From positions 38,737-102,736 of IMG/VR virus record IMGVR_UViG_3300037751_000591: DNA of 64,000 nt. One strand, given 5' to 3'. The notes below the pieces were generated by a model. That model ran no database searches. It was given only the letters and a program-made list of their open reading frames with translations, and was not told the origin of the DNA. The stretch comes from a virus. Lineage: Duplodnaviria; Caudoviricetes. The position numbers and the translations under genes are program-made. Positions 1 through 64,000 of the stretch are shown here, piece after piece; positions within the stretch are counted from its first letter, which is position 1; each line of letters starts with the position of its first letter.

Positions 1-3000
1 GGCTCGAATCTCCCTGAACACTGGATCGAAGATGCGGGGCAGTATGGCTACATCTTCGAGATCGATCCGCAGGCGTTTACCGACATCCAACCCGACGAAG
101 ACGTGATTGGCGAACACATCCATAAAGAAACGTTCCCGTGGCTGAATCGACTTGCGCGGCAGCATTTGAGCAGCCGTATGCTGGCGGATGCCCAATTCGG
201 CGAGTATGACGCTTGGGCCGAGGCCGGCAAGAAGTTGGTTGGCTACATGACGCCCGAGCAGAAATACGAGATCATCCTGAGCGGCAGCCATGTTTCCGCG
301 CTTGGCGAGCTACCCATTATTGCCGCGTGGCGTGTCGATAAAACGCAGGCCAGCCAGTACGAGAGATATACCTACGCTGAGGAAGACACCGAAGAAGATC
401 GGCGGCGGCGCATCGACCTGATCTGGCAGCTATCGCAGCCAGTCGAGCGGAGTCTGATTGGCAGGCACTTCGGTCCGGGCGCACACTCCGGCACCGGCAC
501 CGATCAGGACGTGCATGCCGGCGACGGCGAGGGCGGGATTTCCAAAGCAGACGCCACGGGCATTTGGGGCCTTGGCCTCGACAACAGAAGCCTGCACACG
601 GTTGCCTTCAAGCCGGCGGACAGCGGCGATGATGTCCAGCACTACCGCGAAGTTTCCATCACGCATCACCCCTCGCGCAAGCAACCTTATCGAGCAGTCA
701 TGGCCTTCGGGCATACGGCGCGGTTTGTGGATGGCCGGCACTGGTTTGACACACTGGCCGAAGCGAAGCAGGCCGGCGATGCCTATGTCGGCGACTGGTC
801 GGGGAGACCCGTCGAGCGCCACTACGGTCCGGGGCCGCACCCCGGCACGGGCACCGGTCAGGAGATACATGCCGGCGAGAGTGAGGGTTCCTATGGTCCG
901 CCGATCCCCGACGTGGCGACCGACGAACAGGTTGCTGGTTACAACCCTGTCGACATCAACAACTTCCGCATTGTGGGCGTCACCGATCTGTCCGACGCCA
1001 AGGGTCGCCTGATCGGGCCGGGAGAGTATGCGGATGCGGTCAGCCGCGTCATGCAGGATTTCTACCGACGCACCGGCTTCAAGATGTCGCGGCACGTGAT
1101 TTCCAATGAATGGATCGCGCTAGCCGAGGCCGGCGGCGGAACGTTCGCCGGCATGGTTTTGCCGTCCGAGCAGCTTGCCGACAAGCTGCAGGACACGTAT
1201 GAGGATCAGCTTTACGGTGCATACATTCAGGCCGAAAACACCCTGTTTATCAGTCCTAACACCCGACTCATGCGGCCCGACCAGCAGCGGTTCAGCTTTG
1301 TGATTGCCCATGAGTTGGGGCACTGGCTGCATCATCGGGTTGACCTGAGCGGATTGGAACCTAGCGAAGAATACTTTGGCGCGATGAGCGACACCTACGG
1401 TATGGGCAGGTCGCTCGAAGAAGAATACATCGCCGATCTGATTGCTGCCCACGTGCTCGACGGCGAGGTTTACCGCTTCCATCGCGAGCAAATGAACCGT
1501 CCGCTGACCGACTTCGAGCGGTCGGACGCCGAGGAAGTGATTTCCATTCTCAAGAAGGCCCCCGTGCTGCGGAGTCGGACCATGACCAAGCGAGCCGAAG
1601 ATCGCGTGCTGGTCTACTTCCCACAGACCGGCGAAGTGCTTGACGTGCCACGCGACCGGCTGAGCGAATTGCCCGAAACCGCCGAAATCTTCGGCGACCG
1701 CCTGCGTGGGGCCATGAGCGAGCGAGCCATGGGGTTCGGTATCAGCGACCCCTTCATGAGCACCGACCCCAACATGCCGCTCGACCCCGGCGGGCTTGGC
1801 GTCGAGTTCCATGAGCCGGTCCAGTTCGACCCGAAGACGGCAGACCCCGCCTACATCTACGCGTCGCTTTCGATGAGTCCTCCGCTGCTGGACTTGCAGA
1901 AGTACGTGCTTGATTACCTTGACAGCGCCGGCGCAGCCTATGATGCCCAAGAGCCTGAGCGCTTCCATATCACGCTGCTCTACATCGAGAAGATCGACAA
2001 CTGGCAGTTGCAGGACCTGATCTCTCACATTCAGTTCCCCGCCGCTTTCACGGTCGAGGGCGTCCGCCTTGGCACGTTCAAGGAAGCAGACGACAAGCCG
2101 CTGGTGCTGATGATCGACCCCGACAATGCCCTGCTGCGCATTCAGCGCGAGCTTTACGAGCGAGCGGTGCAGATGGGGTTGAAAGTATCCGAGTACAGCC
2201 GGCCCGGACACTACAAGCCGCATGTCACGCTGGCCTATGACATGGAGCCGGCAGATCAGCGCATGCCTAAGCTCGACAAGCCGATTCAGATCACGGTCGA
2301 TTCGGTGGCGATAACGCGGCCCGATTACCGGCTGGCCCGTGTGGTGCGGCTGCCAACCGTGCCGGGCGGAGCCGCCTTTGTCATTCGGCGTTTTGAGCCG
2401 GATATGTTCGACCGCATGCGCCAGCAGCGGGACAGCGTGATTTCGAGGGCGTTCAGTGATATGCGTCGCTACCTTACCGATTTGGTCGGCTCGATCACCG
2501 GGCGTCAGGCCGACAACGAGGAAGAGGTCGCACGCCGGCCGATCGGCGAGTTACGGCTGCCCAATTTGCCCCCTGTTCAGGCGGGCGACTACGTTTCGCT
2601 GGCCTATCTGCCCCTGACAATGGCGTGGCCGCACTTTGGCGAAGGCGCGTTTGATGAAATGCGCAAGATCGCCGACGCCACCAAGCGTCACTACGGGCCG
2701 AGCGCGCATCCCGGCACTGGCACCGAGCAAGAAGTCCATGCCGGTGAAGATTACGCAAGTGAAGATGACATATCTGAGTGGAAGGCAGAGCAAAAACAAC
2801 TGGTCGAGTATGCCCAAGAAAACTGGCGTGTTGTTGACAGTGTTCATCAGGCAGGGCGTGGGTACAAGATCGTAAGTCTATGGCTTGATCCCGACGGGGT
2901 TCTTTATGATCCCGGCATGACACATTGGGAATCGGCCATCGATGCCTACGAGGGCGCTGGTCTATGGGACGCAGACAGGGCGCGAGACGCGCGCCAGCGC

Positions 3001-6000
3001 CTTGAACTTCACGGTCAGAAGGAATTGGTCGAAATGGGGTTTGTCCGGGTTTCGGCCAGAGGGGACCGGAGCTGGCTTGTTTTTCAAATGATGGAGCCAT
3101 CAGAACTGACTCGCGATCAGCGCGAAGTTCTTGCTGTCGAATCGCAGCTTGTGTTCGACAGACGAGGCGAGGTATTCGCTGAGCCGAGTTCGCGAGCATT
3201 GGGGTTGCCTGATCGTTATGAGTCCGAAGAAGTCAAGGACATGCTTGGCCTTCGGTCGATTATCAAGCGTCACTATGGCCCCGGACCCCATCCCGGCACT
3301 GGCACCGATCAAGACATTCATGCGGGCGTAGGCGCTGCCCTGTCCGATCCGGTCGAGGCCCTCAGCGAAGCGCTGGTCGAAGACGCTATGCAAGTTCGCC
3401 GTGCCGAGGATGTAACCGCTGGCGATATCGGGCGGGGGTGGCTGCTGCCCGATGGACGTTTCGCCGATAGCAAAGGATCGCATGACAATTCTGCCGGCGA
3501 AGCACTGAATGCAGTCGGGGTCGAGCGCATCAATCATCCCTATTTCCGCTTCCCGCACGCGGAAAGCACGCTCATCAAGATGGGCTTTATTCGCATGGGC
3601 TTTAGTAGCTCAGTCGCATGGTTTGGCACCATGACAGACTTTACGCCAGATCAAGCAGAGTTCGTGGCGCGCTTGCTTGACCTCAGACCATTCAAACAGG
3701 TTTCCGTTGATTGGTATTCCCAAGAAGACGCAAGCCTACTTGAAGCCGTCGGTGATGAAAGACTGGCGCGCGCTCAATTGGAAAGAGAGATTGCGCGAGC
3801 TTATCGGACCATTAACCGCACGTGGGTTCCGGCAATTTACCGCGGTGGTCCGGGTAGCGGGCACTTTGAGCATGAGGGCAGGCTAGGCGAAATAGGCGGA
3901 TCGCTGCCCGCCGACGGCGTAGGGGGAGCGCAAGCGAGCGATGCTGTAGAGGGAGCGGGCACGAAGCAGGCTCATACTGGCGCTATCGCCAGTGATGCGG
4001 CAGCCGCGGCTGCCGGCCAGCCCTTGTCGGAGATTGAACCGCTCGGCGAGCGCCCGTTCGATCTTGTGCTGCAGTCGGTTGGCGTTGCCGCTGACGCCGA
4101 GCCTGACCGCTATTGGACGGAAATGCTAGAGCACCAGACTGCGATTGAAATGCAGCTTACTCAGTTGGAGGGCGAAGATCGGCGGGCCGCTATTTCGGTT
4201 AGTCAGCAGCTACACAAGAAGCTAACGATGGACTCATTGGCGCTTGTCGAGCGCGATGAACTTTGGCGGCAACCGCGAGATGAGTTTGTAGACGCCGGCA
4301 GGCCGGAGTTGATTAGCGGTGCAACACCGGAGGGCAGCGCAATTCTTGAACTTGTCGGAGCGCGCCGGCAGGCATGGCAACTGGCTGTGAATCGGGCAAT
4401 TCAGCGCGGCGATCTCGAAATCGACGAAGACGGGAACATCCCGGATTTGGGATACTACAACTCGGGCGGGGGGAAGTGGGTGCCGCTCGAGGGTGATCTT
4501 TACCACGTGACGACGGCGATCAGCGCAGTGCGAGAAACCGGACTGAGATCGAGATTCGAGCTTGCCATGCAGCGGGGCGTTGGGCTTGGCGGCGGCGACG
4601 ATCAAACCATCAGCTTCACGCAAGACCCCGGAGTTGCTCGCGGCATCGAGCGCGGCCTGCATGAGGCGCGGCTTGTGGCGCGTGACGACATAACATCCGA
4701 CGATCTCATGACCATGGCAGCCGAAGGCACAGGCGCTGAGCGACCGTTCATTGACGATCTGATGTTGTTCTATTCGAGTGATTGGAAAGAAGGTGATTGG
4801 GCTGCTGGCCGCGAATTGCCACAGGGGTTGCGCAGCGTACTCGAGGGCACTGAGTATGGGCGCAGTGCGATGGGCCAGACGCTGGAAGATTGGCAGACCA
4901 CCAAGGGCGATGAATGGGAAGTGGCCGAAGCCGGCCGCAGTTGGGAGGGCGGCGACGGTCGGACTTACCACACGCAATTTGTCAGGCCGGCGACCGAAGA
5001 GGAACAGCTACATGGTCGCTTCGAGCTTTACAAGCGATTCTCGGCATATCGTGAGTACGCCGGCGGCTACCTTGACCCGCTGTTTTTCAGTTCCGATCCG
5101 GCGGCACTGGCCGAGATTGATCCGGCGGAGATCGCGACTGTTCGCTACTCGCCGCAATCCAACAGTCGCGGCTCGCGGCAGGGAGCGCTCGGCGAGATCA
5201 GAACCTATGGCACCGACGGTTTGCAGCTAAGTGGTGAGGAAAGCTACTTCGACATCGAGAACGGCCAGATCGTTGAGCGCCATTATGGGCCGGGCACGCA
5301 CCCCGGAACCGGAACCGAGCAAGAGGCTCACGCCGGCGACGGCGGCGGCGCGGCAACCGATGTAGCCGAGCGGCCAAGCGGCGCAACAGGATCGGAGAAG
5401 CAGTCCGGTGTCGGCGGGGGGATTGGCGATTTTCTAAGGAAGTCCGACGAGAATGGCGGACGCACCCACTCGGCAACACACGTAGAGACAGCGAATGCGT
5501 TGGAGCTATTCGGCAGGGCAGCCGAGCAGTTGGGAGCAGCCGTTGACAACCGGGCGTCTGCCGACGCCGGAGAAATGGGCGGCCTGCCTCGAGAGATCGC
5601 CGAGCATATTGACAACCTGCTCAACGAGGGAAGATTCAGTGTTATAGAAAACACCGATATGGTCAGGGATATCTTGACCGGCCTAGAAGTCTACGAGTTT
5701 GAAATGGATAGGCACAAGCTAGCGCCGTCCATGACAGAACTCATTGAGCTGCAGACGCTGCGCGGTATGCTCGGCAGCTATACAGCGCCGGGATTCGATC
5801 CAGACAAGGAAGGTCTCAGCGACTTGTCTGTTGAAATGGGCGAGTACGTCCTGTCGCGTGGATTACAGATTACCGACGATCCCGGCAAACTGGCCCTTTA
5901 CGAGCAGCCTTGGTTCCAACGGCAGGTCACGCAGATCGCCGACAGCTTTGGCCTAGAAGACACGAGGATCATGGCACCATGGGCGACTGGCCTTGAAGGC

Positions 6001-8040
6001 GACCACGTTGTGCCCGACATCATGAACAGCATTGCCAGCAATAGCGATCTTAGGAACAGCAATGATTTCCACCCCGAGGCCAAGACGTATTACTTCGATG
6101 TTTTCCGGCACTTGGCTAATATGCCCGGAACGCCAGAGGCCGCGTACATGATTGACAGGAGCGGGTCTGACTGGCGTTTCCAGATTGATAGCGAGATTAT
6201 GGCGATGGGGCCGGGCCAGTGGCTTCCGCCGGACGAGTCCAAGTTTGGTGAAGGCGCTGAGATCGTGGCCGATTACGTCAATACGGCGTGGACTGAGTCC
6301 GCTCGCCATCCGGCATCAGTGGCGCTTATGGAAGAGGTAAGCCGGCAGTATGGCGGAACGCCCGCGCCAGAATCTGATCCAGATGGTGATTTCGTATCGG
6401 AGTGGGGCGAGGAGTTCAGCGAAGAACCAAGGAACATGCCGGGAAATTCGAGCGAAATCCTCTCCGGCTATGTCACGCGCACCTACGACGCCACGCAGCA
6501 ATGGCTGGCGGAGCGCGACTATCGGCCCGGCGATACGGTTCGTCTTTTTCGCGGGCTGCGGACCTTGACGGGCGAATGGAATCCGTCCGGCGAGGGCGGC
6601 GATACAACGGTGGATATGTGGTCGGTTTCCTCTTGGACATCCGACTTGGATACGGCAAGGTCGTTCGCCGAGCATGAACCATTTTCATATGACGACGATG
6701 TAGAGGACCTACCCGGCGCGATTGTGGCCGCCGACATCCCCATAGAGCGCTTGTTCGCCAACAGCGATACGGGCATGCCGTCGAAAGGCGAGTACGAATG
6801 GCTGGTGCTTGGCAAGGACGGCGTTGAGGGCACGGTCTATTCGACGGAAGATAGTCTCAACGATGCGATCATGTGGGGAGCGGCGTGGAACGCGGACCTC
6901 ACGGAGGTTGCTCAGAGACAGAATGACCATAAGCGTTGGTCTTGGGATGAGCACCAGCGCCGGGCCGAGAACACCGCTGCTGTCAAGCGGGCCGGCGGTG
7001 CTCGCAGCATGCACATCGACGAGCTTGCCGGTGACTGGTTGAAGGTGCTTGCCTACGAACTGGCGCGCGCCGCCGAAGCCAACGAAATGAACGCCTCCAG
7101 TCCCATTGAGGTCAAGGGCATGCTGCGGCGAGTAGTCAGGCATTATGGTCCGGGGACGCACCCCGGCACGGGCACTGAGCAAGATATTCACGCGGGCGGC
7201 GGGCGCGGCCGCGGGCGAGCGAGCAGTGCCCGCGCTGTGCGCATGGCGCAAGAGCCTGTCCGCAACTACACCTTCGCCGAAAACGACGAGTACATCAATC
7301 ACGCACAGCAGGTCTACGACCGGCAGCCGCCGGAAATCAAGGCGCAAATTGACGAAGTGCGGCAGCGCATCAAGGAAGGCCAGACCACGCAATCGATCTA
7401 TAAAGACCCCGAGACCGGCGAATACAGCCCCGACCGCCAGACGCTGCATGAGCAGATTATTGAGCAGATGCTGGCTGGCCGGACGCCTGAAGAACAACCG
7501 AGCGTGCTCATGACCGGCGGCTATCCGGGTTCGGGCAAAGGCACTATTTTCCGCCACTTGCAGCAGCAGGGCGAGACCCTCGAGAATTACGTCTGGATTG
7601 ATTCCGACGCGATCAAGGAGCAGCTTCCCGAGTACGAGGGATGGAACGCAGCCCTGACTCATCAAGAAGCATCCGATATCGTGGAAGAAATTGTAAATCG
7701 CGCCGCATCGCAGCGGCTGAGCATCGTCTACGACGCGACGATGCGCAACCAGTCTGAGTCCGACGCGATCCTGCGCCTGTTTGAGGATCAAGGATACAGC
7801 AGTCGCATCGTGTTTGTGGACGTGCCCATCGATGTCGCCATGGATCGGGCCATCACGCGCTTTGCCGGCGGCACCGGCCGGTTCGTGGACTTGAACTACA
7901 TTGCTACTCACGACGGCAAGAACGTAGCCAGCCTCGAAGCGTTGAAGGAAACCGTTGACCAGTGGGAGCATTGGGACAACAACGTACCCTTCGGCCAAGA
8001 GCCGATCCTGATTGGCAGCGGTCAAAAGGAAGAGGAATAG
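1..8040 (+). CDS. Giant polyvalent effector polyprotein (5'-truncated): zincin, 2H phosphoesterase, 2x WxxPDG domain, 2x ADP-ribosyltransferase-like, zeta-toxin kinase, separated by repeated tags
   Basis: Frame 1 is open from base 1, so the listed 103 start is probably not the true start. Motifs: HELGH (~1309), HITL (~1966) and HVTL (2221), LYHVTT...SFT...GEIR (4498-5208), RLFRG...SSWT...EYEWL (6538-6810), GGYPGSGKG/DSDAIKEQLP (~7516-7630). Seven tag copies lie between domains. Confidence 0.85.
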   Translation, partial: GSNLPEHWIEDAGQYGYIFEIDPQAFTDIQPDEDVIGEHIHKETFPWLNRLARQHLSSRMLADAQFGEYDAWAEAGKKLVGYMTPEQKYEIILSGSHVSALGELPIIAAWRVDKTQASQYERYTYAEEDTEEDRRRRIDLIWQLSQPVERSLIGRHFGPGAHSGTGTDQDVHAGDGEGGISKADATGIWGLGLDNRSLHTVAFKPADSGDDVQHYREVSITHHPSRKQPYRAVMAFGHTARFVDGRHWFDTLAEAKQAGDAYVGDWSGRPVERHYGPGPHPGTGTGQEIHAGESEGSYGPPIPDVATDEQVAGYNPVDINNFRIVGVTDLSDAKGRLIGPGEYADAVSRVMQDFYRRTGFKMSRHVISNEWIALAEAGGGTFAGMVLPSEQLADKLQDTYEDQLYGAYIQAENTLFISPNTRLMRPDQQRFSFVIAHELGHWLHHRVDLSGLEPSEEYFGAMSDTYGMGRSLEEEYIADLIAAHVLDGEVYRFHREQMNRPLTDFERSDAEEVISILKKAPVLRSRTMTKRAEDRVLVYFPQTGEVLDVPRDRLSELPETAEIFGDRLRGAMSERAMGFGISDPFMSTDPNMPLDPGGLGVEFHEPVQFDPKTADPAYIYASLSMSPPLLDLQKYVLDYLDSAGAAYDAQEPERFHITLLYIEKIDNWQLQDLISHIQFPAAFTVEGVRLGTFKEADDKPLVLMIDPDNALLRIQRELYERAVQMGLKVSEYSRPGHYKPHVTLAYDMEPADQRMPKLDKPIQITVDSVAITRPDYRLARVVRLPTVPGGAAFVIRRFEPDMFDRMRQQRDSVISRAFSDMRRYLTDLVGSITGRQADNEEEVARRPIGELRLPNLPPVQAGDYVSLAYLPLTMAWPHFGEGAFDEMRKIADATKRHYGPSAHPGTGTEQEVHAGEDYASEDDISEWKAEQKQLVEYAQENWRVVDSVHQAGRGYKIVSLWLDPDGVLYDPGMTHWESAIDAYEGAGLWDADRARDARQRLELHGQKELVEMGFVRVSARGDRSWLVFQMMEPSELTRDQREVLAVESQLVFDRRGEVFAEPSSRALGLPDRYESEEVKDMLGLRSIIKRHYGPGPHPGTGTDQDIHAGVGAALSDPVEALSEALVEDAMQVRRAEDVTAGDIGRGWLLPDGRFADSKGSHDNSAGEALNAVGVERINHPYFRFPHAESTLIKMGFIRMGFSSSVAWFGTMTDFTPDQAEFVARLLDLRPFKQVSVDWYSQEDASLLEAVGDERLARAQLEREIARAYRTINRTWVPAIYRGGPGSGHFEHEGRLGEIGGSLPADGVGGAQASDAVEGAGTKQAHTGAIASDAAAAAAGQPLSEIEPLGERPFDLVLQSVGVAADAEPDRYWTEMLEHQTAIEMQLTQLEGEDRRAAISVSQQLHKKLTMDSLALVERDELWRQPRDEFVDAGRPELISGATPEGSAILELVGARRQAWQLAVNRAIQRGDLEIDEDGNIPDLGYYNSGGGKWVPLEGDLYHVTTAISAVRETGLRSRFELAMQRGVGLGGGDDQTISFTQDPGVARGIERGLHEARLVARDDITSDDLMTMAAEGTGAERPFIDDLMLFYSSDWKEGDWAAGRELPQGLRSVLEGTEYGRSAMGQTLEDWQTTKGDEWEVAEAGRSWEGGDGRTYHTQFVRPATEEEQLHGRFELYKRFSAYREYAGGYLDPLFFSSDPAALAEIDPAEIATVRYSPQSNSRGSRQGALGEIRTYGTDGLQLSGEESYFDIENGQIVERHYGPGTHPGTGTEQEAHAGDGGGAATDVAERPSGATGSEKQSGVGGGIGDFLRKSDENGGRTHSATHVETANALELFGRAAEQLGAAVDNRASADAGEMGGLPREIAEHIDNLLNEGRFSVIENTDMVRDILTGLEVYEFEMDRHKLAPSMTELIELQTLRGMLGSYTAPGFDPDKEGLSDLSVEMGEYVLSRGLQITDDPGKLALYEQPWFQRQVTQIADSFGLEDTRIMAPWATGLEGDHVVPDIMNSIASNSDLRNSNDFHPEAKTYYFDVFRHLANMPGTPEAAYMIDRSGSDWRFQIDSEIMAMGPGQWLPPDESKFGEGAEIVADYVNTAWTESARHPASVALMEEVSRQYGGTPAPESDPDGDFVSEWGEEFSEEPRNMPGNSSEILSGYVTRTYDATQQWLAERDYRPGDTVRLFRGLRTLTGEWNPSGEGGDTTVDMWSVSSWTSDLDTARSFAEHEPFSYDDDVEDLPGAIVAADIPIERLFANSDTGMPSKGEYEWLVLGKDGVEGTVYSTEDSLNDAIMWGAAWNADLTEVAQRQNDHKRWSWDEHQRRAENTAAVKRAGGARSMHIDELAGDWLKVLAYELARAAEANEMNASSPIEVKGMLRRVVRHYGPGTHPGTGTEQDIHAGGGRGRGRASSARAVRMAQEPVRNYTFAENDEYINHAQQVYDRQPPEIKAQIDEVRQRIKEGQTTQSIYKDPETGEYSPDRQTLHEQIIEQMLAGRTPEEQPSVLMTGGYPGSGKGTIFRHLQQQGETLENYVWIDSDAIKEQLPEYEGWNAALTHQEASDIVEEIVNRAASQRLSIVYDATMRNQSESDAILRLFEDQGYSSRIVFVDVPIDVAMDRAITRFAGGTGRFVDLNYIATHDGKNVASLEALKETVDQWEHWDNNVPFGQEPILIGSGQKEEE

Positions 8041-8288
8041 ATATGCCCGATGTCGAGATCGTAGACGGCGGCGACGAATATTTGGATGAGGCTGTAATCC
8101 GCGGCATCAAGCGGGCCATCGAGAATAAGGCTGCCGACGACCGCGCCATGCTGCCCGAGCCAGCGCCAGCTAGCGATGAAGACGTGGAAGTGACCGGCAA
8201 GCTGCGGCGCGTGAAGGTCGGCGTTGCGCGTCATTACGGTCCGGGGTCGCATCCCGGCACGGGCACCGATCAAGATGTGCATGCCGGC
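463..8288 (+). repeat. Dispersed coding repeat, tag A: R-H[YF]GP[GS]xH[PS]GTGTxQ[DE]xHAG (7 copies)
   Basis: 60-nt copies start (Arg codon) at 463, 817, 2686, 3268, 5278, 7138 and 8229. Conserved at peptide level with synonymous variation. Confidence 0.95.
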
Positions 8289-8912
8289 GAGGGGGCCGGC
8301 GGCAAAGGCAGCGACCGCAAGACTCGGGTCGGCATCACGTCGGCCAGACCGGGCCGGCCAAGCGAGCAGGTCTATGAAGACATGCGCGGCTTTGAAGGCC
8401 GGCTGCGCCAGATTGAGAGTGTGCGCGGGGTGAGCGTCAAGCCCGGCATTGGCGGATGGCAGGGCGGAGAAGAACCGACATGGGTTGTGGAGTACGAGGG
8501 CAACGGCGAGGCCTTGCGCCTGATGGCCGAGACCGGCAAGCAGTTCAATCAGGACGCCGTGCTCATCATGACGCCGCCGGGCGATCAGGGCGGCCAGCCT
8601 GTCGTGGACTGGCACTTCGGCGAGGCGATCAGCGAGGGCGAGCGCGACGCTATTCAGGACCTGCTTGTTGAGTCCGGCATTGGCGGCTGGACATGGTATC
8701 GTGACGCCAACAGCCAGAGCGTGCTGAGGGCCGTTTCGGTCCCGCAGTGGGGAGGCTCAGCCGGCGCACACCTTAAGTCCGCCGACCTTGTGAGCGACCT
8801 GTTCTCACAGGCGGGTCTGACGTACACCCGCAGCGACGGCTCAGTTGGCATCGAGATTTTGGAGAGGGAAGGCGAGTTCAGCTATGACCGAGTCCTCGAA
8901 GCAGCCGAGTGA
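8043..8912 (+). CDS. Tag-A effector protein; SAM-lyase (T3 SAMase-like)-resembling domain
   Basis: ATG 8043 follows a purine-rich RBS. Tag A at 8229. GGWQGGEEPT...GKQFNQDAVL resembles the phage SAM lyase pattern. Confidence 0.55.
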   Translation: MPDVEIVDGGDEYLDEAVIRGIKRAIENKAADDRAMLPEPAPASDEDVEVTGKLRRVKVGVARHYGPGSHPGTGTDQDVHAGEGAGGKGSDRKTRVGITSARPGRPSEQVYEDMRGFEGRLRQIESVRGVSVKPGIGGWQGGEEPTWVVEYEGNGEALRLMAETGKQFNQDAVLIMTPPGDQGGQPVVDWHFGEAISEGERDAIQDLLVESGIGGWTWYRDANSQSVLRAVSVPQWGGSAGAHLKSADLVSDLFSQAGLTYTRSDGSVGIEILEREGEFSYDRVLEAAE

Positions 8913-9075
8913 CGCACTGGCCCGCTTGAAGGCGGCCAGAGACAACAGGGAAGACGGGGCCGACGGCTGGATTGGCGATCTGCCCGAACTTCCCGAGCTT
9001 CCCGCTGGCGAGAAAAAGGTTGCCGTCATGATCCCGAAGCGTGACCGGAGCGGAAGTGACGATTCAGACAGTTGA
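8884..9075 (+). CDS. Small hypothetical protein (possible partner or inhibitor of the upstream effector)
   Basis: 63-aa ORF that overlaps both neighbours and fills the gap between them. Confidence 0.45.
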   Translation: MTESSKQPSDALARLKAARDNREDGADGWIGDLPELPELPAGEKKVAVMIPKRDRSGSDDSDS

Positions 9076-11314
9076 GGTTGGCGGTCGACTGCGGCGCGTC
9101 GGCGTCGCAAGAGGCGGCGAGGGTTCTGGCCATCATGGCCATCGCGGGCGTCCGGGCGAGGTTGGGGGGTCTGCGCCTTCGAGCGAGACCGTCATTGAAG
9201 TCGGCGATGTGGGAGAAGCGCCGGGCAGCCGCGTGGCAGATAAGCAGGCTGCTCGAAGTGCTGTAAGGGAACTCCGCGAGCGAGGCACAATCAGCCCTCT
9301 CGATCCCCGCGACATCGTGTTTGGCGTACGGCACGATGATGACGAAACATCAGTTGTTGTTGTGAACGTCAGCGAGTGGCAGGGGACCATGCACCTAGAG
9401 TCGATCATGGTCCCGACGGACGAACAGGGAAGAGGGGCGGCGTCGTTCATTCTTGACGAGATTCTCATTCCGACCGCCGATAAGTACGGCGTGGAGATCA
9501 CCGCCATTGCAGAGCCAATCGGCGAGTCGGGCCTGCCGAAGAAGGCGCTCATTCGATGGTATCTGCGGCACGGTTTTGAGCTAGTGGACACGCCGGGCGG
9601 CGACGATATCATTTATCGGCCCCAAGGGGCCGCCGTTGCGAGAGGCGGTCCGGGGTCAGGCCACTTTGGGCACGAAGGCCGGATTGGTGAGGTTGGGGGC
9701 AGCCAACCATCCGGCGGCGATACACTTGCTGTCGCGCCCCCATCCGATTACCGCAGCCGAGACTGGCGTGCTGTGGCCGACGGATTTCAGCGCACGGCCA
9801 GCCGGCTCTCGCCATTTGAAATGACCAAGGCCAACTTCACGGGGTTCTGGCTATCGCCAGACGGCGAGATTTACCGGGTGCAGGGCATGAGGCACAACGA
9901 GGTCGCCGAGGAAGCTATCGAGGCGGCCCGCGACCAGTTGAGTCCGTCTGTTCTCGAATATTACCAAGAGCTAAAGCAGAGCTTCCTCACTGACTCGCCG
10001 GCCCTCGACGTGACCTTGGAGCTAGGGTTCATTCGGGGCTGGATGTCGGCGGCAAATGGCCCGAAAGAGATTTCCATTACCATCGACGAAGCGGCGACCG
10101 ACCTGCGCCGAGCACAGAAACAGACGCTGCTCGACATCTTCTCAGTGGCCCCTGACCGCGAATATGACTTTGTGTGGGCCGTCTATCCGACGGGCGGCAG
10201 TCACATGCCGATTGAGAGCGGCAGAGACCGCGACGAGTTCATGGCCCGGTTCGGCATGATCCAGCGCCAGTTCACACCACCGCAGCCGGACATGATCGCT
10301 CGCGCACTGGCCGGCTTCAACAATGCGCTCAGCGTTGTTGAAGCGATGCTTACACGTGGTGGTCCGGGCAGTGGGCACCGCGGCCACAAAGGACGGCCGG
10401 GCAAGGTGGGGGGGTCGCAGCCGTCAGGAGGGGGAGCGCCGACCGAGGGCGACAGGCTTGACGATGAGCGCAGGCGTGCCGTCGACATGTTCAGGGCAGG
10501 CAAGGGAACGCCAGAAGGCTTGGCTCTGCTGCTGGACGACTTAGAATGGAACGGCTCGCCTGAGCATGTGGAAATAGCGGCACAACGGGCCGGCATTCCC
10601 TTTTGGGACATATACCGATTTGTTGAGGCCCTCAGGACTACGAGAATGTCGTATGTTGCTATGCAACTGAACCTTTACGCCGAGGGTATGCCCGAGTTCG
10701 CTGACATCATGAGCACGCAGGCCGACTTTGTGGATGAGCCTCTCAATGGTCAGTTCCGCAGAGCGGATATTCCTTGGGGAATGCCCGACCGCGATCCGGC
10801 CCTTGTCGAGCGCCTGAATGAGATCGAGGCCGAGATCGGCGAACTCGACTATGAAGTGGCATACGTTCTGACCCCCGGCGGCGACGTGATACTGCACAAG
10901 GAAGGCACGGTCGACGAGGTTAGATTTTCGGAAGAAGAGATCGCGTTGATGGAAGGCGCTGTCATGATCCACAACCATCCATCGAACTCGGCCTTTTCCG
11001 ACGACGACATAAACATTGCCGTTGATGCCGGCGCTTTAGAAACGATAGTTGTTGGCCGAGGCGGGAAGCGCTATATCATGGGGCTTGGCGGATACGTCGG
11101 CGACGTGGACCGGGAAGTAGTCCGGCGTCAGGCCATTGGCTATTATCACTCAGCCGACTTCCCGGTTCGGCAGGTGTTTGGCCCGCTGGTCGAGCAACAC
11201 CGCCTTTCCCCCGTGCACGCCAGCTTTTATCATGGTATTGAGCAGTGGTTGCGGGTCGAGCGCGAAATGCCAGACCACATCGATTTCGTTTATCAAAACA
11301 AGGATATGAAGTGA
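9056..11314 (+). CDS. Tag-B polyprotein: GNAT acetyltransferase, WxxPDG domain, JAB/MPN domain
   Basis: GTG 9056 follows GGAG. Three tag-B copies. LESIMVPTDEQGRGAAS...LIRWYLRHGF (GNAT); FWLSPDG...H...GFIR; E...IHNHPSNSAFSDDD (JAB). Confidence 0.8.
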   Translation: MTIQTVEVGGRLRRVGVARGGEGSGHHGHRGRPGEVGGSAPSSETVIEVGDVGEAPGSRVADKQAARSAVRELRERGTISPLDPRDIVFGVRHDDDETSVVVVNVSEWQGTMHLESIMVPTDEQGRGAASFILDEILIPTADKYGVEITAIAEPIGESGLPKKALIRWYLRHGFELVDTPGGDDIIYRPQGAAVARGGPGSGHFGHEGRIGEVGGSQPSGGDTLAVAPPSDYRSRDWRAVADGFQRTASRLSPFEMTKANFTGFWLSPDGEIYRVQGMRHNEVAEEAIEAARDQLSPSVLEYYQELKQSFLTDSPALDVTLELGFIRGWMSAANGPKEISITIDEAATDLRRAQKQTLLDIFSVAPDREYDFVWAVYPTGGSHMPIESGRDRDEFMARFGMIQRQFTPPQPDMIARALAGFNNALSVVEAMLTRGGPGSGHRGHKGRPGKVGGSQPSGGGAPTEGDRLDDERRRAVDMFRAGKGTPEGLALLLDDLEWNGSPEHVEIAAQRAGIPFWDIYRFVEALRTTRMSYVAMQLNLYAEGMPEFADIMSTQADFVDEPLNGQFRRADIPWGMPDRDPALVERLNEIEAEIGELDYEVAYVLTPGGDVILHKEGTVDEVRFSEEEIALMEGAVMIHNHPSNSAFSDDDINIAVDAGALETIVVGRGGKRYIMGLGGYVGDVDREVVRRQAIGYYHSADFPVRQVFGPLVEQHRLSPVHASFYHGIEQWLRVEREMPDHIDFVYQNKDMK

Positions 11315-12342
11315 GCTACGTCATTGATCGAGCGGTCAGTCGGGGGGCCTACTACGTGGCCGGCGAAGGCTACCGCCGGACCGAGCTTACATGGGAGCAG
11401 TTCGACAGCCTCTTGGCTGGCGAATCTATCGTGGTTGACGGCCAGACCATTGATCCTAGCGACCCGTTCAACCCCGTGCTGCCCTATGAGGACTACCCTA
11501 TCGACAGCAGCGATCCGTTGCAGAGATTGACGGAGCGTGGCGGGCCGGGGTCAGGGCATCGTGGGCACAAGGGCAGGCCCGGACAGGTCGGGGGGTCGCA
11601 ACCTAGCGTCGGCAGCGCCGCCGGCGAGGCAGAGGCCGACGCAGGATTTGAGCGCCACGGCACGACCAAAGAGGTCTATCAAGAGCTACTTGATCGAGCG
11701 CGTGCAATGAACAACGAAGGTCGATTTGCCCATGTTGGCCGCGACATCAAAACGGGCGAATACCTGCTGTTTACCGAGCGCGAATCGGCGGTCGAGCATC
11801 AGGGCAACAACATTCGCCACATTGGTTATGAGCAGTTCTATGCTTTCACGCCCATCGAAATGATGTTTCACAAGAGCGGGGACCAAAGCAACGTCACCTT
11901 TGATGGCGATGAAATGAGCGATCTAAAAGCCTTCGGAACAATGTCAGAAGAAGACTACGACGATCACATGATTGTCATTCACAATCATCCCGAAAGAGTG
12001 GGCGAGTTTATGCCGCCGTCGCCGAGCGACCTTCGGGCCAGCGCCCTCATGTACGCTGCCGAGTCGCGTGTCTACACCGGCGATGGGACCTACACGCTGC
12101 GCTTGGGGCAACTAGGGAATCGGGCAGCGTCGCAGATAATGAAAGCGTTTTGGATTTTCGACGAGACCAACTTTTCAGATCGATTTCCCGAGCTAACAGG
12201 CCACGGCGGGGAAGCACAAGAGGATTATGTCATAGCAAACAGCCTTGGCGACGAATTGAAAGAGTACCAGCTAGAACGACTCGCTTATGTGGCCGAACGA
12301 TTGCCGTGGGTGTCCATTGAGTTTGAGCCAATCGATGAGTGA
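11311..12342 (+). CDS. Tag-B effector with JAB/MPN domain
   Basis: GTG overlaps the upstream stop. Tag at 11536. IHNHP...PSPSDL. Confidence 0.75.
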   Translation: MSYVIDRAVSRGAYYVAGEGYRRTELTWEQFDSLLAGESIVVDGQTIDPSDPFNPVLPYEDYPIDSSDPLQRLTERGGPGSGHRGHKGRPGQVGGSQPSVGSAAGEAEADAGFERHGTTKEVYQELLDRARAMNNEGRFAHVGRDIKTGEYLLFTERESAVEHQGNNIRHIGYEQFYAFTPIEMMFHKSGDQSNVTFDGDEMSDLKAFGTMSEEDYDDHMIVIHNHPERVGEFMPPSPSDLRASALMYAAESRVYTGDGTYTLRLGQLGNRAASQIMKAFWIFDETNFSDRFPELTGHGGEAQEDYVIANSLGDELKEYQLERLAYVAERLPWVSIEFEPIDE

Positions 12343-13255
12343 AACTTTCATACTCGACGAAGATATGTTGCGCGTTACTCCCGCCGGGCCGGTTCCCGAT
12401 TTGAGCGGGGAGCCAGTCGAGCGCGGCGGTCCCGGCAGTGGCCATCATGGCCATAAGGGTAGGCCCGGATCGGTCGGAGGTTCGCTGCCGCGGATGGGCA
12501 ATCCCATTCCCGAGAAACCGGGGTTCAACTACGGCGGCGCATGGGACCTGATTGAATCGTTGCCGAAGACAGAGCGGTGGGACATCATTCGCGAGGCGTA
12601 CGAGGTCACGGACTCGGTTCACTTCGCGCCTGTGCCTGACGGCGTTGATCCGCTGCCTTGGCGCGAAACTAGGGCGCTGTCGAAGGGCGGGTCATTTCGA
12701 TGGGGGGTGTTTGGCCCGCTGGATATTGCATTCAATTTGCAGACCGGCGGGGAGCACTATGGCAATTATCCGATGCTGAATGCCGTCCATGAATACGGGC
12801 ACTTCATGGATATGCTGCTTGGGACAAGCCAAGACCCGACCGGCTATTTTCGTTACCTGTTCGGATCGAAAACAGCGCTGACTGCGGCAGGCTTGCGCGA
12901 CCCCCTGATTGTCAGTGCCTACCAAGAACTATTCTCCGTGGCACGCGCTTCGGATGGCGTACAACAACTTGCGCAATACGACAATTGGCGCTGGACCGAT
13001 TCGCGGGGCTACCAGCATGAAACGAATCAAGCCAGTGCGCTTAAATGGTTGTCCACGGTCGAAATCTTTGCCAGAAGCTATACCCAATGGGTTGCCGAAC
13101 GGTCAGGCAACGAGCGCTTGCAAGGTCAGGTGCGCGGCTGGCGCGAGGCTTGGCGCGACGGCGGCGGTCCCGATCTGCAATGGGATACTGACGACTTCCA
13201 GCCGATAGGCGAGGCCATGGACAACCTGTTCAAAGTGGCAGGGCTTCTCAAATGA
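12335..13255 (+). CDS. Tag-B effector, zincin/LPD1-like domain
   Basis: Tag at 12422. HEYGHFMD, EIFARSYTQWV and C-terminal IGEAMDNLF resemble large-polyvalent-protein domain 1. Confidence 0.7.
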   Translation: MSETFILDEDMLRVTPAGPVPDLSGEPVERGGPGSGHHGHKGRPGSVGGSLPRMGNPIPEKPGFNYGGAWDLIESLPKTERWDIIREAYEVTDSVHFAPVPDGVDPLPWRETRALSKGGSFRWGVFGPLDIAFNLQTGGEHYGNYPMLNAVHEYGHFMDMLLGTSQDPTGYFRYLFGSKTALTAAGLRDPLIVSAYQELFSVARASDGVQQLAQYDNWRWTDSRGYQHETNQASALKWLSTVEIFARSYTQWVAERSGNERLQGQVRGWREAWRDGGGPDLQWDTDDFQPIGEAMDNLFKVAGLLK

Positions 13256-14424
13256 CTCTCTACCCGCTAACCGACGACCTGATTTTCGTTGATGGCGACA
13301 ACGAGTTTGAATACATCGGGCCGTCCATCATGGTCGAGCGCGGCGGTCCGGGGTCGGGGCATCATGGGCATGAAGGCAGGCCGGGCGAGGTTGGCGGCAG
13401 CCGGCCGAGCGGCAAGCGTGGCGCGCAGTTCAGCGAGACTCCGGCGCTGGCAGTCGAAACCTACCTGCGGCGCGTCGTTACAAGCCGGCCGCAGTTTTCC
13501 ATTCGGGTCATTGGCGATGAACCGCAGCCGATTGATGTCAGCACGTTCGCTGACGCCGTGCGCGCATGGGATGCTGATGGCCGCCGCGGCCATATCGAAG
13601 TTGTTGACCCTGAGCGCGCCTTTTGGGCCAGCTTCGGCTTTCAGGAGAGCCTTGACGTCGACGCCGTAGAAGATTGGGACGCCGAATTTCAGATGTTTGT
13701 GGACGTTCACGACTACATGCTGCAAGCGCTGAACGATCCAGAGTTTGCGAATCTGACGGCCCAAATCGACCGCCGCGGTAGCTACATGGTAGAAGCCGCC
13801 GAACGCGCCCTTGCCCGTTGGAACGAGGCTCGCGCTCGAGGCGAGGAAATCGGACGTTTTGACGGGCCGGCAGGCTACAACATTATTTTCACCAATGACC
13901 GCGACTATGTTGGGGCCGGATCGAACAACGTGGGGCAGCTTGGCGGCAGGGTGTTCTGGCAGCCGCTGAGCATTGCGGAAGAGGATGCCGCGCTCGGCGA
14001 GGCCTCGTTCAACTTTGGCCTATCGCCGGCATATGTCCAGTTCCATGAAATGCACCACGGGTTCGGGTCGGACACCGAGCTTGATCGCTTTTCCGACCTC
14101 ATCAGCCTAGACTTCTACATGAGGCGCTACGAGGATTTGCCGGGTTACATGCAGGCGGCGGTTGTGGACAAGGCATTCCAAACGTACTATTGGGGAACCG
14201 GTCGCCTGAGCGGCAGATGGCGCGAGACGCGGCTTGCATCCCGTAGAGCAAGCGCTTGGCTTTACAACCGCTATCCCGAGTTCTATGGTCAGGCCATCGA
14301 AGAACGGCGGGCCTATGTCGCCGACGACTCTGGCGACGTTCCTTACTCTTACTGGCTGGATGATCCAGACACCAGCGGCGGCCGGCTGCGGCGTTGGTCG
14401 AGAGAGTACCGGGCGAAACCATGA
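13252..14424 (+). CDS. Tag-B effector, putative HExxH metallopeptidase
   Basis: Tag at 13339. FHEMHHG motif. Confidence 0.65.
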   Translation: MTLYPLTDDLIFVDGDNEFEYIGPSIMVERGGPGSGHHGHEGRPGEVGGSRPSGKRGAQFSETPALAVETYLRRVVTSRPQFSIRVIGDEPQPIDVSTFADAVRAWDADGRRGHIEVVDPERAFWASFGFQESLDVDAVEDWDAEFQMFVDVHDYMLQALNDPEFANLTAQIDRRGSYMVEAAERALARWNEARARGEEIGRFDGPAGYNIIFTNDRDYVGAGSNNVGQLGGRVFWQPLSIAEEDAALGEASFNFGLSPAYVQFHEMHHGFGSDTELDRFSDLISLDFYMRRYEDLPGYMQAAVVDKAFQTYYWGTGRLSGRWRETRLASRRASAWLYNRYPEFYGQAIEERRAYVADDSGDVPYSYWLDDPDTSGGRLRRWSREYRAKP

Positions 14425-14633
14425 CAGAGCTAATTGAGTCCTCGACCGACAGGCGAATCCCGGTCGAGTTGGTGACGACAGAGCAGACAGCGGCCTTCGC
14501 CTCGGCCTTCAACGCCCTGATCCTGCGTGGCCTTGCGGAAGACGACGCCCTCGAAGAGGCCTTCGCGGCGGCCATCACCCCCGAGCAGCGGGCCGCTGCC
14601 ATGGGCGAAGACTCCCTCTACATCCCCGAATAA
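14421..14633 (+). CDS. Small hypothetical protein
   Basis: ATGA overlap with the upstream stop; 70 aa. Confidence 0.55.
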   Translation: MTELIESSTDRRIPVELVTTEQTAAFASAFNALILRGLAEDDALEEAFAAAITPEQRAAAMGEDSLYIPE

Positions 14634-14638
14634 TCGTT

Positions 14639-14691
14639 CCTTCCCTATGGTGCATTTGTACTTTCGCGGTCTGGCATATCCGGCCTAGACT
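14639..14691 (+). promoter_or_regulatory. Candidate activator-dependent late promoter (copy 1)
   Basis: CCTTCCCTATGGTGCATTTGTACTTTCGCG, then 17 nt, then TAGACT. A near-identical copy starts at 36489. Confidence 0.65.
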
Positions 14692-14708
14692 GTGATAACG
14701 GAGGTTCC

Positions 14709-16220
14709 ATGCCTGCTGCCGCGACTGCTGAGCTTGTCCAGCGCCCGAAGGACGTGAAGGCCCCTGATACGCTGTCGGGCCACGCAGCCGATATCTGGCG
14801 CAGCGCTTTTCTGAGCGCATACAGCGACACCTGCAAGAACCGCGATGATCGTGACGCCTGTGCTGCGAAGATCGCATGGTCGGCGGTCAAGCAGAGCTAT
14901 CGCAAGAACAAGGAAGGCCAATGGGTTGAGAGGGCTGCCGACCCGAACGTTGCGGCGGTTGATACTGGCGCTGTGGACGGCGGTGCGTTTGCAACGCCGG
15001 TCGAACCCGACCGACCGATCATCCCGACGCCGCAGAATCTGACACGGGGAGAAGCAGAGGTTTGGAACCGTGTCTATCTCGAAGCAGTCAAGGGCGCATG
15101 TGCGCAGCAGGATAATCCGCAGGCATGCGCAGCGCGAGAGGCTTGGGAGGCGGTCAAGGCATTCGGCGAAGAAGCCGAGCTAGATGACGAGATCACCGCC
15201 GAGCCGGAAGATGAAGAGGAACCGACCGAAGATGAAGAGGCGGATGCCGAGGATGAAGCCGCCGAGGGCGAACCGGCAGACGATGAAGAGGCGGTAGACG
15301 ACGAAGAAGTGGGCGACGCGAAAGAATCAGCCGAGGCGGACACTGGTGAGGAAGAAGCCCCGGCGGACGCAGAGGAAGAGGAAGCAGAGGCGGAGCCAGC
15401 CGAGGAAGAAGAACCGGCTGACGAAGAAGCTGAATCCGAGGAAGACGAGGAAGAGGAAGACGAAAAGGATCAGCGCCGCCGCGTCCGCAAATCACTGTCA
15501 GAGCGCAGTGACGGTCTGACAGGCAAGGGAGGCACCATGGCCCCGAAGGAACAGGTCTACACCGAACGCCAGATGCAGGCGCTGATCGCCGCCGGCCGCG
15601 CCATGCCGGATGGCCGTCTGCCGATTGTTTCCAAGGCAGACGTTTCGGCAGCCGTTGAGTCGTTCGCCAAGGCCAACGCAGCCGATCCCGCTGTCATTCG
15701 ACACATCATCGTTCGCGCCGGCTCGCTCGGCGCGCTTGAACTGCTGCCGGATACGTGGATCAATCGCGGCACGGCAACCATGATTTCCAAGGTTGACGAG
15801 CAGTGGTTGAAGGCGGCTGTGACCCGCATCGCCGAGACCCTCGATGACCTGCAATGGCTGAGCGGCATCGGCGAAGACACGACCATCACGCGCCCGACGG
15901 ATATTCCTTCGACGGTGTGGCGCACGCTGCCGGCCATCGAGCGCAGCGCTCGGGCCGAATACCTGCGCACCTTTGTGCGCCGGATGTACGAGCAGGCCGT
16001 TGACGACATGCGCGTTGCGGGATGGCGGGCTGAGCCGATGGTTGGCCGCCCCCATGAGTTTCAGTTCAAGAAGTTCGTGGAAACTGGCGAAGGCCCGCTG
16101 CTTGTGCGCGCCATTCTTGTGCGCAAGGCCGGCACGAAGGTTTGGCTGCCGCGCGAGATCAGCCGCGGCGCATCGCTTTCGACAGCGGTCATGATGCTGC
16201 CGGATGAGTTGCGCCCGTGA
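14709..16220 (+). CDS. Head-associated protein: 2x ChaB-like domain, acidic linker, DUF6582-like domain
   Basis: HAADIWRSAFLSAY...AAKIAWSAVKQSYRK (ChaB) plus a second similar repeat. AMPDGRLPI...RHIIVRAGSLGA..LLPDTW. GGAGG RBS. Confidence 0.7.
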   Translation: MPAAATAELVQRPKDVKAPDTLSGHAADIWRSAFLSAYSDTCKNRDDRDACAAKIAWSAVKQSYRKNKEGQWVERAADPNVAAVDTGAVDGGAFATPVEPDRPIIPTPQNLTRGEAEVWNRVYLEAVKGACAQQDNPQACAAREAWEAVKAFGEEAELDDEITAEPEDEEEPTEDEEADAEDEAAEGEPADDEEAVDDEEVGDAKESAEADTGEEEAPADAEEEEAEAEPAEEEEPADEEAESEEDEEEEDEKDQRRRVRKSLSERSDGLTGKGGTMAPKEQVYTERQMQALIAAGRAMPDGRLPIVSKADVSAAVESFAKANAADPAVIRHIIVRAGSLGALELLPDTWINRGTATMISKVDEQWLKAAVTRIAETLDDLQWLSGIGEDTTITRPTDIPSTVWRTLPAIERSARAEYLRTFVRRMYEQAVDDMRVAGWRAEPMVGRPHEFQFKKFVETGEGPLLVRAILVRKAGTKVWLPREISRGASLSTAVMMLPDELRP

Positions 16221-18064
16221 CAAAGGCGGTAGCTCGCGACGTTGCCCCGAGCGGCAACAAAAACGCCGGCCAGATCACGCTTGACAGGGAAGACCGCAAG
16301 CTGACGAAGGCCGAAGCCGGCTTTCAAGAGAGAGGCGGCATCCCCGAGCTTCGCTGCGGGGACTGCCACTACTTCACGGGCAGCGGCTGTCGCATTGTTG
16401 AAGGCTCTATTGACGCCGACGACGTATGTGACCAGTTTGAGCCGGCGAGGGAGAAGGGCAGTATGTCTTCACAGATCGCGACCGCGGTAGGCAGGGCCGG
16501 TGATCTTCCCCGCGTGGAAATGTTTATCAACCGCGTGTCGGAGAACCCGCAGACCGGCGAGCGGCGCTGGTACTCGACTGCCTCGGGAACGAAGAAGGAC
16601 CGCTACGAAGAACGCATGTCGGTCGCGCTGTTTAAGGATTTCATCCGCAGGGCCGAAAGCCGCGAGCCGGCACCGGCCCCGTTCATATCCGAGGCTTGGA
16701 ATGGCGGCCTGCCCTATCTCGGGGTCGCCCATTATCTTGACCTGAATGGCGACGGAATCGTTGGCCCGACCGAGCGGGTGTGGGTCGACGGATCGGTTTT
16801 CAAGGCACGCGGAACATTCGATGATGGTCCGCTGGCGCAGGCGGCCTACGAATCCATCAAAAGGGACATTGAAAACAACATTCCCCAAGACGAGCGCGTG
16901 CGGATTTCCATTGCATTCCTTGATTATGGGCACGATCATGAGGGGCGCGGTTCCTTTGAGCGCAAGGCGCTTACGGATACGTGCCCGATGTGCACGTCTG
17001 GCGTCGGCGAGAAGGTCTACAAGGCCGGCCACTTGGTTCATCTGGCGCTCACGCGCAGCCCGGCCTATGTGGAAACCTCGATTGAATTAGAGGAGCGGAG
17101 CAGCATGAAAACTAGGCGCGACGACGCGGCCAGCATTGTCGGCGACGATCTTGCCGATGAGCTAGAAAAGCGTCAACTCGAATCCCTCACAGCGCGTAGC
17201 GAGAATGCGGGAATCGACCCCCGCGCCATCGTTGTAAAGCGGGGTGAGGATGAGGGCGACGAAGCCAAAGGCACCGGCAGCGCCGCCTCGGAGCGCGAGG
17301 GGGACCGTTACAAGAGCACGCTGCTTGGCGGCGCGCTTACGCTCGACGACGCGGAAGCAGCGCTCGCCGAGCGGTCGGCCGACGATCCATTTGTGGACCA
17401 ATGGGATGTGCTCAGCGTCGTGCTGTGCAACATCGCCGGTCCCGAGAAGGCCGACCAGATCAGGGGAGTCCTTTCGGATTTCCAAAGTCAGGTTGACGTG
17501 ATGACGGCCAAGGCGGTCATCAACATCAACAACGTGCTCGAAGCGGAAACAGCAGCCGAGCAGCCCGCGCCTGCCGCTGCCAGTGCCGCCATTGAGCGCA
17601 GTGAACATCAGGAGGTACACGTGACCCATCCACTCGACGAAGCAGTGGCTGGACTCGTGGAAGCATACGACGAGGCTGTGGCGACACCACTGGACTCGGC
17701 CTCTCGACTTGCCATGATCCAGCCGGCCATCAACGCCGTCGGTGAAGCCATTACGCGCTCAGTCAGCACGCAGGCTGCGCCTGCTGCTGAGGGCGGTGCT
17801 GGCGTCGACGCCAATGCGCTGATGAGCATGATCCAAGAAGCGCTCGCGCCCATTCAGGCCGATATCGCTTCCCTTAAAAGCACGACCACGGTTGAGCGCG
17901 CTGCACCGCGCACCCCGCGCATTCCGGCCCCACGTGGCTACCAGCCCGTAGGTCCGGGGCAGGTGGTTCGCAACGCCGGCGGGGAAATGCCGCCGGTCGC
18001 ACCCACCGTGAAGCGAAGCAAGCTGTCATCGCTCGTTCGGCGATCCGTAGGGTTGCAGAACTAG
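16217..18064 (+). CDS. Prohead protease-scaffold fusion with N-terminal HiPIP-like Cys domain
   Basis: Directly upstream of the capsid gene. ASGTKKDRYEERMS, GVAHY, RISIAF and HLALTRSPAY fit an HK97-like (S78-type) protease. C-terminus is an Ala/Glu-rich helical scaffold. Confidence 0.75.
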   Translation: MTKAVARDVAPSGNKNAGQITLDREDRKLTKAEAGFQERGGIPELRCGDCHYFTGSGCRIVEGSIDADDVCDQFEPAREKGSMSSQIATAVGRAGDLPRVEMFINRVSENPQTGERRWYSTASGTKKDRYEERMSVALFKDFIRRAESREPAPAPFISEAWNGGLPYLGVAHYLDLNGDGIVGPTERVWVDGSVFKARGTFDDGPLAQAAYESIKRDIENNIPQDERVRISIAFLDYGHDHEGRGSFERKALTDTCPMCTSGVGEKVYKAGHLVHLALTRSPAYVETSIELEERSSMKTRRDDAASIVGDDLADELEKRQLESLTARSENAGIDPRAIVVKRGEDEGDEAKGTGSAASEREGDRYKSTLLGGALTLDDAEAALAERSADDPFVDQWDVLSVVLCNIAGPEKADQIRGVLSDFQSQVDVMTAKAVININNVLEAETAAEQPAPAAASAAIERSEHQEVHVTHPLDEAVAGLVEAYDEAVATPLDSASRLAMIQPAINAVGEAITRSVSTQAAPAAEGGAGVDANALMSMIQEALAPIQADIASLKSTTTVERAAPRTPRIPAPRGYQPVGPGQVVRNAGGEMPPVAPTVKRSKLSSLVRRSVGLQN

Positions 18065-18152
18065 CGGGAGTCAGAAATCATCCAAGTCCTGTGGGCCTAG
18101 CAAGGCGTTAAGCGGGACCGAGACCGAAGAACGGACACAGGAGACTTAGAAG

Positions 18153-19352
18153 ATGGAAAACGTGATGGTTCCCGACCTGTTGGTTGGCGAGCGCGTTCTT
18201 GACCTCGGCGAGGGCGGCGGCAACGGAGCGTTCGTTGGGCGTGCTACTGACCCCAACATCCTTCCGCAGCCGTATGCGACCCCCGGCGACTTCGCTGCGC
18301 AGTATCCAACTCCGCTGGACACGACCGAGATCATCGCCATGTGCGAGGAAGTCACGCTGTTTCAGGCCCTGCCTGAGGAAAACACAGCGCTCAAGCAGCA
18401 CACTTGGCGAGAACTGAATGAACTCGCGTTCGTGTCAGGCTCATCGTACATTTCCTTCGCTGACGGCGAGTGCCCCGAAGAATACTCGCACGACGGCGAC
18501 AACACCACGGTTACGCTCAAGAACATCGGCGCGAAGAAGTCACTGAGCCTGAGCGACATCATGCACTCGCAGGCCGTGGCTGCCGCCAATTGGAATGGGA
18601 TCAACCGACTCGTCGGTGGTGTCCCCTCGGGTGAAGGCATGCCCGGTGGCACCGATATGGCGACGTTCCAAATGGAGCAAGTCGCTGATGTCAAGGAAAA
18701 GGAAATCCGGTTGTCAATGACGCTGGTCCTGAACGGTTGGGATCGGCTGCTGGTTGAGGGTGACGCCAACGCGAACTCGCTTGAGTTCACGGGTGTCGAG
18801 CAGTGGGATGACAACCTCGAAGGTTGCGACTTCCACGCGAACGATAACTCGGCCTCGGGCACGTTCTCGGCGGCTGGCTTTGACCGGTTCCTCAGCGAGG
18901 GCTGTGCCAAGCCGACAGCCCTGTGGGGTCATCCGCAGGCCATTCAAGAACTGATGTCCGCCTACTTCCAACTTGGATTCCAAGGGTCGCAGGTGGTCAA
19001 CTTCGAGAGTGGCGACCGCATCACTCCGGGCTTCAACTTCGGTGGTTTCGTCAACACCGGTGTTGGCCGGCTGGCTGTGGTTGCGGACAACAACTTCAAC
19101 CGCGCGAACGCTGGCGGCGGGGCGTTTCAGGCGACGATCTATGGCATGCGCATGACGCACAACGGTGTGCCGCTGGTCTACAAGCTGACGCAAATCCCGC
19201 TGGCCCTGCGCGACCTTGTGCCCGGCTGTACGGCAATCAGCTTCGAGGTTTGGGCGAAGACTGCCCTCATCATCAAGCACTGTTGCGCACACGGCGCGTA
19301 CACCAGCCAGTTCACCGGTCGGATCGTGACGACCTGCCCTGTGATCGGGTAG
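18153..19352 (+). CDS. Major capsid protein
   Basis: 399 aa, follows the protease-scaffold gene, has an RBS and strong codon bias, and is followed by a terminator. EFTGV and ISFEVWAKTALIIK-type segments fit an HK97 fold. Confidence 0.75.
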   Translation: MENVMVPDLLVGERVLDLGEGGGNGAFVGRATDPNILPQPYATPGDFAAQYPTPLDTTEIIAMCEEVTLFQALPEENTALKQHTWRELNELAFVSGSSYISFADGECPEEYSHDGDNTTVTLKNIGAKKSLSLSDIMHSQAVAAANWNGINRLVGGVPSGEGMPGGTDMATFQMEQVADVKEKEIRLSMTLVLNGWDRLLVEGDANANSLEFTGVEQWDDNLEGCDFHANDNSASGTFSAAGFDRFLSEGCAKPTALWGHPQAIQELMSAYFQLGFQGSQVVNFESGDRITPGFNFGGFVNTGVGRLAVVADNNFNRANAGGGAFQATIYGMRMTHNGVPLVYKLTQIPLALRDLVPGCTAISFEVWAKTALIIKHCCAHGAYTSQFTGRIVTTCPVIG

Positions 19353-19374
19353 GTCTACGGTAGCTGCCACTGCG

Positions 19375-19409
19375 AGGGGCCAGCCGGTCTATCCGGTTGG
19401 CCCCTTTTT
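19375..19409 (+). terminator. Intrinsic terminator after the capsid gene
   Basis: GGGGCCAGCCGG-tctat-CCGGTTGGCCCC-TTTTT. Confidence 0.85.
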
Positions 19410-19427
19410 CAATCAAGGACTCAAGTA

Positions 19428-20753
19428 ATGGTCGGCGTGCCTCATGATGTGGTGCACGGTCGCGAGTATGGCGACAAGTTGCTGAGCGTCCCCGTCGCGC
19501 TCGAATGGGATCGTACGGTCGGTGGCTTCAAGATTGTTACCAAGTCCGAGACTGCTTTTGCCGAGCGCGATGGCTTTGGTAGGTCTCGCGTCAGCAACCC
19601 CGAAACACTGTTCGATGGGCAATTCCGCTATGACGAGTCGCCGCTGCTCTGGCAGAGTCGATTGGATGGTGGCAGCGTCATGCATCTGCCCGCACAAGGG
19701 GCCGTGCGGCTGAGGGCGGCGGCCGACGAAGAGGCGCTTTATCAGACGAGGCGCTATTTTCCGTATCAGGCCGGCAAGTCACAACTTGTCCAGATGACGG
19801 GCCTGTTTCCGACGCAGGCTGGCGCGACTGCCCGAGCCGGCTACTTTGATGATAACGACGGCATTTACTTCCAAGTTGCCGATGGCGTCGCGGGTTTCGT
19901 TGTCCGTTCGAGCGTAAGCGGCGCGGTTGTGAACACACTTGTTCCACAGTCATCATGGAGCGAAGATGGGTTCGATGGCAGCGGCCCGAGCGGTCTCGTA
20001 CTCGATCTGACGAAGGGGCAGAACATCGTTTTCGACATGCAGTGGCTTGGCATTGGCCGAGTCCGGTGCGGCTTTGACGACGGCGGCGTAAAGTATTACG
20101 TTCATGTGTTCGATTTCAGCAACAAGATTGCGCTACCGCCATACATGCTCACGGCTACACTACCGGTCCGGTACGAAGTGGTGGGCGCGACAGGCATGGC
20201 GGGCAACGCCGACTTGACTGCCGTTTGCTCAGCAGTTATGTCAGAGGGCGGTCTGCATTTGGTGCAGGGATTTCCATTCCATGCGCACAAACTTACCGCC
20301 ACCACGGTTGACAATGATCCGATTGTTCCGCTGGTTTCTATCCGTCCGAAAGCCACATTTAACAGCTTGGTCAACCGAACTTGGATTGTGCCGAAGCGAG
20401 TAAGTGCGTTGAATGACGGGCAGGTGCCGGCGCATGTCTACATCATTTATGGGGGTGCACTGACGAACCCTTCATGGGCGGACGTGAACGCGGAATCGGC
20501 TGTTGAGCGCGACATATCGGCGACGGCCATAGCGGGCGGTATTCATATCGACGGCATGTTCCTTCCCTCGGGCAATGGCAATCAAACACAGGGACTTGAG
20601 CAGGGCCTAATTGAAATATTGCCGCTGACGCTCGATGTAGACGGCGGTCATCCGACATCGCCGCTGACGGATGTTCTAACAATAGCGGCCTCGACCATGG
20701 AAGCACAGACTACGAGTGTGTTCGGAATGGTGAGTTGGAGCGAGTTGCGCTAG
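19428..20753 (+). CDS. Putative virion structural protein (beta-rich, lectin-like)
   Basis: DGFGRSRVSNPETLFD...YQTRRYFPYQAGKSQL...QWLGIGRVRCGF, a pattern common in phage virion proteins. Confidence 0.65.
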   Translation: MVGVPHDVVHGREYGDKLLSVPVALEWDRTVGGFKIVTKSETAFAERDGFGRSRVSNPETLFDGQFRYDESPLLWQSRLDGGSVMHLPAQGAVRLRAAADEEALYQTRRYFPYQAGKSQLVQMTGLFPTQAGATARAGYFDDNDGIYFQVADGVAGFVVRSSVSGAVVNTLVPQSSWSEDGFDGSGPSGLVLDLTKGQNIVFDMQWLGIGRVRCGFDDGGVKYYVHVFDFSNKIALPPYMLTATLPVRYEVVGATGMAGNADLTAVCSAVMSEGGLHLVQGFPFHAHKLTATTVDNDPIVPLVSIRPKATFNSLVNRTWIVPKRVSALNDGQVPAHVYIIYGGALTNPSWADVNAESAVERDISATAIAGGIHIDGMFLPSGNGNQTQGLEQGLIEILPLTLDVDGGHPTSPLTDVLTIAASTMEAQTTSVFGMVSWSELR

Positions 20754-20788
20754 TTGTCTGCGGTTAGGCGATTTGCTAGAGTCGTGCC

Positions 20789-21064
20789 ATGATAGAACAA
20801 ATGATGGTTACAAATGAACAGGGCCAAGTGGCGATGAAGTACATGCGCAAGAACCGCGTGCTCATCACCTGTGGACCGGTTGAAGATCGCCGGCAGTATG
20901 TTTTTGACATGCGGGCCAATATCTGCATGGCATGGGTCAATGAAGAAGACGTGCCCTGCGCGCGGGCTGTCAAAGGCGGCTGCTGCGGTCAAAAGAAGCC
21001 GGGCGTGATTACTTTCGCGAACGAAGATGATGTCCGCCGCTGGACCAACGGTGGTGGTCGATAG
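20789..21064 (+). CDS. Small Cys-rich hypothetical protein
   Basis: ORF in the head module with GGCCG motif; start codon uncertain. Confidence 0.6.
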   Translation: MIEQMMVTNEQGQVAMKYMRKNRVLITCGPVEDRRQYVFDMRANICMAWVNEEDVPCARAVKGGCCGQKKPGVITFANEDDVRRWTNGGGR

Positions 21065-21073
21065 GAGGCTTAG

Positions 21074-21826
21074 ATGGATGCGACAGACCTGACCCGATCC
21101 GAGGTTATCAACGAGTTCGGCGAGCGAGTCGGCAGGCTGCTGATTGACGCCGGCTTTGCATCGCTCAGCGTCATCGAGCGGACGCCGGACGCCGATCTGC
21201 TGGCAATCTCGGGCTTTGGCGAGGCCAGCCTTCTCGCCGTGCGGGAAGTGGCTCCGTATTTGGGAGCACCCGAATCGGTCGAGGCAGAAACGGAGGCCGA
21301 GCCGAGCTACGCCGACAGGCTGAATGATCTTGGCGTCCCTTTTCCGCCGGGGGGGACATACAATCAGGTGTATCCGGTCGAGGGAGCGGATTACGTCGAG
21401 GCCGTTACGCCCATGGGCCACTTTAGGCTGTATGTGAATGTGCCCCGCTCGCAATTCGCGTGGGAGCAGTTATCCGGGCCTGCCGGCGAGGCGCTATCGG
21501 AAACCGCAGCGCCGGAGGGTTTGCAGCAGTCGGTGCGAGTCAAGAGAATCGCCGAGGCCACTGGCTCAGTGATTTCTGAAACGCCAGCGGCTGATCTGGA
21601 GGCCGAGCCGGAAGCTGAGCCGGAGGCTGAGCCGGAGGCTGAGCCGGAAGCTGAGCCGGAAGCTGAGCCGGAGCCAGATGCTGAGCCTGAGGCCGAGCCG
21701 GAAGCTGAGCCGGAGGCTGAGCCGGAGGCTGAGCCGGAAGCTGAGCCGGAAGCTGAGCCGGAGCCAGATGCTGAGCCTGAGGCCGAGCCGGAAGCTGAGC
21801 CGGAGGCTGATGCCGACGAAGAATGA
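21074..21826 (+). CDS. Helix-hairpin-helix protein with (EPEA)n acidic tail
   Basis: AGFASL...DLLAISGFGEAS HhH motif; GGAGG RBS. Confidence 0.7.
   Translation: MDATDLTRSEVINEFGERVGRLLIDAGFASLSVIERTPDADLLAISGFGEASLLAVREVAPYLGAPESVEAETEAEPSYADRLNDLGVPFPPGGTYNQVYPVEGADYVEAVTPMGHFRLYVNVPRSQFAWEQLSGPAGEALSETAAPEGLQQSVRVKRIAEATGSVISETPAADLEAEPEAEPEAEPEAEPEAEPEAEPEPDAEPEAEPEAEPEAEPEAEPEAEPEAEPEPDAEPEAEPEAEPEADADEE
21601..21810 (+). repeat. Tandem repeat: 12-bp units nested in a perfect 90-bp unit (2.3 copies)
   Basis: 21601-21690 is identical to 21691-21780, with a partial third copy to 21810. Encodes EPEA repeats. Confidence 0.95.
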
Positions 21827-22662
21827 TAGACCTTGACCGGGTTGCAGTAACGGGAGCCGAGGGCAGACTCGGCTCCCATCTTGTTAGCTTGGGTGCACAC
21901 CCGCTCGACTGCGATATCTCTGAGAGCCACGAGGTTGAAGAGGCGCTCGATGCAGCGCGGCCACTGGTCGTTATCAACTGCGCGGCCTACACTGCGGTAG
22001 ACGATGCCGAATCGCCTGTCAATCATGAGCGGGCCATGCGTGCCAACATGACCGGACCGGGCATCCTGCGCAGCATGTTCGACGGCTACCTGATTCACAT
22101 GAGCACCGGCTTCGTCTTCGACGGTAGCAAGGGGCCATACTCCGAAGAAGACGAGCCTTCCCCCGTGAACTTCTATGGCATGACCAAGCTAGGCGGCGAG
22201 GCGGCGCTGTCTATCAGGCCGAGGTATCCGAGCGTCATTGTGCGTGTGCTCGATCTGTTCGGGCCGGGACCTTCGCCTGACTTTGTAAGCGCCGTAAGAG
22301 GCGTGCTAGAGTCTGGCGGAAGTAAGGCGCTGCCGGCCAATCTATTCGGGACGCCGACATACATCCCCCATCTGGCCGAGGCGCTTGTGGCGATTATCGA
22401 GCGCGGGCACACCGGCACGCTGCACATAGGCGGCACCGCCAACCTGAGTCGCTACAAGTGGGGACGCATGATTGCCGAGCACTTCGGTTTCGATCCCGAG
22501 CAAATCAAGCACACCGAGCGGATCACCGGATTGGCACCACGCCCCCTGAATGCCACGCTTGACGTGAGCAAGGCGCGCTCGCTTGGACTGCCGCTTTACG
22601 ACCCGAAAGAAGGTCTCGAAGCGCTGGCGGAGTCCGAAGCGGCCAATGACCCCCTACCCTGA
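21823..22662 (+). CDS. RmlD-like NDP-4-keto-sugar reductase
   Basis: VTGAEGRLG, INCAAYTAVDDAE, YGMTKLGGE, GTPTY, APRP. Confidence 0.9.
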   Translation: MIDLDRVAVTGAEGRLGSHLVSLGAHPLDCDISESHEVEEALDAARPLVVINCAAYTAVDDAESPVNHERAMRANMTGPGILRSMFDGYLIHMSTGFVFDGSKGPYSEEDEPSPVNFYGMTKLGGEAALSIRPRYPSVIVRVLDLFGPGPSPDFVSAVRGVLESGGSKALPANLFGTPTYIPHLAEALVAIIERGHTGTLHIGGTANLSRYKWGRMIAEHFGFDPEQIKHTERITGLAPRPLNATLDVSKARSLGLPLYDPKEGLEALAESEAANDPLP

Positions 22663-23359
22663 GATTTCCATTGTCGTTCTGACCTACAACCGTTTCGTGC
22701 TGATCGATCAGCGCCTGACCGAACTTAACAGGCTTCCGCTGGCAGTGAACGGGGCCGAAGTTGTCGTATTCGACAATGGTTCGAGCGACGGCACGATGCT
22801 CGTTCTGGCCTCGCACCGCCATCATTTCGCGCAGGTCGGCCATCGTCTTGCCGCCCACCGAACAGAGAAAAACCTTGGGTTTGCCGGCGGCTTCAATGAA
22901 GCTGCCAAGGCGGCCGAGGGGAATATCCTTGTGCTGCTGTCAAATGACGTTCGCATACTAGGCGATTTCTTGCCGGCCATCCGCGAAGAACTGGCCGACC
23001 ATACCGACCCACCGAAGCTGGTCGCGCATGAAGTAATCCGCGGCAACGCCGGTTGGAACCAGTTTGGCGAAACGAGCTTCCCTTGGCCGGCTGGCTACTT
23101 CCTCGCGCTGCGCAAGAGCACGTGGACAGCGCTTGGCGGATTTGACACCGCCTTTCACCCCAACGATTACGAAGATGTCGACATAGGCTATCGGGCGCAG
23201 CAGGCGGGCATGCAGATTGTTGAGCGCCGCGACATGCCCATCGAGCATATGGTTGCGCAAACCGTCGGCTACTCCCCCGAGCGCTACGAACAGACAGTGC
23301 GCATGCGAGCGCTGTTCGCCGCCAAGCACGGCTTGGAGAACAGGCCGGAGAGACCATGA
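22646..23359 (+). CDS. Glycosyltransferase family 2
   Basis: SIVVLTYN, DNGSSDGT, NLGFAGGFN, YEDVD. Confidence 0.9.
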   Translation: MTPYPEISIVVLTYNRFVLIDQRLTELNRLPLAVNGAEVVVFDNGSSDGTMLVLASHRHHFAQVGHRLAAHRTEKNLGFAGGFNEAAKAAEGNILVLLSNDVRILGDFLPAIREELADHTDPPKLVAHEVIRGNAGWNQFGETSFPWPAGYFLALRKSTWTALGGFDTAFHPNDYEDVDIGYRAQQAGMQIVERRDMPIEHMVAQTVGYSPERYEQTVRMRALFAAKHGLENRPERP

Positions 23360-23745
23360 CCGTTCTGCCCGCGATATCCGATTCGCTGATCCTGTTCTTC
23401 TGGCTCATGATCGGCCACGCCTTCGCCGACTTCCCGCTGCAGCCGCCATTCATGGCGCGCGGCAAGAACCGCAATGTACAGACCGACTACGATCCCGCGC
23501 TGCACGGTTCGAGCAAGGCTGTGATCTGGCCGTTCTTCCTGACCGGCCATGCGCTCATTCACGCCGGCTTTGTTGGCGTCATCACCGGGTCGACGGGATG
23601 GGCGCTGTTTGAACTCATCGCTCACTGGATCATCGACTTTGCCAAGACCAACAACTGGACCACGATGTATGTCGATCAGGCACTGCACATGCTCACGAAG
23701 GCTTTGATCGTGTGGGTGATTTTCATTCTAAGGACCACGCCATGA
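23356..23745 (+). CDS. DUF3307-like membrane protein
   Basis: HAFADFPLQ, HALIH, HWIID and DQALH, with hydrophobic segments. Confidence 0.8.
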   Translation: MTVLPAISDSLILFFWLMIGHAFADFPLQPPFMARGKNRNVQTDYDPALHGSSKAVIWPFFLTGHALIHAGFVGVITGSTGWALFELIAHWIIDFAKTNNWTTMYVDQALHMLTKALIVWVIFILRTTP

Positions 23746-24110
23746 TCCTGTTTCTTGACGACAGCGAGCAGCGCATTGAGTTGTTCAGGGCGTGCTTTCC
23801 ATCGGCCATGATCGTCAACACAGCAGAGCAGGCTATCGAGCACTTGCGGGATGATGCCGTGGTCTGGTCGTCTGTCTGGCTGGACCACGACCTCGGCGGC
23901 ACGACCTTTCAGGATAGCGATGATCGCGAGAGCGGTTACGAGGTTGTGCGCTGGATTCTTGCCAACCGTCCGACCATCTTGGAAGTCTACGTGCACACGT
24001 GGAACCCGTCGGCCGGCGCGAACATGGTCATTGATTTGCAGGGGGCTGGCTACATCGTTCACCGCTGGCCGTTTGATCCCAACCTTCTATTTGCCGGAGT
24101 CGGAGAATGA
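23742..24110 (+). CDS. Cyclic-phosphate-processing receiver (cREC)-like domain protein
   Basis: ILFLDD...WLDHDLG...SGYEVVRW...VHTWNP. Confidence 0.75.
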   Translation: MILFLDDSEQRIELFRACFPSAMIVNTAEQAIEHLRDDAVVWSSVWLDHDLGGTTFQDSDDRESGYEVVRWILANRPTILEVYVHTWNPSAGANMVIDLQGAGYIVHRWPFDPNLLFAGVGE

Positions 24111-25015
24111 AGATCGCGTTCACGATGATCCATTATCCGGTTGCCATGGGCCGCTACTTCTTGGAGGCGTTGCTGCGCCGAGAGGATGTCGAGCTTTGGA
24201 CTGCCGGCCCATTCACGGGTCGCTGGATTCCGTGGGCGGGCGGGATGCATTTGCCAGAGTCGTATGTGCGCGCGCCGGATTTCGCGTTGCCGTTCGGCGG
24301 CGGAACGCCATCGCTGCCTTACGAGATCGTCGAGAATCGCTGCCCCTTCAAGCCGGACCTGTGGTTGGAGGTCAACGCCGGCATGTCGCCGACTGGCCGG
24401 CCAAGCGGTCTCTACGCGGTTGTCGGTACTGACCCGCATGTGCTCAACTATGACCGAGTCCGACGCGGGGCCGATTACTTCTTTTGCATGCAGCGTCCTT
24501 ACGCCAAGCCGGGCGACCACTGGCTGCCTTACGCGTACGACCCCGTTTACCATTCGCCGTCACCGAAAAAGGTTGGCGAGCGCAAACACGACGCGGCCCT
24601 GATCGGGCTGCCCTATGAGCAACGCACGAAACTTGTTCAGGCATTGCGCGCTCAGGGGCGCGACGTTTTCTACGAACTCGGGCCGGCCTACGGGGATGCC
24701 CGTGATGTCTACCACGACACGAAAGTTGGGCTGAACTGGTCGAGCTTGCAGGACACGACGGCCCGCTGCTTTGAATTGATGGCAATGGCGACCGTGCCCG
24801 TGCTCAATCGGGTGCCCGATTTGATGTCTATGTTCAAGGACGGCGAAGACTTCCTCGGCTTCGACACGATGGATGAGGCCGTGGCCCACGTTACATGGGC
24901 GATTGAAAATCCCGAAGACGCCGAGCAGCTTGGTCGACAGGCAATGAATGCAGTTAATGAGCACACATGGGCGCATCGAGTCGATGCCATCTTGCAGACA
25001 ACCGGCGTGGTCTGA
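24107..25015 (+). CDS. GT-B glycosyltransferase (CgeB-like)
   Basis: WLPYAYDP, KVGLNWS, RCFELMA, HTWAHRV. Confidence 0.85.
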   Translation: MKIAFTMIHYPVAMGRYFLEALLRREDVELWTAGPFTGRWIPWAGGMHLPESYVRAPDFALPFGGGTPSLPYEIVENRCPFKPDLWLEVNAGMSPTGRPSGLYAVVGTDPHVLNYDRVRRGADYFFCMQRPYAKPGDHWLPYAYDPVYHSPSPKKVGERKHDAALIGLPYEQRTKLVQALRAQGRDVFYELGPAYGDARDVYHDTKVGLNWSSLQDTTARCFELMAMATVPVLNRVPDLMSMFKDGEDFLGFDTMDEAVAHVTWAIENPEDAEQLGRQAMNAVNEHTWAHRVDAILQTTGVV

Positions 25016-25356
25016 TGGGTTTGGAATCCGGCCTCACGTTTGACCGGAAGGCGATTGCGTTCAGCGCCATGATCGCCTACATGGATTTCCAAACGCAGGC
25101 CGAGACCCATCACGCTCGCTTCGGCAAGTTGACGACACGGCTGATGGAACAGACCAACGACGCCCTCAACTTGCTCAACGAGAACCGGGCGCAGTTGGCC
25201 TCGATGCACCTGCTTGGTCCGCTGGCCGAGGCCTTCCGGCAGCAGTCGCTGGCAATCGAAGGGCTGACTGAGAACGCGGCGGCGGAAGCTGAGAACCGGG
25301 CCGAGTTAATCAAGAACCTGAGCGTTGCAGTGAAAGCGATAAGCAGCAGTGACTGA
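25015..25356 (+). CDS. Hypothetical helical protein
   Basis: TGATG coupling with the upstream gene. Confidence 0.55.
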   Translation: MGLESGLTFDRKAIAFSAMIAYMDFQTQAETHHARFGKLTTRLMEQTNDALNLLNENRAQLASMHLLGPLAEAFRQQSLAIEGLTENAAAEAENRAELIKNLSVAVKAISSSD

Positions 25357-25762
25357 TTTCAGCGGTGCGACCTTCAATATTATCAAGCAGCGCGGCGACC
25401 CTAAAACGGCCATCACGAACTCGGGTCATCGCGTCAAGAAGCAAGAGTACGTGTACCTGCGCGACGAACAGGGCACCTATCAAAAGCTGCGCTGCGCCGA
25501 CTATCACAACGAGCACTTCCTTTACATCGATCCACAGTTCAATGACGAGATTCCTGAGGGCAAAGCCTCCAAGTACCGCGGCTGGTTTGCCATGTGCACG
25601 TGCGGCGCGCCGGCGGTGATTGTGGGCAAGGGGGTCGGCGGGCTTGGCAGTGCGCAGTTCAGCTACGGCGAAATGATGCTGGTGTGCATGGCGCACACGC
25701 AAAGCCTGCTGCAAACGGGCATCGGCAAGCACGCAACCTCGGACGGAAGGCGTTGGTGGTGA
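25349..25762 (+). CDS. Hypothetical protein, possible Zn-binding
   Basis: CTCG...CMAH...H motif; coupled to neighbouring genes. Confidence 0.6.
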   Translation: MTDFSGATFNIIKQRGDPKTAITNSGHRVKKQEYVYLRDEQGTYQKLRCADYHNEHFLYIDPQFNDEIPEGKASKYRGWFAMCTCGAPAVIVGKGVGGLGSAQFSYGEMMLVCMAHTQSLLQTGIGKHATSDGRRWW

Positions 25763-26454
25763 AGATTATCGCCTGTGTTCGCACGCGCAATGAAGAACGC
25801 AACATCGGTGAGTTCTGCCGCGCCTATTATCAGTGGGTTGACGAAATCATTGTTGCCGACGGCGGATCAACCGACCGCACTATGGAGATTGCCAAACGCT
25901 ACCCGCGAGTGAAGGTGCTTAATTTCGACCTGACCCTGCCGGCGGAGAACGGGCTGGACGGCAACCCGCAGCCGCAGCACTTCGAGTTCTTGCGCGATGC
26001 GGCCATCGAACGGAAGGCCGACTGGATCATCTTCGATGACTGTGACTGCCGGCCGAACTACATGCTCAGGGCCGAGGGCCGTCGGATCATGGAACATGCC
26101 GGCGATCTGGCGTTGTTCGCTCGGCGCGTGTACTTCTACGGACCGCACAAGATATTTCCGCGTATGCACGAGGCAGGGGCCAGCCTGTGGGCGTGGCAGC
26201 CGGCGCTGCACGATATTTCTGTGAACCGTGACAAACCATGGCGACTCGAACTGGACGTTCCGCCAGAGACAGAGCGGTTGAACTTGGGGAGTCCGCCGTT
26301 CTGCTTGCTGCACCATCCTTGGCCGACGGCGGAGCTTACCAAGGCCAAGATTGACTACTACCGGGCGTCAGGCCGGCATCCCGACATGCAGTATCCGACT
26401 CAATTCGGCGGTCCACTGGCCGACCCGGAGCCGCATATGAGGTCAGACCCTTGA
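25759..26454 (+). CDS. Glycosyltransferase family 2
   Basis: VRTRNEERNI, DGGSTDRT, WIIFDDCD. Confidence 0.85.
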   Translation: MKIIACVRTRNEERNIGEFCRAYYQWVDEIIVADGGSTDRTMEIAKRYPRVKVLNFDLTLPAENGLDGNPQPQHFEFLRDAAIERKADWIIFDDCDCRPNYMLRAEGRRIMEHAGDLALFARRVYFYGPHKIFPRMHEAGASLWAWQPALHDISVNRDKPWRLELDVPPETERLNLGSPPFCLLHHPWPTAELTKAKIDYYRASGRHPDMQYPTQFGGPLADPEPHMRSDP

Positions 26455-27200
26455 AGACCGGCATCGTGATCTGCTCATACAACATGCCGGAATACACCGA
26501 TGCACTGGTCGAGCACATCAGGGACACGGTAAAGCAGCCATATGCGCTCATGGTGTTCGACAACGGCAGCGATCTTGTCGAGCCATCAAAGTACACGACC
26601 TACCATGAGCCGGCCAACATCCAGATGGTGCCGGGCTTCATGAAGGCGCTCAGAGTGCTGACCAGCGACGAGGCGCTCGATGCCTATTGGTTTATTACCA
26701 CGTCCTGTCGGTTCGATCCCGAAGACCGACGCGACCCGCTCGAACTGCTGCTTGAACGATTGCGGGAGCCGGATACCTACGCCGCACAGCCATCGCTCAT
26801 CATCGACGAAGGCGCTTGGAAGGACTATCTTGCGCCGGTGACGGGCGCTTGGCGCGAAGTCCATTCTCTTGAGAATAACGCGACGGCCTTTCGCGCCGAC
26901 AACTTTGAGCGCCTTGGGCGCTGGCGCGAAGAACTTATCTATGGTTGGGGAATTGCCGCCGAGAGCTTTTACAAGGCCCGCGAGGCGGGATTGAAAAGCT
27001 GGAGTCATGATGGGTACACAATGTTCAAGGACACATTCGTTGGCTACAAGATGGACAGGATGAACATGACCGGCGAGCAAAGATCAGAGTTGTCGTCGCA
27101 GCGGGCCAGCGACGTGCTCGATCCGATCTATGGGCACCCATGGTGGAAGACACTCAACCGAGGCCTCAATTGGAAAACGGCGGGAGGCATTTATGCGTGA
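26451..27200 (+). CDS. GT2-like glycosyltransferase
   Basis: IVICSYN, VFDNGSD, YGWGI. Confidence 0.7.
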   Translation: MKTGIVICSYNMPEYTDALVEHIRDTVKQPYALMVFDNGSDLVEPSKYTTYHEPANIQMVPGFMKALRVLTSDEALDAYWFITTSCRFDPEDRRDPLELLLERLREPDTYAAQPSLIIDEGAWKDYLAPVTGAWREVHSLENNATAFRADNFERLGRWREELIYGWGIAAESFYKAREAGLKSWSHDGYTMFKDTFVGYKMDRMNMTGEQRSELSSQRASDVLDPIYGHPWWKTLNRGLNWKTAGGIYA

Positions 27201-27849
27201 CTATCTTCATTTCGACGCATATCTGAACTCGCTGGGCAGAGACATTTACGAGCAGCCATCCGACGAAGGCCACAGCAATTGGGCGCGCAAGGCCATCGGG
27301 CAATTCGGCCATATGTTTGAGGGCTGCCAGAATGTGCTGGACGTTGGCTGCGGGACCGGCTTTTGCGAGCCGTTCTGGACGGCGCTCGGCATAGGCTGGA
27401 CCGGCGTCACGCTCGGCCACGATGCCAACGCAGCCAAGCTATTGGGCAAGCACGTTCTTGAAAGGGACATGACGTTTCTTGGCGTGCAGGCCGGCAGCTA
27501 CGATATCGTGTTCGCCCGCCACGTGCTCGAACACTCGCCTTTCCCGCTTTTGACTATGATGGAGTGGCGTCGCGTGGCGCGGAAGTACCTGCTGCTTATT
27601 GCGCCTGCTCCCGAGCATTGGGGGCACCGCGGCCGCAATCACTATTCGATGCTTGAAAAGGACCATCTGCTTTGGTTGGCGGCGCGCGCCGGCTGGCGCT
27701 TGTGCGGTGCCGAGACCATGACGAACCATTCGCCCGAGTATCTCGACAGCATGACGAAGATCATGCGCCATGAAGCGCTCAGGATAAGGCCGGCACTCGA
27801 AGTCGAGTGGCGGCTGCTGTTTGAAATCGGCGACCCTGAAACGGAGTGA
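27193..27849 (+). CDS. Class I SAM-dependent methyltransferase
   Basis: VLDVGCGTG, YDIVFARHVLEHS. Confidence 0.9.
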   Translation: MRDYLHFDAYLNSLGRDIYEQPSDEGHSNWARKAIGQFGHMFEGCQNVLDVGCGTGFCEPFWTALGIGWTGVTLGHDANAAKLLGKHVLERDMTFLGVQAGSYDIVFARHVLEHSPFPLLTMMEWRRVARKYLLLIAPAPEHWGHRGRNHYSMLEKDHLLWLAARAGWRLCGAETMTNHSPEYLDSMTKIMRHEALRIRPALEVEWRLLFEIGDPETE

Positions 27850-28136
27850 CCATGTTCAGCTTCCGCAAGATATCGGTTGAAATCGAGGCTTGGCAGTTCC
27901 TTGACGGCGAGGTTGCGCCTCTCGAATTGCAGGATGTGCTTTGTCACTGTGAAGAGGGCGGCGACAAAGGGCGCATTCACATTCACACGCTCGAGGGAGC
28001 CATGTCTTTTAGCCATGGCGACTGGATTATCAAAGGCGTCGAGGGCGAGTTCTATCCCTGCAAGGAATCGATCTTCGCCAAAACGTACGAGCCAGTCGGC
28101 GAAGATACAGAGCGCTATTGGGGTCGGAGGCACTAG
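27846..28136 (+). CDS. Conserved phage hypothetical protein (TLEG...GDWIIKGVEGEFYPCK family)
   Basis: Recognisable widespread phage motif. Confidence 0.8.
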   Translation: MTMFSFRKISVEIEAWQFLDGEVAPLELQDVLCHCEEGGDKGRIHIHTLEGAMSFSHGDWIIKGVEGEFYPCKESIFAKTYEPVGEDTERYWGRRH

Positions 28137-28137
28137 G

Positions 28138-28890
28138 ATGAACGTCGTTATTCTGGCCGGTGGCAAGGGCACGCGGCTGCAAGAGGAAACGAAAGGCCTG
28201 ATTCCCAAGCCGATGGTAGAGGTCGGCGGATTTCCATTGATCGTTCACATTGCCACGATGTTCACCGCCTTCTATCGAGACAGCGCCCGTTTCCTCATTG
28301 CTGGCGGAGAACTGCAAGAGGTCATCGCCGACTACATGGCGGGAAGCCCCGCTGCCAGCGAGCACACAACGTTGGTCGATACTGGCGTAGAGACTCAGAC
28401 CGGCGGCCGGCTGCTGCGCTGCTACAACCACATGAAAGACAAAAGCACCTTCCTTGCTACCTATGGCGACGGTTTGGCCGACATTAACTTCAATGCCTTG
28501 CTCGACCACCATATGCGCATGCGCGAACGGAATGGTGTGCTGGTCACGCTGACTGCCGTCAGGCCGCCCAACCGCTTCGGTTCGCTCAAGGTAGACGGCG
28601 GCATCGTCACCCACTTTGCTGAGAAGGTGGGCATCGACGACGCATGGATCAACGGTGGATTCTATGTGATCGAGCCAGAGGCATTCAGGCTCGGCTACGT
28701 GGTCGGCGACGATAGCCAGTGGGAGCGGGACGTACTGCCCGTGCTCGCCAATCAGGGGCTGCTGGCGGCATTCCGGCATCCCGGCTGGTGGCATATGTGC
28801 GACACACCGCGCGATCTGGCGTATCTTCGGCAGCTTTGGGAAGACAACGAAGTGCCTTGGCTGCGCTGGTCGAAGTCGAGGAAGTCATGA
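28138..28890 (+). CDS. rfbF: Glucose-1-phosphate cytidylyltransferase
   Basis: VILAGGKGTRLQEET, PKPMVEVG, TQTGGRL, TYGDGLADI, WINGGF, CDTPRD. Confidence 0.85.
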   Translation: MNVVILAGGKGTRLQEETKGLIPKPMVEVGGFPLIVHIATMFTAFYRDSARFLIAGGELQEVIADYMAGSPAASEHTTLVDTGVETQTGGRLLRCYNHMKDKSTFLATYGDGLADINFNALLDHHMRMRERNGVLVTLTAVRPPNRFGSLKVDGGIVTHFAEKVGIDDAWINGGFYVIEPEAFRLGYVVGDDSQWERDVLPVLANQGLLAAFRHPGWWHMCDTPRDLAYLRQLWEDNEVPWLRWSKSRKS

Positions 28891-29900
28891 TGATCCCACG
28901 CAGGATTCTTGTCACTGGAGTCGAAGGCTTTGTCGGCGGATATCTGGCCGACAGGCTGAGCGCCGACGGCCATCTTGTGGAGGCGGTTGGTTTTGTGCAT
29001 CGGTCGGTCGGGGCCGTCGATAACCCTCGATACGCTGGCTACCGCGTGATCGACGTTCGCGACTATCGGGCCGTCGAACTGGCGCTCAACCTTGCTCGGC
29101 CCGATGTTGTCATTCACATGGCAGCCATCAGTCAGGTCAAGGACGCCGAGCTAGTCCCCTATCAGGCGTGCACGGTCAACACGCTCGGAACGCTCAACGT
29201 GCTCGAGGCTGCGCGCCAGATGAAATGGGACACGCCGCTGATTATCACTGCATCCAGCGACAAGGTATACGGGTTCGGGACCAGCCTGTATGAAGACATG
29301 GTGCTTAAACCGGTGCATCCCTATGACGCATCGAAGGCCGCCGGCGACCTGCTGGCGCAGTCTTACGGCAAGTTTTGGAAGCTGCCTATTGTTATCACCC
29401 GCTGCGCAAACCTGTACGGTCCGGGCGACTGTAACTGGCAGCGCCTGATCCCCGGCGTCCTGCGAGACATTATTGAGGGCCGCGATCCATACATCCGCTC
29501 GAACGGCATGCCGGTTCGGGAGTACCTCTACATTGGCGACTTTTATGACGCGGTTGTGAAGATCATCGAAAGGTATTTCGACGAGGCGGGTGAGGAACAG
29601 CCTTGGGCCCGCGGCGAGACTTACAACCTGTCCGGCCAGCGGAAGATGGTTGTCGATGTTCTGGATGACATTCGGCGCATTACGCAATTGCTGGATGTAA
29701 CAATGAACTTCACGGGCGAGTCAACGACCGAGTCGGATTTCATCGGCTTGGTCGGCGATAAGTTCGCCGAAAGGTTTGGCTGGTTCTGGACCACACCGCT
29801 CGAAGAAGGACTGGTGCCAACGGTTTCTTGGCTGGCCGACGTGCTTGAGGCCGGAAAGTGGAAACGCGAATGGATGCAGAGAACTTCGACCCCCAAGTAG
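28887..29900 (+). CDS. NDP-glucose 4,6-dehydratase (RfbG-like SDR)
   Basis: LVTGVEGFVG, SSDKVY, YDASK, NLYGPGD; adjacent to rfbF. Confidence 0.85.
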   Translation: MMIPRRILVTGVEGFVGGYLADRLSADGHLVEAVGFVHRSVGAVDNPRYAGYRVIDVRDYRAVELALNLARPDVVIHMAAISQVKDAELVPYQACTVNTLGTLNVLEAARQMKWDTPLIITASSDKVYGFGTSLYEDMVLKPVHPYDASKAAGDLLAQSYGKFWKLPIVITRCANLYGPGDCNWQRLIPGVLRDIIEGRDPYIRSNGMPVREYLYIGDFYDAVVKIIERYFDEAGEEQPWARGETYNLSGQRKMVVDVLDDIRRITQLLDVTMNFTGESTTESDFIGLVGDKFAERFGWFWTTPLEEGLVPTVSWLADVLEAGKWKREWMQRTSTPK

Positions 29901-30379
29901 CGCGGCACACCGCGATTGACGGCGTGCTGGTCTATCACCGGGCGGCCTTCCTTGACACGCGCGGCATGGTCCGCCATTTCATGAAGGCGTCTGATGCCGC
30001 ATTCGATCAGTTTGGCGAGGTCTACTTCTCGACCGTCAATCCAATGATGGTCAAGGCGTGGCACCTGCACACGGCCATGACCCTCAACTACGTGGTTGTG
30101 ATCGGGCCGGTCATGGTCGGATTGGTCGACGGGCGGCCCGACAGTCAGACCTATGGCCGCAGCGAGCGGATCATGCTCTACGATCAGGGGCCGGAGTATC
30201 AACTTCTGACCATTCCGCCGGGTGTTTGGAACGGATTCCGCTCGCCCGTCGGCTCGGACAAACATGCCATGATTGCCAACTTCGCCAGCTTGGAGCACGA
30301 CTCCGACGAGATCGAGCGCGTGCACCCCGACGATTTCAAGTTCCCCTTTCATTGGGGACCGTATTGGATGGCCGGCTGA
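29870..30379 (+). CDS. RmlC-like NDP-sugar epimerase (cupin)
   Basis: DTRG, FGEVYFS, KAWHLH, LTIPPGVWNGF. Confidence 0.88.
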   Translation: MDAENFDPQVARHTAIDGVLVYHRAAFLDTRGMVRHFMKASDAAFDQFGEVYFSTVNPMMVKAWHLHTAMTLNYVVVIGPVMVGLVDGRPDSQTYGRSERIMLYDQGPEYQLLTIPPGVWNGFRSPVGSDKHAMIANFASLEHDSDEIERVHPDDFKFPFHWGPYWMAG

Positions 30380-31065
30380 TGGACATTTTCATTCTGGCGC
30401 ACGGCGAATCGGAAAGATGGACCGATGTGTTCTCGGTAAGGATCAGGCGCGGCCGCCATGTGCCGCAGTTCAAGCAACTGCTTGAAGTCGGCGGTCGGCC
30501 GCTGCCGGTCGCTACTGCCCAAATGGTTGAATACCTGTGTGAGTATGAGGCCGGCATCAAGGTCCAGCCCGTGCTGGTCGCAAGATGGGAGATTCGCAAC
30601 CGCGTGGAGTACGCGCCGGCCGAGACTTACGTCTACGTTCCGACCATCCTGCACACGCTCAACACTTGCTTTAAGGCCACGCATCCCGACGCGACGGCGT
30701 TCCTGCTCGGCGATGTTCTCTACGACCCCGACGATCTGGTTGCTCTGCTCGGCGACCCGAGGGACCTTGTGTTTCTCGGGCGGTATGGTCCCAATCACCA
30801 CACGGGCAAACACACACCCGAGCTATTCGGCCTGATCGTGCGCCAGCCCGCGTATGCCGTCTTTTTGGAAGCGCTTGCCGGCACGATCAAGAAGTTCGAG
30901 ACTGTGGGCCGCCAAGTGAAGCTGTGGGACCTGCTTGAACGGCTGTCGGACAAAGCGATGATCGAAGCGGCTGGCTACACCGACGATGTAGACAACCTTG
31001 AAGAATATGAGCGCTACTGGCCGAAACTGTCTGAGCTTGGAGAGGCCGATTATGGCGAGCCATAA
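30379..31065 (+). CDS. Nucleotidyltransferase-like protein
   Basis: IFILAHGESERW, KQLLEVGG, LLGDV, TDDVD. Confidence 0.65.
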   Translation: MDIFILAHGESERWTDVFSVRIRRGRHVPQFKQLLEVGGRPLPVATAQMVEYLCEYEAGIKVQPVLVARWEIRNRVEYAPAETYVYVPTILHTLNTCFKATHPDATAFLLGDVLYDPDDLVALLGDPRDLVFLGRYGPNHHTGKHTPELFGLIVRQPAYAVFLEALAGTIKKFETVGRQVKLWDLLERLSDKAMIEAAGYTDDVDNLEEYERYWPKLSELGEADYGEP

Positions 31066-31864
31066 GACACCGGTTTCCATTCTGATTCCGTACTACAACC
31101 GGCCCGACCAGTTCCGTAGGTCGCTCATGCTGCTGGCGCGCCAGACGCATGAGAACTTTGAAGTGATGATCGCCGACGACGGTTCTACCGATGAGCAGTC
31201 TGCCGAGTCGGTGCTGGATGAGTTACGACCGCCGATTGCCTATCAGGTCTGGCGGCTGCGGGAGTCGGGCGCACCGCCGCGCTCGCCCAACATTGCATGG
31301 AACTACGCTCGCCTGTTGGCCTTGGGCGACTTTATCATTACCATGCACCCCGAAATCATGGTGCCGCCGGATGCCATCGAGAGCATGCTTGACGAGCATG
31401 AGCGTCCCTATCGGTCGGTTCCCTGTCAATACACCATTGGAACCGAGTACCAGCAGAACAGGATTGACCGGCTCGACTGGATTGCCGATTTGCGAGAGCT
31501 GCAGCGACTGCCGGATTTCTGGATCACGCCCGGCCCGTGGCTGTACGACAATCTGAGCGCGCCGGACTACCGCAGTCATCTGTCGTTCGCCGGCGGCTAC
31601 TCCGACGATTGGGCGTTCATCTCCAGTCAAGCCGGCGTTCCGTTTTTCCCTGACGTTGAAGACCCCGACTTCCTTTCCGACGACGCGTGGCTGCACAAAC
31701 AAGAGCTTGCGGCCGATCGGCCGTCGAGGGGTGTGGGCATCGAGGTTTATCATCAGTGGCATGAGCGCATCTATCGGGATGACAGGCCACACTATTCGCC
31801 GCGTATTCGCCGCACGATGGACGCGGACCGCGACGCCGCCGCCGATTGGAAGCCGTCGTCATGA
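31052..31864 (+). CDS. Glycosyltransferase family 2
   Basis: SILIPYYNR, ADDGSTD, YHQWH. Confidence 0.85.
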   Translation: MASHKTPVSILIPYYNRPDQFRRSLMLLARQTHENFEVMIADDGSTDEQSAESVLDELRPPIAYQVWRLRESGAPPRSPNIAWNYARLLALGDFIITMHPEIMVPPDAIESMLDEHERPYRSVPCQYTIGTEYQQNRIDRLDWIADLRELQRLPDFWITPGPWLYDNLSAPDYRSHLSFAGGYSDDWAFISSQAGVPFFPDVEDPDFLSDDAWLHKQELAADRPSRGVGIEVYHQWHERIYRDDRPHYSPRIRRTMDADRDAAADWKPSS

Positions 31865-33186
31865 GCCACAGCCAAGAATCGCATGAGCCAATGCGGATTG
31901 CTGATCTGGCGGCGGAGTGGGTCGAGAGCGCCAAGGCCAAAGCCCCGCCGTTCGTCGCCGGAGAAACTTACATTCCGCCGGCCAAGCTCGTCGCTGGCGG
32001 CGCAGAGATTTCCAATCTTGTTTATGCTGCGCTCGAAGGATGGTGGACCGAGGGGCATTGGACCGACGAGTTCGAGCAGGCATTCGCCAAGTACCTCGGA
32101 GTCCGCTGCGCCAGCATGGTCAATTCGGGGTCAAGCGCCAACCTGCTCGCCATCGGCATGCTGCGATCCCGAATGATCGAGCGCATGTTTGATATGGATG
32201 GTCGGACCGAGATTATCACTGCCGCCACCGGATTTCCAACCACGCTCAACCCGATCTTGCAGTTCAGCTTTACGCCGGTTCTTGTCGACGTCAGGTCCGA
32301 TACGTTGGTGCCCGATTGGGCGGCGCTGCGAGAGGCCATCACCGAGCGCACCGCCGCGATCATCGTGGCGCACACGCTCGGCAACCCCGTGGACTTGGGG
32401 CCGATTGTCGAGCACTGCGACCGGCTCGGCATTGCCATCATCGAAGACAACTGCGACGCGCTCGGCTCCAAGATCAAGGGCCGGCTGACGGGCACCATCG
32501 GCACGGCGGCGACTCATTCGTTCTATCCAGCCCATCACATTTCGACCGGCGAGGGCGGCATGGTCGTGACGCGGCACCCGCTGGTCAAACGTATCGTGGA
32601 GTCGCTCAGGGATTGGGGCCGAGACTGCTGGTGTGCGCCGGGGAAAGAGAACACGTGCGGCAAGCGGTTCGAGTGGGACTTTGCCGGCCTGCCCGAAGGC
32701 TACGATCACAAGTATGTGTACTCGAACATCGGCTTCAATCTTAAGTCGACTGACCTGCAGGCGGCGATTGGCGTGGCGCAGTTGAAGAGGGCCGACACCT
32801 TTCGCCTTGTGCGAGTCGCCAACTTCAATCGACTGTATGGCGGCCTGCGCGATCTGGCCGAGTTTTTCTTGCTGCCCAAGGCAACCGATAAATCGGAGCC
32901 AAGCTGGTTCGGATTTCCATTACGGGTGCGCGAGAGTGCGCCATTTGGCCGGCGGGAACTGATCGAGTTCTTGACCGAGCGCAAGATTGGCACACGCGCG
33001 ATCTTCGCCGGCAATCTGGCAAGGCAGCCGGCATACAACCACGTGGTTTTCAAGGTGCCCCGACCTCTCAGGGTGTCGGATGCCATTGCCGAAGACGGCT
33101 TCTGGATCGGGGTTCATCCGGGGCTGACTGTTTCGATGGTCGATTATGTCATTGAGACTTTTCACGACTTCGCCCGACGGCGCTAG
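31861..33186 (+). CDS. rfbH: CDP-4-keto-6-deoxyglucose 3-dehydrase (E1; RfbH/DdhC/AscC)
   Basis: NSGSSANL, EDNCDALGS, SFYPAHHISTGEGG (His at the usual Lys position), RDWGRDCWCAPGKENTC, GYDHKY. Confidence 0.92.
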   Translation: MSHSQESHEPMRIADLAAEWVESAKAKAPPFVAGETYIPPAKLVAGGAEISNLVYAALEGWWTEGHWTDEFEQAFAKYLGVRCASMVNSGSSANLLAIGMLRSRMIERMFDMDGRTEIITAATGFPTTLNPILQFSFTPVLVDVRSDTLVPDWAALREAITERTAAIIVAHTLGNPVDLGPIVEHCDRLGIAIIEDNCDALGSKIKGRLTGTIGTAATHSFYPAHHISTGEGGMVVTRHPLVKRIVESLRDWGRDCWCAPGKENTCGKRFEWDFAGLPEGYDHKYVYSNIGFNLKSTDLQAAIGVAQLKRADTFRLVRVANFNRLYGGLRDLAEFFLLPKATDKSEPSWFGFPLRVRESAPFGRRELIEFLTERKIGTRAIFAGNLARQPAYNHVVFKVPRPLRVSDAIAEDGFWIGVHPGLTVSMVDYVIETFHDFARRR

Positions 33187-33296
33187 ATTGGCGTCTGGAC
33201 GGCCTAATCAGCCCTAATTGCGCCGGCAGCAGCGATTCGCAGGGTTTTCCAACCACAGGCCCCGGATCGTGCGAAAGCCGGAAAACGGGAGAGACC

Positions 33297-34382
33297 ATGA
33301 AGATTGACCTGCTGTGCAACGATGGATCGCCAATCGGCGTCACGCCATCCATGATTTGGGGTCGGGGCGTTGGTGGTGCCGAGCTGGCCATGATGACGCT
33401 GATGGAAGTGCTGGCCGGTCGAGGGCACGAAGTTGCGGTCTACAACGATCCCGTCACGCCGGGCGACTACAAGGGAGTCACATATGCCCCGCTTAACGAT
33501 TTCGGGCTGCGGCGGCCTCGGGATGTTTTGATCGTGTTCCGGTCGCCGAACCTGCGCTACAACCCGCGCTATCGGTCGGACTTCAAGGCGTTCTGGTGGA
33601 CAACCGATCAGGTGACGATAGGTGATTTTCGCGCGCTCGGAGCCTCGGTCGATTATGTCGTCACCATCAGTCCCTATCACACCGAGTATCACAAGCGGGT
33701 CTATCAGATTCCGGCGGACAAGATCGGCCACATTGATTTGGGCGTTCGCATCGAAGACTACATGGATGCGCTCGGTCTCGAAAGAGTGGACCACGGCCAA
33801 GAGGATATCGAGAAGGTCCGCAACCGCATGATCTATTGCTCGATCCCCGACCGCGGCCTATCGGTTCTGTTGAAGTGCTGGCCGAAGATCAAGGAAATCG
33901 TCGAAGACGCCTCACTGGTTATCACCAGCGACTATACCCTTTGGGGTGCGCCGGGGGCTGGCAACAGCAAGTTCAGGCTCGATTGGGCGAGGCAGCCAGA
34001 CGTTCACTTCCTCGGCGCGATCCCGCGCAAGGAACTCATCAAGCAGCAGCTTTCCGCCGAGGTTCAGGCGTACCCATGCACCTACGAAGAACTCTTTTGC
34101 ATCAGCGCCGCCGAGTGTCAGGTCGCCGGGGCGGTGCCGGTCACGTCGGCTGCAGGTGCGCTTGAAACGACCAACGAGTTCGGGTTGATTGTGCCGGGCA
34201 ACCCCGCAACCGATGGTTTCGCCGGCCAATTCGCCGAGCGCATCGCCACGCTGTTGACAGCCGAGCGCAGTTTCTTGGAACAGCAGCGACGCATGATGCA
34301 GGCTGGTGCGATTGCCCGGTTCGATTGGTCTGCCATCGCCGAACGTTGGGAGCAGCTATTCGAGGAAGGTCGACTCAAATGA
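33297..34382 (+). CDS. GT4-like glycosyltransferase
   Basis: GVGGAE, YCSIPDRGL, ELFCISAAE, FDWSAIAERW. Confidence 0.88.
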   Translation: MKIDLLCNDGSPIGVTPSMIWGRGVGGAELAMMTLMEVLAGRGHEVAVYNDPVTPGDYKGVTYAPLNDFGLRRPRDVLIVFRSPNLRYNPRYRSDFKAFWWTTDQVTIGDFRALGASVDYVVTISPYHTEYHKRVYQIPADKIGHIDLGVRIEDYMDALGLERVDHGQEDIEKVRNRMIYCSIPDRGLSVLLKCWPKIKEIVEDASLVITSDYTLWGAPGAGNSKFRLDWARQPDVHFLGAIPRKELIKQQLSAEVQAYPCTYEELFCISAAECQVAGAVPVTSAAGALETTNEFGLIVPGNPATDGFAGQFAERIATLLTAERSFLEQQRRMMQAGAIARFDWSAIAERWEQLFEEGRLK

Positions 34383-35653
34383 TCCTTTTTATCAGCGACC
34401 TTGACCTGAAAGGGTCAGGGTACATGAATATCGCCATCGCGCTTTGTAAAGAACTGGCCGACAGGGGCCATGATGTCTACGTGCTCGGCATCGGCTACAA
34501 GGGTGATGAGCATAATTTTCCATTCAGGATCAACCCGGTCAAAACGGGGCAGGCGTTTCAGCAGATTCACGCGATGATGAGCAATCTTCGCAACCTGTCC
34601 GAGGCCGGCCAGTTCCCGAAAATTGAGGGCGTGATCGTGGCGCTCGACATCCCTCTGCAGGAGAAGGTGCTGCAATTCCCGCGCGGCGACATCCCTTACA
34701 TGGGCATCTTTCCCATCGAGTCCGGTCCCCTGTGCCCGACGTGGGCGAACATTGTCGCGCGCATGGATGAACGGCTTGTCATCAGCCAGTTCGGGCACAA
34801 GCAGATCGCCGATGCTGGCCTCCAATCGACTTACATCCCTATCGGGATTGACACGGAGGCATGGCGATTGCCGAAGCCCAACGAGCGCAAACAACTTCGC
34901 GAGGCGCTCGGCTACACCGAAGATGACTTTGTGGTGCTGACTGTGGCCGACAATCAAGAGCGCAAGAACCTGTCACACGCCGCGCAAATGATTGCCGGCG
35001 TCAAGGACCGAATACCGGTCAAGTGGCAGTTGGTCACGCGCATCGACTCTAAGGTAGGCTGGAGTTTAGGCGACCCCCCCTTCGATCTTGGCAGCCTGCT
35101 CACAACCTACGAGCGGGGCTTGACCTTCGACCGGCTCTGGACGCTCTACGCCGTGTCCGACGCGTTCCTGCTCACAAGCAAGGCCGAGGGACTTTGCATG
35201 CCGATCATCGAAGCAATGGCAGTCGGTGTTCCCGTGGCGGCCACGAACTGCACGGCGGTCACGGAGCATCTTGTCATTGAGCAAGGTCGCTTCCGTCCCA
35301 AGTTGCGTGGATTTCCATTGGAGGTCGAGTACGAGACCATCGATGCTTGGGGCAACAGCTTGCGGCATTTCGTGTCTGTTGAGTCCGGCATCAAGCGGCT
35401 GATCGAGATTCACAAGCTGCGGCAGAGCGGGCGGATCAAGGAAACCATCGATGCCGGCGTTGCCTACGCCAAGTCTCGGTTGTGGTCGGACGCTGGCGAT
35501 GTGCTTGAGTCTGGCGTGCGCCGGCTGTTGGCAAAGTCTCGGGCGAAGGAATTTGCAATGCGCGACCCTCGTGACCCGATGGTGTCCGGCATTCCGCCGA
35601 CGCTGCCGCAGCGCATCCCGACGATTGGAGAGGGTGACGATGGCGAAGTCTAA
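34379..35653 (+). CDS. GT4 glycosyltransferase
   Basis: NQERKN, SKAEGLCMPIIEAMAVGVP. Confidence 0.9.
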   Translation: MILFISDLDLKGSGYMNIAIALCKELADRGHDVYVLGIGYKGDEHNFPFRINPVKTGQAFQQIHAMMSNLRNLSEAGQFPKIEGVIVALDIPLQEKVLQFPRGDIPYMGIFPIESGPLCPTWANIVARMDERLVISQFGHKQIADAGLQSTYIPIGIDTEAWRLPKPNERKQLREALGYTEDDFVVLTVADNQERKNLSHAAQMIAGVKDRIPVKWQLVTRIDSKVGWSLGDPPFDLGSLLTTYERGLTFDRLWTLYAVSDAFLLTSKAEGLCMPIIEAMAVGVPVAATNCTAVTEHLVIEQGRFRPKLRGFPLEVEYETIDAWGNSLRHFVSVESGIKRLIEIHKLRQSGRIKETIDAGVAYAKSRLWSDAGDVLESGVRRLLAKSRAKEFAMRDPRDPMVSGIPPTLPQRIPTIGEGDDGEV

Positions 35654-36488
35654 ACGGGGTTTTACCCTGCTCGATATCTGTGTGCCCATCTATGGCGAGT
35701 GGGCGCTGGCCGAGGAAACCTTGAAGGCCATTCCCGCTGCCTGTGAAGGGATGAACGACAGCTATCAGGTAATCGTGCTGGACAACGGAACGCCCGAGTG
35801 GAAAGACGAGGCGGGCAACGCCGTCGACCCGCGGGATCAGGCCAAGGCCGTCAAGGAACTGCTGCGCTCACAGGACAAGTTCTACCGGATTGACGAGAAC
35901 CTCGGATATCCGGGCGGCGTAAATACAGTTGTCGGCAAGGGGCATTCGCCGCTGGTCCTTGTGTTGACTGCCGATGTCGTCATGCAGCCCGGCTCGATTG
36001 CGCGGCTGGTCAAAGCGATGGATGAGGCCGATGTCGGCGTTGCCGGCCCAAAGCTGGTGTTCCCTGACGGCAGCCCGCATGGGCCGCCAGAGACCATTCA
36101 GCATGCCGGCATGTCCTTTGACATTCAGGGCGACGCCTTCCACATTTTCATTGGTTGGAACAAGGACCATCCGAAGGCCAACATCGAGACCTACGTCGGC
36201 GCGGTGACAGGCGCATGTTTCATCACACGCCGGTCGCTGTGGCAGCGGATTGGCGGCATGAACACGATCTATGGCACCGGCACCTACGAGGATGTCGAAT
36301 ACTGCTTCACGGTTCGACAGCTAGGTAAGCACGTGCTTTATGTGCCGACGGCTTGGGGCTATCACTTCGTTGGCGGTTCCATCAGACAGGGCGCAGGGCC
36401 GCGAGGCTTCAACCTGAGCATGAACCGGATGATGTTCCGGGGCCGTTGGGCAGGCATGCTTTCGTGGGATGAGTGGCAGCGCTGGTAG
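35640..36488 (+). CDS. Glycosyltransferase family 2
   Basis: LDNGT, NLGYPGGVN, IQHAG, AVTGAC, YEDVEYC. Confidence 0.9.
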   Translation: MAKSKRGFTLLDICVPIYGEWALAEETLKAIPAACEGMNDSYQVIVLDNGTPEWKDEAGNAVDPRDQAKAVKELLRSQDKFYRIDENLGYPGGVNTVVGKGHSPLVLVLTADVVMQPGSIARLVKAMDEADVGVAGPKLVFPDGSPHGPPETIQHAGMSFDIQGDAFHIFIGWNKDHPKANIETYVGAVTGACFITRRSLWQRIGGMNTIYGTGTYEDVEYCFTVRQLGKHVLYVPTAWGYHFVGGSIRQGAGPRGFNLSMNRMMFRGRWAGMLSWDEWQRW

Positions 36489-36541
36489 CCTTCCCTATGG
36501 TGCATTCGCACTTTCACGCTTCCCCCCCGCAGGCATAAGAT
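36489..36541 (+). promoter_or_regulatory. Candidate activator-dependent late promoter (copy 2)
   Basis: CCTTCCCTATGGTGCATTCGCACTTTCACG, then 17 nt, then TAAGAT; same geometry as the copy at 14639. Confidence 0.65.
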
Positions 36542-36553
36542 GAGAGGAATCAA

Positions 36554-36862
36554 ATGACCGAACAACAGGATCAGCCGAGCGCTGAGCAAGAACAGCGCGA
36601 GTTAAGCAAGGATTACCGACCTGCCGAACAGGACTCGGCTTTGATGGTGCGATTCATTGGAAACACGGCGCGCATCGCCGATGCGACCTTCCGCCAGATT
36701 GACCCGTTTCAGTTGAAGGCGGCTGCTTGGTGGTTGGAGCGCCATGCTGAGCGCACACTGGCGGCAGCCGAGATCAAGGAAGCGCAGGCCCGCGAGCAGA
36801 TACTTCGCCCGACTGATATGGGCCAGATTGTAGAGCCGCGGCCAATGAGTCCGAAAGGCTAG
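36554..36862 (+). CDS. Hypothetical protein
   Basis: GAGG RBS; first gene after the repeated promoter. Confidence 0.6.
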   Translation: MTEQQDQPSAEQEQRELSKDYRPAEQDSALMVRFIGNTARIADATFRQIDPFQLKAAAWWLERHAERTLAAAEIKEAQAREQILRPTDMGQIVEPRPMSPKG

Positions 36863-36864
36863 GA

Positions 36865-37548
36865 ATGACCGTCGATTATTACCACCTGTCACCTGTCATT
36901 CTGAGCGACGACCTGTTCTTCCTCTATCGGCCAGATTGCATGGTGACGGGCACTGCCGTCCTTCGCAATGCTGCTTACATTTCGGCAGAGCAGAAGATGA
37001 TCCAGTCCTTGGGCACATTCCTGTCGCCCACGACAGTGACCGGTTCCTACGTGCCGACGGGCAATCCGCTGGTCTTAGAGTACGACCGCATTATTTCCAT
37101 TAACGGCGTGACCTATCAGGACTTGGAAGGCGATTGCACGTGTGTGCTTGATCCCGAGGCCGGCTGCGGGTTAATCCGCGGCGGCTATGGCTACATCGAC
37201 GTAATCCGCACGTCGGCGTTGGCCGGTCGCTGCGGCTGCCATGGCAGTTTCGGGGCCTACCGCGTGGACGTGTCGTTTACCGCCGGCATCCCGACCGGTA
37301 CGGCGGCCAACGATGCCAACTTGCACATTGCGCTGGCGATGGCGGCGGAGTTGGAGTTAAAGGAAATCCTTGACCCCGGCGCGCTCGAAGGCGGGGCTGG
37401 CGATCCGGGCGTGCAATCGTTCTCGACCGAAGGCTACTCGGAAACGCGGGTGAAGCTGCGCAACACGCCCTTCGGTTCGTCGGCGCTTGCCAACCACATT
37501 CAGAATCGTGTGAGTCATCTGCGTCGCAAGCGAGCGCTCAGGTTCTGA
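36865..37548 (+). CDS. Putative head-tail adaptor
   Basis: Position and size; VDVSFTAG and VQSFSTEGYSET motifs. Confidence 0.65.
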   Translation: MTVDYYHLSPVILSDDLFFLYRPDCMVTGTAVLRNAAYISAEQKMIQSLGTFLSPTTVTGSYVPTGNPLVLEYDRIISINGVTYQDLEGDCTCVLDPEAGCGLIRGGYGYIDVIRTSALAGRCGCHGSFGAYRVDVSFTAGIPTGTAANDANLHIALAMAAELELKEILDPGALEGGAGDPGVQSFSTEGYSETRVKLRNTPFGSSALANHIQNRVSHLRRKRALRF

Positions 37549-37937
37549 TGGTAGCGGGATTGAATGTCCACGCGCGTATCTGGCGATTTACCACGAATGC
37601 AGACGATGCGGTTGGCGGCGCACTTCTTACAGGATCGGTCGCCTACGAATGCCTGCACTCTCGATTCAACATGGATCGACCGGCACGCATTCTTCGGCAG
37701 CAGGGCATCGAAGTTGACCAGCAGGGCACAGCATTGGTTCGTTACACGCGGGGCCTTGTCATACTTGAGGGCGACGAATACGAGATTGTCGGCCCGACCT
37801 ATCACCCGCAGTACAGCGAGCGATGGGTCGTCAAGGGGGTCGAGTATCCCAACGTTCATCCCGCCGACCGGCGGGGGCTGGTACATCTATCACTTGACCG
37901 AGTTGAGCGCGCCCGGACTGCAAAGGTGCAGCAGTAA
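37548..37937 (+). CDS. Putative head-closure (stopper) protein
   Basis: Position after the adaptor; 129 aa; DDAVGG motif. Confidence 0.6.
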   Translation: MVAGLNVHARIWRFTTNADDAVGGALLTGSVAYECLHSRFNMDRPARILRQQGIEVDQQGTALVRYTRGLVILEGDEYEIVGPTYHPQYSERWVVKGVEYPNVHPADRRGLVHLSLDRVERARTAKVQQ

Positions 37938-38455
37938 TGGCAAGGCGTAGGGTTACTCGGCGGCGCGGCCGACAGGACATGATTCATCGCCTGTCGCTCG
38001 GGCTGCTCAAAGGAACGGGGGCATGGGGCGACCTTGTGGCGCAGCGAGCTTCCGACGGCGCGCCTGTGAAAACGGGCCGGCTGGCCCGCTCGATCCATCG
38101 CGACGTGCCCGAAGAAATCGCGCCCTTAGTCGTGTCCGTGTTGGTCGGGACCAACGTCGAGTATGCCCGAGCACATGAGCTTGGGTCGGGGCTGTACTCC
38201 GATCCTGAGTTCGGCGGAGTGCAGGAGAAGTACGAGATCAGGCCGGTGTTTGCAAAAGCGCTCGCTTTCGAGTGGCCGGGAGGCCCGAAGGACCATCCGG
38301 CCTACGATGCAGACAGCGGCCTGTTCTTTTTCGGCAAGGTCATGCACCCCGGTGTGCGGGCGCGGCCCTACCTGCGACCAGCGATTCATGCCAGCGCCGA
38401 AGACGGCAAGCGGCTGGTGTTCGATGCGGTGCTCGCCGAGTTGAGGCTGCAATGA
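37937..38455 (+). CDS. HK97 gp10-like neck protein
   Basis: APVKTGRLARSI, VGTNVEYARAHELG, ARPYLRPA. Confidence 0.85.
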   Translation: MARRRVTRRRGRQDMIHRLSLGLLKGTGAWGDLVAQRASDGAPVKTGRLARSIHRDVPEEIAPLVVSVLVGTNVEYARAHELGSGLYSDPEFGGVQEKYEIRPVFAKALAFEWPGGPKDHPAYDADSGLFFFGKVMHPGVRARPYLRPAIHASAEDGKRLVFDAVLAELRLQ

Positions 38456-38904
38456 TTGCCAACAACATCGTACAGGCCGCCATTGTTTCTTGGCTGCAGG
38501 CCGATGCGAACGTGATTGGGAGCCTGCCTGAGGCTGCCGTTGGCGTGAAAGAAGCACAGTATCAGGGGTCGGATTATAAGTATCCCGCGGTTCGGGTGCG
38601 TGTTGTGCGACAGACGCCCGACCCGACGAAAGAACAATGCGATCATGCCCGTTTTATCGGGTCGATTCGATGCTACGCGGAGGGACCATCGAGTCTGCCC
38701 GCCGACCGGCTTGCCGGCATCGTCAATGCCCGTTTGCATCGGGCGCAGATCGCCGGCGGCACGGTCGGAACCGACGCCTTCTACATCCCCCGTGTCTATT
38801 GCGAAGGACTGAGCGGTGCAATTCGCCTCAACGAACGGTTGTGGGTGTCGGAAGTGACGGTCGGGGGGAACGTGATCCCGAGCGACGATATGGGAGGTAG
38901 CTGA
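38452..38904 (+). CDS. Putative tail terminator protein
   Basis: Position after gp10-like gene; YPAVRV motif; 150 aa. Confidence 0.6.
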   Translation: MIANNIVQAAIVSWLQADANVIGSLPEAAVGVKEAQYQGSDYKYPAVRVRVVRQTPDPTKEQCDHARFIGSIRCYAEGPSSLPADRLAGIVNARLHRAQIAGGTVGTDAFYIPRVYCEGLSGAIRLNERLWVSEVTVGGNVIPSDDMGGS

Positions 38905-39302
38905 TGGCTAAGAAGAAATCGTCAGGCGGCTTGGCCCCCGAAAAACTCGGGGATGCCGAGGTTAAGCCTGAGGGCAAGGAAGAGGAAGGCGTCAGTTCGG
39001 GCGATTTTGTGGCCGAAGGCGGCGATGGCACAGAGGGCGCGGCTCTCACCTTCGCCGACCGGTTTGTAACTTCGCCCGAGCCGGAGTCCGAGGAATTGGA
39101 TGGCGAGGTGGTCATGGTGACTTGCCTTCGGCCGAGCAGGCTGATCGTGAAGAACGCGCCTAGCGGCACTCTGTACGTTTGGCCGGAGGCTGGCAGCACC
39201 ATCGCCGTCAAGATCGAGGACATCCCGTTCCTTGCTGAAAAGAACCACAAGGCACATGCCTGTTGCGGTTCTTCCGGCGAACGGCGCTACTTCGACATCT
39301 AA
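38904..39302 (+). CDS. Hypothetical virion-module protein with CCG motif
   Basis: GGAGG RBS; lies between the terminator and tail tube genes. Confidence 0.6.
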   Translation: MAKKKSSGGLAPEKLGDAEVKPEGKEEEGVSSGDFVAEGGDGTEGAALTFADRFVTSPEPESEELDGEVVMVTCLRPSRLIVKNAPSGTLYVWPEAGSTIAVKIEDIPFLAEKNHKAHACCGSSGERRYFDI

Positions 39303-39330
39303 GTAATCTCAGGCAAGGAGGGACAATCTG

Positions 39331-39960
39331 ATGGCACTGGTAACGGGTGCACCCGTTGGCAACGTAATCGATCAGGAAGAAATTTACATCGAAGGTGCGC
39401 CATGGGTCTACTATCAGGACGCGGACGCAAGCCTGCTGAACAACCCGGATGAAGACAACTTCTATTATGGGTTGTCGGGCACCACAGCCAATCCGGTCTA
39501 TTCGCTGGCCTGCTACGAAGATGTTTCGCTCGGCGAGGATGTGACCGTCAACGCGGTGCGCTGCGACAAGGTGGGCGATAAGGCCATCATTCAAAAGCGC
39601 AATCGTCTTGAGTTCAGTCTTGCGCTGTCGAGCATCTTTCCGCTGACGACGACGAAGGCTATCTTCAAGGGCGGCGCGGTTACGGAAAACGCGCCGTTTG
39701 AGAAGATGGGCCTTGGGCCGATCAACAACAACCTCTACTACCACGTCTATCTGCCCAAGGTTTACGACGAAGATGCTGGTGACTATGTTTCCATCACCAT
39801 CCATCGGGCGCAGTTCGTCGACGCCTTCGAGATCGCCATGGTATCGGGCAACAAGTGGATGATCGGCGGCATTACCATTGCTGGCTTGATTGATGAAACC
39901 AAGCCGTCCGACCAGCAGTTCGCCACTATCATCCGCTACGATCCGAGTGCGCTTCCTTAA
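39331..39960 (+). CDS. Major tail (tube) protein
   Basis: Position, size (209 aa), beta-rich sequence, strong AGGAGG RBS. Confidence 0.7.
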   Translation: MALVTGAPVGNVIDQEEIYIEGAPWVYYQDADASLLNNPDEDNFYYGLSGTTANPVYSLACYEDVSLGEDVTVNAVRCDKVGDKAIIQKRNRLEFSLALSSIFPLTTTKAIFKGGAVTENAPFEKMGLGPINNNLYYHVYLPKVYDEDAGDYVSITIHRAQFVDAFEIAMVSGNKWMIGGITIAGLIDETKPSDQQFATIIRYDPSALP

Positions 39961-39968
39961 GTCGGCGG

Positions 39969-40646
39969 ATGACCGACTCTATCCAAGTCGCCCTGAGTGG
40001 GCGCGAGTTCACCGTAGCTCGCGCCCGCCTTGGCGGCTATCTGGCCCTACAGGGGGCGCAGGAGCACATTGACCATGCCGTTCAAGCCCAAGACAACGGG
40101 CGTATAGCGGATGGCCTATTTCTGTACCTCCGAATCGCACTGGCTGACCTCGAGCGGGAGGCCTATGAGGCGCTTCCGTGGTTCGAGGTTTTGACCGCGT
40201 ACGACGCAATCAGCGCGCTCAACCGAATCCCCGAAGCCACGAAGTTTTCCATTCTGCGCAGGATTGAAGAACGCAAAGGCCGCTCGGTCGCGTGGCACTA
40301 TGTTGGCCGCAGCGCGGTCGTGTGGCTGCACATCATTGCCAGCACCTACCATTGGTCCAAGGCCGAAATCGAGTCGCTTTGGCCGGAAGATGCAATCGCA
40401 TTCATTCAAGAGATTATGGTCGACGAGCAGTTGGACCGCGAGTTCTTGCACAGCCTGAGCGAGGTCGCCTACCAGTACGACAAGGCCTCGAAGAAGTCCC
40501 GCTACAAGCCCATGAACCGCCCGCTGTTCATGGTGCTGCGCACCGATGAACCAAGGCGGACGCTATTGCACCGCGCCATGCTGCCGGTTGGCAAAGTGGT
40601 TTATCCCGATGACGCCGACCCGACCTTGAAGCCTGCCGATGAATAA
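39969..40646 (+). CDS. Putative tail assembly chaperone
   Basis: Between tail tube and tape measure genes; YHWSKAEIESL resembles chaperone C-termini. Confidence 0.55.
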   Translation: MTDSIQVALSGREFTVARARLGGYLALQGAQEHIDHAVQAQDNGRIADGLFLYLRIALADLEREAYEALPWFEVLTAYDAISALNRIPEATKFSILRRIEERKGRSVAWHYVGRSAVVWLHIIASTYHWSKAEIESLWPEDAIAFIQEIMVDEQLDREFLHSLSEVAYQYDKASKKSRYKPMNRPLFMVLRTDEPRRTLLHRAMLPVGKVVYPDDADPTLKPADE

Positions 40647-40989
40647 CGAGCTTGCGCCGATGAACATTCGCGAGGCCATTGAGACCATGAAGGTGCTGGC
40701 CCCCTACGCCGGCCATCTTCAAGGGCAGCTTACGCTCGGCGATGCGATCCGCAACCTTCTATCCGATGCGAGTGAGATTAACCCGGTGGACGTGCTGCGC
40801 TTGATAGCGTTGCTCTATCACAAGGACATCGAGGCAGTGGCCGACGAGTTCGCCGACAAAAGCGGGGGTGACTTGGTTGCAGCCTTGGCACATGCATTCG
40901 TGGTCAATCCGCTGCCCGATCTTGTCAATGCCGGCTATCGATTGCAGTTAATCGGGGTGGAATGGGAGTCTGATGGCCGAGCCAATTGA
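40639..40989 (+). CDS. Hypothetical protein (possible second tail chaperone)
   Basis: Coupled ORF immediately before the tape measure gene. Confidence 0.55.
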   Translation: MNNELAPMNIREAIETMKVLAPYAGHLQGQLTLGDAIRNLLSDASEINPVDVLRLIALLYHKDIEAVADEFADKSGGDLVAALAHAFVVNPLPDLVNAGYRLQLIGVEWESDGRAN

Positions 40990-43669
40990 AGAACTCGCCA
41001 TCCGGCTGGTCGCCGATGGCACCGACTTCCTTGAATTCATAGACGACGCGGTGACGCAGGCCGAAGAACGTTTAGAGGGCTTGCCCAATATCGTTGACGA
41101 GGCCATGAGCATCCTTGTAAGCATGGCGCAAGAGGCCGGGGTTCAACTCAATCAGACGGCACTGGCACAGTTCGAGAGCTTCTTTCAGGCCATCGTAGAC
41201 GGTGCAAACCGAGTGGCCGAAGAGGGGCCACAGGCCATCGAAGATGCCATTCAGGGCATTATTGCCGCAGGCACCGACCTCGGCTTCCAGTTCACGCCCG
41301 AGCAGGTGGGTGCGCTGGCCGAATATCTGTCGCACATCAGGGAAATTGGCGATGTGACGCCGGCTGCCGCCGCCGCCATCGATGAGTTTTTGGACGGGGT
41401 GGAAGGCCAGATCAACGCGACGAAAGAGGCCTCGGAGGCGGCGCAAGAACATGCCGAGGCGATGGATGATGAGGCCAAGTCCGGTAATGTTCTCGGCAAT
41501 GTCATCGGCAGGCTAGAGGCCGATTTCGGCAAGTTCTTCAAGCGCATCATAGCGGGCCTCGGCGTAATGGCCCTCTTGCGCAAGGCGATGCAATTCGTCA
41601 CCGAATCGGTTCAGGTTGCCCTAGCCAATCAGGAGGCAATGTTCAGGCTGGCGGCAGCGATCAACGCGCAACAGCGGGCGCAGGGCGAGAGCGCCGGCAC
41701 GATGCAAGAATGGATCGGTTTCGCTCGCCAGATCGTCGATGAGTTTGGCCGCCCGCTCGAACGCACCATGCTCGAAGTCGCCGCAGCCGTCAACCTTATG
41801 TCGATCAACCTGAATCTGTCTGGCGATGAAATGCAGGCGCTTATCCGCCACGGCACAGCGTTGGCGAACCTGCACGGCCAGAACATCGAGCCGACAGTCC
41901 GGCGATTTGTTCAATTCATTCAGGGCGGATACGTCGAAGGCTTGCGCGAGCTTGGCATAGTTATCAACGACACCGTGCTCAAGCAAACAGCACTCAGTCT
42001 CAATATCACAGACAACATGGACGCGTGGACCGCTGCAGAGGCGGAGCTGATCCGCTACACCGTTCTGTTAGAGCAGTCGGCCTTCGCGCTTGAAGGCGCA
42101 GCGGAACACACCGAAACCTTAGCTGGTAGGCAGGATCGCGCCAATCAAGCATTTGACCGGGCCAAGAACTTGCTCGGTCAGGCGCTGCTGCCGGCGTGGG
42201 TTCAGGTACAAGAGGTCATGGCGGCAGCTATTACGACGCTGACGCAAATCATCTTCCTCATTCAGGTCGGTCTTATCAATGCCTTCGCCGGCGCAAGCGC
42301 TGCCATCGCCGCCTACATGGTCTTCATGAACGATCTTATAAATGGGAACATGAACGTTGCCGATTCATTCGAGCATGCCGTTCAAGTGGCAAATGACACC
42401 ATGCAGGCGCTGCAGGCCGAAGGCTTCAAGAACCTGACGGGTGACATGGGTCAATTCGCCGATGTCGCCGAAGAAGAAATGGGCCGGGCAGCGACTGCCG
42501 CCGAGGAAATGGCGGCCAAAGTCGACGAGGCCATGGCGCGGGCGTCGGAGGCTATTGAAGACGCCATGCGCGATTGGGAGGCGGGGGTCGAAAAAGCACG
42601 CCAGCGCCTGTCGGATCGCCTTGAAGACATCGAGCGCGATTTCCAAGATCGCATCTTTGACCTCGAAGTGGACTTGCAGCGTGATCTGGCGGACATCGAC
42701 CGCGACGCCGCACAGGATCGCATTGAAACCATTATCGATGCTCAAGTCGAGGAAATCCGGCTGCGCGAGGATCACGCCCGCCGTATTCAGCAGCTTGAAA
42801 CCCGCTATCTATTCGATCTTGAAGATGCTGTTCGCGAGCGCGATGCCCGCCGAGTCCTTCAATTGCAGCGCCGCTTCAACATGGAGCGAGAAGAACTTGA
42901 AGACGAGTACGAGCTTGCCGAACGCCGCCGGAAGCAGGACTTGCAGCGTGAGCTTGCCGATATTGAGCGCCGCCGCCAGATTCGCCGGCAAGAGCGTATT
43001 CGGTCCTTCCAAGAAGAACTGGTCGACGCCGAACTCATGCGTCAGCGCAGGCGAGAAGATGCGCAGCGCGAGTTTGAGCGCGATCTTCGAGACCTACGCA
43101 TTCAAATCGAGCGCCGGCTGCGGTTGCAGGCCGAGGCAATCGCCGAGCAGCTTAAGTTGAACGCCGAGGGACTACAAGCCCTCTACAACCAACTCAATAA
43201 TGCCTATGGGCCGGGCGGATGGGTCGAGGCCTTTTATCGGCGGTATGCGCAGATTGTAAGTCAGGCGGCATCCGCCGTCGCCGCCGGCGGCGCGGTATTG
43301 GGTGCTGGAGTCGGTGCCAGCTACGGGGGGGCTGACCCCTACACAGGGCGTCGTGCTGGACAGTCGGTGCCACAACAGGGGTCTGGCTACCTCGGAGGCT
43401 ACCAGCGAGGCGGAACGCTCTACGCAACATCCCCGAGCATGTTCATGGCCGGCGAGGTTCCCGAGCGGATCGATGTCACGCCGCTGTCCAGAGGCGGCGC
43501 GGCCCGCGGCGGCGCGGCCGGGGGCGGCGGTCGGGCGGTGATTGAGGTCAAGGTAGACGCCAGCGAACGGCTGGTCGTCGAGGTTGCCGACTTCGTTGAA
43601 AACGACATGGCCGACGTTCTGATTAATGTCAACCGCGGGCAAGAGCAATCGCGAGGCGCTTTCCGATGA
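40973..43669 (+). CDS. Tape measure protein
   Basis: 898 aa; N-terminal EELAIRLVAD; Ala-rich helical body, hydrophobic segments, long charged coiled coil; C-terminal YQRGG...MAGE.PE. Confidence 0.85.
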   Translation: MAEPIEELAIRLVADGTDFLEFIDDAVTQAEERLEGLPNIVDEAMSILVSMAQEAGVQLNQTALAQFESFFQAIVDGANRVAEEGPQAIEDAIQGIIAAGTDLGFQFTPEQVGALAEYLSHIREIGDVTPAAAAAIDEFLDGVEGQINATKEASEAAQEHAEAMDDEAKSGNVLGNVIGRLEADFGKFFKRIIAGLGVMALLRKAMQFVTESVQVALANQEAMFRLAAAINAQQRAQGESAGTMQEWIGFARQIVDEFGRPLERTMLEVAAAVNLMSINLNLSGDEMQALIRHGTALANLHGQNIEPTVRRFVQFIQGGYVEGLRELGIVINDTVLKQTALSLNITDNMDAWTAAEAELIRYTVLLEQSAFALEGAAEHTETLAGRQDRANQAFDRAKNLLGQALLPAWVQVQEVMAAAITTLTQIIFLIQVGLINAFAGASAAIAAYMVFMNDLINGNMNVADSFEHAVQVANDTMQALQAEGFKNLTGDMGQFADVAEEEMGRAATAAEEMAAKVDEAMARASEAIEDAMRDWEAGVEKARQRLSDRLEDIERDFQDRIFDLEVDLQRDLADIDRDAAQDRIETIIDAQVEEIRLREDHARRIQQLETRYLFDLEDAVRERDARRVLQLQRRFNMEREELEDEYELAERRRKQDLQRELADIERRRQIRRQERIRSFQEELVDAELMRQRRREDAQREFERDLRDLRIQIERRLRLQAEAIAEQLKLNAEGLQALYNQLNNAYGPGGWVEAFYRRYAQIVSQAASAVAAGGAVLGAGVGASYGGADPYTGRRAGQSVPQQGSGYLGGYQRGGTLYATSPSMFMAGEVPERIDVTPLSRGGAARGGAAGGGGRAVIEVKVDASERLVVEVADFVENDMADVLINVNRGQEQSRGAFR

Positions 43670-44028
43670 CCGACATCCTGATCCAAGGACGCAAGTTCTG
43701 CCCCTCGAGCGTGCAGTGGATGCCAAGGCCCGCCATTGATATTCAGGGGGATTCAAGGCCGATTTATGGGCCAGTGCGCACGGTGCAGTTGCGGTGGGCA
43801 CTCACGACTTACGAAGAATGGGCCTCGATGCAGGACCTGTTCGACCTTGTGCAGTCAACCGGAACTGTTGTTGTGCAGCTACCTGCTTTCCCGACCATCA
43901 CCGGCAGCGCCATGTCCTACTCCGAGTACAGCGGCTGCATTCTCGGCGAGCCGCAGGTCGGACAGTTCTTCGCCGAGTCCTATCCCGAGTCGGTCGTTCT
44001 GGTCATAACCAACATCATTACGGACTGA
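43666..44028 (+). CDS. Putative distal tail protein
   Basis: Directly after the tape measure gene; 120 aa. Confidence 0.55.
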   Translation: MTDILIQGRKFCPSSVQWMPRPAIDIQGDSRPIYGPVRTVQLRWALTTYEEWASMQDLFDLVQSTGTVVVQLPAFPTITGSAMSYSEYSGCILGEPQVGQFFAESYPESVVLVITNIITD

Positions 44029-44029
44029 T

Positions 44030-47000
44030 ATGAGTCAACTGAGCGCCTCCCAACTCACTCGCCTGCGCACCCGACCGCACCGCACGGTCGCGTATCTGGC
44101 GATCTATGAGCCGACAACGGTTCTGGCGGCGCAGATTGATATGCCCGACATTGCCATGGGCGAGCGGGAAATCGACATTTCCATTATCGCTGGCGACCAC
44201 GTTGCTGTGCGCCGCGGCATGACCGTCTACATTGGCACGACGCCGGGCGGCAAGGATCGCGGGCGGCTGCGGGTTATTGACGCGGATGCAAGCTCGATCA
44301 CGTTTGCAGAAAATGCGATTTCATGGGTTGACGGCTGGTATCTGACGGTCGTGCGCTTCTTCGAGCCGTGGGCGGTGTTCCCGCGCATCGTGCTCGACGA
44401 CGACAATGTGCCCATCTTCTACAAGGACTTCGACATTCCTTATACGGATCAGAACCAGTACCTTGATCCGGTCGTGAACATGGGGCCGCACCATGCGGGA
44501 TTCCTTGTCACGGGGGCAATGTCGGTCTACTACTCATCGAGCGGGGCCTTCGACCCGACGGACTCAGACGATTTCGATGCACGGCCAACGGGGTTCCTGT
44601 GGGCCTTTGAAGGCGGCGATCCGACGGGTTCTACGCTGCCCGATCCGGGTTGGGTGCACTACACGGGGGCCGGCCACTTCACGACCGAGCTAAAGGCCAC
44701 AACCGAGTCCGGCAAAGAATACACTGGCTACCGCCACGTCATGGTCTACGATCGGCCGGACGCCGGCCCGAGCCGGCCCATCGTTCGATGGGGCGTCCGT
44801 TCCTTTGACGGCAGCCGCGATCAGGGCGGCTATAACCTGAGTCTGTTCGTGCGCGAGCGAGCCGATTTTTCTAAGGTCCGCGACGGCGCGCTGATCGTCA
44901 TATTCACTGAGACTTGGCAGGGCGGACAGCGGGTGTCGGTCGGCGGCAATGCCGAGAACCGCGGCGATATTCTGTTTGTCGGCTACATCGAAGAAGAATC
45001 GATCCTTCTCAACGCGATTACCAATCAGTTGGAGTTTCGCGTGCGCTCGGTGACAGGCATCATGGAAACCCTGTCCACGTACTCGGCCACGCTCGAATCC
45101 AAGACGAACGCCGTCACGTGGAACGAACTGCGCGACATGACGGTTGACAAGGCCATCATACACTTCTTGCGCTGGCACTCAACCATCCTGAGCATCGCCG
45201 ACTTTGCGCCGACGGCTGATACGAAGAGGGTTCAGTACATCGACTTCGGCCGCGGCAACCTTAAAGAAACGGTTTCCGAAATCTATGAGTCCACGATTGG
45301 GGCGCAGGCGGTTGCCGACCGGCAGGGCAAGATTTGGTCCGAGGTAGACGTTTCGCTCAGGCCAACGGGGTCGCGTGGGATTGATACGGTGCTGGCGCTG
45401 ACCGATCAGGACTGGCGTGGCGAGTTGACGGTCGAGTACACCGACCGCGACGAGCTTGCTTACCTTGAAATGGGCGGCATTGCTTACAGCGGGCCAACCA
45501 CGGGCACCTTCGACGCCTACCTTGCCGGCGCTCCGGGCGATGTGGCAGGCTATTTCGGCGGTGTCGAGCGCACATCTGGACTTGTCATTCTCGGCCAGAC
45601 GCCCCTCAACGAGTTCGTCGGGCTGGCCTTTGCTCGGGCGAACGCGGAGTTCCCTGAGGTCGTGGTTCCGATTGCCGGCGACTACCGAAACCTCGACATT
45701 GCGCCGCAAGAACGGTTGCTGCTGACGCTCGAAGAAGACGACACTTTCCGCGGCGTGGTGTGGAACGACAAGCCATTCATCCCGAGCGAGATTGCTTACG
45801 AGCCGAGACACGACGATCAGGTGCTGCTGATGGACGTGACCCTTCGGGAAGAAACCGAAGGGCCGCCGGGCACCAGAATAGAAATCCCTGTCGAGCCGCC
45901 ATGGGATACGGGATCGCTGCCGGACTTCGACATTCAATTCCCCCCGCTCATTCCGCTGCCGCCCATTCCACTGCCGACCGACGCTCCGCCGGGGCCGGGC
46001 GAAACGGTCTATCTGCTTTACAACGACTTCCTTGCGAGGACTCGAAACTTCTTTGATCCTTCGCCGACGTGGGAATTGATCGTCACGGATACCGACCTCG
46101 GGGCCAGCTTCTACGGCTTTATGGTTGACCCCCACGACCCGGCCAATGGTGCGATGATTTTAAGCAGGTCCACCAGTTCCCCGTCCGGGCCGAGGATTTT
46201 CCGAACGCAAACGCTGAACGCCGCCGTGCCCACGTGGACGGAAACATTCTCGTCTTATGTCGTCCCCTTATTGGGAACCAATACGAATCAGCGAAACCTG
46301 TTTCACCTAAAGCCGTTTATCGGTCGGCCCGGTGCATGGATCGCCTGTGGCATCGCGCAGCAGCTTGGCGGCGGGCAGCCGACGGCGCGGATCGTGCGAA
46401 CCGACAATTACGGGGCAACATGGCTGGAGTCCCATCAGGGGTGGTCGGCCGACAACGGCGGTGAAGGCATGACGGTTCAGCCGTCGAAGCATGGCGGCTA
46501 TACGGTTTATGTGGGCCAGACGGAGGGGGCAGAGCGCGTGCTACGCTCGGTTGATGGCGGCGTTGGCTGGCAAGTGGTTGATTCCGGCGTTGCTCGCCTG
46601 CTCATCGAGCTGCCGTTCGCCGGCAACGCTGGCGACCAGATTCTGTATGCATCGGAGGCCGGTGCGCCCAACAATCAAACGCGGACATTTAACAGTGGCT
46701 TCGATTGGGAGAACTTCGCCCTGTTTTGGAATGGTTTGCAATGGGCTGCCTTCGATCCGACAAACAACTTCTCTCAAAACAGGGAATCGATTGTCAATCA
46801 CCCGCAGAATGGTGTTGATTACGGCCTGCTGCGCAATGGAACCGCTGCGAGAACATTGTTCTGCAAGAAGGTGGGCGTTGGCGGCTCCCCGTGGCAGGTG
46901 CTTTGGGATTTCGGTGCTACCGTTTATCCGCTAGGCTTCCACCCTGCCGATGAAACCAAGTTCTATGGCATAGCGCAATCTGCGACCATCGGCACGGTCG

Positions 47001-47122
47001 TTGGCTCAGAAGATGGAGGACTCACTTGGTTCAACAAGACGGGAAACCTGCACACCGCCATTGGCATACCGTTCGCCAGTATGGCATCTAGGATTTGGTG
47101 CGGGCCGGCATGGGGAGCATAA
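44030..47122 (+). CDS. Tail tip/hub protein with PKD-like domain and C-terminal BNR (Asp-box) propeller
   Basis: WAFEGGDP...YTGAGHFT; Pro-rich linker; RTDNYGATW, RSVDGGVGW, SEDGGLTW. Confidence 0.75.
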   Translation: MSQLSASQLTRLRTRPHRTVAYLAIYEPTTVLAAQIDMPDIAMGEREIDISIIAGDHVAVRRGMTVYIGTTPGGKDRGRLRVIDADASSITFAENAISWVDGWYLTVVRFFEPWAVFPRIVLDDDNVPIFYKDFDIPYTDQNQYLDPVVNMGPHHAGFLVTGAMSVYYSSSGAFDPTDSDDFDARPTGFLWAFEGGDPTGSTLPDPGWVHYTGAGHFTTELKATTESGKEYTGYRHVMVYDRPDAGPSRPIVRWGVRSFDGSRDQGGYNLSLFVRERADFSKVRDGALIVIFTETWQGGQRVSVGGNAENRGDILFVGYIEEESILLNAITNQLEFRVRSVTGIMETLSTYSATLESKTNAVTWNELRDMTVDKAIIHFLRWHSTILSIADFAPTADTKRVQYIDFGRGNLKETVSEIYESTIGAQAVADRQGKIWSEVDVSLRPTGSRGIDTVLALTDQDWRGELTVEYTDRDELAYLEMGGIAYSGPTTGTFDAYLAGAPGDVAGYFGGVERTSGLVILGQTPLNEFVGLAFARANAEFPEVVVPIAGDYRNLDIAPQERLLLTLEEDDTFRGVVWNDKPFIPSEIAYEPRHDDQVLLMDVTLREETEGPPGTRIEIPVEPPWDTGSLPDFDIQFPPLIPLPPIPLPTDAPPGPGETVYLLYNDFLARTRNFFDPSPTWELIVTDTDLGASFYGFMVDPHDPANGAMILSRSTSSPSGPRIFRTQTLNAAVPTWTETFSSYVVPLLGTNTNQRNLFHLKPFIGRPGAWIACGIAQQLGGGQPTARIVRTDNYGATWLESHQGWSADNGGEGMTVQPSKHGGYTVYVGQTEGAERVLRSVDGGVGWQVVDSGVARLLIELPFAGNAGDQILYASEAGAPNNQTRTFNSGFDWENFALFWNGLQWAAFDPTNNFSQNRESIVNHPQNGVDYGLLRNGTAARTLFCKKVGVGGSPWQVLWDFGATVYPLGFHPADETKFYGIAQSATIGTVVGSEDGGLTWFNKTGNLHTAIGIPFASMASRIWCGPAWGA

Positions 47123-49558
47123 ATGCCGCGACAGGGTAGGAAGCGCCTCGAGCGCACTGTTCGCAGCGTCCTGAGCGAGAAGCAGGACAAGCTGAAACTC
47201 GTACCGGCGACGCTTGGCGCATACGTCAACGGCCAAAAGACGCTGACAGTGGCCGGCCGCTCGGACTTCGTGTGGTGCCGCATTCGCGGCGCGACCAGCG
47301 AGGTCGTTCAAGCCTTCAACGATGCTGTCGGCGAGCACTTCGATCTGCCTGTCCTGATCTATCGTGATCCTAACCACGAAGGGCTTTGGCGTATTTATGG
47401 GCGCGATATCGCGCAGTACGAGGATTGGGAGGGCGTGTCCTACCTGCCGTCCCACGGCCACACGCACAGCTTTGTGGGCGGAACAGGATCGGGCAATGAT
47501 CCGGTCTGGATTTACAAACGCCAGTTCATGCCCCTGCTGCCCCGGCCTGTGGTATCGGGCACCATGGGCGTCTTCGTTGAGCAGGACATTTACTTTTGGG
47601 ACGGTGCCTACCGCTGGTGGCCGGGGTCGGGCACACAGGACCTTTCCTCGTACAAGCCGACCGGAACCGCCAGCGGCAAGTTCCTTACGGTCTATATCCG
47701 CGGCTCAGATCAAACGCTTCAAATCCTTGAGGGCGATGAGTTCCCATTAATTTACGCGCAGGACAACCCGCTCGAATACGTCGAGGTTCCCGCAGCGTCT
47801 GAGGGCATCCCCATCGCTGCCGTCATTCTCCAGTCGGGCACGACCCGCATCGGCTGGCACGAAATCTATGACCTTCGGCTCACGCCCTCGATGTTCGCGC
47901 AGACCGGCAGCAACGTGGGCGTCTACGATGAGCACGTCTTTCGGGGCGGGATTTCCAATATCGACTTCATCGGCGAAGATGTGACGGCGGTCGTGACCGG
48001 TTCTTACGCATATGTCACGATCACGCGCCCCAATCCTGTCGACCAGATTGGCTTCTACGCGCTCGAAGATGGCGTCCCGCTCGGGACCGGCGTCCGGCTG
48101 GACTTTGGCGACAACTTGGATGTCACATTCAGTGGAACTTCGGTTCGGATCGACGCTCAGGCCGGCGGCGGAGGCGGTGCCGGCGGTGCCGGCGGCGGCA
48201 TCGTTGTTTGGGATAACGGCGAGTTCCTTGTCACGGGCACGATCATCGATTTTGGCGACAACTTGGATGTCTCGGCCAGCGGCACCGTCGTTCGCGTTGA
48301 TGCTCAAGCTGGCAGCGGCGGCGGGTCTTTAACGCTCAGTACAGGAACTATCGTGGCCGAAGAAGTGATAGCCGACATTACATTGGGGTCGGCGACCGGC
48401 TCATTTATTGTCCCCGGCATTCCACAGGACTACGACTACATCCAGATTCGGGGCAGGTTAAGGACAGACCGGGCGGCGACTTTGGATCAGGCCGTAGTCT
48501 TATTCAACAACGACACGCTTGACGCGTCATACCGAGCCACATTCTCTAGGTTTGGCTTTACCACATCGGCAGGACAGAGCGATAAGGCCAGAGCGGGCAT
48601 TGTTCCGGGCAACAGCGCCGACGCCAACCAGTACAGCCAGTTCTTCATAGAAGTCGTTGATTATCGAGTCACTGGTTCCTATGCCGTTATGAACTATATG
48701 TCGGGCGAACGGCATAGTGCAACCGATATGGAAACGCGCCTCGGAACGGTGCTTTGGGAAAAACTAGAGGCTGTCACGCGTATTGATATTGTGCCCGACG
48801 TTGGCCCAAACTTCATGGCCGGTTCACGTGTTCTGATAACAGGCCACAAGCGTAAGTCTTTTGTGACGGATGTTGAGGGCGGCGGTGGGGGCGGCCTCAG
48901 TACAGGCACTGTCGTCATCCTCGACGACGGGGATGAACTTGGCGATGTTTCTGAGATAGATTTCCACCACGGCATCGATGCTTCCGTCACCGGATCGCGT
49001 GGGCACGTAAGCGCCGATGTTGCGCTGGTGGCCGAGGTTGTGCTTTCGAGCGCCAGCGGCAGCGTTGATCTGTTCATTCCCGAATGGGCGCACGACAACT
49101 ACAGCGTGCTCGAAGTAATGGTCCACGTAAAAACTGATTCGGCCAACGCCGTCGATGGTCTTAGGCTACGAATGGGACCGATTGGCGGCCCCGTGGATAC
49201 GGGCGGAACGAACTATGCGAGAACTGCAAGAGAAATGTTCTCTACATCATTCGCTACCGAGCTAACGCCATCAGGCGATTCGATATGGTTGGGTAGATTC
49301 ACCATATCTGGCGGTGCGGGCGACGCGAATCACTTCGGCCATCACCAATTTATTGTGCTTGGTTGGGAGGACACGTATGCCGAGACAACGATTCGCGGAG
49401 AATCATACGTCCATTCGACCGTGACCAATAACGACAACCGGATCGACTACTTTGGCGGGCAGTGGAAGAATACGGCCAAGCTTGGCATTTTAAGGTTCTA
49501 CCCAACTGGTGGCAACTTTGTTGCCGGATCGAAGTTCAAGGTGTATGCCAAGCGATAA
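47123..49558 (+). CDS. Tail fibre / receptor-binding protein with internal repeats
   Basis: Repeated DFGDNLDV..SGT.VR.DAQAG units (21-bp exact repeat at 48104 and 48251) and two tandem C-terminal beta domains ending NF[MV]AGS. Confidence 0.7.
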   Translation: MPRQGRKRLERTVRSVLSEKQDKLKLVPATLGAYVNGQKTLTVAGRSDFVWCRIRGATSEVVQAFNDAVGEHFDLPVLIYRDPNHEGLWRIYGRDIAQYEDWEGVSYLPSHGHTHSFVGGTGSGNDPVWIYKRQFMPLLPRPVVSGTMGVFVEQDIYFWDGAYRWWPGSGTQDLSSYKPTGTASGKFLTVYIRGSDQTLQILEGDEFPLIYAQDNPLEYVEVPAASEGIPIAAVILQSGTTRIGWHEIYDLRLTPSMFAQTGSNVGVYDEHVFRGGISNIDFIGEDVTAVVTGSYAYVTITRPNPVDQIGFYALEDGVPLGTGVRLDFGDNLDVTFSGTSVRIDAQAGGGGGAGGAGGGIVVWDNGEFLVTGTIIDFGDNLDVSASGTVVRVDAQAGSGGGSLTLSTGTIVAEEVIADITLGSATGSFIVPGIPQDYDYIQIRGRLRTDRAATLDQAVVLFNNDTLDASYRATFSRFGFTTSAGQSDKARAGIVPGNSADANQYSQFFIEVVDYRVTGSYAVMNYMSGERHSATDMETRLGTVLWEKLEAVTRIDIVPDVGPNFMAGSRVLITGHKRKSFVTDVEGGGGGGLSTGTVVILDDGDELGDVSEIDFHHGIDASVTGSRGHVSADVALVAEVVLSSASGSVDLFIPEWAHDNYSVLEVMVHVKTDSANAVDGLRLRMGPIGGPVDTGGTNYARTAREMFSTSFATELTPSGDSIWLGRFTISGGAGDANHFGHHQFIVLGWEDTYAETTIRGESYVHSTVTNNDNRIDYFGGQWKNTAKLGILRFYPTGGNFVAGSKFKVYAKR

Positions 49559-49605
49559 TGGCAACGCGCGAAGGTGAGCCGAAAACACAGGCACAGGAGG
49601 CATTG

Positions 49606-50532
49606 ATGGAACGAGTCCTGCAAATTCCCTACATATCGCAGGTGGACGGACCGGGTGCTGGCGGTTTCGCTAACGACTGCGGGCCGGCCAGCGTTGCCAT
49701 GCTCGCTTGGGGGAAGGGCCACGATCCGACCGTAGGCGAGGTCTATCAGGCGACGGGAGTCCAGAAGGACCAGTACATCAGCGCCGGCCAGCTAATCAAG
49801 GCCGCCGCCAAGTACGGAATCCCCCTTAAGAGCATGTACTTCGACATGGACAAAGCCAAGTCGTTCATTGACTCTGGCCGACCCATGATCGCGCTGGTGC
49901 ACTACGAAACGTTTTCTAAGACTGGCCGCACCTACTCCAAGTTCAAGGGGCCTCACTTCCTCAACCTGATCGGCTACAAGCCGGACCAGATCATCGTGCA
50001 CGACCCGCTGTGGAAGGGAAGTGACGGGGCCTACCTCGCATGGTCCGAGCACCAGTTCTATCAGGCATGGTACGACGCTCGGCTCGATGGCAATTCGTCG
50101 TTCTATGGCCTGCTGTGCGACGTGCGCTTCGGCGAGGTCGGTGCGCCTATCGGCTCGCAGCCGATGCCTCAGCCACCGAAGCCAGACGTGTGGGGAACGG
50201 GCATCGTGACCGCCAACGCACTTTACCTTCGGCACCATCCGGGCGGCCCGATTATCACTGCGTTGCGCGGCGGCACCACGGTCGACGTCCTTGAACCCAA
50301 GAAGGACGGCTGGTATCACGTGCGGTGGGAGGGCGTCGAGGGTTGGTGCGGTGGCAACTCCGCATACATCACGGTTACACAGTCGCCGACTGCGCCTCCG
50401 CCACTGCCGAGGCCTGACCCGCAGGCCGTCAAGTTCATGGACATGCCGGAAAGCGAGCGCTGGCAAATCGTGCAGGATCAACTGATTGCGCAAGGCGTGC
50501 TTGGCAAGGAAGGCTACTTGCTCGACTCGTAG
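49606..50532 (+). CDS. Endolysin: C39-like cysteine peptidase plus SH3b domain
   Basis: AGGAGG RBS; IPYISQ, DCGPAS, HFLNLIGY, VHDP; ALYLRHHPG...DGWYHVRW..EGW. Confidence 0.8.
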   Translation: MERVLQIPYISQVDGPGAGGFANDCGPASVAMLAWGKGHDPTVGEVYQATGVQKDQYISAGQLIKAAAKYGIPLKSMYFDMDKAKSFIDSGRPMIALVHYETFSKTGRTYSKFKGPHFLNLIGYKPDQIIVHDPLWKGSDGAYLAWSEHQFYQAWYDARLDGNSSFYGLLCDVRFGEVGAPIGSQPMPQPPKPDVWGTGIVTANALYLRHHPGGPIITALRGGTTVDVLEPKKDGWYHVRWEGVEGWCGGNSAYITVTQSPTAPPPLPRPDPQAVKFMDMPESERWQIVQDQLIAQGVLGKEGYLLDS

Positions 50533-50543
50533 GAAGGTGCGCC

Positions 50544-51077
50544 ATGATAGCAAATTGGCAAAGGATAATGATGGCCGACACGAAGAACTGGCAGAGGTAC
50601 TTTGGCGCATTGGGCGACGATAGCGAGGCGTTCCGCGCGGATGTTCTCGCGCTTGTGCCCGACGACCCGGCGGACAGGTCAAATATCGAGCGGCTCAAAG
50701 TGCTCGATGAGCACTTCGACCGGCTCGACCGGCTCTATCGAATTGCGTCGGAGCAGTTCAATCAGTTGGCTGACGAAATGCGTGCCGGCGTGGCCATTTT
50801 GATCGGCAACATCATCATCTTCGCCAATCCCAAAATGGCCGAAATACTTGGCTACGATCGGCCGGAGGCCATCGAAAACACCGACTACCTGAGCTACATG
50901 GAGTCTGATGATGCCAAGGCGCTTTCAACCGAGATCAATGGGCAGATTAAGGTCGTTCGCCGGGTTACTCTCAGGCGCGCCGATGGCGCGCTTGTGGAAG
51001 CCGAGTGTACGCGTCGAGCGCTGAGCTACGATGCGGGCGCTCGATTGACCGTCGTGCGCCTTGATGAGAGGCCCTAG
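50544..51077 (+). CDS. PAS-domain protein
   Basis: GVAIL...IIFANPKMAEILGYD...LRRADGALVEAE. Confidence 0.75.
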   Translation: MIANWQRIMMADTKNWQRYFGALGDDSEAFRADVLALVPDDPADRSNIERLKVLDEHFDRLDRLYRIASEQFNQLADEMRAGVAILIGNIIIFANPKMAEILGYDRPEAIENTDYLSYMESDDAKALSTEINGQIKVVRRVTLRRADGALVEAECTRRALSYDAGARLTVVRLDERP

Positions 51078-51080
51078 CAA

Positions 51081-51488
51081 GTGACGACTCCGATGACACC
51101 GCCGGGCGAGGCTTGGGACCATTACCGAAAGCTGGTACTGGCCGAAATCGAACGGCTGGATCAGCGCGACCGCATGCACGAAGATCGCATGGCGGCCTTC
51201 GTAGAGGCGGCAACCAAGTTCCACGCGCAGATTGAAAAGGACGTTGAGGCCATCGATGGCCGGCGCGTTGGTTTTGCCAAGGAAGTCGAGCACATCTATG
51301 CAACCAAGGTTGACTTGAAAGCCGAAGTTGACCGGACCGTGAAAGCGGTGGTCGAGGCGGCGCACAAAGATATGGCAGTCACGCCCGCCGAGACAATACG
51401 AGGATTATGGGAGTTCCGCGTTGCGCTGATAACAGGCATTTTCTCGGTTTTGCTTGCCATCCTTGCGCTTGTGAGATCGGGAGCATAG
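51081..51488 (+). CDS. Coiled-coil protein with C-terminal transmembrane helix (lysis module)
   Basis: YATKVDL motif and hydrophobic C-terminus. Confidence 0.65.
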   Translation: MTTPMTPPGEAWDHYRKLVLAEIERLDQRDRMHEDRMAAFVEAATKFHAQIEKDVEAIDGRRVGFAKEVEHIYATKVDLKAEVDRTVKAVVEAAHKDMAVTPAETIRGLWEFRVALITGIFSVLLAILALVRSGA

Positions 51489-51535
51489 GGCTAGAATGTC
51501 CGCTTACCAGCACAATCAGAGGGAGGTTGGCCGCT

Positions 51536-52411
51536 ATGATTGGAAGGCTGGTGGTCGCGCTCACGCTTTGCGCCGTGGCCGGTTCGACTGCACAATTTCA
51601 GGCCCACGCGCGCCATGCGCTGCCACGACAGGTCCCCGAAGAGTCGGATGCCCCCGACGACGACGTTCCGATAACCTCGGGCGACGATTTCCAAACGAAC
51701 GACGACGACAACTTGCTGAATGGTTACTACTGGTACGATGGCAATTGGGTGCCCGGTCTCATTACCATCGAGACTTGGTACACACCGACGCCGGTCTACG
51801 CCAAGGGGGGGGCCGTGTTCTATAGCCCGAACGTCATGGAGGGCACGGCGCGCTGGCGCGGCATGCCGCTTGACGGCTATCTGGATGGAGTCGCCTTGAT
51901 GTCGCCAGCAGATATCGGGGCCACTGTCTGGCTGAGGCGGCCCGGCCATGAATGGGAAGGCCCCTACCTTGTTGTGGACACCGCCGCTCGCATTGACGCT
52001 TACTCGGTCGTGACGCACCGACGCGAGATCGTCGAAGTGGGCTTTCAGACGGCGCTGCGTTGGGGCATGGTGGAAGGAGGCGAGAACGGCTGGCATACGC
52101 ACGAATGGATTGTCCCCGATGTCGAGGTTCTTAAAGCGGAGTCTCTGCCGGCATGGGCAGATGACCATGTTGACAGCGGCCCGATATCCTACCTTCGTCG
52201 CGTTTTGCGCGGCGCGACGGCAATCCCCCTGAATTACCCCGACTGGTATGAGGCCATGGTCGAGTTCTCGACGGAGTGGGAGCCTCACCCCTACTACGTC
52301 CGGCCCGGCCAGTGGAACATGCGCGATGGTCGGCCCCCGATGGGCTGGCTTGATTTCCCGATGGAGCCTCCGCTGTTCATGCTCGACAGTGGGATCGAAG
52401 TGAGAAACTAG
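51536..52411 (+). CDS. Exported RlpA-like/double-psi beta-barrel protein (possible lytic transglycosylase)
   Basis: Signal peptide; GGAVFYS...VALMSPADIGATVWL...YLVVDTA...IVEV. Confidence 0.5.
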   Translation: MIGRLVVALTLCAVAGSTAQFQAHARHALPRQVPEESDAPDDDVPITSGDDFQTNDDDNLLNGYYWYDGNWVPGLITIETWYTPTPVYAKGGAVFYSPNVMEGTARWRGMPLDGYLDGVALMSPADIGATVWLRRPGHEWEGPYLVVDTAARIDAYSVVTHRREIVEVGFQTALRWGMVEGGENGWHTHEWIVPDVEVLKAESLPAWADDHVDSGPISYLRRVLRGATAIPLNYPDWYEAMVEFSTEWEPHPYYVRPGQWNMRDGRPPMGWLDFPMEPPLFMLDSGIEVRN

Positions 52412-52427
52412 CGAAAAGGAGTCGAAG

Positions 52428-52775
52428 ATGGTTCCCGAGTTCAGTACACTGGCCGAATTGCTGCTGTGGATCGCATCAGGCGGCGGCGCGGCCATCCTTG
52501 TTGGTCGAGTGGTTTCGCTCTGGCTGGAGAACATGACGTGGTGGCATCCGCTGCCGCAGCTTGTCAAGAAGGTCGTGCCGGCTGTTCTGGCGGTGATCTT
52601 TGCCATTCTCGCCGAGAGCGCCCTGACGGTTGATCTTGGTTCAATCCTTGGGCCGTATGCTCCGCTGGTAGGCACCCTGCTGCTGGCGCTGTGGAACTGG
52701 CTGGCAACGCAAGAGCAGTACATCAGGACCAAGGAAACCGCCTACGCGGCCAAGGCTAAGATGCTCGAAGCCTAG
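52428..52775 (+). CDS. Holin-like protein
   Basis: 115 aa, about 3 transmembrane segments, basic C-terminus, AGGAG RBS. Confidence 0.7.
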   Translation: MVPEFSTLAELLLWIASGGGAAILVGRVVSLWLENMTWWHPLPQLVKKVVPAVLAVIFAILAESALTVDLGSILGPYAPLVGTLLLALWNWLATQEQYIRTKETAYAAKAKMLEA

Positions 52776-52800
52776 ACCGACGGCAACCTTAAAAGTTGCG

Positions 52801-52829
52801 AAAACGGCCCCAATTCGGGGCCGTTTTTC
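52801..52829. terminator. Bidirectional intrinsic terminator
   Basis: AAAACGGCCCC-aattc-GGGGCCGTTTTT. Confidence 0.88.
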
Positions 52830-52858
52830 TTGCATGCTCGCAAGCTCGGATGTAAACT
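52830..52858 (+). promoter_or_regulatory. Sigma70-type promoter
   Basis: TTGCAT-N17-TAAACT. Confidence 0.6.
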
Positions 52859-52864
52859 ATCGGT

Positions 52865-53031
52865 GGGACAGGTGTTCGACGAACTCATCTGTCTCTCCTT
52901 CTCCCCCTCCAACGGCGTGTTGGAGTCCATCGAAGAGGCCGGCGACCAACCAGCCGGCCAAGCGAGGCCCCTCGGCGATGGGGCCTTGCCCTTTAAAAGC
53001 GTCAGCGCCGGTTGCAGCCGGCGCTGACTTA
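52865..53031 (+). ncRNA. Candidate structured small RNA (5 consecutive hairpins)
   Basis: Hairpins at 52865-52895, 52907-52925, 52937-52959, 52965-52986 and 53001-53028, starting about 7 nt after a -10 box. No convincing ORF. Confidence 0.55.
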
Positions 53032-53068
53032 CTGCGATGCGGAAAGCAGGGCAGATATTTCCATTCTA

Positions 53069-54154
53069 TCACGGGACTGGTTCGATGTTGACCTCGCCGC
53101 CAAACGCCGCGTGTTCGATCCATTTGGACAGGTCGAAGACGGGCACCAGCAGGTAAGCGCCGGTGCTCGGCTTGATCCATGCCGTCACGATGGGCGGCTG
53201 CAGCACATAGAGATCGAGCGATGCGTCGGGGTCAATGCCGGCAGCGTGCCAGCCGGCACGAACAAATCCGAGGAAATCGAGATTGGTCCTGATGCCGCTC
53301 TTGTAGGCGTCATAGACGCGCTCGACCGTTTCGCCGGGGTTGGCACCAAAGCGTTCGATGGATTCGCCGAGAACAGCCTTCACGATTTCTTGTTGGCGGC
53401 GCATGCGGTCGAAATCGTTAGATGCATCGCGTGCTCGGGCATAACAGAGCGCTGTACGCCCGTCCATGTGGATCGTGCGTCCTTCGAGGTAGTTCAGGAC
53501 AGTGCCATCGGCGCATTCGTCGAGAATGTTGCGGGTCACGCGCACATCGATCCCTTTGAGGAAGTCGATGAAGTCGCGGAATGCAGACATTTCAAGGTAG
53601 ACATAGCCTTCGGTGATTGGCAGGCCGAAGTTATAGCGAATGGTCTGGATGACGCCTTCGCCGCCCGTCAGGGCAAAGGCCGAGTTGATGCGGCCCATGC
53701 CATGGCCGGGGATGAACACGTACAGGTCGCGGGGGATTGAGATAACTGACGCCCGATAGGGGTCAGTGTTCGTGTCTACCACGATCACGAAGAAGGCGTC
53801 GGTGTTGATGCTGTCGCGGTGCGGCAACTGGTCCGACCCCATCACGACCCAAGAAGCAAGGCCCGGCCCTAGTTCAATGGGAGCACCGGGGAATGGCTCG
53901 GGCGTCGTGGGGTCAGTGAAGAGGGGCGTCGGCCAGCCGGCCCATGGTGTCGGCGATGTGGCGGTTGGCGCTGGCGTGGATGTTTGTGTGGCGGTTGGCG
54001 GTTCCGTTGCCGCCTCGCCGGCACCGCCGCCCATGTTGGTCGCGGCATCATTGCCTATTTCGGTTGGCGGAAGCGGCTGATTGGAAAGGCTGCAAGAGGC
54101 GATCACAAGCAGCATCAGCGCGCTAATAAGCGCGGACAATCGGTGGATTTTCAT
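53069..54154 (-). CDS. LCP (LytR-CpsA-Psr) family glycopolymer ligase, lipoprotein
   Basis: Lipobox-like LLVIASC, PT-rich linker, MGSD, NTDA, ISIPRDLYV, RINSAF, DGRTALCYARAR, NDFDRMRRQQ. Confidence 0.92.
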   Translation of the reverse strand: MKIHRLSALISALMLLVIASCSLSNQPLPPTEIGNDAATNMGGGAGEAATEPPTATQTSTPAPTATSPTPWAGWPTPLFTDPTTPEPFPGAPIELGPGLASWVVMGSDQLPHRDSINTDAFFVIVVDTNTDPYRASVISIPRDLYVFIPGHGMGRINSAFALTGGEGVIQTIRYNFGLPITEGYVYLEMSAFRDFIDFLKGIDVRVTRNILDECADGTVLNYLEGRTIHMDGRTALCYARARDASNDFDRMRRQQEIVKAVLGESIERFGANPGETVERVYDAYKSGIRTNLDFLGFVRAGWHAAGIDPDASLDLYVLQPPIVTAWIKPSTGAYLLVPVFDLSKWIEHAAFGGEVNIEPVP

Positions 54155-54170
54155 TCGGCCCTCCGGCGTG

Positions 54171-54446
54171 TTATCGGCCCTCTGTGAAGTCTCGGATGCC
54201 CAAGATAGTGCCAAAGAGGATAATCGTTCCGCCGACGATTGCCAAGAGGCGAATGTAGCCGACAGCCCATGCGATGAATAGGTCAATAAACCAATGGTTT
54301 CCAATCTCATTCGCAAATAGATCGTAGAGGCCATTGGCGACAAAAGGGCCGCCGATTAAGACGGAACCGAGCGCCAGCCACTGAATCGCATGCCACCACC
54401 ACGCCCTCGGCTGGCCGGTTTCACGCATCACTGTCCTGCCTTTCAT
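54171..54446 (-). CDS. Small membrane protein
   Basis: 2-3 hydrophobic segments; coupled to neighbouring genes. Confidence 0.55.
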   Translation of the reverse strand: MKGRTVMRETGQPRAWWWHAIQWLALGSVLIGGPFVANGLYDLFANEIGNHWFIDLFIAWAVGYIRLLAIVGGTIILFGTILGIRDFTEGR

Positions 54447-54795
54447 CTTCGATTGCTTCGACCAGCTTGCGCATTACGTCGCCTGTTGTGTCAATGTAGA
54501 CGTTGTTCGGCCCAAGGTGCTGAACGGACATACCGCTCAATTCAAGGGTGCGTCGCCGCACAATGGGTGTTACTCGCCCATCGTCATAGACGATGATTGC
54601 GGTTACTGGCATGGCCGCTTTCATCTTGCGCAGCGTGTATTCGCCTACCTTGCCCTGCATATGCAGAATTTCGGCCTCCCGCTGGACATCACAGAACAGG
54701 TCGATCACATCCCAAAAGTTCTGATGAAGCTCAGCGATGATTTTCTTGGCCTTGGACGGTTCGGGCTGAGTCTGGTTTGTGCTCTCAGTGCTCAC
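54421..54795 (-). CDS. Hypothetical protein
   Basis: GTG 54795 preceded by AGGAGG; the longer listed ORF overlaps the next gene. Confidence 0.6.
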   Translation of the reverse strand: MSTESTNQTQPEPSKAKKIIAELHQNFWDVIDLFCDVQREAEILHMQGKVGEYTLRKMKAAMPVTAIIVYDDGRVTPIVRRRTLELSGMSVQHLGPNNVYIDTTGDVMRKLVEAIEDERQDSDA

Positions 54796-55201
54796 GTTGT
54801 CGCCTCCTGAGTCTTCGGGCGAGTAGCTTGCAGGCGTGGGTGTGGTGGACTTGGTTTCCTGATTTCGGGACAAACCAATTTCCGCAGATGCATAGTCTAG
54901 ACGATTGAAGGATAAGCGAACCTTCAACCACCTCAACGTCCGCTGCAGCGCGGATACTTTGATCGTTGGGTTTCTCATGGACGACTCCGTTTTCTGACGA
55001 TAGGTAGGTATCGCAGAGTTCGGCGACCCGCTTCGTAACGGGCTGTTTGCCCCGCACGATGTTCCGCAGATAGTAGCCGGTGTACGGCTTGGCGCTGGAT
55101 GCCAGCGCGATCTTGTGGGCAGCTTCCTCAAATCGCCCGACATCATCATCTGGCGACCAATTGCCGAGCGCTCGGTCGAGTGCGCGTTCAAATGAATCCA
55201 T
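54785..55201 (-). CDS. Hypothetical DNA-binding protein with C-terminal Cys/His motif
   Basis: CICG...HTHAC followed by a basic tail; TGATG coupling. Confidence 0.6.
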   Translation of the reverse strand: MDSFERALDRALGNWSPDDDVGRFEEAAHKIALASSAKPYTGYYLRNIVRGKQPVTKRVAELCDTYLSSENGVVHEKPNDQSIRAAADVEVVEGSLILQSSRLCICGNWFVPKSGNQVHHTHACKLLARRLRRRQREH

Positions 55202-55947
55202 CAGTTGTCTAGGAAATCAACGGGGTCTTCGGACCATGGCACCCGCTCGAAGTCGATCAGGCCCCACGCCGACCCGCGGGCGACGGCGGCTGCTCGGGTG
55301 CGCACGTTCAGCTTTTGCGTGATCCGCTGTGCGTGCCCGCGGATTGTTGCGCCTGCGATGCCAAGTCGTTGCGCCATGTCGCTGGTGGTCCAGCCGCCGG
55401 CGATCAGGTGCAGGACTTCAAGTTCGCGCTTGGATAGCGGCTCGATCATGGGCATGCTGACGCGGCGTGCTTCGAGTACGCCGCGCAGGTACTGAATGGT
55501 TTTGAAGGGATCGCCGACCACATCTTCGTTGGTAAATCGAAGGGCAATCCATCCGAGTCGCTGCGCTTCGTTGAACTTGTCCTTGTCCGACAGAAATCGC
55601 TGCGGGCGCGCATGCCAGCCGGCATAGCGGATCACCTTGCCCGGCGTGCCATCGCCTTTCATGGCCCGCACTTCCTGCTTGCAGTTGTGGCACTTGATGC
55701 TGACGCCATGGCCGCCGCCGTCGAGTTCCACGGCGACCTTGTAGGCCAGCCACGCAAAGTCAAAGGCCCAATTGCGCTCGGGATGCCAGTCGCTATAGTT
55801 CGATTTGTGGGCTGGCAGGTCATGTCCGAGCGTGGCAAGCTGGTACTCGAAGGCGCGCTCGAGGCCGCTATGCGACTTCAAGAGGTCGCGGTATTCCTCG
55901 ACCGAGTAGACATCCTTTTGCGGCACTAGTACCTCCGTACCGGCCAT
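55201..55947 (-). CDS. DUF559/Vsr-like nuclease-fold domain (CxxC insert) fused to LuxR-type HTH
   Basis: WAFDFAW...VAVELDGG...H...DKDKFNEAQRLGWIALRF; LSKRELEVLHLIAGGWTTSDMAQRLGI...KLNVRTRAAAV. Confidence 0.85.
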   Translation of the reverse strand: MAGTEVLVPQKDVYSVEEYRDLLKSHSGLERAFEYQLATLGHDLPAHKSNYSDWHPERNWAFDFAWLAYKVAVELDGGGHGVSIKCHNCKQEVRAMKGDGTPGKVIRYAGWHARPQRFLSDKDKFNEAQRLGWIALRFTNEDVVGDPFKTIQYLRGVLEARRVSMPMIEPLSKRELEVLHLIAGGWTTSDMAQRLGIAGATIRGHAQRITQKLNVRTRAAAVARGSAWGLIDFERVPWSEDPVDFLDN

Positions 55948-56007
55948 GTTGACATGGTGCATTTGCAATTGAGAGGACTCGCCAGACCATGATACACAGG
56001 TGCTGCC

Positions 56008-63818: not shown

Positions 63819-64000
63819 CATAGTCACCAAGGCTCTCTCACCCCCCCCCCTCCGCCTCGCCTGATCCACTCGGACGGGTGACGTTATTTCCATTCCCCCT
63901 GTCCCCCGCCTGCCGCTACCGACGCCTGCCCCCGCAGGGCAGCCCGCCCAAACAGAGATCGAAAACTAGGCCGGCGGCAGCATGCGGTCGAGAACCCGTG

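Follow-up and report, generated by a model that had tools for sequence, protein, structure and literature searches.

The locus upstream of the head genes of this virus raises the question of why two short peptides recur through six adjacent ORFs and what becomes of the proteins that carry them. A six-frame regex scan of the virus record (102,736 bp) for both patterns gave exactly 15 tags, 7 of tag A (R/H[YF]GPxxHxGTGTxQxxHAG) and 8 of tag B (R/GGxGSGHxxHxGRxGxxGGSxP; the slash marks the predicted cut). All 15 are on the + strand and confined to 13.7 kb, and an Arg directly precedes each copy. The explanation we prefer, at a probability of about 0.58, is that this block is a head-module polyvalent effector arsenal, cut before each tag by the phage's prohead protease.

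The window, that is, the whole 64,000-nt stretch analysed (all positions below refer to it and to its + strand), holds 7 copies of each tag in six co-directional ORFs, as the initial annotation had counted; the 15th tag, a tag B, is at nt -314, outside the window and within the same giant ORF1. Six tag A copies are in ORF1, at 466..522 (R/HFGPGAHSGTGTDQDVHAG), 820..876, 2689..2745, 3271..3327, 5281..5337, and 7141..7197, the last of them at the head of a Zeta-toxin module, and the seventh is in ORF2 (8232..8288, residues 64-82). Tag B is present in ORF1 at 3844..3909 (R/GGPGSGHFEHEGRLGEIGGSLP), in ORF3 at 9113..9178, 9644..9709, and 10358..10423, and once each in ORF4 (11539..11604), ORF5 (12425..12490), and ORF6 (13342..13407). 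With 6 copies of tag A and 2 of tag B, ORF1 bears out the earlier remark that both tags occur in one protein. The tag B copies have a protein identity of 81%, the third codon positions of identical residues agree in only 39%, and a reversed control pattern gave 0 matches in 14 tag-bearing virus records, so the tags are the result of neither chance nor a DNA repeat.

The tagged ORFs contain a varied set of modules. ORF1 (1..8040, ∼2,906 aa) is a giant polyvalent-type protein whose 5' end is cut by the window, with its ATG 680 nt upstream. It contains a candidate zincin metallopeptidase, recognized by motif only (HELGH, an HExxH motif, 1309..1323, in a 623-aa segment), a 2H phosphoesterase domain (2_5_RNA_ligase2/LigT, 1885..2319, 45 bits, cut-off 27) that also gives a weak Acb1-like match, and a Zeta toxin/AAA_33 kinase domain (7483..7950, 95 bits, cut-off 22.3). 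ORF2 (8043..8912, 289 aa) consists of a leader, tag A, and a tandem ferredoxin-like domain, which we tentatively describe as SAM-lyase-like. The three tag-headed modules of ORF3 (9041..11314, 757 aa) include a first that is weakly GNAT-like and a third that is JAB/RadC-like, the JAB/RadC-type assignment of its HNHPx7SxxD motif (10970..11008) being at the motif level. Also known by motif only are a JAB/RadC-type sequence in ORF4 (11245..12342, start uncertain; motif at 11980-12030), HEYGH in ORF5 (12287..13255; 12788-12802), and HEMHH in ORF6 (13252..14424; 14044-14058), which begins with a 30-aa leader before its tag. The ∼15 modules of this phage are toxin-like and probably anti-defence enzymes. 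Peptidases with the HExxH and JAB motifs of the cargo could themselves cut the tags, an observation that counts against the explanation we prefer.

Tags precede domain-sized units, on the N-side of domains as initially proposed. The first tag is a median of 44.5 codons past the upstream stop, the spacing between tags has a median of 220 aa, and the last tag is a median of 257 aa from the stop. Wherever domain coordinates were reported, the tags are all outside the Pfam envelopes. A single AF2 model, that of ORF2, was used to compare tag placement with fold; in it, tag A is within residues 40-91 (pLDDT < 50), and a folded domain follows at 94-289 (pLDDT 86-93). The earlier figure of ∼14 effectors is best read as an upper-level guess, given that a number of the stretches between tags, 480-620 aa long, probably contain several domains each.

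The tagged block is embedded in head genes, in the order TerL, a portal-MuF fusion, a 261-aa ORF, ORF1-6, ORF7, the protease-like ORF8, and the probable capsid gene ORF9. The block had been placed directly upstream of the protease and capsid genes; this is nearly so, with ORF7 (14709..16220) in between. Besides two ChaB-like regions, ORF7 has a poly-acidic stretch and a C-terminal domain; it lacks a tag, although ChaB proteins bear tag B in other phages. From language-model features (0.95), ORF8 (16217..18064) is probably a prohead protease fused to an Ala/Glu-rich scaffold-like tail, the putative protease part being nt 16469-17146. The protease assignment of ORF8 is weak, which counts against the preferred explanation: there was no Pfam or PHROG match and no profile signal against PDB or S77, and the AF2 model was poor (pLDDT 45). 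The candidate site that closes the ORF8 protease domain, L-E-E-R/S, is without the P3 V/I, which also counts against it. ORF9 (18153..19352), probably the SU10-type major capsid protein, has a conserved boundary, F-V-x-R/A, at R30 (nt 18240-18242). ORF10 (19428..20753), with homologues in cyanomyoviruses and HMO-2011, is a virion structural protein (phrog_1645) and was rejected as the capsid protein.

The tag family is widespread but apparently undescribed. A 36-column tag B profile matched 6,620 protein clusters, and single proteins have as many as 10 copies; the matches recur in head-module proteins, in line with the mention, in the initial annotation, of similar peptides in phage head-region proteins. 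Tag B is nearly confined to viral contigs and all but missing from cellular genomes, and is thus nearly absent from prophages; all tag-bearing relatives are uncultured. Elsewhere, tag B proteins carry the polyvalent-protein domains ART, Zeta, 2H, GNAT, ChaB, Phage_Mu_F, and Phage_portal_3, as well as TopoIB and LPD1, and some phages have tagged strings in fusion with portal or MuF. Tag A, unlike the widespread tag B, is rare, and ORF2 and the Zeta module have orthologues in which tag B or two other motifs take the place of this phage's tag A. A protease was located in 8 other tag-bearing contigs, and in 8 of these 8 every tag is on the protease strand, with 1-8 kb separating the end of the main tag cluster from the protease gene downstream. 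In one other phage, two proteins encoded between TerL and portal start with M-GG..., a tag without a leader, from which it follows that the functional unit is probably a tag exposed at a free N-terminus. The strong conservation of the tag across phages with differing capsid and protease proteins counts against the explanation we prefer.

The residue at position -1 is nearly constant within a contig but not from one contig to the next (contig by contig, R 16/16, R 12/12, L 8/8, L 6/6, K 5/5, and E 4/4), positions -2 and -5 are variable, and position -4 is L, V, or I in 118 of 216 tags. Gp21 of T4 cleaves after [LI]-x-E. Peptidase_S77, the T4 gp21 family, was present in 4/4 contigs whose tags are preceded by [LI]-x-E versus 0/19 other contigs. 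R-type contigs have ORF8-like proteases (60-68% identity), and the M/K-type contig has a 37% relative. In four L-type contigs there is a DUF2213 domain that weakly matches "head maturation protease" PHROGs, with the tag downstream of it in the same ORF. Two observations count against the preferred explanation: no DUF2213 was found in the complete L-type contig G010, and in one contig the -1 residues are mixed (Q, H, and S). In the capsid protein, conservation starts after F-V-x-R/A in five R-type sequences and after M-V-E-K/T in the M/K-type protein, whose contig has tags that read V-E-K/GG. The capsid N-terminal boundary switches from R to K in parallel with the tag -1 residue. Two further points count against the preferred explanation. 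The covariation is confounded by shared descent, in that the E-, R-, and L-type contigs probably make up three or four clades and thus provide few independent events. In addition, [VIT]-x-R is common across the proteome (14.5 per 1,000 aa), and the P-side alone is insufficient to define a site. Because the -1 residue tracks both protease type and capsid boundary, the predicted cleavage by the prohead protease after the Arg before the tag, also proposed in the initial annotation, is well supported in silico and now has comparative backing.

The beads of the string share one build: a hydrophobic P4, a V or I at P3, and Arg, then tag A or B, a Gly/Pro/Ser-rich linker, and an enzyme domain of 150-600 aa. 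This build, the spread of the tags, and the covariation are observed; the cleavage, the packaging, and the role of the tag are what we propose. The prohead protease, probably ORF8, would cleave the bond between Arg and the first tag residue during head maturation, resolving ORF1-ORF6 into up to 15 proteins, each with a free tag at its start. The tag is a portable, interchangeable module, and its conserved residues (His, Gly, and Arg) probably work at the N-terminus of the mature protein, where they would serve head retention or portal/tail exit. The effectors, toxin-like and probably anti-defence enzymes, would be loaded into the capsid and reach the host together with the DNA. A polyvalent protein has been detected in phi24B virions by proteomics (bioRxiv 10.64898/2026.04.10.717836).

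A possible, although doubtful, alternative, the strong form of the reading in the initial annotation, is that the tag itself is a capsid-targeting signal that docks on the scaffold, capsid interior, or portal and thereby brings every module into the prohead, with cleavage being secondary. Single-domain ORFs are also tagged near the N-terminus, which polyprotein resolution alone would not need, the leaderless M-GG... proteins are without any other conserved element, and thirteen near-invariant tag positions imply a specific partner. However, the same tag is found in phages with S77, ORF8-like, and DUF2213 proteases, and a capsid-specific partner is hard to picture when the protease families differ and, as we infer, the capsid and scaffold proteins differ too. 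Strings fused to portal or MuF are tagged though already anchored and would need no separate signal. In addition, the short [LI]-x-E leader of the S77-type phages, which resembles the capsid targeting sequence (CTS) of T4, precedes the tag and would be removed by cleavage.

It is unlikely that cargo peptidases, zincin (HExxH in ORF1, ORF5, and ORF6) or JAB (motifs in ORF3 and ORF4), cut in the head or after ejection, with the tags as their recognition sites. Built-in metallopeptidases have been proposed to process polyvalent proteins (Iyer et al., PMC5512222), and a peptidase travelling with the cargo would fit the conservation of the tag across phages. Nevertheless, it is not the cargo that the -1 residue tracks but the family of the prohead protease and the boundary of the capsid protein, no MPTase-PolyVal Pfam match was found in 107 tag-bearing ORFs or in this phage, and peptidase identity here is at the motif level only.

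Slightly less probable still is that the tags stay uncleaved as flexible hinges, possibly metal- or DNA-binding, in intact giant proteins. The tags are Gly-rich, that of ORF2 is in a low-confidence AF2 segment, and each has 2-3 conserved His residues and a GRP core reminiscent of AT-hooks; for phi24B, a large virion protein, gp47, is discussed (bioRxiv 10.64898/2026.04.10.717836). A hinge, however, has no need for a lineage-fixed preceding residue or a hydrophobic P4, and its placement 10-50 residues behind the N-terminus of a single-domain protein, or right after the start Met, would be unexpected. Most improbable is that the tagged proteins are late-expressed enzymes or toxins that work in the producer cell or leave it at lysis, their tags having a cytoplasmic purpose: MuF-linked toxins are discussed as polymorphic toxins of temperate phages (PMC5576092) and packaging is something we infer here, but the block is flanked by portal-MuF on one side and by the protease and capsid genes on the other, strings elsewhere are fused to portal or MuF, and the cleavage-site logic fits head maturation.

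Read as protease-resolved head cargo, the locus resembles several known systems. Polyvalent proteins (Iyer, Burroughs, Anand, de Souza, and Aravind 2017; PMC5512222) are likewise multi-effector giants near portal/MuF, share the repertoire of Zeta, 2H, GNAT, ART, RadC/JAB, and zincin domains, and are predicted to be processed and delivered with DNA; term searches of that text gave no inter-domain tags or prohead-protease site logic, and this phage differs in spreading its string over six ORFs and in having no LPD domain detected with Pfam. MuF polymorphic toxins of temperate phages (PMC5576092) are also variable MuF-linked toxin domains of the head module, but with one toxin per MuF, in a setting (prophages) from which tag B is nearly absent; term searches of that paper gave no tag or cleavage motif. 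The ejection and inner-body proteins of phiKZ and SPN3US (PMC5694885, PMC7411985, PMC10052503) are matured at a short P-side motif, S/A-x-E, with removal of propeptides, but are without a conserved P'-side tag and are not modular enzyme polyproteins. In T4, gp21 cuts a short motif, removing a targeting sequence (Black review, PMC9026906). The T4 internal proteins and Alt, as would the tagged cargo, comprise varied head-loaded effectors whose N-terminal propeptide is removed by the prohead protease gp21. There, conservation is in the 10-residue leader that is removed, and the mature protein retains nothing conserved, whereas in tagged phages the conserved element follows the predicted cut and recurs inside polyproteins; the tags, unlike the T4 CTS, are common to phages with unrelated protease specificities, and this phage is without S77 and has Arg at P1. 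Encapsulin cargo-loading peptides are short, Gly-rich, and portable, and send unrelated enzymes into an HK97-fold shell; they are usually C-terminal, are unlike the tags in sequence, and have a known binding pocket.

A six-frame scan of the complete 102,736-bp IMG/VR record, whose 3' 64 kb make up the window, found exactly 15 copies of two short His/Gly-rich peptides, all on the + strand and spanning 13.7 kb. Tag A (H[YF]GPxxHxGTGTxQxxHAG) accounts for seven of these and tag B (GGxGSGHxxHxGRxGxxGGSxP) for eight, with one tag B located 314 nt before the window start, within the giant ORF1. This result bears out and extends the initial annotation, which had described the tags in six ORFs and both types in one protein: ORF1 (∼2,906 amino acids) carries six copies of tag A and two of tag B, ORF2 (true start, the ATG at window position 8043) has one tag A and ferredoxin-like domains, ORF3 has three tags and three modules, and ORF4, ORF5, and ORF6 have one tag apiece (all + strand). 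An Arg precedes each of the 15 copies, regardless of tag type, and V, I, T, or L is found two residues before this Arg. Among these copies, the tag B peptides are 81% identical, compared with 39% identity at the third codon positions of identical residues; the third-position identity of tag A is 55%, which suggests a younger spread of this tag. As judged from these values, the tags are maintained by selection at the protein level and not by recent DNA duplication.

A degenerate DNA pattern for tag B identified 93 IMG/VR stretches, often with 2–11 copies together. A profile search of the kind proposed in the initial annotation (36 columns, built from 140 copies of tag B) was run on 1.84 billion proteins, each representing a 50%-identity cluster; 6,620 of these matched at E ≤ 1e-3, 1,068 of them at E ≤ 1e-10, with up to 9–10 copies per protein; the top ten matches looked up were all metagenomic. 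When cellular species-representative genomes were scanned with the degenerate DNA pattern, nearly all of the matches listed were out of frame and attributable to chance in GC-rich sequence; the 73 in-frame matches listed, from 120 stretches, included ∼3 true tags. No tag was present in PDB chains searched with the tag profile, which returned only His-tag artefacts, and tblastn searches of cultured phages with ORF6 and a typed tag consensus found nothing, the low-complexity filter probably masking the tag. Literature searches for the motif strings and the concept found no description, and term searches of Iyer et al. 2017 (PMC5512222) and Jamet 2017 (PMC5576092) did not find the motifs. The tag family thus appears, from its distribution in sequence databases, to be widespread and is apparently undescribed. 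Variants of tag B have Asn or Phe in place of the first His, or G[IV]PGH in place of GRPG. In two contigs with Lys before the tag (G019 and G016), the tags are spread over two or three separate genome regions (e.g. 33–57 kb and 70–72 kb), so not every tagged gene lies in one block.

Tag A is rare, being found in only three other IMG/VR contigs even with a relaxed pattern, and is present in close orthologues of ORF2. In an alignment (A5) of 23 ORF2 homologues (orthologues of window 8043–8909), the same N-terminal position is occupied by one of four motifs: tag A, tag B, [LI][RH]E[FY]NxxHxPAGxxxGG[RQ]F, or KW[DN]xxxHPR[DN]xxG[QE]F. Similarly, a 44%-identical orthologue of the Zeta module has a tag B variant where the studied phage has tag A. 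These swaps in the ORF2 and Zeta orthologues indicate that the tags are functionally equivalent cassettes. The two other motifs, which may be far commoner than tag A, look like relatives of it (an aromatic residue, N/G/D, two variable positions, and H-P).

Tag placement was measured in 132 tag-bearing ORFs, each preceded by an in-frame stop. The first tag lies a median of 44.5 codons past this stop (≤100 codons in 76%), successive tags are separated by a median of 220 amino acids (5–95%, 148–429), and the last tag lies a median of 257 amino acids from the terminal stop. The 20 residues after the tag are enriched in Pro (1.8-fold), Gly (1.5-fold), and Ser (1.4-fold). In the cases with reported coordinates, the tags all lie outside the Pfam envelopes. 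An AF2 model of ORF2, built from a 23-sequence alignment, has a mean pLDDT of 74.5. Its residues 40–91, which comprise the leader, tag A (residues 64–82), and a linker, have pLDDT <50 and no secondary structure, and residues 94–289 have pLDDT 86–93. The refuting case named in the initial annotation, tags inside folded domains, is not borne out by either the Pfam envelopes or the ORF2 model. The ORF2 fold, a tandem ferredoxin-like domain, is modeled confidently. The phage SAM lyase family PF23780 scores 21 bits on ORF2 against a cut-off of 28, and a Foldseek search gave the T3 SAM lyase (8bb1_E, E = 6.4e-4, TM 0.47) among other ferredoxin-like matches, placing the SAM-lyase likeness of the model among modest fold matches.

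Two payload domains of the studied phage were recognized by Pfam above the gathering cut-offs. In ORF1, a Zeta toxin domain (PF06414) scores 95.2 bits against a gathering cut-off of 22.3; 2H phosphoesterase matches (PF13563 and PF02834; 45 bits against 27 and 32.6 against 23.3, respectively) are also above their cut-offs, and Acb1 is below (19.8 bits against 27). The GNAT match is weak, and three HExxH and two HNHP...SxxD (JAB/RadC-type) sites are recognized at the motif level only. There is no Pfam match to LPD or MPTase-PolyVal in this phage, and LPD1 and ART-PolyVal are present in tag-bearing ORFs of other phages. In other phages, the domains found on tag-bearing ORFs are ART families, Phage_Mu_F, Phage_portal_3, ChaB, GNAT, Zeta, TopoIB, DUF2958, DUF2213, and LPD1. 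Tag B recurs in head-module proteins of phages, in line with the initial annotation, and tag B ORFs elsewhere are fused to Phage_Mu_F or Phage_portal_3. In its domains, the payload of the studied phage resembles that described for polyvalent proteins by Iyer et al. 2017 (PMC5512222). As in such proteins, at least two unrelated effector domains are found in one polypeptide, both in ORF1 (2H and Zeta domains together with five or more other tag-delimited segments) and in ORF3 (three modules), and the link to portal/MuF head genes is present in a portal–MuF fusion 1 kb upstream of the tag block. Virions of phi24B were found to contain one such giant protein (bioRxiv 10.64898/2026.04.10.717836). 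On these sequence features, the system is one of polyvalent effectors, with a predicted role as capsid-delivered cargo, that are organized by interchangeable N-terminal tags.

The residue just before the tag (−1) is nearly invariant within a contig and differs among contigs: it is Arg in 16/16, 12/12, and 9/10 tags, Leu in 8/8 and 6/6, Lys in 5/5, Glu in 4/4, and Met or Lys in a further case, and one contig has mixed residues. Positions −2 and −5 are variable, and −4 is L, V, or I in 118 of 216 tags. In this respect, the −1 residue shows the behaviour expected at P1 of a protease specific to the lineage. The T4 protease gp21, of the S77 family, cuts after [LI]-x-E. A Peptidase_S77 is encoded by four of the four contigs in which [LI]-x-E precedes the tag and by 0 of 19 other tag contigs (six of them ≥90% complete), and none was found in the closest relatives of the studied phage with Arg at −1 (R-type). 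The R-type contigs encode ORF8-like putative proteases with 60–68% identity, and the M/K-type has a 37% relative. In five R-type sequences, the conserved body of the capsid protein starts after F-V-x-R (F-V-x-R↓A); in the M/K-type it starts after M-V-E-K (M-V-E-K↓T), and the tags there read V-E-K↓GG. Four contigs with Leu at −1 (L-type) encode a DUF2213 domain that weakly matches PHROGs annotated as "head maturation protease", and a tag directly follows this domain in the same ORF (...RAL↓GG, ...EIL↓GG), an arrangement in which the protease itself would be released at the tag; DUF2213 was not detectable in one complete L-type contig (G010). In three L-type ORFs, DUF2213 comes first, then tag B, and finally a long scaffold-like tail (L241:1255–3180, L244:1–2037 on the − strand, and L243:610–3354). 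In the eight contigs with a located protease, all tags are on the protease strand, and the main cluster ends 1–8 kb upstream. An enrichment test of [VI]ER and [VIT]xR in head proteins was uninformative because the motif is so common, and [VIT]-x-R is too frequent to mark a site by itself. This covariation of the −1 residue and the protease is drawn from a handful of clades. The four covariation tests agree in making cleavage after Arg by the prohead protease likely, as the initial annotation had proposed; their support does not extend to the packaging signal that formed the other part of its interpretation.

The cutters could also be zincin or JAB peptidases encoded in the cargo, a possible alternative for which the HExxH and JAB/RadC-type motifs of this phage provide candidates and to which the pairing of −1 residue and resident protease gives no role. 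The current model for polyvalent proteins ascribes their processing to built-in metallopeptidases (Iyer et al. 2017, PMC5512222), and cleavage by the prohead protease would revise this model. Self-cleavage by an N–O acyl shift was dropped, as the site is without folded context, and so was a double-glycine leader, as there is no C39 peptidase and tag A has no GG.

Cleavage would account for the residue before the tag and does not explain thirteen near-invariant positions within it, which are common to phages with different proteases. One explanation is that the tag is a capsid targeting sequence like that of T4. However, in the S77 phages it is the leader (e.g. ...DVIAE↓GG) that resembles the T4 targeting sequence, and portal- or MuF-fused strings, which are already anchored, retain their tags. 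T4 gp21 removes a 10-residue targeting sequence (PMC9026906). In the studied phage, every tag is preceded by Arg, which does not match cutting by an S77 protease after [LI]-x-E. More favorable to the tag itself being a signal, as the initial annotation had suggested, are two adjacent genes between TerL and portal in another tag-bearing locus (L073:2299–3766) whose products begin directly with tag B (M-GG...) and have no leader; in both, the ATG lies 9–10 nt past the preceding stop, behind an RBS-like AGGAG or AAGGG. Removal of Met from M-GG... would give the same free N terminus as proteolysis, so the tag seems to function when it stands at a free N terminus. The partner that all tag-bearing phages could have in common would be DNA or the portal/tail channel, and metal binding by two or three His of the tag is possible. 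In the broadest reading, tags A and B and the two other motifs would be one family of universal portable cargo handles, exposed at a free N terminus by prohead proteases of several families and read by a constituent of every tailed-phage head, either the packaged DNA or the portal/tail channel, thereby holding effectors in the capsid and threading them into the host before the genome or together with it. We consider this reading unlikely as it stands, with a probability of roughly one in five; if it is true, a leader, a site, and a tag would suffice for many phages to load and inject any protein.

The effectors that a phage delivers encounter host defences before any other of its proteins. To our knowledge, it is only in T4 and a few of its relatives that the selection of effectors for packaging is understood. 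With thousands of predicted effector modules headed by a conserved, interchangeable tag, a sequence rule would be available for virion cargo, and hence for candidate anti-defence and toxin enzymes, in the genomes of uncultured phages. The tag may also serve as a general handle by which foreign proteins could be loaded into phage heads, and as the −1 residue is predicted to report the specificity of the resident prohead protease, this specificity could be read from the genome alone.

The initial annotation had placed the tag block directly upstream of the protease and capsid genes. This gene order is essentially right, and the protease identity of ORF8 is a weakly identified lead. Residues 85–310 of ORF8 resemble S78/S77 prohead proteases by language-model features only (ESM-Atlas, 0.95), and the matched Atlas clusters carry S78/S77 only in part. 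His and Ser columns are invariant in the ORF8 alignment, and an Ala/Glu-rich scaffold-like tail follows the protease-like region. ORF8 has no match in Pfam, PHROGs, or NCBIfam, its profile gave no signal confirming a protease in the PDB and none against S77 by hhalign, and a genome search of the relatives' contigs found no match to S78 or S78_2; its AF2 model is poor (pLDDT 45). A small Cys-rich module (CGDCHYF...GC...CDQF; window 16217–16470) lies ahead of the protease-like domain, and residues 520–587, in the scaffold-like tail, have a weak cytochrome c match in a PDB sequence search. ORF9, the probable major capsid protein, is the most conserved gene among the relatives (71–75% identity). 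It has no match to the SU10 capsid family PF17236 or other HMMs and appears SU10-capsid-like by language-model features (Atlas score 0.98; 195 of 256 features common with clusters that are 76–89% SU10_MCP).

On its 5' side, the tag block is preceded by an intein-bearing large terminase, the portal–MuF fusion, and a 261-amino acid ORF. The terminase gene (L102:11819–14386, genome 31819–34386, upstream of the window) has its intein between the ATPase and nuclease parts, with a LAGLIDADG/Hom_end homing-endonuclease domain at residues ∼295–366. Four genes, ORF7 to ORF10, follow the block on its 3' side. ORF7 (window 14709–16220) has two ChaB-like regions, a poly-acidic stretch of ∼110 residues that is nearly pure Asp/Glu/Ala, and a C-terminal domain; the jumbo phages PaBG, Lu11, and Xanthomonas PhiXhv match it at the DNA level in the acidic stretch only. 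ORF10 (window 19428–20753) is phrog_1645, a virion structural protein common to cyanomyoviruses and HMO-2011, and is 31–35% identical to the protein of T4-like cyanophages and of the podovirus HMO-2011, an odd distribution for a head-module gene.
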